A stretch of DNA of 64,000 nt from Candidatus Micrarchaeota archaeon. Lineage in GTDB: Archaea; Micrarchaeota; Micrarchaeia; Anstonellales; Anstonellaceae. Every line of letters begins with the position of its first letter. The stretch's first letter is position 1. The DNA is taken from contig JAOAJL010000001.1 of NCBI GenBank assembly GCA_026414185.1, positions 82,987 through 146,986 on the forward strand, given 5' to 3'. Under the pieces are notes generated by a model. That model worked only from the letters and a program-made list of their open reading frames with translations, was not told the DNA's origin and did no database searches. A program made the position numbers and the translations under genes. Shown piece by piece: positions 1 through 64,000 of this stretch.

Positions 1-467
1 GCAAACACCTCTCTGTTCGGAAGCCACGCTTTCAAGCTGGCGGCAATCTTTTTTGCCTCGGCGTTCACGCCCACAACCGCGCAGTAGTAGTCCCCCCTGT
101 TCCGCAAGCAAAGGATATCCTGGCTTTCGTTTTTGCCGAACCAGCCCTCGCTCACGCCGAAGATGGGCCGGCTTTCCATCACATAGCCGTGCGTTCCGTT
201 ACTTGAGACAAAATAAAACACCTCTCCCTGCTCATCTTTAAGGCTGTAATTCATGGCGTATGCACCAACCCCGGCTCCCTTATCATAGGCTGAAAGGAGG
301 AGCTTGGCAGCCGGGCTTTCTGCCTGCAGCGCAGCAGTCCCCTTCCCATCCTGCGCCTTTTGCGGGTTAAGATAAACAAAAGCAAGCAAAACAACAACCA
401 CTGCGGCAAGCGCAACCCAGGCGCCCAACCCAACTTTCAACCCTTCAGGTTTCTGCTTCTTTGCCAT
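1..467 (-). CDS. hypothetical membrane-anchored protein; partial, C-terminus runs off the window start
   Basis: Minus-strand ATG at 467..465 opens a frame that reaches the window edge (MAKKQKPEGLKVGLGAWVALAAVVVVLLAFVYL...). It has an N-terminal TM helix followed by a soluble domain. It is absent from the ORF track only because it has no stop inside the window. Confidence 0.4.
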   Translation of the reverse strand, partial: MAKKQKPEGLKVGLGAWVALAAVVVVLLAFVYLNPQKAQDGKGTAALQAESPAAKLLLSAYDKGAGVGAYAMNYSLKDEQGEVFYFVSSNGTHGYVMESRPIFGVSEGWFGKNESQDILCLRNRGDYYCAVVGVNAEAKKIAASLKAWLPNREVF

Positions 468-550
468 AAAAATCCCCCTAAAGCCGCAACGCCGGCGGTG
501 CGAAGGCTTTTTTTAAGCGCAACCCTTTAATTGCCTACCATTTTGTCAGG

Positions 551-1720
551 CTAATGCGACGCGAGAACCTTTATCACGTCCCCGTCTTCAAGGACGTGGT
601 CAGCCCCAACTCGTATGTGCCTCTTCACGTCAATAGCACCTATGAACTTCTGGGCAAGCTCGCTGTGCACCATAAAGGCAAGCTGCTTTGCTGTGGTGCC
701 CTGGCGCACGAGAAAGGCATCTGGCAAGACCTCTCCTTTATGGTTAGAAAACCTATGTTCGTCCTCAACAGGATAGACCACGATTGCGCGAAGCTTATGG
801 TAGACTATCCAGTCTATTATCTGCTGTACGCCGCTTCCACCGTGTTTTTTGAGAAATGCCGCCATCCTTTCAAGCGCCTCCTGCTGCGGCTGGCTTGGCG
901 CCCCAACGATCTTGAACTCCTTCCCCCCCGGCACGTAGTCAATAATGCCTTTTTCAGCGGCTTTGCGCAAGGCAAGTTCCACAGCCGCGCTGCAGGCAAA
1001 AGCCTTCTTTCCCTCCTGCTGCGCTTTCTGCGCGAACGCCGCAAAATTCTTCTCAGCCCCCTCAACATCCATCTTATTGCACGCAACCACAATGGGCATC
1101 CTGCGCCTCAGGACCGCTTTGGCAAGCAAGCATAGCCCATCCATGTTTTTTGGCAAGCCATCACTTATTTCAAGCCCGCAGTCGCCAGCCGCCGCGCGCA
1201 AAAGCTCCTCGCTTATTTTCAGTCCTGAAAGCGAAGCGGCGGCTTCCCTTAGTCCCCCTGCTCTGCCTGCCCCGCGCTCCATTATGCCGACAAGCCAAAG
1301 CGCAATTTCCTCCTCCAAAAAGCGGACTTCCTCCCACAAGTCAGCCCCCTGCGCGGGGTTTCCTTGCAAATCCGTCATGCCGCTTGCGTCAATCACCTGT
1401 ATGAGAGCGTCAGCCTGCCGCAAATCGTCAAGGAATTTGTTCCCAAGGCCTCTGCCTTCGTGCGCACCTGGCACAAGCCCGGCCACATCTACAATTCCCA
1501 CGGGCACAAGCCGCACGCCGTTTGCGCACTTGCTGTTTTTGGGGTTGCAGCCCTTCAAGCCAAGCGCGACATGTGGGCAGGGGGAGCGAACATAAGTGAC
1601 GCCTCTGTTTGCAGTGATGGTGGTGAAGGGATAGTTTGCAATCTGCGCATCCACAAGAGTGGCGGCTGAAAAGAAGGTGCTTTTCCCCTTGTTTGGCGCC
1701 CCGACAACCCCAATAAGCAT
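551..1720 (-). CDS. Obg/DRG-family GTPase with C-terminal TGS domain
   Basis: P-loop GAPNKGKST, FTT switch motif, NKMD G4 motif and a C-terminal TGS-like segment (VLEDGDVIKVL). Start chosen at MLIGVVGAPNKGKST (cat at 1718-1720). The upstream extension in the ORF track is probably not coding. Confidence 0.6.
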   Translation of the reverse strand: MLIGVVGAPNKGKSTFFSAATLVDAQIANYPFTTITANRGVTYVRSPCPHVALGLKGCNPKNSKCANGVRLVPVGIVDVAGLVPGAHEGRGLGNKFLDDLRQADALIQVIDASGMTDLQGNPAQGADLWEEVRFLEEEIALWLVGIMERGAGRAGGLREAAASLSGLKISEELLRAAAGDCGLEISDGLPKNMDGLCLLAKAVLRRRMPIVVACNKMDVEGAEKNFAAFAQKAQQEGKKAFACSAAVELALRKAAEKGIIDYVPGGKEFKIVGAPSQPQQEALERMAAFLKKHGGSGVQQIIDWIVYHKLRAIVVYPVEDEHRFSNHKGEVLPDAFLVRQGTTAKQLAFMVHSELAQKFIGAIDVKRHIRVGADHVLEDGDVIKVLASH

Positions 1721-1741
1721 GCTTCTTGTTGCGGGTTGAAG

Positions 1742-1750
1742 GTATTTAAA
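1742..1750 (+). promoter_or_regulatory. putative TATA box (gtatttaaa) about 25 nt upstream of the rfcL ATG, consistent with a leaderless transcript
   Basis: AT-rich TATA-like octamer in the short divergent intergenic region 1721-1773. Confidence 0.3.
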
Positions 1751-1773
1751 CAAGCATCGCGCCTTTTTTTGCC

Positions 1774-2994
1774 ATGCTCCTGTCTGCAAAAAAACCAACG
1801 TCTCTTTCCGCGCTCATCGGCAACGCAGAAGCCATTTCTCTGGCAAAGCAGTGGGCAGAAAGCTGGCAGAAAGGCAAGCCCCAGCCGCCCCTTCTTGTCT
1901 GCGGTCCTGCCGGCACAGGCAAAACCGCCCTTGCCTACGCCATCGCCTCTGAGTTGGGGTGGGAAGTGTTTGAGTTCAACGCCTCTGAGTTAAGAAACGA
2001 ACAGAGGGTGCGACACGTAGCCGCGGCAGCAGCCTCATCATCCTCTCTTTTTGGCTTGCGCAAGCTCGTCCTCATTGACGATGCGGACTCCCTCTCCAGC
2101 CAGGAAGACAAAGGGGGCGCATCCGCTATAGCAAGCCTTCTCAAAGAAAGCCGCCAGCCGATTCTGCTGACTGCCACTGATTATTACGACCGCAAGCTTT
2201 CTTCAATCAAAAGCCACTGCCAGCACATTGAGCTGCGCCGCGCAACTCCCCTTTCACTCACCAAGTTTCTCCGCGAAATTGCCAAAGCGGAAAAAATACC
2301 CCTAAGCGAAGAGGAAATAGGCAAAATCGCGCAGGCATCTGGGGGTGATGTGCGCGCCGCCCTCAACGACCTTCAAGGCAGAAACGCCTCCGCCCGCCGC
2401 GACGTCAGGCAGAACATCTTTGACGTTTTGCGGAGGGTGCTCAAATCGGAAAATTACTCCGAAAGCCGCATGGCAATCTTTGAGTCAGAGGTGGATTTTG
2501 ACGCCCTCAAACTCTGGGTTGCGCACAACATCCCAATTGAATACGACCGGCCATTTGACATCGCCGAGGCATACTGCGCCCTCTCCCGAGCGGACGTCTT
2601 TGATGGAAGGGCAAAAAGAAGCCAATATTTTGGCTACCTCCGCTATGCCAACGACCACCTCTCAGCAGGCGTTGCGCTGGCAAAATCCGCCCCTTACAAA
2701 AAATACACGCCGCTCGGCTTCCCAGATTACCTAAGAGAAATGAGCGCAACAAAGGCAAGCCGCGCAAGCCGCAAGTCAGTCCTTGCGAAGATAGGAAGAG
2801 CATGCCACTGCTCCCCATCACAATCGCAGACATACCTGCCCCTTCTTAGCGCCCTCGCCAAAAAGCATCCCACCGAGATTTCCTCCTACTTCGGGTTTGA
2901 CGAGGGGGAGCTTGACTTCATCACAAAATCATCAGTTGAGCAGAAGCCGCCTGCGAAAAGTGCTTCACAAAAACAGCGGAAAAATCGCGCGTGA
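1774..2994 (+). CDS. rfcL: replication factor C large subunit (AAA+ clamp loader)
   Basis: Walker A GPAGTGKT, EFNASELR motif and Walker B LVLIDDAD. Overall layout of an archaeal RfcL; 406 aa. Confidence 0.8.
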   Translation: MLLSAKKPTSLSALIGNAEAISLAKQWAESWQKGKPQPPLLVCGPAGTGKTALAYAIASELGWEVFEFNASELRNEQRVRHVAAAAASSSSLFGLRKLVLIDDADSLSSQEDKGGASAIASLLKESRQPILLTATDYYDRKLSSIKSHCQHIELRRATPLSLTKFLREIAKAEKIPLSEEEIGKIAQASGGDVRAALNDLQGRNASARRDVRQNIFDVLRRVLKSENYSESRMAIFESEVDFDALKLWVAHNIPIEYDRPFDIAEAYCALSRADVFDGRAKRSQYFGYLRYANDHLSAGVALAKSAPYKKYTPLGFPDYLREMSATKASRASRKSVLAKIGRACHCSPSQSQTYLPLLSALAKKHPTEISSYFGFDEGELDFITKSSVEQKPPAKSASQKQRKNRA

Positions 2995-3002
2995 GGGATG
3001 CT

Positions 3003-3488
3003 ATGCTGGTGCGCAAGGGAGGGCTTTTTTTTGAGGCGGATGCTCGCCTCGCAGAAAAGTTTTCGGAAGCAGGCTTTGGCGTTCATGACGCAGGCAAGCT
3101 GCTTCTTCACCCCCTTGAAGCAGGCTACTTGCTCAAAACAGGCAAGGCGTCATTCAACGGCGGCTTCAGAAAGTTCCTGCTCTCCCAAAAGAAAAGGGAC
3201 GGCTCCTTTCCCTTCTGCCTTGAAGCATATTCCCAAATCCGCGGCACAGGCAGGATAATCAGACCCTACCTTCAAAGCAAAAAGCGCTTCCGCGTCTATG
3301 CGCCAGGCATTGGAAGAGAGGAGGACAGGCCATCAATATTAGTCTGCCTTCTGCCCGGCAAGGCGCCATCTGCGAAATCCCTGGCAAGAGAAGTGAAAAT
3401 AGCGCACCGCGCGCGCCTTGACCTGGTAGTCGCATGCGGAAGCAAAAGCAAAATACGCTACTACAAAATTTCCTCATTCAATTTTTAG
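3003..3488 (+). CDS. tRNA-splicing-endonuclease (EndA) family paralog lacking the catalytic residues; putative structural subunit
   Basis: N-terminal subdomain resembles EndA (GVHDAGKLLLHPLEAGYLLKTGK versus LSLVEALYL of characterized EndA). The C-terminal half has the FRVY motif and the ending IRYYKIS, but the catalytic His and Lys positions are replaced (RPSIL, AHRARLD). Start at ATG 3003; GTG 2991 overlapping the rfcL stop is the alternative. Confidence 0.45.
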   Translation: MLVRKGGLFFEADARLAEKFSEAGFGVHDAGKLLLHPLEAGYLLKTGKASFNGGFRKFLLSQKKRDGSFPFCLEAYSQIRGTGRIIRPYLQSKKRFRVYAPGIGREEDRPSILVCLLPGKAPSAKSLAREVKIAHRARLDLVVACGSKSKIRYYKISSFNF

Positions 3489-3528
3489 CAACCGCTCCTA
3501 TTTTATTACACCCCGCAGTTCTCCTTCC

Positions 3529-4020
3529 ATGCCACACTGCCTGACCTGCGGCGCAATGGTTGATGAGTTTGATTCAGCCTACTACCCGCGCAACATGCTT
3601 TGCATACCATGCTGGACAAGAAAGTCGTCAGAGGTCCATATGGTGGGCTGCAGCCGCTGCGGAACCCGCCTTCGCGCGGAAGAAGCAAAGCACAAGGCAG
3701 GCAGGCTCCTGTGCAACTACTGCTTCACTGAGCTGGAAAGAATAGAGCGCCTTCCCATATGCCCGCTTTGCAAGAAGCCTCTCCAGCCTTATGAAAAGCA
3801 AATCCGCCTTTCAAGTGGGTTGCTTGCCCACTCCGCCTGTGCGCTTTCCAAGAAAGGCGAGGCAAAGGTCTTCTGCTCCTCCTGCGGCCAAGAAACGGAG
3901 CATTTCAGGATTTTCGGCGGTTTTCCTCTCTGCGCAAAATGCGAGCGGCAACAAAAGCCTGCAACCCAGGGCAGCCTGCTTGCCTCCTTGCTTGACCGCG
4001 TTGGGGCGATGCTTGGCTGA
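3529..4020 (+). CDS. hypothetical protein with four CxxC...CxxC zinc-ribbon modules
   Basis: 163 aa with repeated C-x2-C pairs (CLTCG, CIPCW, CSRCG, CNYCF, CPLCK, CSSCG, CAKCE). TATA-like ctattttatta lies about 25 nt upstream. Confidence 0.5.
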   Translation: MPHCLTCGAMVDEFDSAYYPRNMLCIPCWTRKSSEVHMVGCSRCGTRLRAEEAKHKAGRLLCNYCFTELERIERLPICPLCKKPLQPYEKQIRLSSGLLAHSACALSKKGEAKVFCSSCGQETEHFRIFGGFPLCAKCERQQKPATQGSLLASLLDRVGAMLG

Positions 4021-4056
4021 CAACACTGCTTTTAAATTCACTTTCCAAATAAGCTT

Positions 4057-4926
4057 ATGGTCGCTCATCATCTTCTCGTCAGCCAGAACTGCTCCTACCT
4101 TTTCCCAGCCAACATAGAGCTGAAAAATTTCCCCGATAAGGAAAGCCACGTCTTCATCCGCGACCTTGAAGCCTGCAGGGGCAAAGACGTGCAGGTGCTC
4201 CACCGCTGCTACCCGAAGCAGGACAGCTCCCTTCTCCAGCTCATGCTCATAGGCAAGACGGTTTCCCAAGTTGCCTCGCGCGTTGAGGCGATAGTCCCCT
4301 ATCTTCCATATGCCAGGCAGGACAAGGTATGGACTGTCGGCGAAGCCCTTTCAGCGGAGATAATCTGCCAGCTTCTTTCCGCCGCAGGATTTTCCTCGCT
4401 TGCCACCTTTGACTGCCACTTCCTGAAAAAAGAGGGTGAGGCGACTTATGGCGGCTTGCGCATACGCAACTTTTCACTGTCCCAGCGCCTCGTTTCGTAT
4501 TTCAAGTCAAAAATGCCTGATGCGCTTTTCATCTCCCCAGACCAGGGGGCAGCCTACCTTGTCAACGAGATAGGGGGGCTTGCCATGGTCAAAAAGCGCG
4601 GGGAATACCGGCAACACAAAAGGCAGGCGCAGCGCCCAGTCGCCTCAATAGACATAAACTTTGACGTGAAAGGAAAAGACGTAGTAATACTTGACGACAT
4701 GATTGCCGGCGGAGGCACGATGATAAAGGCAGTCCGCGCCGTTCTTGCCATGGGCGCCAGCTCGGTCTCCTGCGGCTGCACCCACGGTCTTTTCCTTGGC
4801 GACGCCTATACAAAGCTGCAGGAAGCAGGGGCGGAGGAAATAGTGGCTTCAAACACAATTGCCTCCGAAGCCTCTAAGATAGACATCCTGCCTCAGCTCA
4901 AAGAAGTCATAATCGGAAAATTCTGA
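4057..4926 (+). CDS. prs: ribose-phosphate pyrophosphokinase (PRPP synthetase)
   Basis: PYLPYARQDK motif and the PRPP-binding loop VVILDDMIAGGGTM; 289 aa, collinear with archaeal Prs. Confidence 0.85.
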   Translation: MVAHHLLVSQNCSYLFPANIELKNFPDKESHVFIRDLEACRGKDVQVLHRCYPKQDSSLLQLMLIGKTVSQVASRVEAIVPYLPYARQDKVWTVGEALSAEIICQLLSAAGFSSLATFDCHFLKKEGEATYGGLRIRNFSLSQRLVSYFKSKMPDALFISPDQGAAYLVNEIGGLAMVKKRGEYRQHKRQAQRPVASIDINFDVKGKDVVILDDMIAGGGTMIKAVRAVLAMGASSVSCGCTHGLFLGDAYTKLQEAGAEEIVASNTIASEASKIDILPQLKEVIIGKF

Positions 4927-4936
4927 ACTTGCGCTT

Positions 4937-6472
4937 ATGGGCATGCTCTCCGTCCAGCGCGTGCTTTCAGGCCAGCTTGCATACAGGAATTTCCTCCTTC
5001 GCCCGCCAGAGCCTGCGCCCCAGCTTCTTGTTTCCAACCCGGCAAGCTCCATCTATATAGGCAAGACCCTCCTTCTCCACACTCCGTTCTACTGGAACGC
5101 TGAAAAGCTCGTCAACCCGCACGTCTGCGTCGTGGGGATAACAGGTTCTGGCAAATCCTACTTGGTAAAAACGTTCATCACCCGTGCAAGGCTGGTGCTC
5201 GGCGCATCAGCCCTAATACTTGACTGGGCGGGCGAGTATGCGGACTGGGTGCGGGCGGCAGGCGGCAGGGTAATCTCTTTCGGAAGCGACGGCATAAACC
5301 TTCTGGATACCGGCGGCGCAAGCCCGCACGCAAGGTCCCTGCAGGTGATATCCGCGCTTGAAATGCTGACTGACATATCCTCCTTTCCAGCCCAGAGGAG
5401 AATCACCGAGCTGGCAATAGAGAAGGCATACGCACGGCGCGGCTTTGCGCTTCACAAGGAAGGGCAGAAAAGAAAGCCGCCCACTCTTGAGGATGTCTGC
5501 AAAATCCTCTCGCGCCACCCGAAAGGCGATTCTGACTCGGCAGAGGCGGCGCGCAGGATAAGGTCGCTTCTCCTCTCATCCGGAAAGTCCTTTTCCGCCC
5601 AGACAATAAGTATTGATTCCTTGCTTTCAGGGCTCATCTGCGTTGATTTGCACTCTCTTCCGATGGAGTCCCTGCGCTCGCTTGCAGGACTTGCAATACT
5701 GCAGTTTGTGAAGGAGAAGATGCGCGCAAGCCGCTATTCCCCCAGCAAGCCCCGCCTTTTCATAGTGGTTGATGAGGCATGGAAAATCGCATCCGATGAG
5801 CGCTCAGATGTGGTTTCAATCGTGCGCGAAGGGCGCAAATACGGCTTTTCCCTCATAGTCGCCTCCCAAAACCCGACAGACGTGCATAAAAGCATATTTT
5901 CCAACGCCGGCACGGTCTTTGCTTTCAGGCTTACCCTCGCATCAGAGCGGGAATACCTGCGCTCCTCCCTCTCCTATTCAGATTACTTTGAAGCCTGCTC
6001 CCATCGCATGGGGGTCGGGCAGGCACTTGTCCATCTGGAATTTTCCATGCCGGTCCAGTGCCCAAAAAACTTCATACTTGAGCGTGTTGACGGCGAGGAG
6101 ATTCTCCAGCCCTTCGCAATAAGAGGTGGGAACATGGAGCTTTCATTTGAGAAAGGCGAGCTGCTGCGAAGGCTTCTGTCCGCCGGCTTTGATGAAAAGC
6201 AGTCGCGCGCCATCCTTTCGGAGTTTGAGCGCAAAAGCTTTTCACTGACAAGCCGCGAATTCGCAAGCCTGCTTTTGCGCCTTGGCATGCCCCGCCCGGC
6301 GATTCTCTCCTTCCTGCGTGAGCTTGGCGCAAAAGAAAAGGAGCTTCTACCGGTTTTCTCCTCCATTTCAGACGAGGAAGAGGAGGTTGCCGTTTCACTG
6401 AAAGGCCTCAAAGAAAAAAAGCAAAAGGGGGATGGATATGCATCAAAAGACAGGGGAAATCCAAGAATATGA
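4937..6472 (+). CDS. FtsK/HerA/VirB4-superfamily P-loop ATPase (AAA_10/DUF87-like)
   Basis: Walker A GITGSGKS, Walker B IVVDEAWK (DEAW variant typical of VirB4/TrbE-like ATPases), and the SLIVASQNPTDV sensor motif. Confidence 0.6.
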   Translation: MGMLSVQRVLSGQLAYRNFLLRPPEPAPQLLVSNPASSIYIGKTLLLHTPFYWNAEKLVNPHVCVVGITGSGKSYLVKTFITRARLVLGASALILDWAGEYADWVRAAGGRVISFGSDGINLLDTGGASPHARSLQVISALEMLTDISSFPAQRRITELAIEKAYARRGFALHKEGQKRKPPTLEDVCKILSRHPKGDSDSAEAARRIRSLLLSSGKSFSAQTISIDSLLSGLICVDLHSLPMESLRSLAGLAILQFVKEKMRASRYSPSKPRLFIVVDEAWKIASDERSDVVSIVREGRKYGFSLIVASQNPTDVHKSIFSNAGTVFAFRLTLASEREYLRSSLSYSDYFEACSHRMGVGQALVHLEFSMPVQCPKNFILERVDGEEILQPFAIRGGNMELSFEKGELLRRLLSAGFDEKQSRAILSEFERKSFSLTSREFASLLLRLGMPRPAILSFLRELGAKEKELLPVFSSISDEEEEVAVSLKGLKEKKQKGDGYASKDRGNPRI

Positions 6473-7304
6473 ATTCGCAGTTTCATTCAAGCGCTTCCCG
6501 CCAGACTTCTCAAAATTCGCCGCCCTCGGATTTGACCGGGTTGCCGCCTCAAAGTCCGAGGTTCTGCTCAACAAGACATACGGCACCGACCTTTCGGGAA
6601 AAAGCAAGCTTTTCATTGAGGTTAGGCTTTCCAAAAACAAGGCGCGCCTGCGCTTTTCCTGCCCAGCCGGCGCGCACCCCCAGCTGAGGCGCATGCAAGC
6701 CGCAATACTTTTTCTACGCATCCTTTCCCTCATTGAAGGGGCATGGCTGGAAAGGGAGTTTTTCCAGAAGCTTGCTCTTCCCGCACTTGAAACAGCAGAA
6801 AAGACGGCGCAAGCCCCCTACGAGCTTCTTGCTAAGAGAGCCAAGGACTTGGAAGAGGAGGCAAGCGCGCTTTCACTGCGCAACAGGAGGCTGATTTCAG
6901 CCTCGGAAGAGGCGGAAAGCCAAATTGCGGCTTTGGAAAACCGGATAGCCATTCTTGAAGAGCGCCTTGCGCGGCTCTCCTCAATCTCAGACGAGTCGCT
7001 GAGGGAACTTCTGCTTGAATGGATCTGCTCGCACAAGGGAAGCTTCAACATCGCCGCCTTTTCCAAGACCTACAACCTTCCGCCTTCGCGCTGCGAGGAG
7101 GGACTTGAGATGCTCCTCATGGAAGGAAGCATAAGGAAGATTGAGGGCAAGCTCTTTCCCTCAAAAAGCAGCCCGCAGCGGCTTTTCTCAACGCACGCAG
7201 AAGGCGCAGGGGGTTTTTCAAAAGCGCTGTCTTGCCTTTTTGCCTTCAAAATGCCCTTCAGCCAAAAAGAGAATCAAGACAACGCCAAGGCAGGCAAGCG
7301 CTAA
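6432..7304 (+). CDS. hypothetical protein with central coiled coil and C-terminal winged-helix-like domain; partner of the upstream ATPase
   Basis: Start overlaps the ATPase stop by 41 nt. Heptad-like LISASEEAESQIAALENRIAILEERLARL segment; C-terminal LLLEWICSHKGSFNIAAFSKTYNL...GSIRKIEGKLF resembles a wH DNA-binding domain. The 3' end overlaps the convergent membrane-protein gene. Confidence 0.4.
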   Translation: MDMHQKTGEIQEYEFAVSFKRFPPDFSKFAALGFDRVAASKSEVLLNKTYGTDLSGKSKLFIEVRLSKNKARLRFSCPAGAHPQLRRMQAAILFLRILSLIEGAWLEREFFQKLALPALETAEKTAQAPYELLAKRAKDLEEEASALSLRNRRLISASEEAESQIAALENRIAILEERLARLSSISDESLRELLLEWICSHKGSFNIAAFSKTYNLPPSRCEEGLEMLLMEGSIRKIEGKLFPSKSSPQRLFSTHAEGAGGFSKALSCLFAFKMPFSQKENQDNAKAGKR

Positions 7305-9524
7305 GGCGGGGTCGGCTGCCCAGCCTTCAGTTGCGCCAGCCAGCCCAGCTTTTCCAGGCGCCCCCTCTCCCCCTTTCAGCTCAAATGCCTTGTTTGAGCC
7401 CAAGGTGCGGATTTCGGAAAAGCTACCGTCTTTTTGCAGCTGCTTATACTGCCTCCAGCGCAACTGCCTTAATGACGGCTCGTACCTGTCAAGAGCAAGG
7501 GCATTGCCGACTATCACATAGCGTGCGCCCAAAGCTTCCATCTTGTCTTTGAGCCCTCCTGTGCCTTCCTCCTCGTAGCCAAAGAGGATGGTGCTGCCAA
7601 GATATTTCCAATATATCGGCATGTGCGACAAATCCCCATGGGAGAGGAAAAGGACGGTCCGGTTCCCCACCACCCTATAGGCGTTTTCCAAGCCTATATA
7701 CTCCCTTGCCATCTCAAGCGAGCCCCCTCCCCGCGCGTAATAAGCAGAAGTGCTGATGACAACTGCAAGAAAGACCACTGCCAATACTGGCAGAAAGCCG
7801 AAGGCAACCGCCCCTCCAACAGTAGCTCTGTCAATCTTTCTTTTTTCCGCAAAGCGCACTACTGCTTCAACCCCTGCGCGCCACAAAAAGCAAGCTCCAA
7901 TCCCGCCCACAAAAAGCGCCGGAAGGTAAAAAGAGGGCATGTGCCGAATGCCGTCAATGAAGGGGAAAGCGCTATTGAGCGCAGGGTTCATAGCAACCAA
8001 AAAGACGATTAGAGCACATGCTCCCAGCCACCAAACAATCTCCTCGCGCCTGGCGAAAGCCGCATACATGCCTGCAAGAACAAGCAAAGGCAAGATAATG
8101 TTGCCTGCCTGCACAAAACTTACCGCTCCATCACCCCACCCTTCTATCCTGCCTCCGCCCAGCGGGGAATATTTCTCAAAAATGCCTGTTTGGAAAAACG
8201 GGATGGCGACCCAAAGCACAGAGGCAGCGCACGCAGCGGCAAGCCAAAGCGCGTTTTTTGACTTTATGAAAGCCGCAACCGTCAAAACCCCAAGCATTGC
8301 CGCAAGCGCAAGCGCAATCCGCTGGTTTGCCAAAAAGGCAAGGAAGAAGAGGGCGACTGCAGGTAGAAACGCCCCGCGCCTCCCCTCCACTGTCGCTTCA
8401 TAGGCAAAGAAAAAGAAGAAAAGCGAAAGATAGGTTGCAAGCGTGTGCGCAGTCATTCCATAAATGAATAGATCCTGCCCCCCGCCAGTGGGATAGCCCA
8501 GCGGGGGCATATAAAGATAGAGAAGCGAGGCAAACAGGAACGCGCCTGCCTGCTGAAAGCGGAGCTTTCTTGCATAAAGGGCAAAAATGACAACTGGGAG
8601 GAAAAAAAGAAAAATCTCGTAAACCTTGTAGGCGTATTCCTGCGACACGCCGGCAAGGCTGAGCAAAGCAGGCGGCAGGAGAGAAACAAAGCTGTAGTAG
8701 CTTTGCGGCCAGACGCCCGTGCGGAGGCTTTCCGCAAGCACGCCTATTCTGTAAATGTGGAAAGGCGCATCCACCCCGTAAAAGCTTGAAGGCATGGCTG
8801 CGTTTTCCCGAGCCCTCCAACTCCCCCCAACTGAAAACAAAACAGGGTCTTCAATCTCCGCATACCTCAGCTTCCTTTCGCCACCGATGATGCCTTGCAG
8901 GCGGAAAGCGCTTTTGGAAGCCCTCTCCTCACCCGCCTCCTCCTGCCCGCTTGCTTCCAGCAAAACCGCAAGTGTTCCTGTGCGGTTTGAAGCAACAAGA
9001 TAGCGCTTTCCCTCAAGGCAAGGCGCGCACACCTCATATTCGTTTATGAGCAGGCGCTCCACTTTCACCTTTTCCTTGCTTGTGAATGAAACGCTTTCCA
9101 CCCTCCCGCTTCCAAAAAACGAGGCGCTTGCCTCCGAGCGCTCAGAGAGCGGCACGCTAAGGAGAAACTCATTTCCCTTCGCATAAGCGCGCAGCAGGTA
9201 GGAAACGCCGTCGCAACCGTCAAAAGCAAGCGTCTGCTGGGCAGTTGCCTGGAATGAAAAAGTCCTCTCAAGCACGCCAAGCTGAATGGCATAAACAAAA
9301 CAGAGGCAGAAGACAAAATAGAAAGGAAGGTTCTCCCGGACATGCGCGAAAAAAGAAAGCCCAGCCCTTCCAAAAACGCTCTGCGGCGCCTGCCTGTTTT
9401 TTTTGCCTGCGCCCCGTGCAACCCTACCTGTTTTGCGCCTGCGCCCCGACCTCATGTAAGAAGCATAGCGCTTCCTGCCGCGCTTGCTTCCCCTTGCCGT
9501 CTTTCTTCTCCTGCCCGTCTTCAT
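7218..9524 (-). CDS. large polytopic membrane protein, putative GT-C-type (dolichyl-phosphate-sugar dependent) glycosyltransferase
   Basis: 768 aa with at least 12 predicted TM helices and a C-terminal soluble domain. Its ATG overlaps the stop of the upstream GT2 gene (ATGA coupling at 9521-9524). No WWDYG motif was seen, so it is not called AglB. The N-terminal 45 aa are Arg/Lys rich. Confidence 0.5.
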   Translation of the reverse strand: MKTGRRRKTARGSKRGRKRYASYMRSGRRRKTGRVARGAGKKNRQAPQSVFGRAGLSFFAHVRENLPFYFVFCLCFVYAIQLGVLERTFSFQATAQQTLAFDGCDGVSYLLRAYAKGNEFLLSVPLSERSEASASFFGSGRVESVSFTSKEKVKVERLLINEYEVCAPCLEGKRYLVASNRTGTLAVLLEASGQEEAGEERASKSAFRLQGIIGGERKLRYAEIEDPVLFSVGGSWRARENAAMPSSFYGVDAPFHIYRIGVLAESLRTGVWPQSYYSFVSLLPPALLSLAGVSQEYAYKVYEIFLFFLPVVIFALYARKLRFQQAGAFLFASLLYLYMPPLGYPTGGGQDLFIYGMTAHTLATYLSLFFFFFAYEATVEGRRGAFLPAVALFFLAFLANQRIALALAAMLGVLTVAAFIKSKNALWLAAACAASVLWVAIPFFQTGIFEKYSPLGGGRIEGWGDGAVSFVQAGNIILPLLVLAGMYAAFARREEIVWWLGACALIVFLVAMNPALNSAFPFIDGIRHMPSFYLPALFVGGIGACFLWRAGVEAVVRFAEKRKIDRATVGGAVAFGFLPVLAVVFLAVVISTSAYYARGGGSLEMAREYIGLENAYRVVGNRTVLFLSHGDLSHMPIYWKYLGSTILFGYEEEGTGGLKDKMEALGARYVIVGNALALDRYEPSLRQLRWRQYKQLQKDGSFSEIRTLGSNKAFELKGGEGAPGKAGLAGATEGWAADPALALACLGVVLILFLAEGHFEGKKARQRF

Positions 9525-10402
9525 GCAGAGCCCTCCCCTCTCATTATCAGCTCAAGCGTATAGAGGTTTATCCCAATCAGTATCATCACCAAGCCGGAAA
9601 TGCCTGTGAAAACGGTAAGGAAAGCAGAGCCAACGGGAAGAACCCCCCGGCTGTAGAACACCTCCACAACAAACATCCCGATAAGCGCCGATATGCACAG
9701 CAGCGCAAATCCGCCTCCTCCGAAAAACAAAAGCGGCTTTCTTCTCATCATCTCCTGCACAAGGAAACCGGCAAGCCCGGCGCCGTGCGAAAGGGGGTTT
9801 TGCCTTTCCTCAAAATAGCGGATATGCACCGGCACCTCAACAACCTTCAACCCGGCTTTCTGCGCCGATATGATGGCTCCGCCGCAGGCAGCATAGCCAT
9901 CGCTTGCGATTCTTATCTTTTCTATGGCTTTCCTTGAAAATGCCCTGAAGCCGCATTCATAATCAAGCCTGCTTCCTCCTGCCTGAGCCGCAGAAAGAGC
10001 GTTGATGAGCCGCACCCCAAAAAGCCGGTAGGCAGGCGCGCCGCTTGCCCTGCCCAAAAAGCGGGAGCCAAGAGCAACATCCGCCTCTCCCTTCAGCACA
10101 GGCGCAGCCACAAGCCCAATCTCCTGCGGGTTGTGCTGGAAATCCCCATCAAGCGTCACGATTGCATCCACATCAAGCGTCCGTGCCTTTTCAAAGGCAG
10201 CTTTCAGCGCTGCCCCGTAGCCCCTCCCCCTTTCGTTTCTTATCACCTCGGCCCCCGCCTTCCTCGCAATCTTGGCAGTGCGGTCTTCCGAGCCGTCATC
10301 CACCACAAAAACCCGCCCGTATTTCTTGGCAAGAAGCACCACAGAGCCTATCGCCCTCTCCTCGTTTCTTGCAGGTATGAAAATCGCAATCCTGCCTTTC
10401 AT
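9521..10402 (-). CDS. family 2 glycosyltransferase, dolichyl-phosphate mannose/glucose synthase-like
   Basis: IFIPARNEE...VVDDGSEDRT...TLDGDFQHNP motifs with C-terminal TM helices. Start at ATG 10402, which overlaps the topA stop in ATGA fashion. The longer upstream ORF-track extension was rejected. Confidence 0.75.
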   Translation of the reverse strand: MKGRIAIFIPARNEERAIGSVVLLAKKYGRVFVVDDGSEDRTAKIARKAGAEVIRNERGRGYGAALKAAFEKARTLDVDAIVTLDGDFQHNPQEIGLVAAPVLKGEADVALGSRFLGRASGAPAYRLFGVRLINALSAAQAGGSRLDYECGFRAFSRKAIEKIRIASDGYAACGGAIISAQKAGLKVVEVPVHIRYFEERQNPLSHGAGLAGFLVQEMMRRKPLLFFGGGGFALLCISALIGMFVVEVFYSRGVLPVGSAFLTVFTGISGLVMILIGINLYTLELIMRGEGSA

Positions 10403-12489
10403 TTCCTTCCCTCTCTCCTTTCCTTGCCTCTCCTGTCCGCAGCCGCGCTGCCCTTTTCTTTTTTGCCCCAGTCTTTCTTGGTTTCGCACTGCGTCTCAAG
10501 GCACATCTCAAAGTTGCGCCTTCCCTTCCTTACCACCTCAATCCTGGGTGTTTTGCAAAGCTCGCACGTCTTTCCCAGCGGGACTATTTTCGCGTTTTGG
10601 GGCAGGGGATAAATCGCGGTGCACGACGGATAAGCCGTGCAGCCCACGAACTGCTTCCCCTGCTTTGTCTGGATTACCCGAAGCTCTCCGCTTCCGCACC
10701 TGACGCACTTTCCAAGAATCGGGCTTTCATTCTTTACAAGCCCAGCCATCAGCTCAGAGCCTATCGCCCTCTCCTTGCCTTCAAACTTTGAGAGTATCTG
10801 TCTTAGCACCTCCTTGCCGTCTTCAATAGCCCTCCTTTCGTTCTCCCCGTCTTGTATCTTTTCCATCTCCTCCTCAATCTTCCGCGTCAGCTCCTCATCC
10901 ATTATTTCCGGCGCCACCTTGGAAAGAAGCTCATAAAGTGCCATCCCAAAGGGCGTAACTTTGATGCTTTTGCCGTCAACATAGCCCCTCTTGAAAAGGG
11001 TTTCAATTATGGCGGCGCGCGTTGCTTTCGTCCCAAGGCCGCGCTTCTCAAGCTCAGAAACGATGGAAGCGGGGGTGTAGCGCTTAGGGGGTTGCGTTTT
11101 CTTCTCCTCAACCTTGAAGCCGAAAAGCGGAACCCGCTCCCCCTCGGAAAATTCAGGCAACAAAGCCTCTTCAAGCTTGGTGTAGGGGGCATAAGCCTCA
11201 AACCACCCTGGCTTGACAGTCTTGTTGCCGCTTGCAACATACCCTTCCGTGCCCGACAAAATGCTGATTTTCTGCGCCTCCCGCACCGCTGGTTGCTCAA
11301 AGCAGGAAAGAAAGCGCTTTACAATCAGGTCATAAAGCTTTGCCTGCTTTTCAGAAAGGTTTTTCGGCGGCAGCCCGGTGGGGTGTATTGCAGGGTGCGC
11401 CGGGTCTTCTTTCTTGCCCTCAAGGGGCGAGAGCCTGTTTTGAGAAAGAAGCCTGGATGCAATTGAGGAATAGGCTGGCTGGCGCCCAAGCTGCTCTATT
11501 ATCCTTTTCAGCCCAAGCCGGGCGGGAAGCTTCTGCGAGCTTGTTCTCGGATAGGAAATGAGGGAAGCCTCATAAAGAGACTGCGCCAGCTCAAGAGTCC
11601 CTGCCGGCTGGAAGTTGAAAAGCCGATAAGCCTCCAGCTGAAGCGAGGTGAGGTCAAAAGGCGGCGGAGGGGGCTGGAGATACTCTTTTCTTTCCACCTT
11701 TTGCACAACACCTGGCGTGCCTGAAGATGAAAGGGCAGCGTATGCCTCCTCCTTTTTTTCAAACCTGCCACGCTCGTGGAGAAAACGGACTTTTTTCGCA
11801 GTGCAGGAAACTTCCCAATAGGGCTTTGGCACAAAGGAAGCAATCTCCTTTTCGCGCTTTGCCAAAATGGCAAGGGCGGGCCCCTGCACCCTGCCGATGC
11901 TCATAATCTGCTTTTTGCCGGCGCTTCTTATGGATGACATCAGCGCGCGGCTGAGATTTATGCCGTAAAACCAGTCAAGGATGTGGCGCGCCTCGCCCGC
12001 CAGCGCGTTTTGCAGGTCAAATGCGCCGCGCTTTGCAAAAGCTTCGTCAAGCTCGCCGGGCGTAAGGGCTGAAAACTTCATGCGCGTGGCGTTCCCTCCT
12101 CCGCATGCAAAGCGTATGATGTTGTAGCCAATCAAGCTGCCCTCAACATCAAAGTCGCAGGCGCAGACATACTCCTCCGCACCCGGCGCGACGCTTGCGA
12201 TGGCATCCAAGTATTTCTTTGAAAAGTGGGGCTCCTTCTTGCCTTCCGACCCCTCAACCTCGTAAACAGGCGCCCACTCAACGTCAAAAACCGGATAGCC
12301 GCCGCTTCCTGACTTCTGCCGCAGGGTATAAAGGTGCCCTGCCGCAGAAACAACCACAAGCCTCTGCCCGTCCCGCTCAACTTCATAATACGGCACGCCA
12401 TAGAGGCTTTTTGCGGAGACCTTTTCCTTCCCAAGCGCATGGGCTATTTTCTGCGCCACGCTTGGCTTTTCGCATATCACAAGCTTCAT
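10399..12489 (-). CDS. topA: DNA topoisomerase I, type IA, with C-terminal zinc ribbons
   Basis: Toprim N-terminus MKLVICEKPSVAQKIA; C-terminal CVRCGSGELR...CTAYPSC zinc fingers. Start set at MKL (cat at 12487-12489), not the longer ORF-track extension. Confidence 0.85.
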   Translation of the reverse strand: MKLVICEKPSVAQKIAHALGKEKVSAKSLYGVPYYEVERDGQRLVVVSAAGHLYTLRQKSGSGGYPVFDVEWAPVYEVEGSEGKKEPHFSKKYLDAIASVAPGAEEYVCACDFDVEGSLIGYNIIRFACGGGNATRMKFSALTPGELDEAFAKRGAFDLQNALAGEARHILDWFYGINLSRALMSSIRSAGKKQIMSIGRVQGPALAILAKREKEIASFVPKPYWEVSCTAKKVRFLHERGRFEKKEEAYAALSSSGTPGVVQKVERKEYLQPPPPPFDLTSLQLEAYRLFNFQPAGTLELAQSLYEASLISYPRTSSQKLPARLGLKRIIEQLGRQPAYSSIASRLLSQNRLSPLEGKKEDPAHPAIHPTGLPPKNLSEKQAKLYDLIVKRFLSCFEQPAVREAQKISILSGTEGYVASGNKTVKPGWFEAYAPYTKLEEALLPEFSEGERVPLFGFKVEEKKTQPPKRYTPASIVSELEKRGLGTKATRAAIIETLFKRGYVDGKSIKVTPFGMALYELLSKVAPEIMDEELTRKIEEEMEKIQDGENERRAIEDGKEVLRQILSKFEGKERAIGSELMAGLVKNESPILGKCVRCGSGELRVIQTKQGKQFVGCTAYPSCTAIYPLPQNAKIVPLGKTCELCKTPRIEVVRKGRRNFEMCLETQCETKKDWGKKEKGSAAADRRGKERREGRK

Positions 12490-12585
12490 GAGCCAATTTT
12501 CCCCCAAACGCCTTTTTAATCCCAAACCCGCGCCGCCGCCAAAAGCCTTATACAACCTTCCTGCAAATCCATAATGGGTGGTGGG

Positions 12586-12828
12586 ATGAAAGGGCAGCTT
12601 TCTGCAGAGATGCTCATCTTGCTTGTGATTGTGCTGGGGCTTGCCATAATAGTCGCATCCACAATGATGCAGTCTGCCAGCAAAGCCTCGGAGAAAATAG
12701 AGCAAAAGACGCAGGCGGTGATTGAGAAGGCGGAAGGCGGGGCGAAGGGAAGCGCAGGCTCCCCCTGCTACTCAAACGAAGACTGCTCTTCCGGAAGCTG
12801 CGATGCCTATCTTAGGACGTGCAACTGA
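12586..12828 (+). CDS. type IV pilin-like protein with class III signal peptide
   Basis: MKG|QLSAEMLILLVIVLGLAII has a short basic N-terminus, a G cleavage site, Glu at +5 and a hydrophobic stretch. The small mature domain has two Cys pairs. Confidence 0.55.
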   Translation: MKGQLSAEMLILLVIVLGLAIIVASTMMQSASKASEKIEQKTQAVIEKAEGGAKGSAGSPCYSNEDCSSGSCDAYLRTCN

Positions 12829-12854
12829 GCAGCCAGCCAAAGCAGGTGTCCTGC

Positions 12855-13277
12855 ATGATTCCTGCAAGCCCAGCCGTGCCCCCTTCTAAAAACCGCGCGA
12901 ATTCAAAAGCCCAGCTTTCAATGGAGGCGATGCTTGTCCTGCTTGTCTTCATCGTTTCCGTGGGCATCGCTTATTTCGCAGTTGCCAGCCTCGGCAAGGG
13001 GGCGGAGAAAAGCATAAGCGCCTCTCTTTCAAAGGCAAGCTTTGACGAGCTCTCCTCAAAGATAGCGGAGGCGTGCTCGCTTGGCAACGGCAACGTCCGG
13101 CAGATGCAGGCAAAAGGCGCCCCCATGCAGCTGCGCTCGGACGGCAGGAGGCTCTTTGCCTCAGCCGAGCAGTTCTCCGCAAGCCGGGAGTTTGACTGCG
13201 AAATATGGGTAAGGCAGGAAGAGCCGGCGCGCTTCTTTACAATAGCCAACCAAGACGGGACAATTGAGATTTCATGA
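12855..13277 (+). CDS. type IV pilin-like protein with class III signal peptide
   Basis: ...NSKA|QLSMEAMLVLLVFIVSVGIAYF, again with Glu at +5. It follows the first pilin gene directly. The start is ambiguous: ATG 12855 or GTG 12876. Confidence 0.5.
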   Translation: MIPASPAVPPSKNRANSKAQLSMEAMLVLLVFIVSVGIAYFAVASLGKGAEKSISASLSKASFDELSSKIAEACSLGNGNVRQMQAKGAPMQLRSDGRRLFASAEQFSASREFDCEIWVRQEEPARFFTIANQDGTIEIS

Positions 13278-13898
13278 CCGCAAGCCGCTTCTTTTTTTTG
13301 GCGCAAGCACCGTATCCAAAAAGCGCCTGCAGTCCCGCTTTCTTTCACCATCAAGCAGGACAAACCCAATCCCAGCGGCTTTTGCGGCAAGGAAATCCTC
13401 CTTGTTGTCCCCCACAAAAATGACATTCTCCTTTTTCTCCCCCAGCCTCTCCACTGCAAGAAGCAGCATCTTTGGATTGGGCTTGGGGGGCGCGTCAAGC
13501 AAAGTCAGGACAGCGGCAAAGTGCTTTTCAATGCCGAGCCTTCGGAGGACCATCCGTGCGCTAGCCTTGCGATTTGTGGCGGCGGCAAGGCGGTATCTTT
13601 TCGCAAGGGCGGGCACTGCGGCGGCAAGCGCAGTCGGCTTGACAAGGTGCAGGTTCTCCGCAGTCAGCTCCGAGAGGCGCAAAAGCATCCTTTCAAGCAA
13701 ACGCCTGTTTTTGGAAAGTTGCGGCGCCAGGGCAAGAAGGACGCTTTCTGCGGAGTGCGCACTTGACATGCTTCTTATCGCCTTGCCAGAAACACGAAAG
13801 CCAAACTCGCGCATAAGCTCCTTTGTGTTGTGCACCACTGCCCTGCGCGAGTCTGCAAGCACACCGTCAATGTCAAAAATAATCGCCCTTATTCCCAT
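13272..13898 (-). CDS. HAD-superfamily hydrolase (phosphatase/phosphomutase-like)
   Basis: Motif I IIFDIDGVL and the downstream HAD motifs IFVGDNKED. Confidence 0.65.
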   Translation of the reverse strand: MGIRAIIFDIDGVLADSRRAVVHNTKELMREFGFRVSGKAIRSMSSAHSAESVLLALAPQLSKNRRLLERMLLRLSELTAENLHLVKPTALAAAVPALAKRYRLAAATNRKASARMVLRRLGIEKHFAAVLTLLDAPPKPNPKMLLLAVERLGEKKENVIFVGDNKEDFLAAKAAGIGFVLLDGERKRDCRRFLDTVLAPKKRSGLRS

Positions 13899-14860
13899 CG
13901 CACCAGCCTTTTTTCCTCAGCCTTGCTGTCCCTGCAAAGAAGGACCACGCGCGAGGGCAGGTGCTCCTCACAGCGCCTGTAGCCGCTTGCCTCGGAAAGC
14001 TTCTCCGCGATAGCACCTATCTCATCCATCTCAAGCATGCTTTGCGGGGAAAGCCCTCTTTGGGGCTGCCTTGCCCCTCCCATAAAAACGAACCCCTTCA
14101 CCTCCACATAGTGCGGCTGCGCCTTTCTTATCTGGCGCGCATAGCCATCCAAATCAAAATCATTCACCCCTCGCACAAGGGTCATGCGAAGAACCGTCCT
14201 CGTCCTTTTCCCAAGCAAGGGCAAAAGCTCAAGCGTGCGGAGGTAATTCCCCCACAGGTTTTGGCTCATCGGTCTGATTGCGCGGGCATAGACTTCTGTG
14301 TTTGGGGCAACCATGGACACGTAAAGCTGGGTGGGCAGGGTGCGCATTGCCGAAAGCCTCTGCGGGAAAGTGCCGTTTGTCACAAGAAAGGTCGTCATCT
14401 TCCTCCTGTGGAACTCCAAAATCATCTGCTCAAGGAAAGGGTAGGCGGCAGGCTCGCCTGCAAGCGATATTGCAGCATGAGCAGGCTCCATCGCCTCCTC
14501 ATAGCGCTCCTTGCCCACTTGCCTGTTGCCCCCATAGCCGGAAACAATGTCTTTCTGAGCCCTCACAAGCCCATCAACTATGCTGGCGGCGTCGTCCCAC
14601 TCAAACTCCCGCCCGCACAAGCCATAGCGGTCTTTTTCCGGGATGAACCTCCAGCAAAAAACGCAGGCGTGGTTGCAGAATTGGACTGCAGGAGTGCACT
14701 GGAGGCAGCGGTGCGAGGCTATCCCGTAGAATTTTGCCTTGTAGCATTCTCCCCTTCCCTTTAGCGAAAGCGCCGCCCAATGGCATAGCTTTGCGGCAGA
14801 GTGGTTTCCGACAATATGGTAGTGCTGCCTGAGAAGAAGGCGGACAAGCTCGTCCGGCAT
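13889..14860 (-). CDS. taw1: tRNA 4-demethylwyosine synthase (radical SAM, TYW1/Taw1)
   Basis: CxxxCxxC radical-SAM motif CNHACVFCW. N-terminal HYHIVGNHSAAKLCHWA and FYGI.SHRCLQCTP motifs are typical of TYW1. Start chosen at MPDELV (cat at 14858-14860); upstream ATGs are possible. Confidence 0.7.
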   Translation of the reverse strand: MPDELVRLLLRQHYHIVGNHSAAKLCHWAALSLKGRGECYKAKFYGIASHRCLQCTPAVQFCNHACVFCWRFIPEKDRYGLCGREFEWDDAASIVDGLVRAQKDIVSGYGGNRQVGKERYEEAMEPAHAAISLAGEPAAYPFLEQMILEFHRRKMTTFLVTNGTFPQRLSAMRTLPTQLYVSMVAPNTEVYARAIRPMSQNLWGNYLRTLELLPLLGKRTRTVLRMTLVRGVNDFDLDGYARQIRKAQPHYVEVKGFVFMGGARQPQRGLSPQSMLEMDEIGAIAEKLSEASGYRRCEEHLPSRVVLLCRDSKAEEKRLVRWE

Positions 14861-15007
14861 AAAGCGGGTGGAGAGCCTGACTTTCGCATAATACCTTTCC
14901 TTTCCCCTGCCCCTTGCCATGCTTTTTGCTGTTGAGCAGTGCAATTAAAAAGAAAAGCCCCAACAAAAAATGGAGGGGAAAAGCGGCGGGAAAAGGCGAA
15001 TGCCGCC

Positions 15008-16107
15008 CTATGCCGAAGTCCTTTGCCGCAGCCTTTCTTCTCCAAGGCGATACTGTGGCAGTGAAGCTTGAGCTTGACGTTCGCAAAAAGTCCATAACCG
15101 TTTCAGAGCCAGAATCAATCTCATCGTTGGTGAATGGGCACTACGGATACATGAAGAAAGGGATAATCCACCTTTTCCCGGAGGAAGCCCTCTATCTTGT
15201 GGACATAAGAAATGCGCAATGCACTGATGCGGCACTCAACACCTACCGCTTCAACGCGATTGCCGCCCTCTTTCCGCACAAAAAGCAGATGGCGCGCTAC
15301 TTCACCTACAAAGACTGGCGCGACAGGGGGCTGATTGCAAGGCAGGTCTCGGAGATATGCGAGAAATACGAGCGGAATGCTGTAAAGCGCTACCCGCCAG
15401 GGCGGCTTTTGCTGGACCGTTTCGCTTTCCAAGGAAGGTTCTACCCCGACGACTTGTGGAGCGTGATTGACGACGAGGAGACAGGCAGGCAACTTTATTC
15501 CCAGCACTGGTTCGGGCAGTTTGGCTCATACAAGGCAGAGCAGCGGGGCAAGCTCTCAAAGCTTGACGCATACGAAACCCTCTTTCTTATGCGCCACGGC
15601 GGGCTGCGCCTTGAGAATGCGCAGGAAAAGGATGTCATCGCCGCCGCAAAGCGCCAGCACAAGGATTTTCTCCACCTATATTCAGTCTATGAGGACTGGC
15701 GCCTGCGCGGCTACATCCTAAAGACAGGCTTCAAGTTCGGAACCCACTTTCGCCTCTACTTCCCAGGCGCCTCCCCAATGCGCGAGGGCGGGGAGTGGGT
15801 GCACTCAAAGCACGTAATACACTGCTTCCCGCGCCAAAGCAAGCTCCTCATCTCCGAATGGGCGCGCGCAATCCGCGTTGCGCACTCCGTAAAGAAGACA
15901 TTCCTCCTTGCGATTCCCGGCGAAAAGAGGCAAAAGCGCGCAAGGCAAAGGCAGCAAGGCGAGCTTTCCACCAACCTGGACTTCCTCCTTTACCACCGTT
16001 CAGGCGGCAACATAGAAAACCCCAAAACCGGCAAGCCAAAATACCTGATGTTTTCGCTATCAGAGGAGGAATACATAGGCGGGCAGGAGCTTGCCGACGC
16101 AATTTAG
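15008..16107 (+). CDS. endA: tRNA-splicing endonuclease, multi-unit form, carrying the catalytic Tyr/His/Lys unit
   Basis: Catalytic unit GFKFGTHFRLYFPG...HSKHVIH...VAHSVKKTFLLAI, preceded by two degenerate N-subdomain-like segments (EEALYLVD, DAYETLFLMRHGGL). The ORF stops at TAG 16105-16107, but an EndA-like tail continues in frame to 16245 (see findings). Confidence 0.7.
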
Positions 16108-16387
16108 CAGGGCAAGAAAATCGGGCTTGAGCTTCTCCTCGCGATTTGCGACCGGGAAACCTCCGTCACCTACTACGCAGTCAAAAGGATAGAGCTTCCT
16201 GGAAGCCCAGAAGAATACTACGAGATTGAGTGGGTGCAGCCGTAGCTTGGCGGAAAAGGATGCGAATTGCGAAGCGGGTGCAACAGAATGGGCGCAGCCG
16301 TAAGCGCGAAAGCTGATGATGCGGATTAATGCGAAACTGCGTCAGTTGTCCATTTCTGGCGGCTGCCTTGAGCTTGGCAGCCGGCAT

Positions 16388-17281
16388 TCACGCAACCATC
16401 TTGGTCTTATTTGGAAGGGAAGAAGAAGGAAGGCCAAGCGCTTTCTTCACCCACTTGTACAGCGACTTGAAATCGATCTGGCGCACCTCTGTCACATGAA
16501 AATCATCTTTCTCATGCTTCCAAACCTGCCCATTCTCCAAGTTGACAAACACTTCGAATTCTTTTCCATAATTATTCTTGGCAGGCAAAACCAGAAAGGT
16601 GCCTTGCAAGCGGTCAATCGTCATCGGAGCGTTGGTGTCACTCAGACCCCCGCCATTCAGGTTGACAATTGCAATTCCCTTTCCCTTAGTGTCTACATCA
16701 CCATGTCCATAGTCCGAAAAAACCCAGCAAACGAGATTGAATGCGGGGTTCTCCACCTCCTTATTCGTATTCAAAGGGTCCTTCATCTTTTCAGTCAAGG
16801 TGTGGCGCAAACCGTTTTCACGTTCGAACGTTATCGTTTTTTTTCCTAAATTAACTCGAGACACCGGAATTCTGCGCTGCTCCAAATCTGTTTTAACCTC
16901 TTCGCGGTTTTCGTTCCTTACGTTCTCCAGCATGCCTTTGCGCTGGTTCTTTGACCATAACGTCACGCCAAGAACACCCATGTAAATCTGAATGATCTGC
17001 GGGTTCCCGTCTTTGTCAACATAATTGACGAGTAAACGGTCCCCACCCAGCATCGTAAAGCCGCTATCGTCGAGTTGGAGAGTAATCGTAATTCCATCCA
17101 GGGCTTTATCCACAATCCACTCCAAAAGATTGCGGCCGGTGTTTTCAATCTCTCTGTTTTCAATAGTTTCGCTCTTGGGATAGTCATAGGACTTCGTCTT
17201 CTCCACCCCATTCTCCAAATACGCAATAACAACCTTTCCATTCTCAAACTTTATGCTTGAAACAGAGTAATTCTCGGGCAT
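16388..17281 (-). CDS. hypothetical protein, no recognisable domain, lower-GC orphan
   Basis: 297-aa ORF with codon usage and GC (about 48%) clearly lower than its neighbours. An imperfect 10-bp hairpin (16341-16372) lies just 3' of its stop. Confidence 0.45.
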   Translation of the reverse strand: MPENYSVSSIKFENGKVVIAYLENGVEKTKSYDYPKSETIENREIENTGRNLLEWIVDKALDGITITLQLDDSGFTMLGGDRLLVNYVDKDGNPQIIQIYMGVLGVTLWSKNQRKGMLENVRNENREEVKTDLEQRRIPVSRVNLGKKTITFERENGLRHTLTEKMKDPLNTNKEVENPAFNLVCWVFSDYGHGDVDTKGKGIAIVNLNGGGLSDTNAPMTIDRLQGTFLVLPAKNNYGKEFEVFVNLENGQVWKHEKDDFHVTEVRQIDFKSLYKWVKKALGLPSSSLPNKTKMVA

Positions 17282-17426
17282 TCAAATCACCTCATTTTCT
17301 TTTCAGCAAACCTGCGCGGGCGGCGGGCAGACCGGGTTCTGCCCCGGGCAGTTGCTGCACGGGTGCTCCGCTTTCCAGGCGCGCACCGCCAAGGCAGCAA
17401 CCACAAGCCACTTCTGGCAAAAGCCC

Positions 17427-18359
17427 TCATCCCCTTTTTCCAAGCGCCTTTTTCAGCTTCTCAATCAGGTAGTCATTTCCCATGTAAAGCGGGGTGCGGG
17501 CATCCACATCAAGGGCTTTGGCGTCAAGAAGCGAGCGGCTGCCATCCCAGCTTTTCCCGCCTGCCTGCTCCAAAATGAATGCCATCGGAGCCGCCTCATA
17601 GGTTAGCCGCAGCTTTCCCCTGGGCGCAGAGCGCGTCTGCGGATAGGCAAAAATCCCGCCGCGATGGAGTATCTGCGAAAAGTCCGCAACAAAGGTGCCG
17701 GAATACCTGACTTTCAGCTTCTCAACGCGAAATAGGTCCTTGGCAAATTTCAGGAATTTAGGGCTCCAATCAAGCGGGTCGCCCCCTACCCCAAAAACCT
17801 CTCCCTTCACCGGAAGCTTGACATTCTCAGCCAGCAGCAGGAACTGCGCATTGCCGCTTCCGTCGTAGTGCTTGACAAACTCATGGCTTCCGTTTCCCGC
17901 AGAATACACAAGCGTGTTGAGGGGCCCATAAAGCTTGTAAAGCGCAGCCACAAGCTTCCTTCCCGCCTGCGGCAAGTCGTCGCGATATATGCCCATTATC
18001 GTTCCGAATGAGTTGTTCGTGTTTATGTTTGACGAGCCGTCAAGCGGGTCAATGGTAACTATGAAAGGCGCATGCGGGCTTCCAAGCAAAGGCTGGCGCA
18101 GCTCCTCGGAGTATATCTTGCGCACAAGGCCTGTCTTAACAAGCTCATCGCAGTAATAGCCGTTTATCCACTCGTCAAGCCTTGCCACAGCCTCTCCATA
18201 CTTGTTTTTGTCCCCAGCCGCACCGCGCAGGTATTTTGGGAAGTGGTGCTGCGCGTCAAGCGAAACATAGGCAAATGAAACAATGAGCCGGCGCAAATCC
18301 TGCGCCACACCGGACACTTTAAGGTGCTGCGAAAGGGTGAGCACTTCCTCCGCCATCAA
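17427..18359 (-). CDS. fbp: fructose-1,6-bisphosphatase class I
   Basis: Metal-binding DPLDGSSN motif and the class I FBPase signature GKLRLTYEAAPMAF. Confidence 0.8.
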   Translation of the reverse strand: MMAEEVLTLSQHLKVSGVAQDLRRLIVSFAYVSLDAQHHFPKYLRGAAGDKNKYGEAVARLDEWINGYYCDELVKTGLVRKIYSEELRQPLLGSPHAPFIVTIDPLDGSSNINTNNSFGTIMGIYRDDLPQAGRKLVAALYKLYGPLNTLVYSAGNGSHEFVKHYDGSGNAQFLLLAENVKLPVKGEVFGVGGDPLDWSPKFLKFAKDLFRVEKLKVRYSGTFVADFSQILHRGGIFAYPQTRSAPRGKLRLTYEAAPMAFILEQAGGKSWDGSRSLLDAKALDVDARTPLYMGNDYLIEKLKKALGKRG

Positions 18360-18365
18360 AACCCC

Positions 18366-19139
18366 CTATCCAAAGACAATTCCGCTTATTTTCCTTGCCA
18401 TCTCAAGCGGCTTTTCGTTCTGCCAGACATTCCTGCCGACAGCAAGCCCGCAGGCGCCGCCAGCCATTATGTCCCGCACTTTCTGCAGGAACTCCTCATC
18501 CTGCTGCTTGCTTCCGCCCGCCGAAATCACCTTGCATCTTCCAGCAGATGCCACCACCCATTTCATAGCATCAACGCTTCCAGGGTAGTTTATTTTCACA
18601 ATATCAGCCCCAAGTTCAAGCGCCACGCGAGCAGCATAGGCAACCATCGCAGGGTCCTTCTCATTTGGCACATGCATCCCGCGCGGATAGGACCAAACAA
18701 TGCAGGGCAAGCCGTAGTCGTGCGCCTCCTCCTCTATTCTGCCAAACTCGCAAAACATCTCCGCCTCTCTGGGCGAGCCAACGTATATGGTATAGCCAAT
18801 CGCGTCGGCGCCAAGCGCGACCGCCTCCTTGACCGAGCAGACCTGTGGGGAGTAAGCCGCATCCTTTGGCACAATATTCGTCCTGCCGTTGAGCTTCAGC
18901 ACGAGCGGCACCTTGCCTGAATAGTTCTCCTTATAGTGCCTTGCAATGCCTTTCTGGACCGCAAAGCCGGTAAATCCGCCCTTTGCGGCAATCTCGCAGA
19001 CGTATTCAGGCGCCACATTTTTCAGGTTGAAATCCACTGGCCCATGCTCCATCCCCTGGTCATAGGCAAGTATGAGCACCTTGCCATCTCGCACTATCTT
19101 TCCCAAAGCGCCTTCCCTTCTTCTTCGCATAAAGCCCAC
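18366..19139 (-). CDS. fba: class I fructose-bisphosphate aldolase, archaeal DhnA/FbaB type (an AroA'-like role is not excluded)
   Basis: TIM-barrel aldolase family layout (ILAYDQGMEHGP...); 257 aa. Adjacent to fbp in the same orientation, which favours the gluconeogenic aldolase role. Confidence 0.7.
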   Translation of the reverse strand: MGFMRRRREGALGKIVRDGKVLILAYDQGMEHGPVDFNLKNVAPEYVCEIAAKGGFTGFAVQKGIARHYKENYSGKVPLVLKLNGRTNIVPKDAAYSPQVCSVKEAVALGADAIGYTIYVGSPREAEMFCEFGRIEEEAHDYGLPCIVWSYPRGMHVPNEKDPAMVAYAARVALELGADIVKINYPGSVDAMKWVVASAGRCKVISAGGSKQQDEEFLQKVRDIMAGGACGLAVGRNVWQNEKPLEMARKISGIVFG

Positions 19140-19279
19140 CTTGCCATAAGAACGGAGCTTATAAATAAATGGGTTGCTTTCAGGCCGCTTCCCTTCATTC
19201 TTCAGCGCGATGCGTCCAGACTAAACCTTTTTAAACCTGAACAGGAAATTTAGCTCGCTAATCAGGCGAAGGTGAGCTT

Positions 19280-19534
19280 ATGGCAAAAATAGTCATCGCA
19301 AAGCAGCTTGCAAGCAAGAAAGTCATAACAAACGACGGGGAGGAGCTGGGCAGGCTCATTGACCTTGAAATATCCGAAACATCTGGCAAGATTGAGAATC
19401 TCCTTGTGGACCCCAACCCGGACAACCAGACGGCGCGGAGACTGAACAAAGAAGAAGGCAACATCGTCATCCCCTACTCCTCTGTCCTTGCAGCCTCAGA
19501 TCACATCATAGTTGACAGGAAAACCATCGGCTAA
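19280..19534 (+). CDS. PRC-barrel domain protein
   Basis: 84 aa; [19 protein letters not shown]...IVIPYSSV is typical of PRC barrel. SD-like aggtga lies 7 nt upstream. Confidence 0.55.
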
Positions 19535-19572
19535 TTTTCTTTGTTTCTCTGCCCAAAGGGAGGTGCTTGGTT

Positions 19573-20133
19573 ATGGCAGTTGAATTTGTATTGCTGTGCG
19601 CAGGCGCCTTGCTCCTGCTTGCTCTGCTTTACTTTGTCTTCACCTACAACTACCTCATAACGCTGCGGGCAAGGATTGACAACTCCTGGTCGCAGATTGA
19701 CGTCCAGCTCAAAAGAAGATATGATTTGATACCCAACCTTGTGGAAACAGTGAAAGGCTACGCCAAGCACGAAAAGGAAGTATTCACGGAGGTGACAAAA
19801 GCCCGCGCCGCGATGGCAAAGGCGAGCACCGTGGAAGAGAAGGCGGCCGCAAACAACATGCTGTCAAGCGCGCTAAAATCCCTTTTCGCAGTCGCCGAAG
19901 GCTATCCGAAGCTGCGCGCCAACGAAAACTTCCTCCAGCTGCAAGAGGAGCTTTCCGGCACAGAAAGCAAAATAGCATATGCCCGCCAGTTCTACAACGA
20001 CACCGTCCTTTCCTACAACACAGCGATTGCATCCATACCGACCAACATAATCGCAGGCATGTTCGGCTTTGCTCCGCGCGAGTTTTTCAAAGCCGGCGAA
20101 AAGGAGCGCAAGGAGTTCAAGGTAAAGTTCTGA
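19573..20133 (+). CDS. lemA: LemA family membrane protein
   Basis: N-terminal TM helix plus the conserved LemA core ([25 protein letters not shown]...FYNDTV.YN). Confidence 0.75.
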
Positions 20134-20195
20134 CCGCCCAGTCCAGCCGAAGTTGCGCAAAGCACAAATCCCGAAAATGGTTTTGAGGGTCTGAC

Positions 20196-21068
20196 ATGGC
20201 GTCTTTTTTTGACGAGATAGAGAAAAACAAGCTAATGTCCTACCTTCTTCTCGCACTGTTTTTCCTTATCTCTTTTGGCTTTTTTTTCGTCTTCAGCTTC
20301 GTCTTCCTTGGAGTCCGCAGCTGGCTTGGCCTTCTGCTTTCGTTCCTGCTTGCCTCGGGCTACATTTCCGCTTCATATATGCTTGCGGACAAGGCGCTGC
20401 TCAAAATCGCAGGGGCGCGCCCGGCGAGAAAAGACGAGTTTCCCTATCTTGTGAACGTGGTGGAGGGACTGTCAATCGCCGCAGGCATACCCGCCCCGAA
20501 AATTTATGTCATAGATGACGCGGGGCTGAACGCTTTTGCAACCGGCATGTCGCCGCAAAAGGCATCCGTCGCATTCACCACCGGGCTTCTCAAGGCGATG
20601 AATCGGCAGGAGCTTGAAGGGGTGGCGGCGCACGAAATTTCGCACATACGCAACTACGACTCCCGCATAGCAACGCTGGTCGTAGTCACAATAGGGCTGG
20701 TCTGCCTCCTGTCCGATGTAGGACTTCGCAGCTTATTCCAAAGCAGAGGCAGAAGCCGGGGCGGCGGGCTTCTCCTCCTAATAGGGCTTATCATAGTCAT
20801 CCTTGCCCCCATAGCAGCCCAGCTTGTCCGCCTTGCTCTCTCGCGCCAGAGAGAGTATCTTTCCGATGCCACAGCAGTCCAGCTTACGCGTTACCCGCCA
20901 GGGCTTGCCTCAGCCCTTGAAAAGATAAAGAAAATGGGCTCTGTGGTGGAGAAAGCATCGGATGCCACAGCCTCTCTTTACTTTGCCAATCCGCTTTCAG
21001 GCGGGCTCAGCTTCTTTTCCACCCACCCCCCAATTGAAGAAAGAATAAGACGGCTTCGCATGATGTGA
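20196..21068 (+). CDS. htpX: M48-family zinc metalloprotease HtpX
   Basis: HEISHIRNYD zinc site (HExxH) flanked by TM helices. Follows lemA, a common pairing. Confidence 0.8.
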   Translation: MASFFDEIEKNKLMSYLLLALFFLISFGFFFVFSFVFLGVRSWLGLLLSFLLASGYISASYMLADKALLKIAGARPARKDEFPYLVNVVEGLSIAAGIPAPKIYVIDDAGLNAFATGMSPQKASVAFTTGLLKAMNRQELEGVAAHEISHIRNYDSRIATLVVVTIGLVCLLSDVGLRSLFQSRGRSRGGGLLLLIGLIIVILAPIAAQLVRLALSRQREYLSDATAVQLTRYPPGLASALEKIKKMGSVVEKASDATASLYFANPLSGGLSFFSTHPPIEERIRRLRMM

Positions 21069-21082
21069 AAACGAAAGCCGCT

Positions 21083-21628
21083 TCAGCTTTTTTTACCAGG
21101 CAGGGCTTTTACTCGGGGTATTACCTTCATCAGTTTTGAAGGCGGCACCCTCTCCGTCATGGATGAAACATGCCCCTTGCTTGCAATCAGCTTCCAGTTT
21201 TTCAAAAGCTTGAAGCCTATGTAGTAAGAGCCGCCTATTGAGAGCACTGAAGCCGCAGCGGAAAGTGCGGAAAAGGCGTAAGTCACCGGTATCATCAGCG
21301 CGGCAACCGCAAGGGATGCGCCGATTATTAGCTCCTTTACGTGGTCCGCGGAGTGCGGCACGTGCCTTTCAATTATCTGCGCAACCTCGTATCTCGCCTC
21401 CGCAAGCACCCTTGCCTTCTCAGCCGCATGCTTTTCCGGCTCTTTCCAATACTCCTTTTTTATTCTCTTCAGCTCAAAGTCAGTCTTCTCATAGTGCCTG
21501 TTAAGCTCGCCTAAGAGGCGATTTGCCGCTTCCCTGCTTCCGCAGGCGGAAATAATCTCGTTTATGGACTTCTCGTAATTGCCGATGTAGTCAAAATAAG
21601 CCTCTCGGAACTCCTTCTCAACAGGCAT
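21083..21628 (-). CDS. hypothetical membrane protein
   Basis: 181 aa with a helical N-terminal half and two predicted TM segments. Confidence 0.4.
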   Translation of the reverse strand: MPVEKEFREAYFDYIGNYEKSINEIISACGSREAANRLLGELNRHYEKTDFELKRIKKEYWKEPEKHAAEKARVLAEARYEVAQIIERHVPHSADHVKELIIGASLAVAALMIPVTYAFSALSAAASVLSIGGSYYIGFKLLKNWKLIASKGHVSSMTERVPPSKLMKVIPRVKALPGKKS

Positions 21629-21653
21629 GCTGTCTTATTATTTCGCAAACAAT

Positions 21654-22436
21654 TTAAGCCCTCTGCCATTTCACACCAGCAGATTCAAGCTCACGAATCA
21701 GCTTTGAGCGCACCTCTCCTTTCATGCCTTTCCAGTCTATCATCGCGCCCAGAGGAGCCTCAGTGTTCTTTCCTATCACATCTTTCAGGCGACCTGCATC
21801 AAAGCCGTCCTTTTCAAGCGCGTAGCCGGAGATTATGTGCCCGAACGCCTCTTCTCCTTCAACTGCCTTTGGGCTGAACTTCGGCGCATAGTGGCTTCCG
21901 CCAAAACCGACATAGGCGGGCCAACTTCTCCTGTTGCGCACCGCCGCCACTATCGCCCTTGCGGCTATCTCACCCGCCTTTTTCATACCCCACTGCTCAC
22001 GGGTGCTTCCGATTTCAACAAACATGACGGGCTTTTCTATCGTGGGTCCGTGGTGGTCCGCCTCAAGCGAAACCTGCCAGCCGAGACTTTGGCGAGAAAG
22101 CATAGCAAGCTCCTGCACGGCAGCCTTCAGCCTTGAAGGCATCGCAATGTTCAGCGTCCTTTCTTTGCCTCCCAAACCAGCAGAGCCCCAATTGCCTGGC
22201 GTGTGGGCGGTAAAGCAGGGCTGGCCCGCTTCGCTTTTGTGCGTGCTTGCATAAATGTAATAATCCGCCTTGTGCGCAGGCTCAATCGTCACAATTTCCC
22301 CGCTGTATTCTGCCATGTCAAAGTCCGTTCCGCGCCAAAAGCCGCCCTCCTCCTCCATGCTTTCAATGGCAAGAATGGCGCCCTTTATGTTCCGGCTTGC
22401 CTCATTTTGCCTGGATATGACCACGAGAGGCCGCAT
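21654..22436 (-). CDS. dtdA: D-aminoacyl-tRNA deacylase, archaeal type (DtdA)
   Basis: Matches conserved DtdA blocks: HTPGNWG, LEADHHGPT, GGSHYAPK, IDWKG. Confidence 0.75.
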   Translation of the reverse strand: MRPLVVISRQNEASRNIKGAILAIESMEEEGGFWRGTDFDMAEYSGEIVTIEPAHKADYYIYASTHKSEAGQPCFTAHTPGNWGSAGLGGKERTLNIAMPSRLKAAVQELAMLSRQSLGWQVSLEADHHGPTIEKPVMFVEIGSTREQWGMKKAGEIAARAIVAAVRNRRSWPAYVGFGGSHYAPKFSPKAVEGEEAFGHIISGYALEKDGFDAGRLKDVIGKNTEAPLGAMIDWKGMKGEVRSKLIRELESAGVKWQRA

Positions 22437-22517
22437 GAAAATAGGGCTGCGGTAGAGGATATAATCCTTTTCAGCGGCGCAATCAGATTTTTAAGCTGGG
22501 CATGCAAATTTGCTCTC

Positions 22518-23717
22518 ATGGGCGATGAGCAGCTTATCCTTTTCATAGAGCGCTCCCGCCAGCGCGGAAGGACAGACGAACAGATAATGCGCGCTCTGCT
22601 TTCAGTCGGCTGGAAAAAAGAGCGAGTGGAGGCTGCGCTTGCCATGGTTTCCCAAAAGGAAGGCAAAAAACAGGCGCCTGCTGTCCCATCTGTGCAGCAG
22701 GAGGCACAAAAACAGCAGCAGGCTCCTAAAGCCGAACCTCAATTGCGAAAGCAAGAAGAAGGCGGGCAGCCGCAAGAAAAGAACGAAACGCAGGAAAGCC
22801 AGCAAAGCCTGCAACCGGCGCAGGCTGCGCAAAAAGCCGAAGGCAAGCCGCAGGAAAGCGCAAAAGCGCAGTCTGAGCAGGCAACTGTCCCTTCGCAGAT
22901 GCAGGCAGAAAGCCAAAGGCAGCCGCCCGCCCAACCCAAGCCGCTTTGGCCCTATGAAAAGGAAGGCGCACAAGGAGACCTTCTTGCTGCCGCCTACCCG
23001 AAAGTTTCTGACGAAAAGGAGGTGAAGAACCCTGCCTTTGAAAACCTTGAAAAAGCCTCCAAGCAAAAAGCCCTGCCCAAACTCATCCCCATCGCCCTTG
23101 CCACCCTCATCATCCTGCTTGGAGCCGCTTATTTCTTTCTTCCGGCTTCCGCAAGAGGCGCTCCCACAGCAGAAACCCCTTCAATTTCACCTCCTGCCCA
23201 GCAGCCTGCTGCCTTGCCGGCTGAGCATGCAAATGCCTCGGAAAAAGCCAAAAATTCCACCCAAAAACAAGGGCAGCCGGTCTTCCCAGCCAAAAACCAA
23301 ACCGCCCAGCAGCCGCCTGCACAAAAAGAAGAGCGGGAGCAACCGCCCCCAGAAAAGCCCAGCATTCCAGCCCCCCCGCCGCTTCCACCGCCGCCAGAAA
23401 CCAGCCCTGCGCCTAAAGAGCCGCCGCAAAACAACACGACAGCCGTTCAGGAGCAGGTTCACTTCAACAAGTCACGCTCATTTCAATGGGACAGGGGCTT
23501 GACTCCAAGAAAATTCTGCCGCGTCAACAACATGACTTTCTGGCGCGCGCACTACTCCGAGTTTTGGGGAGCGCAGTGCGTAACGGAGAAAAACAGGCGC
23601 GGAAACTCAACAGCAGAGGAGTTTGAGTCGCGCTGCACCTACCTTCCCTGCTGCTTCACCGCCCCCTCCTTGGAATACAGCTACTACTACGACAGCTTTG
23701 ACTGCGGCTATGAATGA
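22518..23717 (+). CDS. hypothetical single-pass membrane protein with Q/P/K/E-rich linker and Cys-rich C-terminal domain
   Basis: Start moved to MGDEQ at 22518; the upstream extension overlaps dtdA on the other strand. Order is a small N-terminal helical domain, about 170 aa of low-complexity QPKAE linker, one TM helix, a Pro-rich segment, then a C-terminal domain with 6 Cys and many Tyr. Confidence 0.45.
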   Translation: MGDEQLILFIERSRQRGRTDEQIMRALLSVGWKKERVEAALAMVSQKEGKKQAPAVPSVQQEAQKQQQAPKAEPQLRKQEEGGQPQEKNETQESQQSLQPAQAAQKAEGKPQESAKAQSEQATVPSQMQAESQRQPPAQPKPLWPYEKEGAQGDLLAAAYPKVSDEKEVKNPAFENLEKASKQKALPKLIPIALATLIILLGAAYFFLPASARGAPTAETPSISPPAQQPAALPAEHANASEKAKNSTQKQGQPVFPAKNQTAQQPPAQKEEREQPPPEKPSIPAPPPLPPPPETSPAPKEPPQNNTTAVQEQVHFNKSRSFQWDRGLTPRKFCRVNNMTFWRAHYSEFWGAQCVTEKNRRGNSTAEEFESRCTYLPCCFTAPSLEYSYYYDSFDCGYE

Positions 23718-23722
23718 AGCCC

Positions 23723-24235
23723 CTACTCAAGCTTCAGTCCGAAAAGCTTCTTTCCGCCCCTATTGAAAAGCAAAAGCTCGGCTTCCTTTCCATTTGCGGC
23801 AGGATGGAACTCCAGCACCTCGCCCACTACGATAGAGTGGTCTCCCGCACTTGTGCAAGAAAGCATTTTGCATTCAATATTCGCTATCGCCTCGGCAATG
23901 AGCGGCGCTCCTACCTTTGATGCCTTAAGCTGCGTCAGCTTGCCCTCCTCAAACTTGTCTATGAATTTGCCGGAGGTGGTGCCGCACAGCAAAGCCGCAT
24001 CCTTAAGCTTCTCACCTGCAATCGCCACGACAAATTCCATGGAATTGCAAAGAAGCTCCAGTGTAAGCGAGCTGTTTGAGAGGGAGAGGGCAAGCATCGG
24101 AGGCTTGTTGCAGACAGGCATAATCCACTCCACAGCAGTCACGTTTGTCTTGCCGCCGGCAGAAGCAGTCACAAGGACAACCTGCCGCGGATATAGGTAT
24201 TCCTGCAGCATGCTTCTGCCTTCCCCATAAATCAA
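23723..24235 (-). CDS. flavin reductase-like FMN-binding domain protein
   Basis: 170 aa; RQVVLVTASAGGKTNVTAVEW...SIVVGEVLEFH resembles the flavin reductase split-barrel. Confidence 0.55.
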   Translation of the reverse strand: MIYGEGRSMLQEYLYPRQVVLVTASAGGKTNVTAVEWIMPVCNKPPMLALSLSNSSLTLELLCNSMEFVVAIAGEKLKDAALLCGTTSGKFIDKFEEGKLTQLKASKVGAPLIAEAIANIECKMLSCTSAGDHSIVVGEVLEFHPAANGKEAELLLFNRGGKKLFGLKLE

Positions 24236-24263
24236 TTTAAACCCTTAGTGTCTATCTTCATCT

Positions 24264-24857
24264 ATGAGAAGCGCCGCCGCCATCGTGGCATTTTTGCTGC
24301 TTTTTTTCATTTCAGGTTGCGCACAGCGCACCATCCCTTCAGCCTGCGCCAGCAGCGAGCCTTCCAGGCTTGCAAACTGCATATACAACAACGCAGTGAC
24401 GGAGCAGAACCCCTATTACTGCTATTCTCTTGAAGACAAGCGGCAGCGCGAAATCTGCATGCGAGACGCAGCAGACCCGAACGCAAGAAAAGCCCTCCTC
24501 AACTCGCTTGCCTCTGAGCGCGAAGCCATCTTTGTCGCGCAGGAAGGCCAGGCGCACTCAAAGCAAGGGGGCAATTTTGAATCCCCCGAAGAAGCGGCGC
24601 CGCAAGCGCAGGCGGCAGAACAGAGCAGTTGCGCAGGTCTCATAGGCACTGCCCGCGACAACTGCTTCAAAACCGTCGCCCTTGAAAGCCAGCAAATAGC
24701 CTATTGCGAATCAATAAGCGACGCCACAATACGCAAAAGCTGCATTTCCGAAATAGCAAGGAAGACAAAAGACATACAGTCCTGCAAGACGCTTTCCCAA
24801 AAGGAGAACATAAACCTCTGCAACCTCTACGTGAAAGGCGACGAGCAGAAAGGCTGA
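24264..24857 (+). CDS. secreted Cys-rich lipoprotein-like protein
   Basis: Signal peptide with lipobox-like LFFISGC; 10 Cys in the mature part. Confidence 0.45.
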   Translation: MRSAAAIVAFLLLFFISGCAQRTIPSACASSEPSRLANCIYNNAVTEQNPYYCYSLEDKRQREICMRDAADPNARKALLNSLASEREAIFVAQEGQAHSKQGGNFESPEEAAPQAQAAEQSSCAGLIGTARDNCFKTVALESQQIAYCESISDATIRKSCISEIARKTKDIQSCKTLSQKENINLCNLYVKGDEQKG

Positions 24858-24915
24858 AAATCCAAAATACGGCGTTCATAAAGAAAGCTCCAAACAAAAA
24901 TGCAAAGGTGAGGGA

Positions 24916-25395
24916 ATGTTTCTTTTCCAAGAACAAGCACAGCGCGCACAAATTCGAATCCAAGAACAAGCACAGCGCGCACAAATTCGAAAAGTGTTGG
25001 ATTTAGCCACTTACATAAAGAATCAAATAAAAGATTCATTCAACGTAGAGAACATAAAAATTACGGTCACTGCCCAAAATCGAGATAAAAATGGAGAAGT
25101 CATCTCTTACAACCGATGCTACTCCGTTACAGTGGCTTATGATGAAAATAAAGTCAAGAATAAAGGCGTCTTAGTCAACAAAATAAATGCGGCTGTTGAG
25201 TCCTACATTCATATGTATTTCAAAAATACAGGAAATATCAAAATGTTGTCTCCCAAAGAAACAATGCCTGAAACGATAGAAAAACAAGACGCGATATATG
25301 TATATTCATATCCTTCCTCGGGCACGGCCAAAAATTTCCGAGGGGAAACACAATTCACCCTCCTTTATGCTTTTTACTCCGGCGAAAGAAAATAA
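24916..25395 (+). CDS. hypothetical protein, AT-rich orphan with internal tandem duplication
   Basis: 159-aa ORF in a segment of about 38% GC. The N-terminus contains a duplicated QEQAQRAQIR peptide encoded by a perfect 31-bp direct repeat. Confidence 0.35.
   Translation: MFLFQEQAQRAQIRIQEQAQRAQIRKVLDLATYIKNQIKDSFNVENIKITVTAQNRDKNGEVISYNRCYSVTVAYDENKVKNKGVLVNKINAAVESYIHMYFKNTGNIKMLSPKETMPETIEKQDAIYVYSYPSSGTAKNFRGETQFTLLYAFYSGERK
24929..24991 (+). repeat. perfect 31-bp direct repeat (caagaacaagcacagcgcgcacaaattcgaa) x2, separated by 2 bp
   Basis: Copies at 24929-24959 and 24961-24991, read directly from the sequence. Confidence 0.9.
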
Positions 25396-25403
25396 GCCTC
25401 GCT

Positions 25404-26195
25404 TCAAAACATCTCATCCGCCAGCTCTTCCCTGTCCGTAGGGCCGAAGAAGTCCCACCAGAAGCATTTTTTCATCTCTTCGCCCGCAAGCTGCTTCACA
25501 TCGCAGGAAAGCGCCCCGCCAACGATTACGGAAAGCTCCTTTGCCTGCTGTCTTGCGCGGCTCATTGCCTCCTCCTTCGTCAAGCCAGCTGCGGTTGTGG
25601 AGAGGTAGAAGACCACCTCAAGGGGCTTTTCGCCAGAGGTAAGCCTCTCAATCTGCCTGCCCCACATCGCAATTTCCCTGTCAAGCCGGGCAATCTCGTC
25701 GTTGTTCTTTGAGGAAGAGGAGAGCTTTGCCCTCCTACTTTCAGCCAAACTGCGCCTTGCCCTTATCTCTTCAAGCTCATCCGACAAGTCAAGCGGGCAG
25801 ACCATCGCAGTCAGCTTGAAAGGAAAGCCTGCCGAGGAAATTGCCTTCTCAAACATGCCTCCCATAAGCGCCTGCTGCCTTTCGCTTTTCTCAGAGGCGG
25901 ATTCATAGAGCCGAGCAGAAAGAAATGCAGTGGCAAGAAATGCGCCGTTTTTCCTGCCGACAACCAGGTCTTGCGAGGGCGGTATCTCAAAATTTCTTCC
26001 CGCTTCAACCACTCCTGCCCGTTTCGTAAGGGCTGGAATGAGCAGATAGCCGTATTTCCACAAGGCAAGCGAAAGCAGGAAGCACAGCGCCCCCGCTGCT
26101 GCCGCAGGCGCAGAGCCGAAAAAAACTGCCGCCGCAAGACAGAAAAATCCGCCGGCAAGAGCAAGAACGGTGTAAAGCCTGTTTTCACCTTCCAC
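25404..26195 (-). CDS. hypothetical membrane protein with cytoplasmic coiled-coil domain
   Basis: N-terminal TM pair (LYTVLALAGGFFCLAAAVFF, ALCFLLSLALW) then a helical domain. The ORF-track ATG at 26381 would overlap the pgk start by 125 nt on the opposite strand, so an in-frame GTG at 26195 is proposed. The start is uncertain. Confidence 0.4.
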   Translation of the reverse strand: MEGENRLYTVLALAGGFFCLAAAVFFGSAPAAAAGALCFLLSLALWKYGYLLIPALTKRAGVVEAGRNFEIPPSQDLVVGRKNGAFLATAFLSARLYESASEKSERQQALMGGMFEKAISSAGFPFKLTAMVCPLDLSDELEEIRARRSLAESRRAKLSSSSKNNDEIARLDREIAMWGRQIERLTSGEKPLEVVFYLSTTAAGLTKEEAMSRARQQAKELSVIVGGALSCDVKQLAGEEMKKCFWWDFFGPTDREELADEMF

Positions 26196-26256
26196 AAAAA
26201 TCCCTGGCAGACAAACGTTAAAATCCTTGCCGGAGTTATGCCTGCGGGTGCTTCTT

Positions 26257-27447
26257 ATGAAAACCTTGAAGGACTTCCAGTTTGAGGGGAAAACCGCGTT
26301 TGTGCGGGTGGATTTGAACTGCCCTGTAGATGAAAAGACAAAGAAAGTGGAGCCATCGGAGAGGATTGCGGGGCACGCCAAGACAGTGGCGGCGCTTTCG
26401 GATAAGGGGGCAAGGGTGGTGGTGCTTGCGCACCAGGGCAGAAAAGGCGACTATGACTGCATATCCCTCTCGCAGCATGCCCTTCTTCTGGGCGATGCGA
26501 CAAAAAAGCCCGTGAAGTTTGTGGATGATGTCTGCGGAGAGAAGGCAAAGGCAGCCATCCGTTCCCTCAAGCCAGGCGAAATCTTGCTTCTTGAAAACGT
26601 CCGCTTCCTTGATGACGAGACGAAATACAAGACAATTGAAGAAAACGAGAAGGCAACAATAGTCCAGCAGCTCTCCCCGCTTTGCGACGTTTTTGTTCTT
26701 GACGCATTCTCCGCGGCGCACCGCGCGCAAGCCTCCATAGTGGGCTTCTACAAAAAGCCGGTGGTGGCGGGCTTGGTCATGCAGGCGGAGCTTGAAGCGC
26801 TCGCCAAGCTGAAAAACCCCAAAAAGCCCGTAGCCTTTGTCTTCGGCGGGGCAAAGCCTGAGGATTCAATAGGCATAATGTCCAACTGGCTTTCAGAGGG
26901 CAAGATTGACCATGCGCTTACTTGCGGGCTTTTGGGCGAGCTTTTCCTTGTCGCTTCTGGAAGAGAGCTTGGCAAGACAATAGAGCTTCTGAAGGAAAAA
27001 AAGGCGCTTGACTATCTGCCGCAGGCAAGGGAGCTTCTCTCAAAGCACAAAAGCCGCATTCTCATTCCCGAGGACGTCGCAATTGACTTCAACGGAAAGC
27101 GCAAGGAAATCCCGTGCCATCAGCTTCCATCCAACCACTTGATTTGTGACATAGGCGCGAAGACCGCCAAAAAATACGCAGAGGTCCTTTCCGGCGCAAA
27201 GACCGTGTTGATGAACGGGCCTGCCGGCATGTATGAAAATCCGGAGTTTGAGGCAGGCACAAGGTCGCTGCTTAAGGCAATAGAGAAGTCAGGCGCGTTT
27301 TCAGTCATGGGCGGCGGGCACACCATATCCGCCATTGAAAAGTTCAGGATAAACAAAAAGAAGTTGGGCTACGTTTCCCTTGCAGGCAAGGCGCTCATAG
27401 AATATCTTTCAGGCGCACAGCTGCCAGGCGTAAAGATACTGCAGTAA
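26257..27447 (+). CDS. pgk: phosphoglycerate kinase
   Basis: N-terminal DFQFEGKTAFVRVDLNCP, with GGAKPEDSIG and GGGHT motifs. Start at MKTLKDF. Confidence 0.85.
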   Translation: MKTLKDFQFEGKTAFVRVDLNCPVDEKTKKVEPSERIAGHAKTVAALSDKGARVVVLAHQGRKGDYDCISLSQHALLLGDATKKPVKFVDDVCGEKAKAAIRSLKPGEILLLENVRFLDDETKYKTIEENEKATIVQQLSPLCDVFVLDAFSAAHRAQASIVGFYKKPVVAGLVMQAELEALAKLKNPKKPVAFVFGGAKPEDSIGIMSNWLSEGKIDHALTCGLLGELFLVASGRELGKTIELLKEKKALDYLPQARELLSKHKSRILIPEDVAIDFNGKRKEIPCHQLPSNHLICDIGAKTAKKYAEVLSGAKTVLMNGPAGMYENPEFEAGTRSLLKAIEKSGAFSVMGGGHTISAIEKFRINKKKLGYVSLAGKALIEYLSGAQLPGVKILQ

Positions 27448-27454
27448 GCCTGCT

Positions 27455-28831
27455 TTACTGCTGTACTGAGCCAGTTCTTACCAGCAGAGGCTCAATCTTT
27501 ATTGCACTTACGACTTCTTTGCCACTATCTCTTGCCTCCGCGCCGTTCTCAGTTGCAACAAGCGAATGGATATCATCTCCCTTCCCATCCATCTGCACCT
27601 TCATCATGAACATACCGGGCAGATAGAACACAGCCAGATTGTGGTTTTTCGCATCCACTGAAGGCACTTCCACCGCGCTGAATATAGTTCCTGACTGGTT
27701 GATGGCAAAGACATATTTGGGGTCGCGCGGATTTTTGGGATTGGCATCATAAGGTGCGCCAAGAAGGTTGTAATAGCGGGCGTAATCGCCGACAATAGGG
27801 ACCTCCACCACTCCGATTCCGTTTCTGGCTATAACAACGTGCGGGATGAAAGTTTCGCCGCCCCTCTGCACCTTTTCAAGAGGCTTTACTATTTCGCTTG
27901 ACTCCCAGTTGCCTGGAATATTGCAAAGCTCCGAAAGCTGCGATGGGCTGAATTTCAGATAAATGTCCCGTCCAGCCATCTCGCGCGTGTCCTCTATTAT
28001 ATTGAGCTTGAGGGAAGCCCCGTTTCTCTGGAAGCCATCCCCCTTAACAGAGGACTCTATGCGCATGCCTTCCTTCCCCACGCCGTCATAGGTAGAAGCC
28101 GTCAAAACAGGTTTCTGGCCGTCAAGCACTTGGAGCCTTCCATTCTCCCCGAAAGAGAAGTTCCAATCTTTCGTGGAGCTTCCCGCCCCAAATGTCGTAG
28201 AAACCAGAAGCGGATTGGTGTGCGGCACGTAATAAAGCCGGTAGGTACCCCCGCCGCTGTGGGTAACCCAATAGCATCCATGTTCGCCAATGCCTGCAAT
28301 CGCAGGCCGCTGAATCCCGTCTTTTTCGCTGTGGAACCTGTCTTCATAATCCCCCCTGTAGACAACAGGCACTTTCATTGCAGAGTAAATGAATGTTTTT
28401 AGCTCTGCATCAGCATAAAGGACAATTACGCCGTCCCTCCCAGTTATAAGGGAGACTATCCCAAGCCCGTCAATTTTCGCTTTTGTGGTCTTTATGTGAA
28501 GCTCCTGCACAGTTGAAATTGTCCGGTAGGTCCGGTCAAAACCAATGATTCCCAGGTCCTTGTAAATATCCTGCAAAGTTATAATCGCCGCCTTTCTACC
28601 ATATTCCATCTTTACCATATTGGATTCTTTCACTACGCCGACTTTCAGGCTGTCTTCCGTTTTGTTCTGCCTGGGCAAATCTTCTTTCATGGGCAGAATG
28701 CGCTCAATCACCGCTCGTTTTTGGAGAGCGCATGTGTTCAAATCCTTACCCTGCTTTGGCTGGGCGGACAGAAGAACCGTTCCAGCCCAAAGAGCAACAG
28801 CCGCGTTCTTAACCTTTCCCATCTCAACCAC
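27455..28831 (-). CDS. hypothetical secreted protein
   Basis: 458 aa with an N-terminal signal-like hydrophobic stretch (AAVALWAGTVLLSA). No recognisable domain, and probably beta-rich. Confidence 0.45.
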   Translation of the reverse strand: MVEMGKVKNAAVALWAGTVLLSAQPKQGKDLNTCALQKRAVIERILPMKEDLPRQNKTEDSLKVGVVKESNMVKMEYGRKAAIITLQDIYKDLGIIGFDRTYRTISTVQELHIKTTKAKIDGLGIVSLITGRDGVIVLYADAELKTFIYSAMKVPVVYRGDYEDRFHSEKDGIQRPAIAGIGEHGCYWVTHSGGGTYRLYYVPHTNPLLVSTTFGAGSSTKDWNFSFGENGRLQVLDGQKPVLTASTYDGVGKEGMRIESSVKGDGFQRNGASLKLNIIEDTREMAGRDIYLKFSPSQLSELCNIPGNWESSEIVKPLEKVQRGGETFIPHVVIARNGIGVVEVPIVGDYARYYNLLGAPYDANPKNPRDPKYVFAINQSGTIFSAVEVPSVDAKNHNLAVFYLPGMFMMKVQMDGKGDDIHSLVATENGAEARDSGKEVVSAIKIEPLLVRTGSVQQ

Positions 28832-28837
28832 CCAACT

Positions 28838-29638
28838 TTATTTTATAGTTTCAAGCGTCTCAAGCCCCTCAGTTCTCTTTCTTTCCTCCTCAAGCTTCCG
28901 CTCCAAGTCAGCTATCTTCTTAAGGCGCGCCTCTGCAGTCTTTTCAAGCTCGTCAAGAGTCTCCAAATCCACTTCTTCCTCAAGCCCAAGCTCGCGTGTT
29001 TTTTTGCGCACAAAAGCAACAGAATCCTTTATTCTTGTTGCTTCCTCCTTGCTTGCGTACTTGAGATCCTCAGGCTCTATTTCGGAGAGTTTTTGGTAGG
29101 CGGCAACGACGCTGTTTTTTTCTTTCTGAAGCTTATCCTTGGCTTCCTTCTCAAGCAAAAGCTGCCTTTCCTTTTCAGCCTTCTGCTTTTGCAGGCGCTC
29201 CTCCTGCGCCCTTTTTTCCGCCTCAAGCCTTTGTCTTTCCTCCTCTGCTTTCTTCTTTTCCGCCTCCTCCCTTACCTTCTTTTCCGCCTCACGCTCGCCT
29301 TGCTCAGCCTCCTTCTTCTTGACAACGGGGGGAATGCTTTGCAGAGTGTCCTTTTGGGGCGGCACCTCGCCGCTTCTTTTAACAGAGTCGGAAATGCCGC
29401 TTTTTTTCTGCGAATCCTCAATATTCTCCTTTGCCCTGCCAAGCAGCGAGTCTATAATCCGCAAGCGCTGTTCAAAAGTCGTGTCTTTGAGCGCAGCCCT
29501 GCCAAATTCTCGGGAAAATGCAAAATGCCTCTCAGCCTGTAATTCCGCGCCGCTGCCTGGCGCCTTTAGCCCAAAATAGGCAACGGTGCCTGCAAGAATC
29601 AACCCTGCGATTTTCTTTTTCACCTGCCCACCCTTCAT
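28838..29638 (-). CDS. hypothetical membrane-anchored coiled-coil protein (E/K-rich)
   Basis: N-terminal TM (IAGLILAGTVAYFGL) followed by about 200 aa of charged heptad-like sequence (EEERQRLEAEKRAQEERLQKQKAEKE...). Confidence 0.4.
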   Translation of the reverse strand: MKGGQVKKKIAGLILAGTVAYFGLKAPGSGAELQAERHFAFSREFGRAALKDTTFEQRLRIIDSLLGRAKENIEDSQKKSGISDSVKRSGEVPPQKDTLQSIPPVVKKKEAEQGEREAEKKVREEAEKKKAEEERQRLEAEKRAQEERLQKQKAEKERQLLLEKEAKDKLQKEKNSVVAAYQKLSEIEPEDLKYASKEEATRIKDSVAFVRKKTRELGLEEEVDLETLDELEKTAEARLKKIADLERKLEEERKRTEGLETLETIK

Positions 29639-29655
29639 TTTTACTTCCTAAAAGG

Positions 29656-29664
29656 TATATAAAA
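29656..29664 (-). promoter_or_regulatory. putative TATA box (tatataaaa) 18-26 nt upstream of the 29638 start, leaderless
   Basis: AT-rich divergent intergenic region 29639-29834. Confidence 0.3.
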
Positions 29665-29791
29665 CTATTGGTTATAAGTGGAAAAACAAAGTAGCAGTTT
29701 GTCACTTATTACAATTTGCCAATCCGATGTCTGCCAAAAAAAAACAACTCGTAAAACTCTTGCCGTAGCTGCAAACAGTCAAAAGCTCATC

Positions 29792-29799
29792 TTTATAAA
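29792..29799 (+). promoter_or_regulatory. putative TATA box (tttataaa) upstream of the giant-protein gene
   Basis: Lies 36-43 nt upstream of the GTG at 29835; GAGGCGGTGG SD-like sequence in between. Confidence 0.3.
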
Positions 29800-29834
29800 C
29801 AAAAGATAGCACAATAAACAGAGGCGGTGGTTCG

Positions 29835-32800
29835 GTGTTCCTCTTTCAGGTAAAACTTACTGATTTTTCAGATAAGCTGCTTCCCCAATTTGAGCAACTT
29901 TTCAAAGACATGTTCAAGGGCGGCAAGAAGCCCACAGCAGATGAAATTCGCGAATTTTTCAAGAGGGTGGGCGAGCTTTACAAGCAGATGATCAAAGAAG
30001 ATGAGGAATCCCGCAAGTCCAGTGGCGCGCACCACAAGGATTTCTACGCAGTTTCAGCTTTTTGCTACAATGCCTATTCTTGGCTGAAAGACAACGCACC
30101 ACACATGGATTTTCTAAGCGAATCCGATCGGTCGGAAATCGCCTATCAATCAGGAAAGATGATGGAAGACATCAAGCCGACGGCACCTCAAAAAATCAAG
30201 GAGCTTGGCTTTGATTCCGCGGCATTTGAAGAAAAAAGCAAAAAATTCCAGTTTTTCCATGAGGAGGGATATTCCCTCGCACCAAAAACGGAGCAAGTAG
30301 TGCCTGTCACCGGATATTCATACAAAGACTTGGAGGAGCAATTCCTTCAAATCCATATGAACCTAAAACACTATGATCAGGCCACCTTGCGCTCATTTTA
30401 CGAACGCGTCTTGGGGCTTTATTCTTCCATCAACAGACAGTCCCTCTCGGATGTGGAAAATGCAAAGCAGATTGCATTCTGCATAAATGCGCTTGAGTGG
30501 CTGGCGGAGGCATTTGGAACTGCCGGCTTGAAAGGACTGGCGGCAGAAGCGACAAACAAATCCAACGAGCTTAAAAATCTCTCATCCAGCGTGCTTGAAA
30601 AGGAAAAAAGGCACTACGCCCACTACTTTGCCGCCGTCTCACATCTTGTCGTGCAGCTGCAGAGCGGCAAGCAGGCGTTTCTATTCAACCAAAGAGGGGT
30701 GGAGCTTCTTGTCAAAATGCTTGACGATGCTTCCGAGAAAAACAGGACTACGGTTGCAATAGCCTTTCCATCGACGGAGCTTGCCGATATATTCCGAACC
30801 CAAGTGCTCCCCCACCTTCCCTTCGCGAAGATAAGTGATGTAAAAGTGAAAAACGGCGACGAATACACCAGCTTCAACCTGGCCGGCAAGACAGTCGTGT
30901 CTTTCAGTTGCGACTACGACCCTGCGAACCAGCCAAAGCCGTATGTGCAAGTGCCAGCTGAAAAGGAAGAAATCTCACAGGAGGAAGAAATAGACATAAA
31001 AAAGACCAAAAAAGAGCAAACCGAACGGCTCCCCCCCGGCATAACGGAAGAAGAAAAAAAGAACCTCTTGCAAAACGTTCAGCAAACGCCTGTTCTGGAA
31101 AGCAGCCGCAGAGGAGAGTCTAACATAGAGGAAGTTGCAGGTCTTTACTATGCCCTTCGTTACCAAGGGCGAAACCCAGAAAGCAAGGAAGTGGTGCGTT
31201 CAACAGTCATCAAGGTCCTGGAGCTTCTTGCCGCCCACTACGGCTATCAGGCAGGCAAGGACTACCAGCACATAGAAGACTTCGTCAAGACTGAGGATGG
31301 CAAAAATTTCCTGCGGAACGTCCGGGACAAGATAACAAGAATAATCGGCTCTGCGAGCGTGGAAGTCTTCTATACCGGAAACAACTACAAAGCATATCGC
31401 AACGCCCTTGTGAGCAATTGGAACGACGCAGCTGGGCAGCGCGCAGAGATGGCGCTTGACGCCTTTAACGAACTTCTGATTTCAGCCGGGCTTGAGGCGG
31501 TCCACGCAGAAACAACCATGCGGCTGCACGTCTACCAGGACATAGACGAGAATCTCAAAAACAGGCTTCTCAACGACAGCTACGTTCCAGAGGACATGAA
31601 AAACTGGCTGAGAAACACCTACAAATACGGCGACGGGCAGAAAAACCTCACGGACCTCATGAACTACCTGAAAGAGCACGACAAGAGCGGAACTACATAC
31701 CAAAAGCTCCTTTCCTGCTGCAGCGTTTCAACCGATGAGAACGGCAATGAGGTCTACACCCTCACCAATCCCGCACAGATGAACGTCTACTTTTCCAGAA
31801 TGCCAAGTGACACTACGCTGCGCGGCAAGGGCAACAAAAATGGGCTGAGAAACGAATCCGACCCCGACAATATGCTTGTGAATGCGATCGAAGAGGGCTT
31901 CACTACACAGGGCTCATCACGCTCAGTCGCCTTCAACGTTTCTTTCAGCGGCGAGCTTGGGATAAGACAGGAGAATATCACAAGCAAAACATACAAGCCA
32001 GGAGAAACAATCTCCGTGAAAATAGAAGCGCCATACAAGATTGAAGGGGAGAACGTTGATTTCATGCGCGGAATGAACGAGAATGGCGTTTCTGATTACG
32101 GGAAGGTAGTCGTTGAAATATATGATGAGACAGGCAAGAAGCTTGACTGCCCGGTTAAGATTGTCAAGAAGCAGGACGGCTATTATGCCGAATTTACTCC
32201 GCGGCAGGAAGACTTGAAGGTAGAAACAAGCGAAAAAAAGCTTGAGCCGAAGAAGACAAAGAGCAAAGACGGAGAAACCCAAGTGACGAAAGAGACAGAA
32301 TACACCAAGAAAACCCACGGCAATTTCTCAATAGTTGCATATGCCATATCTGAAGACGGCAAGCTTAACTCCGGCATGACGGGTCAGACGCTAAAGGTTG
32401 AGCACACCGAAAAAATTTCCAAGAAGGAATATGAAAAAATCAAAGAAGAGAAAAAGCGTTCCGTAGAGGAGCCATACCCAGTCACATACCCGATAAATAC
32501 GAAGTTCCAGTTTTTCACCACCGGCTTTGATTTCAGCTCAAACACTTCCATCCTCTACGGCCAAAAATATCTTAGTGAATTCAGAAATGCAATTATTGAA
32601 GCAAATAATCTTTTTCAAAAAGGGAAGATTGATGAGGGGCTGCAGATACTCAAAAGCCGCCTCTACAACGAGGCAAATCCAAACGACCCTAACACCCTTT
32701 TCGGCAAGCTGAAAGCCCTTATCGAAAACCCCCCCACGCCAGGAGAGCAAAAATTGGCTCAAAACTGGCTGCTCGCATTTGGAAAAGACATGAACAAGAT

Positions 32801-33695
32801 GGAAGAGTTTTTCAAGAATCTTGTGGCAGGCAACTTTGCTTCAGCCTACCGGCTCATGGCGGACGGAACAGAATTGAAAAGGAATACGAACCTCGTGACA
32901 ACCGAGCTTTCGCTGACTGGCTTTGATGCCATCCTCGGTTTTCTCCAGTATTCTGTAAACACTTATCAGGCAAAGCTGAACATCAACATCTCAAAGGAAA
33001 AGATACTTGGCATGCGAGGCATGATAAATCTTTACGTCACCTACGAGCACTCAACAGGAACATTCACCTTCAGAGACTTCCCACTTTCCGAACATGAAAG
33101 ACAAGCAGGCAACATAACGGTGATGGCAGTGGTGTTTCCAGCGGAGCAGCTTGCGGCATTCGTAACAGGAGGCATCTCCGCAGGGCGCTACAAGACGGTT
33201 TCGCTTGGGAAAACCGATATTGCCTGGATGCATGGATTCAACACCAGTATAGGCATCCAATATGATTTCCTATCAGGCTTGCTCAAAGGGCTGCGGACGA
33301 AAATCGAAACTCTATACGAGCACTACTTTATCAAGAACGAGAAAGGAGAGTGGGTAGACACCTGGGCCCTCACCCCTTCTATGCGAATCACCGCCCAGGA
33401 CTATCTTGGCGGGTGGTTCAAGCCCTATTGGGAAGGAAGCTTCAAAGTGACTGAGAAGAACTGGAAGGAGCGCTTTTATGTCGGAACAGGAGAGATCGGA
33501 GCAATGCTGCGCCCATTCTACAATACTGACCTTGCGGTCTTGAAACACATCAACATAGATCTGGCAGGTAGCATCACAACAGTAAGGAACCAGCCTCCGC
33601 ACTATGGCCTTAGAGCGTCCTTGATTATCCCGATCCTTTCAGGCGAGGATGAAATAAATGCCCGGCAATCTTATATGACGAAGACGAAGGGCTAA
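29835..33695 (+). CDS. giant hypothetical protein (1286 aa), no signal peptide, no recognisable domain
   Basis: Uninterrupted 3.86-kb ORF with lower GC (about 47%) than flanking housekeeping genes. N-terminal two-thirds helical; the C-terminal third is rich in Gly/aromatic alternation, suggesting a beta-rich fold. Confidence 0.5.
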   Translation: MFLFQVKLTDFSDKLLPQFEQLFKDMFKGGKKPTADEIREFFKRVGELYKQMIKEDEESRKSSGAHHKDFYAVSAFCYNAYSWLKDNAPHMDFLSESDRSEIAYQSGKMMEDIKPTAPQKIKELGFDSAAFEEKSKKFQFFHEEGYSLAPKTEQVVPVTGYSYKDLEEQFLQIHMNLKHYDQATLRSFYERVLGLYSSINRQSLSDVENAKQIAFCINALEWLAEAFGTAGLKGLAAEATNKSNELKNLSSSVLEKEKRHYAHYFAAVSHLVVQLQSGKQAFLFNQRGVELLVKMLDDASEKNRTTVAIAFPSTELADIFRTQVLPHLPFAKISDVKVKNGDEYTSFNLAGKTVVSFSCDYDPANQPKPYVQVPAEKEEISQEEEIDIKKTKKEQTERLPPGITEEEKKNLLQNVQQTPVLESSRRGESNIEEVAGLYYALRYQGRNPESKEVVRSTVIKVLELLAAHYGYQAGKDYQHIEDFVKTEDGKNFLRNVRDKITRIIGSASVEVFYTGNNYKAYRNALVSNWNDAAGQRAEMALDAFNELLISAGLEAVHAETTMRLHVYQDIDENLKNRLLNDSYVPEDMKNWLRNTYKYGDGQKNLTDLMNYLKEHDKSGTTYQKLLSCCSVSTDENGNEVYTLTNPAQMNVYFSRMPSDTTLRGKGNKNGLRNESDPDNMLVNAIEEGFTTQGSSRSVAFNVSFSGELGIRQENITSKTYKPGETISVKIEAPYKIEGENVDFMRGMNENGVSDYGKVVVEIYDETGKKLDCPVKIVKKQDGYYAEFTPRQEDLKVETSEKKLEPKKTKSKDGETQVTKETEYTKKTHGNFSIVAYAISEDGKLNSGMTGQTLKVEHTEKISKKEYEKIKEEKKRSVEEPYPVTYPINTKFQFFTTGFDFSSNTSILYGQKYLSEFRNAIIEANNLFQKGKIDEGLQILKSRLYNEANPNDPNTLFGKLKALIENPPTPGEQKLAQNWLLAFGKDMNKMEEFFKNLVAGNFASAYRLMADGTELKRNTNLVTTELSLTGFDAILGFLQYSVNTYQAKLNINISKEKILGMRGMINLYVTYEHSTGTFTFRDFPLSEHERQAGNITVMAVVFPAEQLAAFVTGGISAGRYKTVSLGKTDIAWMHGFNTSIGIQYDFLSGLLKGLRTKIETLYEHYFIKNEKGEWVDTWALTPSMRITAQDYLGGWFKPYWEGSFKVTEKNWKERFYVGTGEIGAMLRPFYNTDLAVLKHINIDLAGSITTVRNQPPHYGLRASLIIPILSGEDEINARQSYMTKTKG

Positions 33696-33706
33696 GAGGG
33701 AGTTGG

Positions 33707-36499
33707 ATGAATCGGAAGATTGCGGCACTGGCTACTTTGTGCATTCTATTCGGGCTTCTCTTTTCAGCGCCAGTCCCATTTACATTCCGGCTTGGAACTA
33801 GCCCAAATTTGAATTACACATATATAAAAAGTGAGATGGAAGCAACCCCCGCAATCTCAGCTCCTCAAGTAATATGCGCAGGAACGCCCATCCAGCTGAC
33901 ATTGAATGTAAATTCCGGCTGGAGGTATTCCACGTTTGAGGGTGGAACTGCAAGCGGCGCAATTAACCAAGGCGAGCTTATCTCAAATTACAATCAGGCA
34001 AGCGGGGTTTATCCTATAAAATGGTCAACAAAAACAGTGCAGTCCGGACTTCGCTCTTATCAGCAATATTTCGAGTGGCATCCGACCAACACTTGGGAAG
34101 GAATGCTTAATTCTTGGGGATTAGGTGATTATCCGCAAAGCACGGAGAAGGAAGTGGGCATAAGATACCAGCTGCCAAACAACCAGCCCGGCTATTTTAA
34201 TGGAAAATACCGGGCGTATGTTGGAATGATTTGCGCAGGCACGGCATCCATTGTTGTTGATGGAAACAGCATCAGCTCGGAGGAGTACTTGGGCAGCTCA
34301 ATAACAAAAACACACACATTCAGTGCAGGTCAGCACAGCCTCGGGGCGACTCTGTATATAGACGACTGCGCAGTTCCGATCCGCAACATACTAAGCAACC
34401 CTGAAAGGATATTTAACGTATGGACGACGATAGACTACAACTTCCACCCAACTTTTACAGCAACAAACCAAAACATCTTCGTATTAGAAAATTTCCTGTG
34501 CGGGGAGTTGCCGATTTCAAACCAGTGGGTAAGCAACCCCAACCCGGCTCCAAGCGCGCAGGTTTCCTTCCGCTTTGACCTGTCCAATCCTTTTGCCCGA
34601 GACATAAGAATAAACTCAATATCTCTCTCACCGCAGTCTTCGCCAGGCTTCACCAACTTCAATGCAGGACCGGCAAACACAGTAATCCCACCTGGGCAGT
34701 CAAGGCAATTTACGGGAAGTGTCAATGTTCCGCCATCCCCCGGAAGCAAGACGATGTACGTGGATGTTTCATTTGACCCGGTAAATACGCAGTGCGCGCA
34801 GACTGGCTGTGCAAGCAACGCGCGCTTTGTCTTTACCATAAACATTCCCGCCCCCTCCCAAAAGCCAGACTACATCCCCCTCATCTCCACCACAACTGCC
34901 TACGTAGGAGAGCAATTCACCGCGACGATAATAACCCGCAACCAGGGCAACCGCGACTGCGAGAACCAGACGCAGACGAACTACGAGTTCAACGGAGCAA
35001 ACCAGGGCTTCTTCAGCGTCCGACCCCTTGCTGCAGGCGGAGACCAGCAGGCAGACAGCCGCAATTTCACCTGCCCGTCAATACAAGGAAGCTACCCCCT
35101 GGCAGCAACGGCTGACGCCACCTTCAAATGCGATGAGAGCAACGAGAGCAACAACTACCTGCAAGTGCAGGTCAACTGCATTCCGCGCCCCCTTCTCCCA
35201 CCGGTTTCATGCACGCTCTCACCCAATCCAGGGGGAACATTCGTCCTTGGAGCAAGCGGCACATTCACCGCGGCTTGCCGTGACATAAACAACGCCCCCA
35301 CTTACTGCCCGCAGCTTTCATGGACAAGCACAAGAGGCACTATGAGCCCGCAGACCACGCAAAACGGCACCAGCAACCCGCAAAGCGTATTCACAGCCGC
35401 AAGCGTGGGGGCAGGCGAAGTGCGCGCCACTGCCGCCAACTTCTTCTGCGCCTCTCCAATAAGCGTTATTTCCTCATTTGCAAACCTCACTTTAGCTTGC
35501 AGCCTCGTAGGGCACAGCCCGTATTTCTTCCCAGGGGAATCCGCGCAGGTCCGCGCAGACTGCCTTGGAAGCGGAGAGACATGCCCGGCTCTTTCATGGT
35601 CAACAACCATAATCCAGGCAAGCATGAACCCGCAGACCACTCTTCCTGGACCGTCGCCCCGCTTTTCGCTTTTCTCAATTGCGCCCTCCGCGCCAACCCC
35701 GCAGGCAGGAACAATCAGGGTGCAGTGCGCAAACCCGGAAGAATGCAGCGCGACGTGCGATGTGAATGTGAATCTCTATCCGGTTCCAAACAGGCTTGTC
35801 TGCTCGCTTGAAAACCGCACGCAGGTTCCGCCAAACCTCTTTTCCGCAAACGACTGGAGCTGGGTGCGCGGCAGGTGTTACTCCTTTGACTCCGAAACCG
35901 CCTGCCCAAACCTGACGTGGTTCACAAGAGACCAGCCAATCCCCAACAGCTACTTTGAGCCAAACCCGACGCCCCAGCAGGTCGGGCCTCTGACTAACTT
36001 CTCCACCCGCGATGTGCCCCCGCCATTCCCAAGATACGGATTTATTGACGCAAGAAGCGCAAACCCGGCAATCCCTGCCATCGCCTGTGAGGCAGCAATC
36101 AACATCAGCGTCGTCCCAGTGATTGGGCCAAACTACCAAATCGTCCTTCTCAAACCCTCAAAAGTCCTTGCTTTGCAAGGGGAGAGGGTGAAAATAAGCA
36201 TCTGGACCAGGAACGTGGGCAACCTGCGGGCGCAAGGGCAGTCGCTCACGCTGACAAGGGTATTGCCTGAGGATTGCCTGCCCGACAGGTATGTCGTCCC
36301 TCCGCTCATGCCTGGGGAAACCGACACCCACAGCCGCTATGACTACGAATGCCCATGCACAACTGTCGGTCTGCACCGGATAGTCGCAGAGGCAAACGCA
36401 GACAGAGCCATATCTGAGACAGACTATTCCGACAACAACAGAACCGCGGTTTTCTACTGCGGAAGCAACTACACCCTCATCTGCCCTGACTACGTTTAG
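33707..36499 (+). CDS. secreted multi-domain surface protein with CARDB-like domains, adhesin-like
   Basis: Signal peptide MNRKIAALATLCILFGLLFSAPVP. Two or more CARDB-like modules (TIITRNQGNRDCE..., ISIWTRNVGNLRAQGQ...DYSDNNRTAVFYC), many Cys, and repeated NPQTT-containing segments. Begins 11 nt after the giant gene. Confidence 0.55.
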   Translation: MNRKIAALATLCILFGLLFSAPVPFTFRLGTSPNLNYTYIKSEMEATPAISAPQVICAGTPIQLTLNVNSGWRYSTFEGGTASGAINQGELISNYNQASGVYPIKWSTKTVQSGLRSYQQYFEWHPTNTWEGMLNSWGLGDYPQSTEKEVGIRYQLPNNQPGYFNGKYRAYVGMICAGTASIVVDGNSISSEEYLGSSITKTHTFSAGQHSLGATLYIDDCAVPIRNILSNPERIFNVWTTIDYNFHPTFTATNQNIFVLENFLCGELPISNQWVSNPNPAPSAQVSFRFDLSNPFARDIRINSISLSPQSSPGFTNFNAGPANTVIPPGQSRQFTGSVNVPPSPGSKTMYVDVSFDPVNTQCAQTGCASNARFVFTINIPAPSQKPDYIPLISTTTAYVGEQFTATIITRNQGNRDCENQTQTNYEFNGANQGFFSVRPLAAGGDQQADSRNFTCPSIQGSYPLAATADATFKCDESNESNNYLQVQVNCIPRPLLPPVSCTLSPNPGGTFVLGASGTFTAACRDINNAPTYCPQLSWTSTRGTMSPQTTQNGTSNPQSVFTAASVGAGEVRATAANFFCASPISVISSFANLTLACSLVGHSPYFFPGESAQVRADCLGSGETCPALSWSTTIIQASMNPQTTLPGPSPRFSLFSIAPSAPTPQAGTIRVQCANPEECSATCDVNVNLYPVPNRLVCSLENRTQVPPNLFSANDWSWVRGRCYSFDSETACPNLTWFTRDQPIPNSYFEPNPTPQQVGPLTNFSTRDVPPPFPRYGFIDARSANPAIPAIACEAAINISVVPVIGPNYQIVLLKPSKVLALQGERVKISIWTRNVGNLRAQGQSLTLTRVLPEDCLPDRYVVPPLMPGETDTHSRYDYECPCTTVGLHRIVAEANADRAISETDYSDNNRTAVFYCGSNYTLICPDYV

Positions 36500-36577
36500 C
36501 CTGCTTGGGCTTTTTTCCATGCCTGTGCTTTGCTTTACCACAAATATTATTAAAATTCCCAGAGAAAAGCCACCAAT

Positions 36578-37237
36578 ATGGCTAATCTTTTCAACCTGCC
36601 ATTTATGAGGAAAGGCGACGGCTCTTCCCAGTCCGGACAGCCAGGAGGCTCAGGCCAGGCTTCGCCCGAGCCACCAGAACCTGAAGTTTCCGAGCAGGAG
36701 CTGCGCCTGCGGCTTTACAAGCTCATAATTGAGCGCTACCGTGACATGATTGAGGACTGCGAGCGGAAGACGGTGACGGATTTGAAGGGACTGATAGCTC
36801 CCAACAGCGAGCCGATTGCCAAGATAAGGGATTCCATAATCTCGGATTTCCACCCCTATATCTTTGAGCAGCATTTCCCAGAGGCGTCAAAGATGGCTTT
36901 TTCCTATGTCTCTTCCTTCCGCACAATCTCCCCGCCTGTTTCTTTCTGGCTGACATTCTCAGACATGCAGGAGCTTATGGCTGGAGATGAGATAGACAAG
37001 TCAATCCTTCTGTGCTCGCTTCTCCGCTCCCTTGGCTGCGAAAACGCCAAGGTGCTCGTGACGGATTCAAAAAAAGCCTACGTGCTCTTTGAGCACCAGG
37101 GCAGAAGCTTTGTGGCAAATCACTCCCAAAAGGAGCTTTCCTCATATGAAAGCAGCCAGCAGGCGCTCTCCTCCCTCTCAGGCAAAGCCCTTTATGCGTT
37201 TAACGATAAGGAATATGAAGACTTCCAAGAATCTTGA
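36578..37237 (+). CDS. transglutaminase-like / papain-fold putative cysteine peptidase domain protein
   Basis: Candidate Cys-His-Asp arrangement (ILLCSLLRSLG ... AYVLFEHQG ... ) after an N-terminal disordered G/S/P/Q region. This is an inference from motif spacing only. Confidence 0.4.
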   Translation: MANLFNLPFMRKGDGSSQSGQPGGSGQASPEPPEPEVSEQELRLRLYKLIIERYRDMIEDCERKTVTDLKGLIAPNSEPIAKIRDSIISDFHPYIFEQHFPEASKMAFSYVSSFRTISPPVSFWLTFSDMQELMAGDEIDKSILLCSLLRSLGCENAKVLVTDSKKAYVLFEHQGRSFVANHSQKELSSYESSQQALSSLSGKALYAFNDKEYEDFQES

Positions 37238-37947
37238 AATCCACTCCGCGCGGTGATTCCATGGATTCCTCTGAAAAGCACGTTGACAGCAAGGTGAAGC
37301 TGGTGTGGTTTGCCCCCACAGCAATCGCCATCGTGTTCATCTGGCTTGCCGCTTCCCTTTTTTATGCGGTCCTGATGCCCGATGGCTCCATAGCAGGGCT
37401 TTCAGACCTCGCCTTCGCCGTGCTTTTTCTTCTTGCCATTCTGCTTCTTGCCGGGCTTCCCGTCTATCTGTGGCTTGAGCTTACCTACCGCAACCTCACC
37501 TACCAGCTCACCGAGAGGGAGATAGTCATCCGCGAGGGGGTTCTTGCCAGAAAAACGACGGTAATTCCCTACGACAAGATACAGGATATTTCCTCTACCC
37601 GCAGCCTTTTTGAGAGGCTCGTGGGGCTTGCAACGCTTGAAATAGAGACTGCCGGCAGCTCGCGCACAGCCTCAGAAACCCTGCTGCCCGGAATCGCAAA
37701 CAAAGACGAGTTCATAAGCGAGGTGATGCGCAGGGTGGAAAGCACAAAGCCAAAAGAAGGAGCGTCCCAAAAAGAGCACCAGCCAAGTCCGTCCGAGGCA
37801 CTCCTCTCCGAGATTCTGAAAGAATTAAAAACAATTTCGCTCAAACTGGACAGCTTGTCCAAGGAATCCCAAAAAAGACCAGCCCTAAAGCCTGAAAGGA
37901 CAGGCGCCTCAATATTTGAGGAATATGGGCAGTTCAAAAAGAGGTAG
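37234..37947 (+). CDS. bacterial-type PH domain (bPH_2/YdbS-like) membrane protein
   Basis: Two TM helices then TYQLTEREIVIREGVLARKTTVIPYDKIQDI...LATLEIETAGS, characteristic of bPH_2. Start overlaps the upstream stop (ATGA). Confidence 0.55.
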   Translation: MKSTPRGDSMDSSEKHVDSKVKLVWFAPTAIAIVFIWLAASLFYAVLMPDGSIAGLSDLAFAVLFLLAILLLAGLPVYLWLELTYRNLTYQLTEREIVIREGVLARKTTVIPYDKIQDISSTRSLFERLVGLATLEIETAGSSRTASETLLPGIANKDEFISEVMRRVESTKPKEGASQKEHQPSPSEALLSEILKELKTISLKLDSLSKESQKRPALKPERTGASIFEEYGQFKKR

Positions 37948-37951
37948 ATAG

Positions 37952-38125
37952 ATGGTCAGCTTTTCAAAATACGAGCTTGCAAGGCTAATTGGCGCTCGCG
38001 CCCTGCAGCTGTCCTATGGCGCGCCCCCACTTGTTGAGGTGAAGCCAGGCTCAACTGCGATAGATGTTGCCAAGGCTGAGCTTGAAATGGGCGTGATACC
38101 TCTTGTCGTTCTTCGGCAGGCTTAG
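37952..38125 (+). CDS. rpoK: DNA-directed RNA polymerase subunit K (Rpo6/RpoK)
   Basis: 57-aa ORF not in the ORF track (under 60 aa): MVSFSKYELARLIGARALQLSYGAPPLVEV...IPLVVLRQA matches the conserved Rpb6/RpoK core. Confidence 0.6.
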   Translation: MVSFSKYELARLIGARALQLSYGAPPLVEVKPGSTAIDVAKAELEMGVIPLVVLRQA

Positions 38126-38802
38126 CGCTCAGACTGCCTTTCCGGCTCAGTGGGGTTGGAAAAGCAAAAGTCAAGCAGCCTGCTTTGCTTTTCTGCCGCA
38201 AGCGTCGCCCATTTCTTCCTTATGTATTTTTCAAGCAGAGGGTATTGCCTTCTTTTCGCTATTATCTGCTGGGTGAATGGGTCGGACGTGTAGCCTGAGT
38301 TGAAATCCACCCCAACCTCCTTTTTTATCCTCTCAATTTCCCTGTCGCGGGTGACTTTCGCGATGATGGAAGCGGCGCCTACAATCACATACTTGTCGTC
38401 AGCCTTGTTGGTACACACCAGTTTCAGCTTCGTCTTGAGATACCTCTCAATCCTCTTCGCGAATTTTTGCGGGACATTATCAGGCGAATCCACATAGACA
38501 GTGGCATTCTTTATGCCGAGGGTGTCAAGGGCATGCGCTATCTTCATCGCCTCAATCTCGTTTAAGTTGTGCTTTTCCATCAGCAGATTGATTTCCTCCG
38601 CAGTTATCTTTACAGTCGTGTATCTTGTCAGCCTTCCGACCTTGCCATAAAGCCGTTCTCTCTGGCGCGGCGTGAGGCGCTTTGAATCCTTCACGCCCAG
38701 CTCTTTGAGGCGGTATTCTTCCAGCGGGTTTATGGCAGCTGCACAGATGACCATCGGGCCTATTATGCAGCCGCGCCCAGCCTCATCAACGCCCACAATC
38801 AT
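38122..38802 (-). CDS. rnhB: ribonuclease HII
   Basis: MIVGVDEAGRGCIIGPMVI active-site N-terminus. Start at cat 38800-38802. Confidence 0.8.
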   Translation of the reverse strand: MIVGVDEAGRGCIIGPMVICAAAINPLEEYRLKELGVKDSKRLTPRQRERLYGKVGRLTRYTTVKITAEEINLLMEKHNLNEIEAMKIAHALDTLGIKNATVYVDSPDNVPQKFAKRIERYLKTKLKLVCTNKADDKYVIVGAASIIAKVTRDREIERIKKEVGVDFNSGYTSDPFTQQIIAKRRQYPLLEKYIRKKWATLAAEKQSRLLDFCFSNPTEPERQSER

Positions 38803-38853
38803 GCCAACCACGCCTAAAGCATTTCGTTTCAAAGGTTAATAAGCGCTATCCCA

Positions 38854-39114
38854 TCAGGCAACCTCAATCTCCTTTACCGTCAGACTGCCCTCTTCACCCC
38901 CGTCATTTATCTCCACGCTTGCGTTTGGGAACGCCGCGTGCATAGCCTTTGCGATTTCAACCTTGGAAATCCTGCCGACTCCGACTGCGAGCCGGATGAC
39001 AAGAACACGCTGCCCGCCTGCCGCTTCCCTTATTATCTCAATCGCCTGCCGTATCATGCTTGGCGGCTCGGGCTCATCCGTCGTGGTGGTTTCCTCCATG
39101 CTAAAAGTAGGCAA
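38854..39114 (-). CDS. hypothetical small protein
   Basis: 86 aa with an acidic N-terminus and a conserved-looking core IRQAIEIIREAAGGQRVLVIRLAVGVGRISKVEIAKAM. No family assignment was possible by eye. Confidence 0.35.
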   Translation of the reverse strand: MPTFSMEETTTTDEPEPPSMIRQAIEIIREAAGGQRVLVIRLAVGVGRISKVEIAKAMHAAFPNASVEINDGGEEGSLTVKEIEVA

Positions 39115-39121
39115 GCAAGCT

Positions 39122-40351
39122 TTAAAACTCGTTCAACCTTCTTTGCGCAAGCACCCTGCTTCTTTTGAGGTATTCTGCCAAAGGCACTGCAAGCCTGCCT
39201 GCGAGGTAGGCAAGGGCTTCCGGAAGGGTGTCAAAGACCACAGGGCTTTTCATAAAGGCGTGCCGGACGTTTTCCCGGACCTCCCAAACGCCAACGGGCA
39301 CCGAATAGCCGCTGCCAATTTCACGAAAGACTATGCAGCGCGCCTGCCTTTTCATGCGCGCAAGAGCCTCGGCGACAGCAAGCCTTGCGGCGTAATAGCC
39401 GCCGCCCTGGCTTTCGGCAAAGTCAGCCCTGCCGAAAAAGCCCTCATATTCCTCTGAAATGGCAGCCTCGCCCTGCCAGCCGCCAAGCCCGGCTGAAGAG
39501 GAAGGAAATCCTGCCTGCCTTTTCTCATACAGCATCTCAATCCGCCTGCTCAAGGCGCACTCAAACTGCTCATACTCAAAGTTACCCGGCAGAAGAAGAA
39601 TCTCAAAGCGGTTGTCAAGGTATGTGTTGGAATACACAAGGACCTTTTCAATCTGCCTTTGTAGTCGGACGGTTTCCAAGTGCCGTTTCGCAACAACATC
39701 GTCCGCCGCCGTGATCGCCCATTTTGTCGGAACCATCTTCCTTGACTTTTTTTCCCCCAGTATGCCGCAGGCAAGAAGCTTGGAAAGATAATGGACATCA
39801 AAGCCGGCCTCCGCAAGCTCGCCAAGCGCCTCAGCGGCTTTAAGCCCCTCTTCGCAAACCGCATCAACCTTCCTTGGAACAGATGGGTTCTCTGCAAGCT
39901 CAAAGCGCACGATGGGGGCGCTTGCCCCGACTGGATGGACTACGCCGTCAAACTCAAAAGAGAACCTCGGCGGCTTAGAAAATCCAGCCTCAACATCAAC
40001 GGGCTTTATGCTCATCACAGCATCCTGCGCCTCAGAAAGCAGCCTGCTTTGCACCCTGACATTGTCCTTCCTCTTGCCCCTCACCAACCCAGACCTCTGC
40101 CTTATGATTTCCTCAAGCCCCATGCCGTACATCCGGCGCGGGTCGTCCTCCACAGGCTCGGCGGAAACAAGCGGTCCCCAAAAAACATCCGGGTAGAAGG
40201 CATGGCCAACAAAGACATTGGGCGGCGTGGGTCCAAACATTTCCTGCATAAGCTTGCCATTAAGCTGACGCCTTATTTCAAGCGCGGCGTTGTGGGGGCA
40301 AAAGACCCTTCCCTGCCGCCTGCAGCTTTCGCAAAGGGAAGCCATCAGCAT
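39122..40351 (-). CDS. putative Nre-family (NreA-like) archaeal DNA repair-associated protein
   Basis: About 410 aa with an N-terminal C-x2-C...C-x-H cluster (CESCRRQGRVFCPH) and overall size and composition like the archaeal Nre N/C-domain family. Assigned from memory of the family, not verified. Confidence 0.4.
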   Translation of the reverse strand: MLMASLCESCRRQGRVFCPHNAALEIRRQLNGKLMQEMFGPTPPNVFVGHAFYPDVFWGPLVSAEPVEDDPRRMYGMGLEEIIRQRSGLVRGKRKDNVRVQSRLLSEAQDAVMSIKPVDVEAGFSKPPRFSFEFDGVVHPVGASAPIVRFELAENPSVPRKVDAVCEEGLKAAEALGELAEAGFDVHYLSKLLACGILGEKKSRKMVPTKWAITAADDVVAKRHLETVRLQRQIEKVLVYSNTYLDNRFEILLLPGNFEYEQFECALSRRIEMLYEKRQAGFPSSSAGLGGWQGEAAISEEYEGFFGRADFAESQGGGYYAARLAVAEALARMKRQARCIVFREIGSGYSVPVGVWEVRENVRHAFMKSPVVFDTLPEALAYLAGRLAVPLAEYLKRSRVLAQRRLNEF

Positions 40352-40398
40352 GGCTTTGGCGCCTTTCTTTATAAAAAGTTGCAAGCCAAGCTTCCAGT

Positions 40399-41202
40399 AT
40401 GGCACTCAAAAAAGGAGGCGGCGCGCAATTGGCGCAAGCCGGGCTTCTGCTGGTGGGGCTTGGCATAGGGGACGAGAAGGGCATTTCGCTTGAAGCCCTT
40501 AGGGAGCTTAGGAAATGCAGCAGGGTTTTTGCGGAAGCATACACCAGCCTGCTTCCCGAGGGCACGCTTCCGCGGCTGGAGAGATTGATTGGGAAAAAAA
40601 TCGCGCTCCTGTCGCGCCAGGAGGTTGAGGGGGAGCAAGCCCTTCTGGAACATGCGGCATCTGAAAGAACAGCCCTAATCGTGCCAGGCGACCCCCTTGT
40701 CGCTACAACCCACATCTCCCTTCTCATTTCAGCAATGAAAAAAGGCATACCTGCCCGCATCCTCCACGCATCCTCAATAATATCAGCGGCAATAAGCGAG
40801 TCTGGCCTGCAGGCATACAAATTCGGAAAAACTGCGACGCTTGCTTACTGGAGGGATAATTACAAGCCTATGGCAGCATATGAGGCGGCTGCCGAGAATC
40901 ACAAGCGGGGACTGCACACCCTGCTTCTTCTTGACATAGACGAAAAGCTCGGTCCCATGAAGCCGTCCGTCGCCGCAGGAATCCTCCTGAAGATGGAGAA
41001 GAAGGCAAAAAAAGGGATTTTTATGCCGACCACTAAGCTGGTGTGTCTATTTTCAGTTGGGAGAAGTCGCTTCCGACGGCTCTACCTTTCCCTCTCCGAG
41101 CTGCTGGCAGGGGTTCCGCACGAGAAGGATTCTTTGCCAGCGACGTTGGTTTTGCCTGGGAAGATGCACTTTCTTGAGTCGGAATTTCTGGAGCTTCTAT
41201 GA
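40399..41202 (+). CDS. dph5: diphthine synthase (tetrapyrrole-methylase fold)
   Basis: LLLVGLGIGDEKGISLEALRELRKCSRVFAEAYTS N-terminus and a C-terminal ...LPATLVLPGKMHFLESEFL typical of Dph5. Confidence 0.75.
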   Translation: MALKKGGGAQLAQAGLLLVGLGIGDEKGISLEALRELRKCSRVFAEAYTSLLPEGTLPRLERLIGKKIALLSRQEVEGEQALLEHAASERTALIVPGDPLVATTHISLLISAMKKGIPARILHASSIISAAISESGLQAYKFGKTATLAYWRDNYKPMAAYEAAAENHKRGLHTLLLLDIDEKLGPMKPSVAAGILLKMEKKAKKGIFMPTTKLVCLFSVGRSRFRRLYLSLSELLAGVPHEKDSLPATLVLPGKMHFLESEFLELL

Positions 41203-42514
41203 TGCACTTGGTTCCGCCCACACCTACCCAGTCTTTCGCGTCAAAGCCCGGCGCAATCTCCGCCCTTATTGCCTCGTCGTAAAGGCGGCTTATCTTGGGC
41301 AGTGCCGAGATTATTTTCTTCGGGGGGCAGGGAACCCCGATTATGGTGCGCCTTGGCGCAAGGGCGCGCTCCACAAGGCTCTGCCTCTCAAAAAGCTCGC
41401 TTTCGGGCACGCCGCTTCCTTTTGAAACCGCATAAAATGCCGCCTCCTTGCTTATCGCCGGCATCTCAATCTCGCCAAATCCCTGCGAGGTGCAAAAATA
41501 GGTAACGACAAGGCTAAGCGAATAGGGGACCTGGTCTATGAGCCGCTCGCTGTAATCCCTCTTGCCCGCAATCACATACCTTGCAAGAAAACCCTCAAGG
41601 GCGCGCCGGCTTTCCATCTCAACAAGGGGTGCGAATGTGCCGGTTCCGCACGCCTTAATCGCATGCCTGCCAAGCGACGCCAGATAAGCGTCTATCTTCC
41701 GAATTACCCTCGTTATCGCCGCAAGCTTTGCCTCTGCCTTGAGTTTCCTTTCCTGCGGCCCTTCAAGGAAGTTGAAGAGGGCGTCATAAAACTTGCAGAT
41801 TATCGCAGGCAGGCTCTGCGCAGCCACCTTTTTCGCATACTCAAACCAATCCTTCTTCCTCATGTTGCTGAGAAGCTCAAGCTCCGACTTTGCCCGAGCC
41901 CCATAATAATTCTCAAAATAGGCAAGCATCTTCGCGTAATCATGCGTATCCACAATGCGCGCGTCTGGCCAGGCTGAACCACGAAAAGAAATTTTCGGCA
42001 GGTTGGGGTCTTTCGCATCTTCCGCCAAGTCGTGCAGGTAGCCCACTGCGACAAGGCTTGGGGGGAAGCCGGCGCTTGCGATTCCAGATGCCACCTTCGC
42101 AGGGTGAGTTTCGGCGCCGTTGCCGCTTTCGCGAAGGGTCCTGCGAATGCCGTAGCTTTCAAGCAGGGTAAGCATGGAGCGGAAAAGAAGCTGTTGTTGG
42201 GCAGAGAGGGCGCTTGGCGGCAGGCTTTCTCTTTCAAGAGTCAGTTTCCCACCGGTTAATCTCGCACCAAACCCATATTGCTGGCAGACATACGCCAAGT
42301 GCGCGCCAAGCTCGCAGTGGTCAAATTCACGCAGGTATCTCTCGCAGAGAGGCGCAGGCAGTTGCGCCTCTATCTTTCCCCTGCGGTATTCAAGGGGAGA
42401 AAGCCAGAATTCCTTCGCTGCCTTCTGCATGGAAGAAATCCGCCCGCTTGCCCCTGCTGACAGGCGCTTTTGCATACAATCAACGCCGCCTCCCACGGCG
42501 GCATGAAGGGGCAA
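41033..42514 (-). CDS. HD-domain phosphohydrolase
   Basis: H...HD...D motif HPAKVASGIASAGFPPSLVAVGYLHDLAED. 493 aa; the low-complexity C-terminal tail overlaps the dph5 3' end by 170 nt. Confidence 0.5.
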   Translation of the reverse strand: MPLHAAVGGGVDCMQKRLSAGASGRISSMQKAAKEFWLSPLEYRRGKIEAQLPAPLCERYLREFDHCELGAHLAYVCQQYGFGARLTGGKLTLERESLPPSALSAQQQLLFRSMLTLLESYGIRRTLRESGNGAETHPAKVASGIASAGFPPSLVAVGYLHDLAEDAKDPNLPKISFRGSAWPDARIVDTHDYAKMLAYFENYYGARAKSELELLSNMRKKDWFEYAKKVAAQSLPAIICKFYDALFNFLEGPQERKLKAEAKLAAITRVIRKIDAYLASLGRHAIKACGTGTFAPLVEMESRRALEGFLARYVIAGKRDYSERLIDQVPYSLSLVVTYFCTSQGFGEIEMPAISKEAAFYAVSKGSGVPESELFERQSLVERALAPRRTIIGVPCPPKKIISALPKISRLYDEAIRAEIAPGFDAKDWVGVGGTKCIIEAPEIPTQESASSQAKPTSLAKNPSRAEPLPAARRGKGRAVGSDFSQLKIDTPA

Positions 42515-42555
42515 AACACACGCATTAGGGGGTTAATAATCCTTCCTACAAAACG

Positions 42556-43554
42556 CTATCTTGGGCAGGCTCCCCTTGCGGAAAGCACCACAACCCTGCT
42601 TTCAAAAGAAGTTTCCTTTTTTATCGCATGCGAAATGCGGCGGGCATCCTTTTTTTCCACAAGGGCAAGCACCGCTCCGCCCTCCCCGCCAGCGCCAGTC
42701 AGCTTTGCCCCAAGCGCCCCTGCGGAGAGGGCGCAGCAGACTGCCTCCTCAATCCCCCTTGAGCTTACTTTCCTCTTTTTGAGAAGCTCGTGGTTTTTGT
42801 TCATAAGCATCCCAAGAAGCCGCGCATCCCCTGTGCCAAGATACTGGCGCACTCCTTGCCAGATGCCCTCAAATTCATCAACCACGCTTTTCCTCTTTTC
42901 CGGCGGGGCGTTTTTTGGAAGGCAGGCTATGCCGAAGCTTTCCGAGAACCGCTCCACCATCTTGGCAGTTTCGCTTTTTTGCCCTCGGAAAGTGTCTATC
43001 AAGAGGAGCACGGTCCCACGCGGAAGGGCGAATTTTGCCATTTCGTATGCAAAAGAGGGCGGGCTGAAGCTCTTTCGGAAAAAAACAGCGCCGCCCAGGG
43101 AAACCACCGTTGCGTCCATCCCCGACGCCCTGCCGCCGTGCGCAACATTGTCGCCTGCCAAGACAGCGTCAAGAAATTCGCTTTTGCTTCTTTTCTTCCG
43201 CGCCAGCCTCAAAAGCCCGGCGGCAAAGGCGGCGCAAAGCGAAGCCGAGGTTCCCGCCCCCTTAGTTTTCCAGGCAGGGCGAAACTCGGCAAGGCAGGGC
43301 GGAAAATCGCCATGCGGAAACAGGGCGGATGCGACAGCAGCATAGGGCATGAGTTTCTCGCAGCCATCATAGCCCTCAGGGCTTATTTTTCCCCTGCCAA
43401 GCGAAGAGCGGAGCACGATTGCGCCACCATTTGTTTCGGAAAAAAGAACCCGGTTTCTTGGTTCTATCGCCAGCGCCAAGGCGGGCGCGCCATAAACCGC
43501 ATAATGCTCCCCGAAAAGGATTGCCTTTGAAGGCGCAGAGGCGCACACCCTCAT
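42556..43554 (-). CDS. mvk: mevalonate kinase (GHMP kinase)
   Basis: APSKAILFGEHYAVYGAPALA N-terminus and the GHMP motif. Start at MRVCASAPSK. Confidence 0.75.
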   Translation of the reverse strand: MRVCASAPSKAILFGEHYAVYGAPALALAIEPRNRVLFSETNGGAIVLRSSLGRGKISPEGYDGCEKLMPYAAVASALFPHGDFPPCLAEFRPAWKTKGAGTSASLCAAFAAGLLRLARKKRSKSEFLDAVLAGDNVAHGGRASGMDATVVSLGGAVFFRKSFSPPSFAYEMAKFALPRGTVLLLIDTFRGQKSETAKMVERFSESFGIACLPKNAPPEKRKSVVDEFEGIWQGVRQYLGTGDARLLGMLMNKNHELLKKRKVSSRGIEEAVCCALSAGALGAKLTGAGGEGGAVLALVEKKDARRISHAIKKETSFESRVVVLSARGACPR

Positions 43555-43606
43555 AAGCAGATGATGATGGCGCAGGTATATATTGTTTGATGCCCTTTGC
43601 TTGAAT

Positions 43607-43780
43607 ATGGACTTTGTGACCGCCGTCATCGCAACATCCTGCCTGGCGCTCGCCGCCCTCGTCTATCTGATGTGGCGCGCCGCGACGCAGGAGGACTGGC
43701 AGGGTGTTTCATACCAGGAGAAGAAGAGGTGGCGGATTGAAGAGGAGCGGCGCAAGGAAAGAAGCGGGCAGGGCGCCTGA
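43607..43780 (+). CDS. small hypothetical membrane protein
   Basis: One TM helix (VTAVIATSCLALAALVYLMW) then a basic tail. Weak call. Confidence 0.3.
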   Translation: MDFVTAVIATSCLALAALVYLMWRAATQEDWQGVSYQEKKRWRIEEERRKERSGQGA

Positions 43781-43792
43781 TGCTTCAGCGAG

Positions 43793-44575
43793 GTGTTTTG
43801 GGTGAAAAAAGCAGGGCAAAATCCAGAAGGAAAGCCAAAGCCGCAGGGTCAAGCAGCCAAAAAACCGCTGCTTTCCAGCGCATCGGATTTTCTCAAAAAG
43901 GCATACGAGAGCATGCCTCTTGTCCCCTTTCTTGACAGGCAGACCTCCGCCCTGCTTTACCTTTGCATAGCCTTATACCTTTTCTTCATCGCAGCCGTCT
44001 TTTTCCTTGCCCCGCAGTTCCAGATAACCACTGATGTCCATGAGCAGCCGCTTCAAAAAAACTCGCAGTTGCGGATAAAGCCCGGCGAAAGCTACACCTA
44101 CCTTCTTTCTGACGGCAGGGAAAAGAAGCTGACAACCTATCTTGCGCGCTCTTCGCCAAGCTGCAACGGCGTGCTGCTGTATGAGGCGGAAAGCGGGGAC
44201 CAGCTTTGCCTTCTTGAGAACGGCTTTGAGCAGGGCTCTCCAAGGCAAAGCAACAGCGGCTATGGGAACCACTCCCCCCTCATTTTTTCCCCCTGGATGC
44301 TTGCTGTTTCGGAAAATTTCAGCTGGAAGGTGGAATCTGAGGCGAGGGTGGGGGACATAAAAACCATCTTTCCGCTCACCTTCCGCTCGGAGGGAAAAAA
44401 AGAGGTGGCTGGCAGGCAGGCTTTTTCAGTAGGGCTATACCTGACAGATGCATCAGCCGAGCCGATGCGCCTTTACATAGACGAGGAAAAACGAGTCCTT
44501 CTGCTACTTGGCTCTGGCAATTTCACCGCAAGGCTGGTTTCCGCCCCCTTTGCCCTCAACTGGTCAAAAGGCTAG
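43793..44575 (+). CDS. hypothetical membrane-anchored protein
   Basis: TM helix LLYLCIALYLFFIAAVFFLA followed by a soluble domain; 260 aa. Confidence 0.4.
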   Translation: MFWVKKAGQNPEGKPKPQGQAAKKPLLSSASDFLKKAYESMPLVPFLDRQTSALLYLCIALYLFFIAAVFFLAPQFQITTDVHEQPLQKNSQLRIKPGESYTYLLSDGREKKLTTYLARSSPSCNGVLLYEAESGDQLCLLENGFEQGSPRQSNSGYGNHSPLIFSPWMLAVSENFSWKVESEARVGDIKTIFPLTFRSEGKKEVAGRQAFSVGLYLTDASAEPMRLYIDEEKRVLLLLGSGNFTARLVSAPFALNWSKG

Positions 44576-46182
44576 CCCTTTTTGGAAAATTCGGCGCATG
44601 CCTTGAGAAAAGCGACAAAAAGGGGCGCGGGGCGCTCAAGCCTTGACTTGAGCTCAGGATGCGCCTGAGTGCCAACCCCCCAGCCATCAGGCCATTCTAC
44701 CATTTCAACTATGCTTCCGTCAGGGGAGGTTCCTGAAACCACCAAGCCCGACCGCTCCAGTCTTTCGCGATAATCGTTGTTCACCTCATATCTGTGGCGG
44801 TGGCGCTCAGAAATCTCCTCCTTCCCGTATGCTTCATAAGCCCGCGTCCCTCTTTTGAGCCTGCAAGGCCAGGCGCCAAGCCTCTGGTTGCCCCCCTTTT
44901 CCCTCACCTCCCTCTGCTCAGGCAGGAAATCAATCACAGGGTAAGGCGTTTTCTCATCCACTTCCGTGGTGTTGGCTTTTTCCATGCCAGCCTTGTTGCG
45001 CGCCCATTCAATGACCGCCATCTGCAAGCCGTAGCAGAGCCCCAAAAACGGCATTCCGTTCTCCCGCGCGTATTTTACACAGGCTATCTTCCCCTCAACG
45101 CCTCTGCTTCCATACCCCCCAGGCACTATTATGCCGTCGCATCCGGAAAGCAGCTCTCTTACAGAGGCTTTGCCATCCTCAATCTCCGAAGTTTCAACCC
45201 ACTTTATGTTTGCCCTCGTTGCAGTGGCTGCACCAGCATGCACAAGGGCTTCCTTTATGGAAACATAGGCGTCCTTAACCGCGGTGTATTTGCCCGTGAT
45301 TGCTACGCTGACTTCTCTCTTGGGGCTCTTTATCCTCTCCACAAGAGCGCGCCATTCCTTCATATCCTCGTCTTTCTCTTCAATCCCAAGCTCGGAAAGA
45401 AGAAGCTCGGTCATTTTCTGCCTTTCCAGTATCAGAGGAAGCTCGTAGATGGTCGCAACATCCGGGTCATCAAAGACGTTGGAGGGCGGGACGTTGCAGA
45501 ACATTGATATTTTTTCCCTCGCCTCGCGCGAAAGCGGTTCGTCCTGCCTGCAGATGATTATTTTCGGGAGAATGCCCATGGACTGGATGAGCTTGTTTGC
45601 GTGTTGCGTCGGTTTTGTCTTCGGCTCGCCCTCCGACATAGAGGGGACCCAGGTGAGCTGGACAAAAAGCACCCTCTCCTCTGCCGCAAGCTGCCGCATA
45701 GCCTCCAGAAAATAGCCATTCTCCAAATCGCCCACAGTGCCGCCGACCTCAACAATCACGACGTCCGCATCCTGCTCCTGCCCGGTTCTCCTCACCCAGC
45801 CTTTAATCTCATCGGTCAGGTGCGGAACAATCTGAACGTCGCGCCCCAGAAAGCCGCCTCGCCTTTCCTTCTCAATTATGTTGCGGAAAAGCTTCCCGCC
45901 GGTTATGCTGTTTGCGGAGGAAAGGTCCGCATTCAAAAAGCGCTCGTAGGTTCCAAAATCCATGTCGCACTCCGTCCCGTCATCCAGAACAAAAACCTCG
46001 CCGTGCCTGAAAGGGTTCATCGTGCCGCAATCCACATTGAGGTAGCCGTCAAACTTTATCGGGGAAACCTTCAGCCCGCGGCTTTGCAGAAGCTTACCTA
46101 TGGAAGCAGTAACTATTCCCTTGCCCAACCCGGACATCAGGGAACCTAATACGACGATATATTTCCTCTGCTTAAGCCGCAT
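44572..46182 (-). CDS. pyrG: CTP synthase
   Basis: N-terminal KYIVVLGSLMSGLGKG, the GGTVGD motif and the glutamine amidotransferase LGLCYGLQ. Start at cat 46180-46182. Confidence 0.85.
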   Translation of the reverse strand: MRLKQRKYIVVLGSLMSGLGKGIVTASIGKLLQSRGLKVSPIKFDGYLNVDCGTMNPFRHGEVFVLDDGTECDMDFGTYERFLNADLSSANSITGGKLFRNIIEKERRGGFLGRDVQIVPHLTDEIKGWVRRTGQEQDADVVIVEVGGTVGDLENGYFLEAMRQLAAEERVLFVQLTWVPSMSEGEPKTKPTQHANKLIQSMGILPKIIICRQDEPLSREAREKISMFCNVPPSNVFDDPDVATIYELPLILERQKMTELLLSELGIEEKDEDMKEWRALVERIKSPKREVSVAITGKYTAVKDAYVSIKEALVHAGAATATRANIKWVETSEIEDGKASVRELLSGCDGIIVPGGYGSRGVEGKIACVKYARENGMPFLGLCYGLQMAVIEWARNKAGMEKANTTEVDEKTPYPVIDFLPEQREVREKGGNQRLGAWPCRLKRGTRAYEAYGKEEISERHRHRYEVNNDYRERLERSGLVVSGTSPDGSIVEMVEWPDGWGVGTQAHPELKSRLERPAPLFVAFLKACAEFSKKG

Positions 46183-46381
46183 ACGGAATTCCACTTCTGC
46201 GATAACATATATATAGATGATATTTTCCGAGAAAGACGCGAAAGAAAGGCGCAACCTTTTTTGCAAACCCCAAACCGACCTAATGGTTATTATTCTCTTG
46301 CTTTTCTAACGCCATCCGGACACAAAACAAAACGGCTGGTTTTGCGCACAGCCAACCTGCCTGGCAGAGGGGAAGATAGGA

Positions 46382-47698
46382 ATGGAGTTTTCAAGGATGG
46401 GGCTTGACCCGGCAATTCTGCGGGCGCTTGACGAGATGGGGTTTGTGAAGCCCACCCCAATCCAGGAGCAGAGCCTGCCGCTTCTTTTGCAGGGGGAAGA
46501 CCTGATTGGGCAGGCTCAGACCGGAACAGGCAAAACTGCCGCCTTTGCGATATGCATTCTGGAGAGGCTTTTTGCAGCAGACAGGGGCAAATTCGTTGAG
46601 CCAAACCGCCCGCACGCAATCGTGCTTTGCCCAACACGCGAGCTTGCCGTCCAGGTGGCAGGGGAGATAGAGAGGATAGGAAAATACACAGGCGCGCGCG
46701 TGGTTGCAATCTATGGCGGGCAGGAGATTGAAAGGCAGCTTGCGCCGCTCTCAAAAGGAGCGGACATAATAGTGGGCACTCCGGGCAGGGTGCTTGACCA
46801 CATGGAGCGCGGCACGCTGTATCTTGACAAAGTGGAGGTGGCTGTGCTTGACGAGGCAGACAAGATGCTTGACATGGGTTTTCGCGAAGACATAGAGAGA
46901 ATACTCCAGAAAACGCCTCCAAGCAGGCAGACTCTCCTTTTTTCCGCGACACTTCCGCCGGAAATTGTTGAGCTTGGGAAAAAATACATGAACCTGCCGC
47001 AGGAGATAAGGGCAAGCGGGGATGAGATTGCCGCAGGGAACATCAGGCAGTTTTATGTGGAAACAAGCAAGTTTGACAAGCTCAATGCCCTCCTGACCCT
47101 CCTTGTCCAAAAAAAACCGCGCCTTGCCCTAATTTTCTGCAGGACAAAAAGGGGCGCCGACAGGCTCAACCAGATACTTCTTGACAGGGGCTTCAAATCG
47201 CTGGCGCTTCACGGCGACATGAGCCAGAATAGGCGCGACAGGTCCATGGAGGCTTTCCGCAAGTCGCACATAAACATCCTCGTTGCGACAGACCTTGCAA
47301 GCCGCGGGCTTGATGTGACCAACATCTCACACGTCATAAACTACGACATGACCGAAGACCCCTACACATACACGCACAGGATTGGCAGGACAGGCAGGAT
47401 GGGCAAGGACGGAGAGGCAATCTCGCTTGTTTACTTTGACCAGGCGCACCTGATAACCATGATAGAAAAAGTGACGGGCAGAAAGATTGAGCCGCTGAAA
47501 GTTGAAATAAGCCCGCAGCAGCTTCCAAAGAGGGTGCGCTTTGAAAAAGACAAAAGCCGCCGCCACGCCCATGGCGGAAAGGCAGGCGGGCAGAGGCGGG
47601 CGGCAAGAGCTTCCCACGCCAGCAGGGGCGGAAGTCACCACTCTCAGCCGCGGGAATACCGCTCTTCACGGGGCCACCAGTATTTCGGCAGAAGGTAG
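46382..47698 (+). CDS. DEAD-box ATP-dependent RNA helicase
   Basis: Q-motif PTPIQ, Walker A AQTGTGKT, VLDEADKML, SAT, HRIGRTGR; RG-rich tail. Confidence 0.8.
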   Translation: MEFSRMGLDPAILRALDEMGFVKPTPIQEQSLPLLLQGEDLIGQAQTGTGKTAAFAICILERLFAADRGKFVEPNRPHAIVLCPTRELAVQVAGEIERIGKYTGARVVAIYGGQEIERQLAPLSKGADIIVGTPGRVLDHMERGTLYLDKVEVAVLDEADKMLDMGFREDIERILQKTPPSRQTLLFSATLPPEIVELGKKYMNLPQEIRASGDEIAAGNIRQFYVETSKFDKLNALLTLLVQKKPRLALIFCRTKRGADRLNQILLDRGFKSLALHGDMSQNRRDRSMEAFRKSHINILVATDLASRGLDVTNISHVINYDMTEDPYTYTHRIGRTGRMGKDGEAISLVYFDQAHLITMIEKVTGRKIEPLKVEISPQQLPKRVRFEKDKSRRHAHGGKAGGQRRAARASHASRGGSHHSQPREYRSSRGHQYFGRR

Positions 47699-47753
47699 CA
47701 GCCCAGCATGCTTTTTATTTGTGCGCCGCGCTTTGCTTTCGGAGGTGGGTTCA

Positions 47754-48050
47754 ATGGGCTTTGTGGACGAATTTATGGCCTTTCTGAACAAGCACAAAGT
47801 TGTCGGGCTGGCGGTGGCGTTCATAATGGGCGCCGCAGCAACAAAGCTTGTTTCCGCAATAGTGAATGATCTTATCATGCCAGTCATAAGCGTGCTCATC
47901 CCGGGCGGGGACTGGCGCGCCGCGACCTTGGATGTCGGACCAGTGAAGTTTCTCATCGGGGACTTCGCCGGGGCGCTGATAGACTTCCTGATAGTCGCGC
48001 TCGTCATCTTCCTCCTTGTCAAGTACGCAGTGAAAGATGAAACAAAGTGA
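47754..48050 (+). CDS. mscL: large-conductance mechanosensitive channel
   Basis: 99 aa: MGFVDEFMAFLNKHKVVGLAVAFIMGAAATKLVSAIVNDLIMP...DFLIVALVIFLLVK matches MscL TM1/TM2. The upstream ORF-track extension was rejected. Confidence 0.7.
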   Translation: MGFVDEFMAFLNKHKVVGLAVAFIMGAAATKLVSAIVNDLIMPVISVLIPGGDWRAATLDVGPVKFLIGDFAGALIDFLIVALVIFLLVKYAVKDETK

Positions 48051-48060
48051 AGCTGGGAAG

Positions 48061-49119
48061 ATGAGAAGAAACTCCGCCGTTTTTCTTGCATGCCTCATCG
48101 CGCTGTCATGCACCCTGTTTTCCGAGGAGCCCCCGCCGTTTCCTTCCAGCGAAGGCGTGATTTTCGGGACAGCGGTCCTCTCCTCAGGGGCACCTGCTTC
48201 AAAAATGCCGATAATAGTGCTTGCCCGCACAGGCACAACGGAGTCGGTGCACAGGCTCATCACGGACAATTCAGGCAGGTTCGTCCTGTCGCTTGAAAGC
48301 GGCAGGCACGAGCTTGATGCGGTGCTTCTTGGGCAGTCAAGCGCCGTTGCATATGCGGCAACGGCGGAGGCGGACAGCCGGAAGGAGACAAACGCAACCT
48401 TGGTTTTCTACCCGGCAGGAAGCGCAAGCGGAGTGGTGGCGTTTGAGGGAATGCCCGTGCCTGGCGCAAAGGTGAAGGTCGCCTGCCTCTCCTCAGGATT
48501 TGACTATGAAAGGGCAAACGGCGGATCTTCGGCTTTGGCAGGCGAGGCAGGCGAGTTCGCCTTCAAGGTTCTTCCAGAGGGAACCTGTCAGTTTTCGGCA
48601 TCCACAGATTCCCTTGCGGGCAATGCGGAAGCGCAAATAAGGCGGGAAAAGACAACATCCGTTTACCTGGAAATGCGCAAGAAAGCTGGGCAGGACTTCC
48701 TACCCTATCTTGTCGCAGTGCTGGCGGCGGTTGTGCTTGGCGCCATTGTGCTGAAATCAGGCGGAAAAAAAGAGGAACCGCGGAGCAGCGGCTTGCTGCC
48801 TGAACGCAAGCCCCGACAGGAGCACGCCGCGCGCTTTTCCGCCTCCCTTCCTGCGCCAGAGGGCAGGTCGCCAGACCCGCTTTCAAACCAGAAAGTCAAA
48901 GCAGTGCTTGCCACCCTCTCGGAACGCGAGCAGCAGATAGTGAAGTTTCTCTTCAAGTCAGGCGGCAGGGCTAAGCGCTCGCAGATTCAGCACAAGCTGC
49001 TAATCCCAAAGACATCCCTCCTGCGCAACCTGCGTCTGCTGGAGCGCAAGAGGATAGTGAAGCTGACGCCTTTCGGAAGGAACCTCCTTGCTGAAATTGA
49101 GGACTGGCTGCAGAAATAG
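48061..49119 (+). CDS. membrane-tethered winged-helix transcription regulator with extracellular carboxypeptidase-regulatory-like beta-sandwich domains
   Basis: Signal/TM segment, two CarboxypepD_reg-like segments (SGRFVLSLESGRHEL, AGEFAFKVLPEGTCQF), TM helix LPYLVAVLAAVVLGAIVL, then a cytoplasmic MarR/TrmB-like wHTH (LSEREQQIVKFLFKSGGRAKRSQIQHKLLIPKTSLLRNLRLLERKRIV). Confidence 0.5.
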   Translation: MRRNSAVFLACLIALSCTLFSEEPPPFPSSEGVIFGTAVLSSGAPASKMPIIVLARTGTTESVHRLITDNSGRFVLSLESGRHELDAVLLGQSSAVAYAATAEADSRKETNATLVFYPAGSASGVVAFEGMPVPGAKVKVACLSSGFDYERANGGSSALAGEAGEFAFKVLPEGTCQFSASTDSLAGNAEAQIRREKTTSVYLEMRKKAGQDFLPYLVAVLAAVVLGAIVLKSGGKKEEPRSSGLLPERKPRQEHAARFSASLPAPEGRSPDPLSNQKVKAVLATLSEREQQIVKFLFKSGGRAKRSQIQHKLLIPKTSLLRNLRLLERKRIVKLTPFGRNLLAEIEDWLQK

Positions 49120-49268
49120 CCAGCCTGCGCTTCTGCGCTTCGGACCGCGAAAAGCTTATATACGGGTTCCGCCTTCGCCCCGCGGATTCTTTTTAAGCAA
49201 AGCCTCTGCTTGGCATCGCAGACGAAAGCCCAAAGCGGCTTTCAGCAAAAACAAAAAGGTGATTTCGT

Positions 49269-50990
49269 ATGGATGCGAAAGGAATGTTTGCGGTGATGGC
49301 AGCGCTGCTGTTGCTGCTTTCCCCCCTCTTGGTGGCGGGCGAGGCAGAGGCGGAAGACAGCATCAAGGCAACCGCACAGCCAGTAACCGCGGCAGACGGA
49401 AGCTCAGCGCAGGCTGCGCCCATCTGCCCGGCAAAATCTCCAATAAAGGTAAGATGCAACGCCTTTGACAACGCCGCGCCTTCACGGCAGTGGGTTGGCG
49501 CCGACGGCTGCAAATACGTATGCGACGATGATGCCCCCATCTCGTCCAACTGCCCCTCAAAGTCCCCCATAAAGATAAACTGCAACGCTTTTGATTCGGA
49601 CGTGCGCGAGTGGGTTGGCGCCGACGGCTGCAAATACGTATGCGATGACAGCCAGACTGTTGTTGCCTGCCCAACAAAATCCACAATAAAAGTCAATTGC
49701 GACTCCTCTGACAGGGCGGTGAGGCAGTGGGTTGGCGCCGACGGCTGCAAATACGAATGCGAATACAGGGCAGCGGCAGGTCCGGCAGACTGCGCATCAG
49801 AAACCCCAATCTGCGGAAAGGGCTTTTCTATCGGAACCTACGTTGATGCAAACGGCTGCACAGTCCAGTACTGCAAGCAGGATGAGCCCTCAAAAAGAGT
49901 GGGGATTTCCCTGCTTGTCCACCCGCCAGATGTAAGGGAAGGGGAGATGGTAAAAGCGGTTGCGACCGTGAAGTTCGCCCCTTCTCCGGTTGCGGCTGCA
50001 GATGCGGCAGAAAAGAAATTCAAGGTTGAAATCAAGATGACCGGACCGGGCCAGGAGCTTTCTGCAGGCAGGGCAAAAGCACTGCTTGCCTCAGCTACGG
50101 GCGAGGATGCGCTTGGGCTGATAAAAAAATCCCTCCGCTCCATCTTGGAGCAGAAGAAAGAAGGCGCAAAGCAGGATGACAATCCAAAGGCAGCCTCAGC
50201 CGCAGTTGCCGACGCCTCCATTGTGGCAAGCAGGAAGTTTGAGCAGGAAATAACAGAATACATCACTCTCAAGGCTGGCGAGGAAAAGAGCGTCGTCGCC
50301 TATTTTGCCGCCTCAAGCCCTGGCAGGAGGGTAATCAAGGCGGAGGCTTATGAACTGGCGGGCGCCGCCTGCCCTGCTGAAAGCACCCAGCCGCTTCCTT
50401 GCAAGGAGGAATACAAAAAAGTGGCGCAGGCATGGGGCTATGTCCGCGTTGGAGCGCAGACAACTCCTCCCCTTCCTCCAATAGCAAAGAACAACAGCAC
50501 CTCCTCCGCTGTTGTTGGGAAGCTTGCCCTCTCTTCGGGCTGGAACATGGTCTCGCTTCCCGTGGCGGCAAAAGTGGCGATGAAACAGCTCCAAAAGGAG
50601 TGCGGCAGCCTGCCGTTTGCCTGGCGCCTTACTGAAAACGGCTATGTCAAAGAGCCCGTGCTTGTGCCCGGCTACGGCTACTGGGTGCGCTCCGCAGGAA
50701 GCTGCGAAGTGGATGTGAGCGCAGAAAGCCAAGTGCGGGAGCTTTCCCCGCTTTTTGCCGGCTGGAATCTTGTCGGGGCGCCCGGCACAGCAGTTCCAAT
50801 CTCGGACTTCGCCGGAAGCTGCAACATAGTGGCTGGGCCGTGGCACTACCAGAATCCAAGCCCATCTACGTCAGCCTCGCCTTACGTTCTTGCAAGCACG
50901 CTTGAGCCAGGCAAGGCGTACTGGATTAAAGTAAGCGGGGCGTGCAGGCTGGGAAGCGCGGAGGAGCAGCCCCCTGCTCCGCCGCAATGA
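49269..50990 (+). CDS. secreted protein with three tandem Cys-rich repeats and a C-terminal beta-rich domain
   Basis: Signal peptide MFAVMAALLLLLSPLLVAG. Three 41-aa repeats CP.KSPIKV.CNAFD...WVGADGCKYVCDD; the C-terminal region has repeated G[WY]N.V motifs. Confidence 0.5.
   Translation: MDAKGMFAVMAALLLLLSPLLVAGEAEAEDSIKATAQPVTAADGSSAQAAPICPAKSPIKVRCNAFDNAAPSRQWVGADGCKYVCDDDAPISSNCPSKSPIKINCNAFDSDVREWVGADGCKYVCDDSQTVVACPTKSTIKVNCDSSDRAVRQWVGADGCKYECEYRAAAGPADCASETPICGKGFSIGTYVDANGCTVQYCKQDEPSKRVGISLLVHPPDVREGEMVKAVATVKFAPSPVAAADAAEKKFKVEIKMTGPGQELSAGRAKALLASATGEDALGLIKKSLRSILEQKKEGAKQDDNPKAASAAVADASIVASRKFEQEITEYITLKAGEEKSVVAYFAASSPGRRVIKAEAYELAGAACPAESTQPLPCKEEYKKVAQAWGYVRVGAQTTPPLPPIAKNNSTSSAVVGKLALSSGWNMVSLPVAAKVAMKQLQKECGSLPFAWRLTENGYVKEPVLVPGYGYWVRSAGSCEVDVSAESQVRELSPLFAGWNLVGAPGTAVPISDFAGSCNIVAGPWHYQNPSPSTSASPYVLASTLEPGKAYWIKVSGACRLGSAEEQPPAPPQ
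49425..49800 (+). repeat. three tandem coding repeats, about 123 bp period, with nearly identical 36-nt cores (agtgggttggcgccgacggctgcaaatacgtatgcga)
   Basis: Core recurs at about 49480, 49609 and 49726, read directly from the sequence. Confidence 0.8.
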
Positions 50991-51197
50991 GGGGCAAGGG
51001 GGGATGGCAAACTCTCCAACCCCCTTCTTTTTTTGTTTTTTAACCTTCGCAAAGCCGCGCGTGGTTGGCATGAGAAATCCAAAAACAAAACGGAGGGCTC
51101 CTTGCGGCTGGCAGGACAAGCAGCCAAGCATTCTAAATTCGGTAGCCGAGCTTTTCATCATCTCCATTTCCGGTTGCGCACCGCAGAAAAAACAGGA

Positions 51198-51307
51198 TGC
51201 TCCCAACGGGATTTGAACCCGTGTTACCGGCTTTCCTTCTGCTTGAAATGCCCAATAAGATTGCAGTTGAAAGGCCAGCGTCCTTGACCGGGCTGAACGA
51301 TGGGAGC
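51198..51307 (-). tRNA. tRNA-Glu (anticodon UUC) with a 35-nt intron at the canonical 37/38 position
   Basis: Manual fold of the minus strand: acceptor GCUCCCA/UGGGAGC, D-arm GUUC-AGCCCGGUCAA-GGAC, anticodon stem CUGGC/GCCGG (one G-U), loop CUUUCA[intron ACUGCAAUCUUAUUGGGCAUUUCAAGCAGAAGGAA]A, variable UAAC, T-arm ACGGG-UUCAAAU-CCCGU, discriminator A. CCA is not encoded. Confidence 0.6.
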
Positions 51308-51332
51308 CCGAATCTCTTCTTGCGGAAAGGGG

Positions 51333-51342
51333 TTTTAAATTA
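51333..51342. promoter_or_regulatory. TATA-like element (ttttaaatta) in the divergent region between the tRNA-Glu 5' end and marC
   Basis: Lies 26-34 nt from the tRNA 5' end on one strand and about 30-39 nt from the marC ATG on the other. Confidence 0.3.
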
Positions 51343-51371
51343 TCGCTCCAAGTTTTAAATCCGGCGAGATT

Positions 51372-51953
51372 ATGTCGGAATTCCAGCTTGCCTCCTTTCT
51401 GACGGCGTTTGCGGCTCTTTTCATAGTCATGGACCCCTTCTCCTCAGTGCCCGTCTTCATCGCCCTGACGCGCAGAATGACTCCTGAAAAAAGAAACGAG
51501 GCGGCAATGATAGCAACGCTTGTTGCGGCTGGCGTCTCATTCAGCTTCCTGTTCGCAGGACCTTATGTCTTAAACGTGATGGGCATAAGGATGGAGTCAT
51601 TTTCAATCGCAGGCGGGGCTCTGATGTTTCTCATCGCAATCTCCTTCGCCTTAGGGATTGACTTTGGCAGGCGCAACAAGGACACGTCTGTGGAGGCAGT
51701 GATAATAGGGGTGCCTCTCCTTGCAGGTCCAGGCGTGATGCTCTCCGTGCTTCTCCTTTCAGCCTCATATGGCATTCTCAACGTTCTTGCCGCCTGCGCA
51801 GCCGCCTGCGCAACAAGCTATGTGATACTGCTGCTTTCAAACACAATACAGCGGCTCATAGGGAGAAACGGGCTGGAAATACTCTCACGCGTCATGGGCG
51901 TGCTTCTGGCGGCATTTGCGATGGAATACATACGCAGGGGCTTTGGGCTTTAA
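51372..51953 (+). CDS. marC: MarC-family (UPF0056) integral membrane protein
   Basis: Six predicted TM helices with the conserved N-terminal FIVMDPFSSVPVFIALT. Confidence 0.7.
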   Translation: MSEFQLASFLTAFAALFIVMDPFSSVPVFIALTRRMTPEKRNEAAMIATLVAAGVSFSFLFAGPYVLNVMGIRMESFSIAGGALMFLIAISFALGIDFGRRNKDTSVEAVIIGVPLLAGPGVMLSVLLLSASYGILNVLAACAAACATSYVILLLSNTIQRLIGRNGLEILSRVMGVLLAAFAMEYIRRGFGL

Positions 51954-51963
51954 GCGCGGAAAG

Positions 51964-52857
51964 TCATGTCCCGCACAGCATGCGCAGAAGGTCCCTTATT
52001 CCCGGCCCAAATCCAACGACCATAACTGCAATAAGGACAAGTGCTGAATCAGAGGGAGAAAGCCTCTCCTTTGACAGAAAATAGACTATGAGGGAGGCGA
52101 GGGCGACTTTGAGCAGGAAGAACAGAAAGAAGCCAAGCGGCGTTGCTGTTCCTATGCCTGCCGAAAGCACGTGCTGCTCAAAGTACGAGGCACCTGTTTG
52201 CTTCCCAAAGAGGTCTATCACCACAAAGGTCGCCGCCCCGTCAAGCGCCTGCCCGGCGATGGCAAGCCTCTGGTGGATGCCGAGGGAGAGACGGGCAAAT
52301 CGGCTCAGCGCGGCAAATGCAAAAAGAGAGCCTGCCGCCGCGATTGCAAGCGCCAGGAATGCATAGCCAAAATGCTCCATGAATGGCAGGAGAAGCAGAA
52401 GGCAGGGCAGCCAAAGCGCCATGCCAGCCCAGGCTGCGAAAGGCGCATTTCTCATGGCAAACGAAAGCCAAAGTGAGCAAAAGAAGAGGATTCCGGTGAC
52501 CACATATATGCCTGGCGTGACCGTGAGATAACCGTAGTGGAATATGCCTGCCATGTCAATTGCGGCATAGACTGGGTTTTCTGCTGCGAATGCAGAAAAC
52601 TTGCCGGAGTCGGAAAGGTCGGTGAGTACCCGCGCGGTTGCCCCGAAGAGTATGAAGCTGAAAGCCGCATAAAGAAACTCGCGGGATGAGAAGTCAAAAC
52701 CCCTGCTTTTCAGGACCTTCCAAACCAGATAAACGCAGGCCATCGCAATTGCCGCATAGACAGCAGTATTTATCAAGTTGTAGCCGCTGCGCTCCGCGAT
52801 AGGTCTTACGAAATACTCCTGCACAAAGCCCTCCATCCCTTTTGCTTTCAAGAACAA
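51964..52857 (-). CDS. polytopic membrane protein (possibly DUF63-like)
   Basis: 297 aa with at least 7 TM helices. The family suggestion comes from size and topology only. Confidence 0.4.
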   Translation of the reverse strand: MFLKAKGMEGFVQEYFVRPIAERSGYNLINTAVYAAIAMACVYLVWKVLKSRGFDFSSREFLYAAFSFILFGATARVLTDLSDSGKFSAFAAENPVYAAIDMAGIFHYGYLTVTPGIYVVTGILFFCSLWLSFAMRNAPFAAWAGMALWLPCLLLLLPFMEHFGYAFLALAIAAAGSLFAFAALSRFARLSLGIHQRLAIAGQALDGAATFVVIDLFGKQTGASYFEQHVLSAGIGTATPLGFFLFFLLKVALASLIVYFLSKERLSPSDSALVLIAVMVVGFGPGIRDLLRMLCGT

Positions 52858-53090
52858 ATGTTAAAATCGGTTGCGCAGCTCGGTTCTGCCTTGCCGTCCG
52901 CATGGCAAGAGCGTTTGAAACAGCAATATTCCTGCCGCCTTCCGGCTCACTGCCCTCCTTCCGCACTTTCCATACTGCAGAGTGCGCTTCCACAGCCCCT
53001 TTACCCGAGTCTCTTGAGGCTGCCGCAAGGCAAGTCCAGTTCAAAAGGCAGATAGCCTCTATTTTTATCCTTTTTCTCCCCATAGCCTAC

Positions 53091-53226
53091 GGGCCCGTAG
53101 CTCAGCTGGTTAGAGCGGCATCTTGCCCCTGCTTTCGCAGAGGCTTGACGCAGGTCTTATATGACACGCTCTCGCACATGTGTCTTGGAAAGCTGTAGGT
53201 CGCGAGTTCGAATCTCGTCGGGCCCA
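53091..53226 (+). tRNA. intron-containing tRNA, 136 nt, about 62 nt of intronic sequence; anticodon not resolved by eye
   Basis: Canonical ends: acceptor GGGCCCG/CGGGCCC, discriminator A, D-arm GCUC-AGCUGGUUA-GAGC, T-arm GCGAG-UUCGAAU-CUCGU, variable AGGUC. Between position 26 and the variable loop there are 79 nt where 17 are expected. Simplest parse: GCAUC-UUGCCC[62-nt intron]A-GCUGU, which gives anticodon GCC/Gly but needs a U-C mismatch and C37. An alternative is a non-canonical or double intron; AGGUC occurs at both 53147-53151 and 53201-53205. Confidence 0.55.
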
Positions 53227-53260
53227 TCTGATTTTATTAACAGCAGCCCATTTTCTTCTC

Positions 53261-53581
53261 ATGCAAAAGCAAAACCTTCGCGAAATTGCCATGGAGCGCA
53301 TAGGGATTCTTCTTGATCTGGCGGCAGAAGCGTTGCGCAATGGAGAGGAAAAGTATGCGCGCCGCTATGTTTTTTTGGCAAGAAAGCTCTCAACACGCTA
53401 CAACTGCCGCCTTCCGCCTGCCATTCGCGCGAAATTCTGCAAAGGCTGCGGGCTTCCGCTTCTGCCTGGAAAAAACTGCCGCGTGAGGCTTCGCAAGAGG
53501 CAAAGAAAAGCGGAATACCTGTGCCTCTGCGGAAGAAGACGGCTCTTTAAATATTCTTGCGCCAAAACACTAAGCAGGTGA
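53261..53581 (+). CDS. rnp4: ribonuclease P protein component 4 (Rpp21/Rnp4)
   Basis: ARRYVFLARKLSTRYNCRLPPAIRAKFCKGCGLPLLPGKNCRVRLRKRQ is the conserved Rpp21 helix plus zinc ribbon. Start at ATG 53261. Confidence 0.65.
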   Translation: MQKQNLREIAMERIGILLDLAAEALRNGEEKYARRYVFLARKLSTRYNCRLPPAIRAKFCKGCGLPLLPGKNCRVRLRKRQRKAEYLCLCGRRRLFKYSCAKTLSR

Positions 53582-53585
53582 TAAA

Positions 53586-54329
53586 ATGCTCGGTTTCCAA
53601 GTTCAGTCCTTAGAAACTCCAAACCAAAAGTCCTCTTTTATTAAATCGCTTGAAGATGCCTTTAGAAAGACCTCAGAACCACACCGCCTTATTTTTGGTA
53701 GTTCCAATGCCCCTTTTGGTAGTTCCGTCCCGGAAGACAAACATAGTAAACAAAATTTTTCAATTTTTAACTTAAACAAGCTGCCCGACATTATTAGCGA
53801 GATTAGCGAGAAAAGAGCAAATGAAATAATAAGGGGCGCTGCCGCTCTGAGGCAGGATCTCGGGGGCCAAATCAACGAAGAACAGTCAATCATCCTTTAT
53901 CTTCTTCTCGGTTCCATAGACACCAAAAACTTGCCGACGAATATTAAAAAGCAAGATTTTATAAAGGACTTCAAGCTGGAATTAGGCTTTCTCCTCATCT
54001 ACGTCATAGGCTACACTAAAAACATTAATTATAAGAATGATGCCTCAGAATTCATAAATACTTCGGATGAGGCTAGGCGATATGAAATTTTGAATAAATA
54101 CCTCTCAACGTCTTCAAAAGATTTAATGCCGATGCTTGCCAACATTGCATATGCCATATACACACTTTCAAAAATAGGCGAGTCGGGCCTTACTGTTCAA
54201 CTTCCAATTGACCTCTGGCTTAAAAACTTGGAGCAAATAGCAAAGATTATAGAAGATATCAAAAGGCAAAAAGAAAAAGATTTAAAATACGCAAAAATCC
54301 TGGATAGCACTCCAACAAAAACTTCATAG
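53586..54329 (+). CDS. hypothetical protein, AT-rich orphan
   Basis: 247-aa ORF at about 36% GC, with Lys/Asn/Ile-rich composition unlike its neighbours. Sits 5 nt after rnp4 and about 360 nt from the intron-containing tRNA. Confidence 0.4.
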   Translation: MLGFQVQSLETPNQKSSFIKSLEDAFRKTSEPHRLIFGSSNAPFGSSVPEDKHSKQNFSIFNLNKLPDIISEISEKRANEIIRGAAALRQDLGGQINEEQSIILYLLLGSIDTKNLPTNIKKQDFIKDFKLELGFLLIYVIGYTKNINYKNDASEFINTSDEARRYEILNKYLSTSSKDLMPMLANIAYAIYTLSKIGESGLTVQLPIDLWLKNLEQIAKIIEDIKRQKEKDLKYAKILDSTPTKTS

Positions 54330-54434
54330 GGACGGCTTTTGGCTTTCCGAAACAATTAAATAGGAGTATCGCAACTATCTTCGGAGCCGAAAAAAGGGAG
54401 ATTAGGGCTTTTGCCGGCTTTCAGAGGTGTTGGG

Positions 54435-54851
54435 ATGGTAACCGTGTATGATGTTGCTCCAAGCAGGCTTGTTGCCAAGGTAGCCGAAAAGCTTGCGTCA
54501 ATGGGGATATCCGCGCCTGCTTGGGTGGGCAAGGTGAAGTCTGGCGCCCACCGCCAAAGGCTGCCCCAGCAGAAGAATTTCTGGTATCTTCGGCTCGCCT
54601 CTCTCCTGAGGAACGCATATATAAGGGGAAGCGTCGGGGTGCGCTCGCTTCGTACGCACTATGGCGGGCGGAAGGTGCGTGGGGTAAAGCCCGAGGAGAA
54701 GCGAAAGGCGGGCGGCTCCATAATACGCAAGGGCTTGCAGGCGCTTGAAGCGGCAGGGCTGATGGAGAAGAAGAAAAAAGGCAGGCAGATAACCCCTGCT
54801 GGAAGGAAGCTTCTTGATGCGGTTGCCAGAGAGCTTTCCGCACAAGGTTGA
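54435..54851 (+). CDS. rps19e: 30S ribosomal protein S19e
   Basis: MVTVYDVAPSRLVAKVAEKL...PAWVG...KNFWYLRLASLLR is the conserved S19e N-terminus. Confidence 0.8.
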   Translation: MVTVYDVAPSRLVAKVAEKLASMGISAPAWVGKVKSGAHRQRLPQQKNFWYLRLASLLRNAYIRGSVGVRSLRTHYGGRKVRGVKPEEKRKAGGSIIRKGLQALEAAGLMEKKKKGRQITPAGRKLLDAVARELSAQG

Positions 54852-54856
54852 TTCTG

Positions 54857-55159
54857 ATGGCAAGCGAGGAAGAGGAAGGCGAGGATATTCAAAAGCTCTA
54901 TCAGGAGCGCATAAGGCAGGCGCAGCTTGAGGCAAAAAAGAAAGAGCTTTTGCGCCGCCTGCTTTCAAGCGAGGCTTATGAGCGGATGATGAATGTGCGG
55001 ATTTCAAGCCCAGAGGTATATGAAAAAGCTCTTTCTTCGCTTGCTTATTTTGCCCAGCAGCACGGCTTTGGGCAGAAGATATCCGACGAGCAGCTGTATG
55101 CGCTTTTACGCAGACTGACGCAGGAGCCGCAAACCAGGATAGAGTTTCGGCGGAAGTGA
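54857..55159 (+). CDS. PDCD5/TFAR19-like double-stranded DNA-binding protein
   Basis: LLRRLLSSEAYERMMNVRISSPEVYEKALSSL core. Conserved position downstream of S19e in archaeal ribosomal clusters. Confidence 0.6.
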   Translation: MASEEEEGEDIQKLYQERIRQAQLEAKKKELLRRLLSSEAYERMMNVRISSPEVYEKALSSLAYFAQQHGFGQKISDEQLYALLRRLTQEPQTRIEFRRK

Positions 55160-55178
55160 GGCGGAAGGAGGGGATTTG

Positions 55179-55520
55179 ATGTATCATCCGGGAAAGGTCG
55201 TGGCGGTGCTGTCTCCGCGGGAAAAGGGGGTTCTTTCCGCAGATGCTTCCGTGCAGGCAACACTGCGCATGTGGGATGAGAATGTCCTGACCATGCTTGT
55301 TGAGAAAAAAATAGCCGACAAGGTAAGGGAAGGCGACATTGTGCTTTGCGACTACCGCCCGCAGGAGGGCATGAGCGTCCCCGTCCCGCGCCACGTCGTC
55401 GTGAAGGTTCTGAAAGGCAAGGCGGCGGAGCGCATCTGGCAGGAATACAGGGAAACTTACGAGAAAAGAAAGCGCAGGGAGCATTCCGAAAAGGAAGCCC
55501 AGCAGTCCTACATAGGGTGA
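55179..55520 (+). CDS. hypothetical protein inserted in the conserved ribosomal cluster
   Basis: 113 aa with a strong SD (GGAAGGAGGGGA) 6 nt upstream and mixed beta/basic-tail composition. No family was recognised. Confidence 0.4.
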   Translation: MYHPGKVVAVLSPREKGVLSADASVQATLRMWDENVLTMLVEKKIADKVREGDIVLCDYRPQEGMSVPVPRHVVVKVLKGKAAERIWQEYRETYEKRKRREHSEKEAQQSYIG

Positions 55521-55524
55521 AAAG

Positions 55525-55707
55525 ATGAGCAGAGTGAAATCCTCAAAAAAGAAGGCGATGCTCGGGAAGTTCATCAAGCAGAACAGGCGCATACCCCTCT
55601 TTGTGATAGCAAAGACCAACAGGAGGGTTGTGCAAAACAGGGAGCGGCGCAACTGGAGGAGCCAGAAGCTCAAGATGCGCTCGCAGAAGAGGAACAGGCT
55701 CAACTGA
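55525..55707 (+). CDS. rpl39e: 50S ribosomal protein L39e
   Basis: KQNRRIPLFVIAKTNRRVVQNRERRNWRSQKLK matches the L39e consensus. Confidence 0.8.
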   Translation: MSRVKSSKKKAMLGKFIKQNRRIPLFVIAKTNRRVVQNRERRNWRSQKLKMRSQKRNRLN

Positions 55708-55723
55708 GCGCGGGGGTATTCCT

Positions 55724-56128
55724 ATGGCGAACCTTGAACGCATCTATACAATTCCGCTTGGAGATGCATACCTGCGCGCAAGAGGCGTGCGGGCAAAGAG
55801 GGCAATAGCGTTCATAAGGGCGTTTGCCGCAAGGCATATGAAAGCCGCCACAGTGCGCATATCGGAAGGCGTCAACTCCCTCGTCTTCCGCGACGGCATG
55901 AAAAAGCCGCCTCGCAGGATAAAAGTCAGAATAGTGAAAGGGGAAGACGGGCTTGCGCGGGTCTGGCTCATAGGGGAGGAGGAGCGGCTGAAGCAGGAGG
56001 CTGAGAAAAGGAAAAAAGAGCAGGAGGAAAGGCAGAAGCAAAAGGAGAAGGCGGCACAGGAAGCGGCAAAGCCGCCGCAGGAAAGCGCCGCTGAAAAGCC
56101 CCCTGAGCAAAAGCCAAAATCGGGGTAG
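55724..56128 (+). CDS. rpl31e: 50S ribosomal protein L31e
   Basis: ERIYTIPLGDAYLRARGVRAKRAIAFIRAFAARHMK...VRISEGVN is the L31e core; K/E-rich C-terminal tail; TAG stop. Confidence 0.8.
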   Translation: MANLERIYTIPLGDAYLRARGVRAKRAIAFIRAFAARHMKAATVRISEGVNSLVFRDGMKKPPRRIKVRIVKGEDGLARVWLIGEEERLKQEAEKRKKEQEERQKQKEKAAQEAAKPPQESAAEKPPEQKPKSG

Positions 56129-56132
56129 GCAA

Positions 56133-56795
56133 ATGCCGATAAGCAGGGCAAGCAACTTTGGCAACCCGCATATAGGGATTTTTGCCAAAGCATCCGAGGA
56201 GCTTGCGGTGCTTGATGCCTCAGCATCGCAAAAACTTTCAGCAGGGCTGCTTGCCCTCGGCGTGCCGATAGAGCGCGCCACCGTGGGCGGCTTTGGGCTT
56301 TCCGGAATTTTCCTTGCTATGAACTCAAACGGGGCAGTTCTGCCCAGCTTCTGCCTGCAGGAGGAAATCTCCCTTTTCAAGCGCAGGGGGCTCTCCGTCG
56401 CAACGCTTTCAGGCTCCTTTTCCGCCGCGGGCAACAACATCGCCGCAAACGACTTCGGGGCGATAGTAAACCCAGCCCTACCAAGAGAGCAGATAAGGCG
56501 CATTTCCGACGCATTGGGGGTTGAGGCGGTGCCTATGAAAGTCGCCGGCTACTCAACCCCTGGCTCGTGCATAGCCGCAACCAACAGGGGCTTTGCGGCG
56601 CACAATCGCGCAAGCGCACAAGAGTTAAAAGAGATTGAGCGCATACTGCATGTGGCTGGGCTGAACTGCACGGTGAATATGGGAGTGGCGTTCCCCTCTC
56701 TGGGCGTGCTTGCAAACTCCAAAGGCGCGCTGGTCGGCGAGAAGACGACTGGCTTTGAGGCAGGCAGGCTGGCAGAAGCCCTCGCCTTGCAATGA
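56133..56795 (+). CDS. eif6: translation initiation factor 6 (aIF6)
   Basis: Pentein-repeat protein with GNPHIGIFA, ATVGG, AAGNNIAANDFGAIVNPAL, ATNRGFAAH. Confidence 0.85.
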   Translation: MPISRASNFGNPHIGIFAKASEELAVLDASASQKLSAGLLALGVPIERATVGGFGLSGIFLAMNSNGAVLPSFCLQEEISLFKRRGLSVATLSGSFSAAGNNIAANDFGAIVNPALPREQIRRISDALGVEAVPMKVAGYSTPGSCIAATNRGFAAHNRASAQELKEIERILHVAGLNCTVNMGVAFPSLGVLANSKGALVGEKTTGFEAGRLAEALALQ

Positions 56796-56808
56796 TGGTG
56801 GTGGTTTT

Positions 56809-56973
56809 ATGGCAAAGTTCATCGTAAGCGGGGTTGCGAAAGGAAGGCAGTTTGAAAAGGAGGTTGAAGCTCCTTCCGAGAAGCTTGCCCGCGAATACGC
56901 CTATTCCCTCCTTGGTTCAAACGCAGGGATTAAAAGGTCAGCCATCAAGATAACCTCAGTCAAAAGAGGCTAA
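56809..56973 (+). CDS. rplX: 50S ribosomal protein LX (L18Ae)
   Basis: MAKFIVSGVAKGRQFEKEVEAPSEKLAREYAYSLLGSNAGIKRSAIKI fits the LX family. It is shorter than the ORF-track frame, which overlaps eif6. Confidence 0.6.
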   Translation: MAKFIVSGVAKGRQFEKEVEAPSEKLAREYAYSLLGSNAGIKRSAIKITSVKRG

Positions 56974-56986
56974 ACAGGTGGTATTC

Positions 56987-57436
56987 ATGGCAGAGGAAGA
57001 AAGCATTGAGAGCCTTTCTTATCAGATTCAGTTTCAGCAGGCAAAGGGGGATGCCATAAAAAAGCAGCTTCAAGACCTCCAGTCTGCTCTGGTGGAGATG
57101 GGCGGGGCAATTGAAACTCTCAAAAACATAAAGAAAATCAAGGGCGAATCCCTTCTTCCGATCGGCTCCGGGGTTTTCATTTCCTATGGCAAGCCGAACA
57201 CGGAGCGGGTGCTTATCAACATAGGCGCAAATGTTCTTTCAAGCAAGACTCCTGAGGAGGCTGTGAAGATGCTTGAGGAGCGCCAGAACAACGTGCGCAA
57301 TGCGATAAACACTGCCCAAAAGGACTTGAACGAGGTAATCGCCTCTATTGAAGAGCTCTCCAGGCGCGTTGCAGAGCTTCAGCCGCCTTCCGCAGGTGCC
57401 ACAAATGTTCAGCCTTCTCAAGAGCAAACTGGCTAG
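56987..57436 (+). CDS. pfdA: prefoldin alpha subunit
   Basis: Coiled coil, beta hairpin (LLPIGSGVFISYGK), coiled coil. Conserved position before ftsY. Confidence 0.75.
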   Translation: MAEEESIESLSYQIQFQQAKGDAIKKQLQDLQSALVEMGGAIETLKNIKKIKGESLLPIGSGVFISYGKPNTERVLINIGANVLSSKTPEEAVKMLEERQNNVRNAINTAQKDLNEVIASIEELSRRVAELQPPSAGATNVQPSQEQTG

Positions 57437-58664
57437 CTTCATCTCAGGGCTTGCAGGCAGGCAGGAAAAGAAGGCGCAAGAAAGCCAGGAGCTCAAAACC
57501 CCGCCTCCTTCGCCCCAACCCATCCCTGCGCCTGTGAAGGAACAAAAGCAGGAGGCAGCCCAGCCAGCAACAGCACCGCAAGCTTCGGCACAGCCAGCAG
57601 AAGCCCAAGTCAGCAGAAAGCCCGAAAGCCCGCAGCCTTCTTCCGCAAAGCCGTCTCCCCAAAAAACAGAAGAGCAAAAAAAGCAAATCTCCCTTTCCCC
57701 CAAGCAGCAGCCCGAAGAGCACGTTGACGTTTCTTCCCTCGGAAAAAAAGCATCGTCGGAAAAAAGGGAGCTTGCGCCAAAGATAGGGCTCGGGGCGGCA
57801 ATCCGCTCGTTCTTCACAAACGAGATAACAATAGGCGAGTCGGATATCTCGGACCTTCTGGAGAACCTTGAGCTTTCGCTCCTGGAGGCAGACGTGGCAT
57901 ATGACGTTTCGCTTGAAGTGGCAAGCCGGCTCCGCTCCTGCCTTGTGGGGATGCGGGTGCCGAAATCACAGCTGGCAAGCAGGACAAAAGAGCAAATCCA
58001 GCAGGTTCTGGAATCCGTCATGCAGTCTGAGCGCAGGTTTGACCTGGTCTCAAAAGTTAAGTCTCTTCCCAAGCCCGTGAAGATTCTTTTTGTTGGACCA
58101 AATGGCGCAGGCAAGACCACCACGATGGCGAAGGTGGCAAAGCTGCTTTCCGATGCAGGCCTTTCCGTGATGTTTTCCGCGTCAGACACTTTCAGGGCGG
58201 CGGCTATAGAACAGGCGGAGGAGCATGCAAAAAGGCTCGGAATAGGGATTGTGAAAGGCAAATACGGCGCAGACCCCGCCTCAGTTGCGTTTGACGCAAT
58301 AGCGTATGCGCGCTCACGCTCAATAGATGTCGTGCTTATTGACTCTGCTGGCAGGCAGGACACAAATGCAAACCTCCTCGCCGAGCTTAAGAAAATAAGC
58401 AGGGTCGCCAAGCCAGACCTGAAAATCTACGTCGGGGAATCAATAGGGGGCAACGCGGTAATAGAGCAGATAAAAGCCTTCAACCAGGCGATAGGGATGG
58501 ACGGGGCGATACTGACAAAGCTTGACTGCGACGCAAAGGGCGGCACCGCAATCTCAATAGTGCATTCAACCGGCATACCCCTGCTTTATCTTGGCGTCGG
58601 GCAGGGCTATTCAGACCTGATTCCATTTGAGCCAAGGAAAATAGCCCAGGAAATAATGACTTGA
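57405..58664 (+). CDS. ftsY: signal recognition particle receptor FtsY
   Basis: NG domain GPNGAGKTTT, DTFRAAAIEQ, DSAGRQ, KLDCDAKGG; acidic/Pro-rich N-terminal A-domain. Start overlaps the pfdA end by 32 nt. Confidence 0.85.
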   Translation: MFSLLKSKLASFISGLAGRQEKKAQESQELKTPPPSPQPIPAPVKEQKQEAAQPATAPQASAQPAEAQVSRKPESPQPSSAKPSPQKTEEQKKQISLSPKQQPEEHVDVSSLGKKASSEKRELAPKIGLGAAIRSFFTNEITIGESDISDLLENLELSLLEADVAYDVSLEVASRLRSCLVGMRVPKSQLASRTKEQIQQVLESVMQSERRFDLVSKVKSLPKPVKILFVGPNGAGKTTTMAKVAKLLSDAGLSVMFSASDTFRAAAIEQAEEHAKRLGIGIVKGKYGADPASVAFDAIAYARSRSIDVVLIDSAGRQDTNANLLAELKKISRVAKPDLKIYVGESIGGNAVIEQIKAFNQAIGMDGAILTKLDCDAKGGTAISIVHSTGIPLLYLGVGQGYSDLIPFEPRKIAQEIMT

Positions 58665-58700
58665 AGAAAGGAATATTAACACAGGCTGGCTTTAAGCTAT

Positions 58701-59810
58701 GTGGAAGCCCACAGCACTACGACGCAGAAAGAAAAATCCAAAGAGGCGGAGCGCGAGCTTCTGCCATTTCTCTCGCTTGTGACCTTCTTTCCTGCAGGCA
58801 ACCCTCTGGAGTCCATGTCCTCTTTCCAGCGGCAGTTCTTCTTTGAGTCTTTGAACCGCGCGCTTTATGCGGCAAGCGTGGAGAACAGGCGAAGAATAGA
58901 GGCGCTCTCAGGGAAGCTTCTCCCGCCAATCGCGCTTGCGGCTTTTGAAAACAGCCAAAGCAAGCAACGCCAGGAACCGCAAGAAGCCGGCAAAAGCCAG
59001 CGGGAGTGGGCGCTTTCACTACCGCTCATTTCAGCCTTTGAGGAAGAGCAGGTGCTAAGGGCGGCGCAGGGGGAGGGCATGCAGAAAATCCCCCAAGAAG
59101 ACCAAGAAAAATCAAGCGCCAAGCAGTGCAGAAAGCGCCGCGAATTCCTAAACTCAATAGTTTTCGGAAAGGGCTATGAGGAAATAGAAAAAGCCCAAGC
59201 CCTCCTTGCAGGAGTGATAAACGACTATGCCCGCGGCGACATGCAGAAGGCGGGCGCAGTGCTCAAAGAATTCCGCAGCAGGCTTGAGGCTGGCAATTAC
59301 AAGACAGACGAGCTTATGGCAGTGCTTCTTCTGGTGATAGAGGATATGATATGGATGGATGAGGAGGGGCAGGTCGGAGGCGCCGGCGGCTTGGGCGGCG
59401 CAAACGTGGCGCCCAGTGGGCTTTTGCACAAGCCGCAAAATTTCGCAAAGCAGGCTGCGCTTGTCAGGCTTGCTTCCGTCCGTGAGATGCTTCGGCACTA
59501 TTTTGAGAAAAACCCCCGCGACTACGCGGCAGTTCTTGCCGCCGCGCTTGACATCCCGCTGGATGAGGAGCCGGAGCTTGCGCTTATTGAACAGCGCCTT
59601 ACCTGCGAGATAGCAAAAATAGGGTGCTTTGCTTTTGCCCAAAAGCTTCTTGCCAAGCTGAAAGCCGCATACCGCTGGAGCGGAAGGGAATGCGCGCAGC
59701 GCCTTGGCACCCACTTTGACCAGAAAAGAGGGGTTCTTTTGCTTGGAAAAAGGACCTGCCTCAAAGCGCCGCGTTCAGCCCTGCCCCGCTTTAGGCGGGC
59801 TGACTCTTAA
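58701..59810 (+). CDS. hypothetical helical protein
   Basis: 369-aa ORF with no recognisable domain. The 3' end overlaps the pheT 3' end by 36 nt. The start is uncertain. Confidence 0.35.
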   Translation: MEAHSTTTQKEKSKEAERELLPFLSLVTFFPAGNPLESMSSFQRQFFFESLNRALYAASVENRRRIEALSGKLLPPIALAAFENSQSKQRQEPQEAGKSQREWALSLPLISAFEEEQVLRAAQGEGMQKIPQEDQEKSSAKQCRKRREFLNSIVFGKGYEEIEKAQALLAGVINDYARGDMQKAGAVLKEFRSRLEAGNYKTDELMAVLLLVIEDMIWMDEEGQVGGAGGLGGANVAPSGLLHKPQNFAKQAALVRLASVREMLRHYFEKNPRDYAAVLAAALDIPLDEEPELALIEQRLTCEIAKIGCFAFAQKLLAKLKAAYRWSGRECAQRLGTHFDQKRGVLLLGKRTCLKAPRSALPRFRRADS

Positions 59811-61352
59811 TTCGCCGGCGCAGACCGGCTGCTCAAGCCTGAAAGCCGAAAGCACCTCGGGCGAAATCTCCCCGAAAGCGCCCGCCTTCCTCCCGTCAAG
59901 ATAAACAGACGCGCACCTGCCTGCGATGAACGCCGCATTCTGCTCTTCTCTGAGCTCTGCTTTCATCCCGCAGTTGCCGGCAAGGGCAAGGACCACCCCT
60001 TTGGCTTCTGAAAAGCCCGCCTTGGAATGCATGCTCACAAAGCAGAGGCGCTCCTCAATATGCGGTGCGGCAACAGTGCCTATCTCATAAAGCCGGATGG
60101 GGAGAGGTTCATCCTTGCTTTCTGCAAGGATGGAAAGGAGGTTCTGCAGTATGCTGGGCCTGAAAATTGTGAAATCGGTGGTGAGCGGATTTTCTATCTC
60201 AACAAGGCTGCCTGCGGCTGTCTTTGCCTTGGCAACCTGCTCCTTGTTTGAAAGAAGCCAGCTTATCGCCTCAGTGTAACCAAGCCCCACCATAAGCTCG
60301 TGGAAAGGATGCTCCGGATGGCAGCTTCCTGCGGAAAAGAAATCCGGCAGGGTCGGCTCAAAGTTGTTGAAGCCATAGGCGATAGCTATGTCTTCAATAA
60401 GGTCAATCTCGCTTATGACATCCGTTCGATAGCCAGGCACATAGGCGCTCCTGCCCTCAACGCGGTAGCCCATCTTCGCAAGAAGCAGGGAAACCTCCTC
60501 TTGCGAGAAGCGCATGCCCAAAACCCGCTCAGCCTCTGCGACAGGAAGTGCCATCTTCCTCTCGCGCAAAAGCTCGTAGGGCTTGCCGTCAAGCTCAACC
60601 TCCTGTATCTTGCCGCCCCTGTCGGCAAGCATTGCACAGATGATGTTCACCGCCTGCCTAACAGCAACCTCCGAAGTCCCCGTGCAATCCACAAATACGT
60701 TGCGCGTTGCCGGCGTGAGGCGGGTCAGTTCGCCGTTTATTATCGGCGGAAAGGAAAGGACTTTTCCCCTGCTGTCAAGAATCATCGGGCATTTCTCGCC
60801 TACAAGATGCGCATACTCAATCCCTTTCTTGTGCTTCTGCAGTATCTCATCAGGCGTCATCTCCTCGCTTTCGTCAAGCGGGACGAAGCGGACATCCTGT
60901 CTTCCGCAGGCAAGGTAGCGGAAAGGCGGAACCACTCTGTCAAGGTCGTGAATGCCGATTGCAACCTTCCTTCTTTTTCTGCCGAGGGTTTCGTGGAGCT
61001 TTTCCTGAACCTGCATGATTGAGCGCAGGAGAGAGTCGCTTATTGAAAGCTCCCGCACCACCGCGCAGCCAAAAGCTGGGCGGAGACCAAGCACGGACTT
61101 GTCCACAGATGCGCTTATGGATGCCTTTCCGACCTCATATGTTTGCGGAGCGCCAAGCTGGAAGCATCTTAGCGCCCGCGCAAGCCCCTCAACGCAGAGG
61201 CAGTCCGGCCTGTTCGGCGTGACTTCAACATTGAGTCCCTCAGCCGTTTTTTCAGCAGGGAAGCCAAGCAGCGTCAGCTTCTCTACCGCCTCGTCAATCC
61301 CGATTGGGATTAGCTCTTCAAGATCAGAAAAGGCAAAACTCACCTGCGCCAT
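59775..61352 (-). CDS. pheT: phenylalanine--tRNA ligase beta subunit, archaeal type
   Basis: N-terminal B3/4-like MAQVSFAFSDLEELIPIGIDEAVEKLTLLGFP...NRPDCL and a C-terminal catalytic-like fold; 525 aa. Confidence 0.85.
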   Translation of the reverse strand: MAQVSFAFSDLEELIPIGIDEAVEKLTLLGFPAEKTAEGLNVEVTPNRPDCLCVEGLARALRCFQLGAPQTYEVGKASISASVDKSVLGLRPAFGCAVVRELSISDSLLRSIMQVQEKLHETLGRKRRKVAIGIHDLDRVVPPFRYLACGRQDVRFVPLDESEEMTPDEILQKHKKGIEYAHLVGEKCPMILDSRGKVLSFPPIINGELTRLTPATRNVFVDCTGTSEVAVRQAVNIICAMLADRGGKIQEVELDGKPYELLRERKMALPVAEAERVLGMRFSQEEVSLLLAKMGYRVEGRSAYVPGYRTDVISEIDLIEDIAIAYGFNNFEPTLPDFFSAGSCHPEHPFHELMVGLGYTEAISWLLSNKEQVAKAKTAAGSLVEIENPLTTDFTIFRPSILQNLLSILAESKDEPLPIRLYEIGTVAAPHIEERLCFVSMHSKAGFSEAKGVVLALAGNCGMKAELREEQNAAFIAGRCASVYLDGRKAGAFGEISPEVLSAFRLEQPVCAGELRVSPPKAGQG

Positions 61353-61404
61353 AAGGAGAAATCAGAAGAAGAGAATAAAAAAGGCTAACTGGGCAAAGCA
61401 GGCC

Positions 61405-61575
61405 TCAAAATATCCCTTCCACACAGAATTTCTTTCCCCCTACAATCACGGAAGGAAGCTCGTCCACAAAATATCTCCTGCCGGCAATCTCAACGTAATG
61501 CGGAGGCGGCTCTATGCTGACAGTCAGCCTGCCTCCCTTTTTCTCAAATGCCAGACCTGCCCCGTTTTCTTCCAT
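61405..61575 (-). CDS. small hypothetical protein (56 aa) upstream of pheT
   Basis: MEENGAGLAFEKKGGRLTVSIEPPPHYVEIAGRRYFVDELPSVIVGGKKFCVEGIF. Not in the ORF track (under 60 aa). Weak call. Confidence 0.25.
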   Translation of the reverse strand: MEENGAGLAFEKKGGRLTVSIEPPPHYVEIAGRRYFVDELPSVIVGGKKFCVEGIF

Positions 61576-61722
61576 ATGTTTCTATTTTGTACCATTAAAT
61601 ATTTAAACCAAGTGGTTAAAAGTGGGTTTAAACGTATCAATATTTTCTTGCCCCCTGCCGGCTCCCTTCTGCTTTTTAAATGATTTGGGCTAATTTAGAG
61701 CCGTCCTTCCAAGGTGGTTTTT

Positions 61723-62112
61723 ATGGATAAAATGTTTGCCTCAGCAAAGGACTTGAAGGAGGGCAAATACCTGCTCATTGAAGGAGTGCCTTGCAAAGTG
61801 GTGAGCATAGATTCCTCAAAGCCTGGAAAGCACGGCGCCGCGAAGATGAGGATAACCGGCATCGGGATTTTTGACGGGCAGAAAAAGCAGCTTCTCGTGC
61901 CCTCTGACGCAGACGTGGAAGTCCCGATAATTGAGCGCTCAACCGCCCAGCTGGTCGCGGTCAACGGAAACACGGCACAACTTATGGACACTGCCACCTT
62001 TGAGACTTTTGAGCTTACAATTCCAGAAGAATTCCTCAAAGACGCTGCGCCGGGCAAGGAGGCGGACATAATGTCTGCCATGGGAAAGAGGGCAATAACG
62101 CGGATACACTGA
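61723..62112 (+). CDS. eif5a: translation initiation factor 5A (aIF5A)
   Basis: Hypusine loop SKPGKHGAAK in ...LLIEGVPCKVVSIDSSKPGKHGAAKMRITGIGIFDG. SD AAGGTGG 8 nt upstream. Confidence 0.8.
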   Translation: MDKMFASAKDLKEGKYLLIEGVPCKVVSIDSSKPGKHGAAKMRITGIGIFDGQKKQLLVPSDADVEVPIIERSTAQLVAVNGNTAQLMDTATFETFELTIPEEFLKDAAPGKEADIMSAMGKRAITRIH

Positions 62113-62124
62113 AAGGGAGATTTG

Positions 62125-62442
62125 ATGGAAATATCAATTGAGAAAAAGCGCGAGAACAAGTCGCTTCAAAGAGACGAATTTTCTTTCATCGTTTCTTTTG
62201 ACAAGGCGGTGCCTTCAAGGAAGGCGGTGCGCGAGGCAATATGCGCCTCGCTTGGCGTCCCGCAAGAAAACCTCCTAATCATCTCAATTGAAGGAGGCTT
62301 TGGGCAAAAAAAAGCACGAGTGATTGCGCATGCCTACAAAAGCAAGGAAGCCATGAAGATTGAGAGGCGCCACCTCCTCGTGCGCGACGGGCTTGCCGAA
62401 AAGAAAAAGAAAGAGGAGAAGCCGAAAGGCGAAAAGAAATGA
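62125..62442 (+). CDS. rps24e: 30S ribosomal protein S24e
   Basis: EISIEKKRENKSLQRDEFSFIVSFDKAVPSRKAVREAI matches the S24e N-terminus; K/E tail. Confidence 0.75.
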   Translation: MEISIEKKRENKSLQRDEFSFIVSFDKAVPSRKAVREAICASLGVPQENLLIISIEGGFGQKKARVIAHAYKSKEAMKIERRHLLVRDGLAEKKKKEEKPKGEKK

Positions 62443-62473
62443 AGCAAGCAAGGAAAGCGGCAGGTGATTCCAT

Positions 62474-62620
62474 ATGGCGGAAGCAGCCAAAAAGGCGCAG
62501 AAGAAAATAAAGCCCTATGCCCCTGCGAAAGCCTGCCCAAAATGCGGCTCAGGCGTGCGGCTGGCTGAGCACAAGGACAGGCGCTCCTGCGGCAAATGCG
62601 GCTATTTTGAAAGGAAATAA
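62474..62620 (+). CDS. rps27ae: 30S ribosomal protein S27ae (zinc-binding)
   Basis: 48-aa ORF not in the ORF track: CPKCGSG...CGKCGY zinc ribbon, in the usual position after S24e. Confidence 0.65.
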
Positions 62621-62657
62621 GGCGCATCAAGAAGGCGCCAAACCGCGGGGCAAAAAA

Positions 62658-63287
62658 ATGGATGGCTGGCTTTTGCCTGTTTTGCCTTTCCCCCACGCCC
62701 AAGTTTCAATCTGCCTTTTTTCAGCCCAAGACCTCAATGTATTTTTCGCCTCCGCAGTTTTTCTTGCGCTCTCAGTCGCCTTAGGCTCGCACGGCAGGGG
62801 CGTCCGATATGGGCTTTCCTACATAAGGCTCACAAGGGCAAACATGGGCTGGCTTTCCATCCTCGGCTGGTCGGCGGCAGCCCTGCTCTGTTGCTTGGCA
62901 GCCGCCGTTTTCCTCTCAGTTGCGCTTGCCTTTCTCGGAATGCTTGACACCGAAGGGGTTGCCTCAAAGCTCAATTCGCTTTCCCCATTTTCCCTTTTTT
63001 TTGCCTTCAGCATCTCCCCGCTGGCAGAGGAGGCGATGTTCCGCGGCTACCTTCTGCGCAAAATCGGAGAGGTTTCAAAAAGCGCATCTGCCGGCGCCGC
63101 CCTCTCCTCCCTGCTTTTTGCAGCCATGCACCTTTCATACGGCTCGTCAGCTGAGATGGCGGCGGCTTTCATGATAGGGCTCATTCTGTGCTTTTTCACC
63201 ATAAAATCTCGCTCGCTTGTCCCCGCGGTTCTTGCCCACTGCGCATTTAATTTCCTTTCCATACTATTCAATGTGGTGCTTGCGTGA
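62658..63287 (+). CDS. CPBP-family (CAAX) intramembrane metalloprotease
   Basis: EEAMFRGYL motif 1, FAAMH motif 2 and a HCAFN motif 3, embedded in TM helices. Start at MDGWLL. Confidence 0.6.
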   Translation: MDGWLLPVLPFPHAQVSICLFSAQDLNVFFASAVFLALSVALGSHGRGVRYGLSYIRLTRANMGWLSILGWSAAALLCCLAAAVFLSVALAFLGMLDTEGVASKLNSLSPFSLFFAFSISPLAEEAMFRGYLLRKIGEVSKSASAGAALSSLLFAAMHLSYGSSAEMAAAFMIGLILCFFTIKSRSLVPAVLAHCAFNFLSILFNVVLA

Positions 63288-64000
63288 TTTGCCTCGGCTT
63301 TGAGTCAACGGCGCACACCCTCGGCGTTGGGATATGCGAAAGCCGCGGGAACAGGATATCCGTGCTTGCCAACTGCAAGGAGGTGTATGTCCCGCCGAAA
63401 GGGGAGGGCATCCTTCCGAGGGCGGCGGCAGACCACCACGCAGAAGCGCTTGGCGAGGTCCTTCGCCGCTCTCTTTGCGAGTCAGGGCTGGGCATCTCCG
63501 AGATTGACTTGTTTTCCTTTTCGCGCGGACCTGGCATAGGGCAATGCCTTCGGGTCGGCTGCGCGGCGGCGAAGTTCCTTGCCTCCAGGCACAAAAAGCC
63601 CGTTCTCGGAATAAACCACTGCCATGCCCACCTTGAAATTTCGCGCGGCATGCTTGGCTTTTCCAGCCCGCTTTACATTTATGTCAGCGGGGCAAACACC
63701 CAGATTATAATAGAGAACGAGAAAGAAAACCGCGGCGCGCCCAGGTTCCTTGTCCTTGGCGAAACCCTTGACATGGGTCTTGGCAACCTTTTTGACGTGT
63801 TTGCCAGGGAGGCTGGCATCCACCCCTCGCACGGAAGCCAAGTGGCGCGCCTTGCGCAGAAAGGCAGGTATTTCCCGCTTCCATATACAATAAAAGGGAT
63901 GAACTTCGCTTTCGCAGGGCTTCTTTCAGCGGCGCTGCGCGAGGTTGGCAGGCGCAGGCTTGAGGACATCTGCCTTTCGCTTATGGAAACCTCATTTGCG
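63284..64000 (+). CDS. kae1: tRNA N6-adenosine threonylcarbamoyltransferase Kae1/TsaD (partial, runs off window end)
   Basis: GTG start overlapping the upstream stop. ICLGFESTAHTLGVGI...HHAEA...SRGPGIGQCLRVG are the ASKHA-fold Kae1 motifs. Confidence 0.8.
   Translation, partial: MICLGFESTAHTLGVGICESRGNRISVLANCKEVYVPPKGEGILPRAAADHHAEALGEVLRRSLCESGLGISEIDLFSFSRGPGIGQCLRVGCAAAKFLASRHKKPVLGINHCHAHLEISRGMLGFSSPLYIYVSGANTQIIIENEKENRGAPRFLVLGETLDMGLGNLFDVFAREAGIHPSHGSQVARLAQKGRYFPLPYTIKGMNFAFAGLLSAALREVGRRRLEDICLSLMETSFA

Follow-up and report, generated by a model that had tools for sequence, protein, structure and literature searches.

The window analysed here is a 64-kb stretch of DNA from a Candidatus Micrarchaeota MAG, on whose forward strand two adjacent genes encode a giant protein and a CARDB multi-Ig surface protein. 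The genes and the signals around them are listed below.

29792..29799, forward strand: TATA-like box TTTATAAA, 36-43 nt 5' of the giant start; relatives have a similar box at equal distance
29823..29830, forward strand: Shine-Dalgarno (SD)-like sequence GGCGGTGG; the GGTGG core is kept 5' of the giants in other lineages
29835..33695, forward strand: giant gene, GTG start, 1286 aa; the conserved N-terminal MFLFQ confirms this start
33696..33702, forward strand: SD-like sequence GAGGGAG, within the 11-nt gap and directly 3' of the giant's TAA stop
33707..36499, forward strand: CARDB multi-Ig surface protein gene, ATG start, 930 aa
36511..36516, forward strand: T6 run, 12 nt 3' of the CARDB stop codon, similar to the oligo-T terminators of archaea

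The 11-nt gap between the two ORFs, which the original prediction had taken as operon-like, was confirmed, and gaps of 1-11 nt were found in every lineage in which the giant occurs in its fused form. Because a TATA-like box and an SD-like sequence precede the giant gene, a second SD-like sequence lies in the gap, a T6 run follows the CARDB gene and the gaps remain at 1-11 nt across lineages, we conclude that the two genes form an operon. The GAGGGAG sequence in the gap is consistent with translational coupling of the giant and CARDB genes, and an AT-rich TATA-like stretch lies between the T6 run and the gene downstream of the CARDB gene. Neither ORF contained an internal stop and full-length homologues were found for both proteins, so neither gene is a pseudogene; the possibility that the giant ORF might prove to be frameshift-ridden was thereby removed.

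The giant protein belongs to a tiny family. Out of 1.84 billion proteins, an exhaustive HMMER search yielded only 16 cluster representatives, and the members with names all come from Micrarchaeia MAGs; as judged from sequence, the family is undescribed and restricted to Micrarchaeia. A word-indexed homology search found nothing beyond the query, whether run with the giant alone or with the 16-sequence profile. For the giant, Pfam gave nothing above threshold and only sub-threshold noise such as YtzH and GH65_N, NCBIfam had no match, and a PDB sequence search with the family profile and the C-terminal profile revealed nothing meaningful. PADLOC, PHROGs, BFVD and IMG/VR gave no match for the giant or the CARDB protein, and viral relatives of the pair were likewise absent from PHROGs, BFVD and the IMG/VR viral contigs. 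Additionally, neither a Sec-type N-terminus nor a clear TM helix was seen in the giant, where the highest Kyte-Doolittle value over 19 aa (1.56) falls inside predicted β-strands; together with the absence of a Pfam match, this bears out the original prediction that the protein carries no signal peptide, TM segment or motif that could be placed. A Sec/Tat signal was absent both from the giant and from the ORFs that encode its C-terminal module separately. The composition of the giant is cytoplasm-like, with few Cys residues and a K+E content of 12-18% across lineages, compared with about 18% in PGK.

The AlphaFold2 models of the giant had pLDDT values of 76.7 for the N-part and 67 for the C-part. 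The description of the giant as domain-less held for Pfam, but the models showed clear domains in the order helical region, α/β core, Ig-like sandwich, helical bundle and C-terminal barrel. The expected helical N-terminal region was seen, and the suspected C-terminal β-barrel found its counterpart in a β-rich, barrel-like C-terminal third. The modelled parts of the protein are as follows.

29835..29849, forward strand: pentapeptide M-F-L-F-Q at the giant N-terminus, modelled as disordered (pLDDT 36)
29850..30299, forward strand: helical insertion of about 150 aa, lineage-specific and missing in all other family members
30300..30938, forward strand: helical region and small α/β unit, residues 156-368 (pLDDT 80-95)
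31047..31904, forward strand: α/β core, residues 405-690, the most conserved part, with motifs GSAS-x-EVFY-x-G-x-NY, NW..A..RA and SRS
31923..32426, forward strand: Ig-like β-sandwich, residues 697-864, with a Lys-rich loop specific to the window protein
32532..32885, forward strand: helical bundle, residues 900-1017, preceding the barrel (pLDDT 85-93)
32967..33692, forward strand: predicted meander β-barrel of about 12 strands, residues 1045-1286 (pLDDT 55-79)

The helical insertion is a weak duplicate of the next helical hairpin (AFCYNAYSWL compared with AFCINALEWL) and accounts for the length of 1286 aa in the window, compared with about 1100 aa elsewhere. No fold match to the α/β core was found in the PDB or BFVD. 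Upon a Foldseek search, the N-terminal 865 residues gave nothing at E < 0.1 in the PDB or at E < 0.03 in BFVD, with only weak Ig-like sandwiches appearing; a Pfam Filamin repeat match was present in one giant-family member.

The C-part behaved differently, as its top Foldseek matches in the PDB were all bacterial outer-membrane barrels (BtuB, FadL, BamA, EspP, FhaC, FapF and BrkA), with E values of 5e-4 to 1e-2 and TM-scores of at most 0.5. The best target-normalised fold matches were 12-strand barrels, namely FapF (0.50), EspP (0.43) and BrkA (0.43). Residues 866-1286 contain no Cys. On the predicted strands, even the more hydrophobic face was only weakly so and included charged residues, and the loops did not show the alternation of short and long lengths seen in classical outer-membrane proteins. 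With moderate confidence, a barrel of about 12 strands that resembles bacterial outer-membrane barrels is predicted at the giant C-terminus. Such barrels are not known outside the outer membranes of bacteria and organelles. For a cultivated Micrarchaeon, a single membrane and an S-layer, but no outer membrane, are reported (bioRxiv 10.1101/2021.04.28.441871), which leaves no obvious place for an outer-membrane-type barrel in Micrarchaeota. The C-terminal module (helical bundle and β-rich region) is a separate ORF in L001 (597 aa), L008 (621 aa) and the P0018 locus; since it is fused to the N-part in some lineages and split from it in others, the two parts are tied together in Rosetta-stone fashion. 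The hhalign comparison revealed no significant link between the C-terminal modules of the sub-types, and the barrel is therefore not claimed for the whole family.

The conserved start of the giant stands apart from the rest of the protein. Residues 1-5 showed a pairwise identity of 80% within the family, compared with 15-26% in other regions. The codons vary synonymously (TTC/TTT, CTC/CTT/CTG and CAG/CAA), so MFLFQ is conserved at the peptide level and an RNA-level cause was ruled out. The same start was found in a second protein encoded upstream.

24916..25395, forward strand: 159-aa orphan that also starts with MFLFQ and is unrelated to the giant

The gene for this orphan lies within another hypervariable gap, a small one (24,858-25,403), and its positional counterparts begin with MVFLFQ (L004 and L013), MVFVFQ (L015) or MFIFD (L001). 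A duplicated 5' region was also ruled out as the origin of the shared tag, as the DNA upstream of the small gene and of the giant gene differs. The 159-aa orphan may belong to the same system as the giant. A MFLFQ start common to two hypervariable proteins provides a testable handle and could be a new archaeal sorting signal.

The second protein of the pair contains the following parts.

33707..33775, forward strand: Sec-type signal peptide or N-terminal anchor (MNRK, then a 17-residue hydrophobic core), kept in all homologues
34865..35161, forward strand: first Pfam CARDB domain, residues 387-485
35210..36106, forward strand: three Ig-like modules rich in Cys, about 95 aa each, residues ~502-800, Big_2-like by eye, with no Pfam support
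36119..36451, forward strand: C-terminal CARDB-like domain, residues ~805-915, with a conserved Cys-containing C-terminus

Pfam CARDB (PF07705) matched in two stretches with 54.4 bits (cutoff 22.7; E = 1.5e-14), the best being residues 387-485, and was also found in homologues P0002-P0005. A conserved N-terminal domain covers residues 44-380. The hydrophobic stretch at residues 5-23, conserved in 8 homologues, was the sole stretch with a Kyte-Doolittle value above 1.9, and no C-terminal membrane anchor was found. The window protein has 30 Cys residues; across all lineages the CARDB proteins contain 26-35 Cys, with K+E of 3-5% and S/T/N/P of 35-41%, and the number of Cys-rich Ig-like modules differs among lineages. 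These features indicate a Sec-type, Cys-rich (probably disulfide-rich) multi-Ig surface protein of a known kind, which would have no membrane anchor of its own once the signal peptide is cleaved. The original description of this protein, with a signal peptide, at least two CARDB modules, many Cys and no anchor, was accurate.

Comparison with related genomes revealed that the pair occupies a fixed position. The gene order pgk ... giant - CARDB - TG-like - (rpoK) - rnhB - nre was constant in at least 11 related Micrarchaeia lineages (L001, L004, L007, L008, L009/L012, L010/L014, L011, L013, L015, L016 and the P0018 locus). Across lineages, the flanking genes encode proteins with 57-94% identity, while identity was 16-38% for the giant, save for one lineage pair (63%), and 22-49% for the CARDB protein. 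Relative to the window, PGK was 69-79% and RNase HII 67-75% identical, compared with 19-33% for the giant and 22-41% for the CARDB protein. The difference persisted in the close trio L004/L013/L014, where the flanks were 86-94% and RNase HII 92-94% identical, while the giant gave 19/19/63% and the CARDB protein 46/34/49%; between L004 and its two close relatives, the giant was 19% and the CARDB protein 34-46% identical.

At the nucleotide level, similarity to every relative ends at 27,440-27,453, the pgk stop codon, and returns at about 36,700-36,850, which delimits a sharply bounded hypervariable block at about 27.45-36.7 kb. In the close trio, the 3' edge of hypervariability falls within the C-terminal CARDB-like domain (36119..36451), and within the block nucleotide similarity to L001 is limited to one islet, the first CARDB domain (34865..35161). 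Two further genes lie within the block.

27455..28831, reverse strand: 458-aa orphan with a signal-peptide-like N-terminus
28838..29638, reverse strand: 266-aa orphan, in which a hydrophobic anchor at the N-terminus precedes an E/K-rich coiled-coil-like region

Positional analogues of the 458-aa orphan, each of 534-560 aa with an N-terminal signal, were present in L004, L008 and L010, and no sequence similarity to the orphan was detectable in them. The 266-aa orphan gene is divergent from the giant gene and has positional analogues in L004, L008, L010 and L016. The locus therefore has the features of a replacement-type hypervariable locus, with conserved flanks, sharp edges and a divergence of the block far above that of the flanks even among close relatives. 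From these alignments, the locus is a fixed-position hypervariable cassette in which homologous, extremely divergent alleles appear to replace one another. The pair diverges far faster than its flanks, and divergence alone would fit diversifying selection or relaxed constraint alike. Despite the divergence, the ORFs have stayed intact (930-1286 aa) and the domain order has been kept.

The original prediction had viewed the pair as a compositionally distinct two-gene island, with a GC content of about 47-52% set in flanks of about 60%, which we assessed as a horizontally acquired, foreign piece of DNA. The window mean was 0.532 and the genes flanking the pair were at 0.50-0.55, so the high-GC flanks did not exist. 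The giant gene, at 0.479, is indeed the lowest 3.9-kb stretch in the window, but the CARDB gene is at background (0.536 overall; 0.48 in the first 1 kb and 0.57 in the remainder). The low GC of the giant gene is modest and mostly reflects amino-acid composition: the deficit lies mostly at codon positions 1 and 2, the protein is K/E/N-rich, and GC3 is 0.58 (0.58-0.605 for the pair), close to the 0.61-0.64 of the flanks. Profiling did reveal a compositional and tetranucleotide anomaly, with the peak tetranucleotide distance at 28-34 kb, but it spans about 27-35 kb instead of 29.8-36.5 kb, takes in the two upstream divergent genes and leaves out the 3' third of the CARDB gene. Although genuine, the tetranucleotide deviation coincides with unusual amino-acid composition. 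While the lowest-GC stretch and the tetranucleotide peak would suit an island, the pair's conserved synteny in at least 11 related lineages, which the original prediction had itself named as telling against one, contradicts it. In addition, the GC of the pair equals that of its locus in several relatives, no tRNA lies within the 64-kb window, no integrase or transposase domains were found in the neighbouring genes tested, and no viral, plasmid-like or defence signatures (PHROG relatives included) were found for the pair, whose giant family is confined to Micrarchaeia. We consider an imported island exceedingly improbable.

We compared the locus with several known systems. Strain-specific CARDB-fused secreted proteins of the Micrarchaeon Mia14 were proposed earlier as cell-cell interface proteins (Golyshina et al. 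2017, PMC5498576). The CARDB protein described here resembles these CARDB/PKD-type surface proteins in its Sec signal, CARDB modules, Ig-like strings, strong lineage specificity and proposed interface role. In contrast to them, its gene is always coupled (1-11 nt) to an upstream giant/barrel-set gene that lacks a signal peptide, its locus is fixed in position and not part of a transferred island, and no β-propeller or PKD Pfam domains were detected.

The predicted layout of the giant is shared with type V secretion, as the large N-terminal "passenger", which includes an Ig-like domain, leads through a helical segment into a Cys-free barrel region of about 12 strands at the C-terminus. The barrel module is either fused or separate, as in autotransporters versus two-partner secretion (TpsA/TpsB). 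In contrast to type V systems, the giant and the split C-terminal ORFs (L001, 597 aa; L008, 621 aa) have no Sec signal, the giant instead beginning with the conserved 5-residue tag MFLFQ followed by polar residues, and neither an outer membrane nor BAM machinery is known from this archaeon. Neither the window giant nor the 16 family members matched the Pfam/NCBIfam Autotransporter, ShlB/POTRA or TPS domain. The likeness to type V secretion is architectural only, and membership is not supported.

Replacement-type hypervariable surface loci include O-antigen and capsule loci and the Haloquadratum "metagenomic islands" with cell-surface glycoproteins. The present locus resembles them in its conserved flanks, sharp edges, divergent alleles at one position and surface-exposed products, but its alleles are still homologous, gene order and domain architecture are kept, and no glycosyltransferase or other variable gene content is present. 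The Micrarchaeota S-layer protein SLP_Mh (about 100 kDa, with PF05123 and a signal or TM segment at its N-terminus; Gfrerer et al., bioRxiv 10.1101/2021.04.28.441871) is similarly a large envelope protein from the same phylum; identity of the pair with an S-layer protein was rejected, as neither protein matched PF05123 at E <= 1.

We regard the pair as a candidate cell-contact module, not an imported island, and the original view of an undescribed, adhesin-like pair holds in this respect. With middling confidence, we propose that the pair forms the core of a vertically inherited, fixed-position, hypervariable envelope/host-interface cassette in a Micrarchaeia clade (DPANN), for which we infer an anchor-adhesin mechanism. 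The barrel module would make the giant an anchor or conduit associated with the membrane or envelope, and the anchorless CARDB adhesin would dock on it via its conserved N-terminal and C-terminal domains. Together, the two proteins would mediate contact with another cell, the host, or serve as virus targets, and either role would lead to diversifying selection and allele replacement. MFLFQ would act as a short linear tag that is recognised during sorting, export or assembly, common to the giant and to the small hypervariable protein encoded 5 kb upstream.

Counting against an envelope role, the giant and the split C-terminal ORFs lack a Sec/Tat signal and the composition of the giant is cytoplasm-like. 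These same observations (no export signal, K+E of 12-18% and few Cys) favour a different explanation, in which the two genes are co-transcribed neighbours with no joint mechanism: the CARDB protein would be a generic S-layer-associated surface protein, and the giant a cytoplasmic structural or scaffold protein, large and prone to low complexity, that diverges under weak constraint and whose "barrel" is a soluble β-domain or an artefact of modelling. The moderate confidence of the barrel model, its weakly hydrophobic strand faces and the failure to find giant relatives of known function also fit. We nevertheless judge this explanation unlikely. Variability is greater in the giant than in the exported CARDB protein, with 19% identity between relatives whose RNase HII is 93% identical, and this would be unusual for a cytoplasmic housekeeping scaffold kept at full length in every lineage; the tight 1-11-nt coupling to the CARDB gene is retained across lineages with a fused giant; ORFs of 930-1286 aa have stayed intact, with conserved domain order, despite the divergence; and the N-terminal tag, being both conserved and exposed, speaks for a specific step of recognition. 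The locus might instead be antiviral or interact with viruses, with the CARDB protein as an arms-race receptor or decoy and the giant as a membrane-perforating, abortive-infection-like effector acting through its barrel. The extreme allele-like divergence with sharp boundaries, and a predicted pore-like barrel on a protein with no export signal, would agree with such a role, but neither protein matched PADLOC, no nuclease, ATPase or sensor domain was detected, and the locus lies at one position in all lineages found, whereas defence systems are usually patchy and mobile. This makes an antiviral function very unlikely.

A bolder extension of the cassette reading, quite unlikely in our view, is that the Micrarchaeia clade has its own Sec-independent surface-display/host-contact system, analogous but not homologous to autotransporters and two-partner secretion. 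The C-terminal or separate barrel of about 12 strands would insert into a membrane, either the symbiont's own or that of the host, and would export or anchor the N-terminal domains of the giant and tether the CARDB adhesin; (M)FLFQ would be a new archaeal sorting/export tag marking a small set of hypervariable clients. If true, this would be the first case of a β-barrel-based envelope machine from a monoderm archaeon, and a candidate as well for the barrel-shaped docking complex that was observed by cryo-ET under the S-layer of another Micrarchaeon (PMC11329633).

DPANN archaea live attached to hosts, and few of the proteins that make and police this contact are known. The locus offers a concrete contact candidate that is present throughout a Micrarchaeia clade, occupies one position and shows the evolutionary behaviour of a surface antigen. 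In it, a recognisable adhesin is paired with an undescribed family with about 700 N-terminal residues for which no fold relative was found in the PDB or BFVD. Even on a conservative reading, the locus is a useful marker for strain-level diversification in Micrarchaeia.

The analysis also corrects the annotated start of the CARDB gene. The NCBI annotation gives 887 aa, with a start at Met44 that is 43 codons further downstream. The 930-aa start is supported over this call by the GAGGGAG SD-like sequence and by the signal peptide, which is conserved in homologues.

The giant gene and the CARDB gene were found to lie 11 nt apart on the same strand, with exactly the coordinates of the original prediction:

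29835..33695, + strand, giant gene, GTG start, 1286 aa
33707..36499, + strand, CARDB gene, ATG start, 930 aa

In the public record, the products are N3E51_00645 (giant) and N3E51_00650 (CARDB protein), both hypothetical proteins on a 158-kb Candidatus Micrarchaeota MAG contig. The CARDB gene is annotated there 43 codons shorter (887 aa), with its start at Met44 (33836 versus 33707), and this call drops the signal peptide. The operon reading, which had been based on spacing, is backed directly by sequence signals: the giant's GTG is preceded at 36-43 nt by a TTTATAAA box and, closer in, by the Shine-Dalgarno-like element GGCGGTGG; a Shine-Dalgarno-like GAGGGAG occupies the 11-nt gap directly after the giant's TAA stop, ahead of the 930-aa CARDB start; and a T6 run is located 12 nt past the CARDB stop, next to an AT-rich TATA-like stretch that precedes the following gene.

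Two clear homologues of the CARDB protein were identified in metagenomes, and both contigs carried pgk, one or more large domain-less proteins, the CARDB protein, a ~220-aa protein, RNase HII and Nre. BLASTP showed the large proteins upstream to be homologous to the giant (E = 5e-43 and 9e-11). When 1.84 billion representatives were scanned exhaustively with HMMER, only 16 members of the giant family emerged (601-1286 aa), in clusters of 1-3 sequences, and all named members were hypothetical proteins of Micrarchaeia MAGs. Genome and metagenome scans combined with context look-ups revealed at least 11 distinct lineages with the pair, each showing the order pgk ... giant - CARDB - TG-like - (rpoK) - rnhB - nre, where TG-like denotes a gene whose product weakly resembles transglutaminases, and each showing the CARDB gene 1-11 nt from the preceding gene. 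The original prediction had interpreted the pair as a compositionally distinct island; its observations were largely correct, but under the refutation criterion that it set itself, the shared syntenic neighbourhood throughout the relatives rules against an acquired island, and horizontal transfer of such an island is essentially excluded.

The position of the pair is conserved, and its sequence is highly variable. Identities to the window proteins were 69-79% for PGK, 67-75% for RNase HII, 57-63% for Nre and 51-60% for the TG-like protein; they were 19-33% for the giant and 22-41% for the CARDB protein. Among three closely related lineages (L004, L013 and L014), RNase HII was 92-94% and PGK 86-88% identical; pairwise identities in this trio were 19%, 19% and 63% for the giants and 46%, 34% and 49% for the CARDB proteins. 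Nucleotide similarity between the window and every relative ended at 27,440-27,453, around the pgk stop codon (27,447), and restarted at 36,700-36,850 within the TG-like gene, with one islet of similarity inside the block, to the related contig L001 over the first CARDB domain. Within the close trio, the 3' boundary lies further upstream, in the final third of the CARDB coding sequence. The variable block also contains two orphan genes divergent from the giant, each encoding an N-terminal hydrophobic signal or anchor:

27455-28831, - strand, orphan gene
28838-29638, - strand, orphan gene, E/K-rich and coiled-coil-like

Some lineages have positional analogues of these orphans that share their architecture but show no detectable similarity; L001, L007 and L009 have none at all. 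ARAGORN revealed no tRNA gene in the whole window (1-64000), and no phage, defence or mobile-element signatures were found. Such a pattern is typical of replacement-type hypervariable surface loci and not of foreign DNA. The locus consists of a hypervariable two-gene core at a conserved position together with accessory variable genes.

The composition of the block was only partly as predicted. The giant gene is indeed low in GC (0.479, the lowest 3.9-kb stretch in the window, which has a mean of 0.532), but the flanking genes are at 0.50-0.55 instead of roughly 0.60, and the full-length CARDB gene is at 0.536. Since the GC3 of the giant gene is 0.58 versus 0.61-0.64 in the flanks, the first two codon positions account for most of its deficit; Lys and Glu each make up 9% of the protein and Asn 6%. 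A genuine tetranucleotide deviation is present but extends over ~27-35 kb. The compositional anomaly coincides with the hypervariable block, and the GC of the pair equals that of its locus in several relatives.

The CARDB protein was confirmed as a secreted-type, multi-CARDB protein. Pfam CARDB matched two stretches (54.4 bits versus a cutoff of 22.7), and the N-terminus consists of MNRK followed by 17 hydrophobic residues, the sole strongly hydrophobic segment; because this N-terminus is conserved in eight homologues, the 930-aa start is supported. Its composition is of the extracellular type in all lineages compared (26-35 Cys, 3-5% K+E and 35-41% S/T/N/P), and it has no C-terminal anchor. 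The alignment comprises a conserved N-terminal domain with invariant Cys residues, a varying number of CARDB/Ig-like modules, Cys-rich modules of ~95 aa (three in the window protein) and, at the C-terminus, a conserved CARDB-like domain that closes with a motif containing Cys. Strain-specific secreted CARDB-fused proteins with a proposed role in cell-cell interaction have been described in the Micrarchaeon Mia14 (PMC5498576), so this half of the pair adds a further member to a known kind of protein.

The giant had been described as domain-less, and neither the protein nor its family profile had relatives in Pfam, NCBIfam, PHROG, PADLOC or PDB sequences, apart from a Filamin-repeat match of one member in the sandwich region (E = 6e-5). 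We modelled the giant with AlphaFold2 and the family alignment in two parts. The N-part (residues 1-865; mean pLDDT 76.7) is predicted to contain a disordered N-terminus, a helical region that in the window protein holds a lineage-specific, weakly duplicated insertion of ~150 aa, an acidic/basic linker modelled as disordered, the alpha/beta core that is the best-conserved large region (residues 405-690), and an Ig-like sandwich (residues 697-864). Foldseek searches of the PDB and BFVD with the N-part revealed nothing convincing; the PDB matches were to small sandwiches, at best E = 0.19. The C-part (residues 866-1286; mean pLDDT 67) lacks Cys and was modelled as a confident helical bundle (pLDDT 85-93) and ~12 long antiparallel strands (pLDDT 55-79). 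Its top 50 PDB matches were all bacterial outer-membrane barrels (E 5e-4 to ~1e-2), including BtuB, FadL, BamA and OprB as well as FhaC, and the highest target-normalised TM-scores belonged to the 12-strand barrels FapF (0.50), EspP (0.43) and BrkA (0.43). Most predicted strands showed dyad hydrophobicity with only moderately hydrophobic faces, and, in contrast to classical outer-membrane proteins, the loop lengths do not alternate.

In L001, L008 and the P0018 locus, three related lineages, an ORF of its own (527-621 aa) encodes the C-terminal module (helical bundle and beta-rich region); this ORF is flanked by the N-part gene and the CARDB gene. The fused and separate states of the module link the two parts in the manner of a Rosetta stone. 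Because no connection among the C-terminal modules of the various sub-types was obtained with hhalign, a barrel cannot be claimed for the whole family. No signal peptide was found on the giant or on the separate ORFs, and the giant's composition is cytoplasm-like (K+E 12-18%).

The giant family begins with M-F-L-F-Q, with rare V, I and L variants. Pairwise identity over residues 1-5 was 80%, versus 15-26% in every other region, and since synonymous codons differ among lineages, the constraint acts on the peptide. The tag is disordered in the AlphaFold2 model. A small orphan unrelated to the giant, 5 kb upstream, and its counterparts on related contigs (112-159 aa in all) have similar starts:

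24916-25395, + strand, window, 159-aa orphan, MFLFQ
192-530, L004, counterpart, MVFLFQ
3516-3917, L013, counterpart, MVFLFQ
2445-2852, L015, counterpart, MVFVFQ
2402-2809, L001, counterpart, MFIFD

This gene always lies between the lipoprotein-like gene and either the Zip gene or a conserved 2-TM gene. It fills a separate hypervariable gap (24,858-25,403) with conserved genes on either side, and it is precisely over this gene that the nucleotide similarity to relatives disappears. By a rough estimate, at most 0.02 chance MFLFQ starts are expected among the ORFs of the ~265 kb examined, and the string was not found in the searchable literature. We infer that MFLFQ serves sorting, export or assembly as a short linear motif for recognition, shared among hypervariable proteins of this clade.

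The best-supported reading, which we hold with about as much belief as doubt, is that the pair forms an operon of the envelope or host interface, inherited vertically and shaped by diversifying selection and allele replacement, for which host or virus would be the selective agent. The operon, its synteny and hypervariability, the domain predictions and the conserved tag are the demonstrated parts of this reading. The anchorless, Sec-exported CARDB adhesin would work together with the giant, perhaps by physical interaction, and the giant's barrel module, if inserted in a membrane, would provide membrane or envelope association. The absence of export signals and the composition of the giant speak for a cytoplasmic protein that is a mere neighbour of the CARDB gene; this main rival is nevertheless rather unlikely, as the giant varies more than its exported partner, its tight coupling to the CARDB gene is invariant and its conserved tag is exposed. 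The arms-race signature also fits a defence or virus-receptor locus, which we regard as very improbable given the universal, fixed position of the locus and the absence of any defence-type domain among those found.

One product of the pair is thus a DPANN surface adhesin of a known kind; the other represents an undescribed protein family, restricted to Micrarchaeia, with a novel tag at the N-terminus and a barrel predicted to resemble those of outer membranes. The predicted architecture of the giant (passenger, helix and 12-strand barrel) resembles that of type V secretion proteins, and its fused or split state is reminiscent of autotransporters versus two-partner secretion. Membership in type V secretion was rejected: the giant has no Sec signal and no Autotransporter, ShlB, POTRA or TPS signatures, and the single membrane and S-layer reported for Micrarchaeota (bioRxiv 10.1101/2021.04.28.441871) also count against it. 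Identity with the Micrarchaeota S-layer protein was rejected for both the giant and the CARDB protein, as neither matched PF05123. A display system that is built on a barrel and works independently of Sec would be categorically new in a monoderm archaeon, and we consider it improbable. In another Micrarchaeon, cryo-ET revealed an unidentified barrel-shaped complex under the S-layer that docks a host nanotube (PMC11329633); any link with this locus is pure speculation.

Several other genes of the window were also noted. The TG-like protein (36578-37237, + strand, 219 aa, 51-60% identity) showed a weak, sub-threshold match to the transglutaminase/CEP76 peptidase-like fold, and it may be a pseudo-enzyme because its invariant motif AGDEIDKSILLCSLLRSLG has Asp-Glu where the catalytic Cys is expected. 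Its gene has its own AT-rich promoter-like stretch and lies outside the operon. Only in this genome is a bPH_2 (bacterial-PH-domain) membrane protein gene (37234-37947, + strand) present between it and rpoK (Rpb6, 57 aa; 37952-38125); with no counterpart in any related locus, it is a lineage-specific insertion. Further upstream, a 197-aa Cys-rich protein without family match (24264-24857, + strand) has a lipoprotein-like N-terminus (FFISGC) and is 36-47% conserved in relatives. A ~263-aa protein without Pfam or NCBIfam match (25404-26195, - strand) shows ~70% identity in relatives and two N-terminal TM helices; the mechanical 325-aa ORF call for this gene, which overlaps pgk, is probably over-extended. 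ORFs without Pfam match at 7218-9524 (- strand), 22203-23717 (+ strand), 49269-50990 (+ strand) and 53586-55703 (sizes 768, 504, 573, 247 and 401 aa) may be further lineage-specific or variable genes, and 53-55 kb is another low-GC patch (0.47-0.48).
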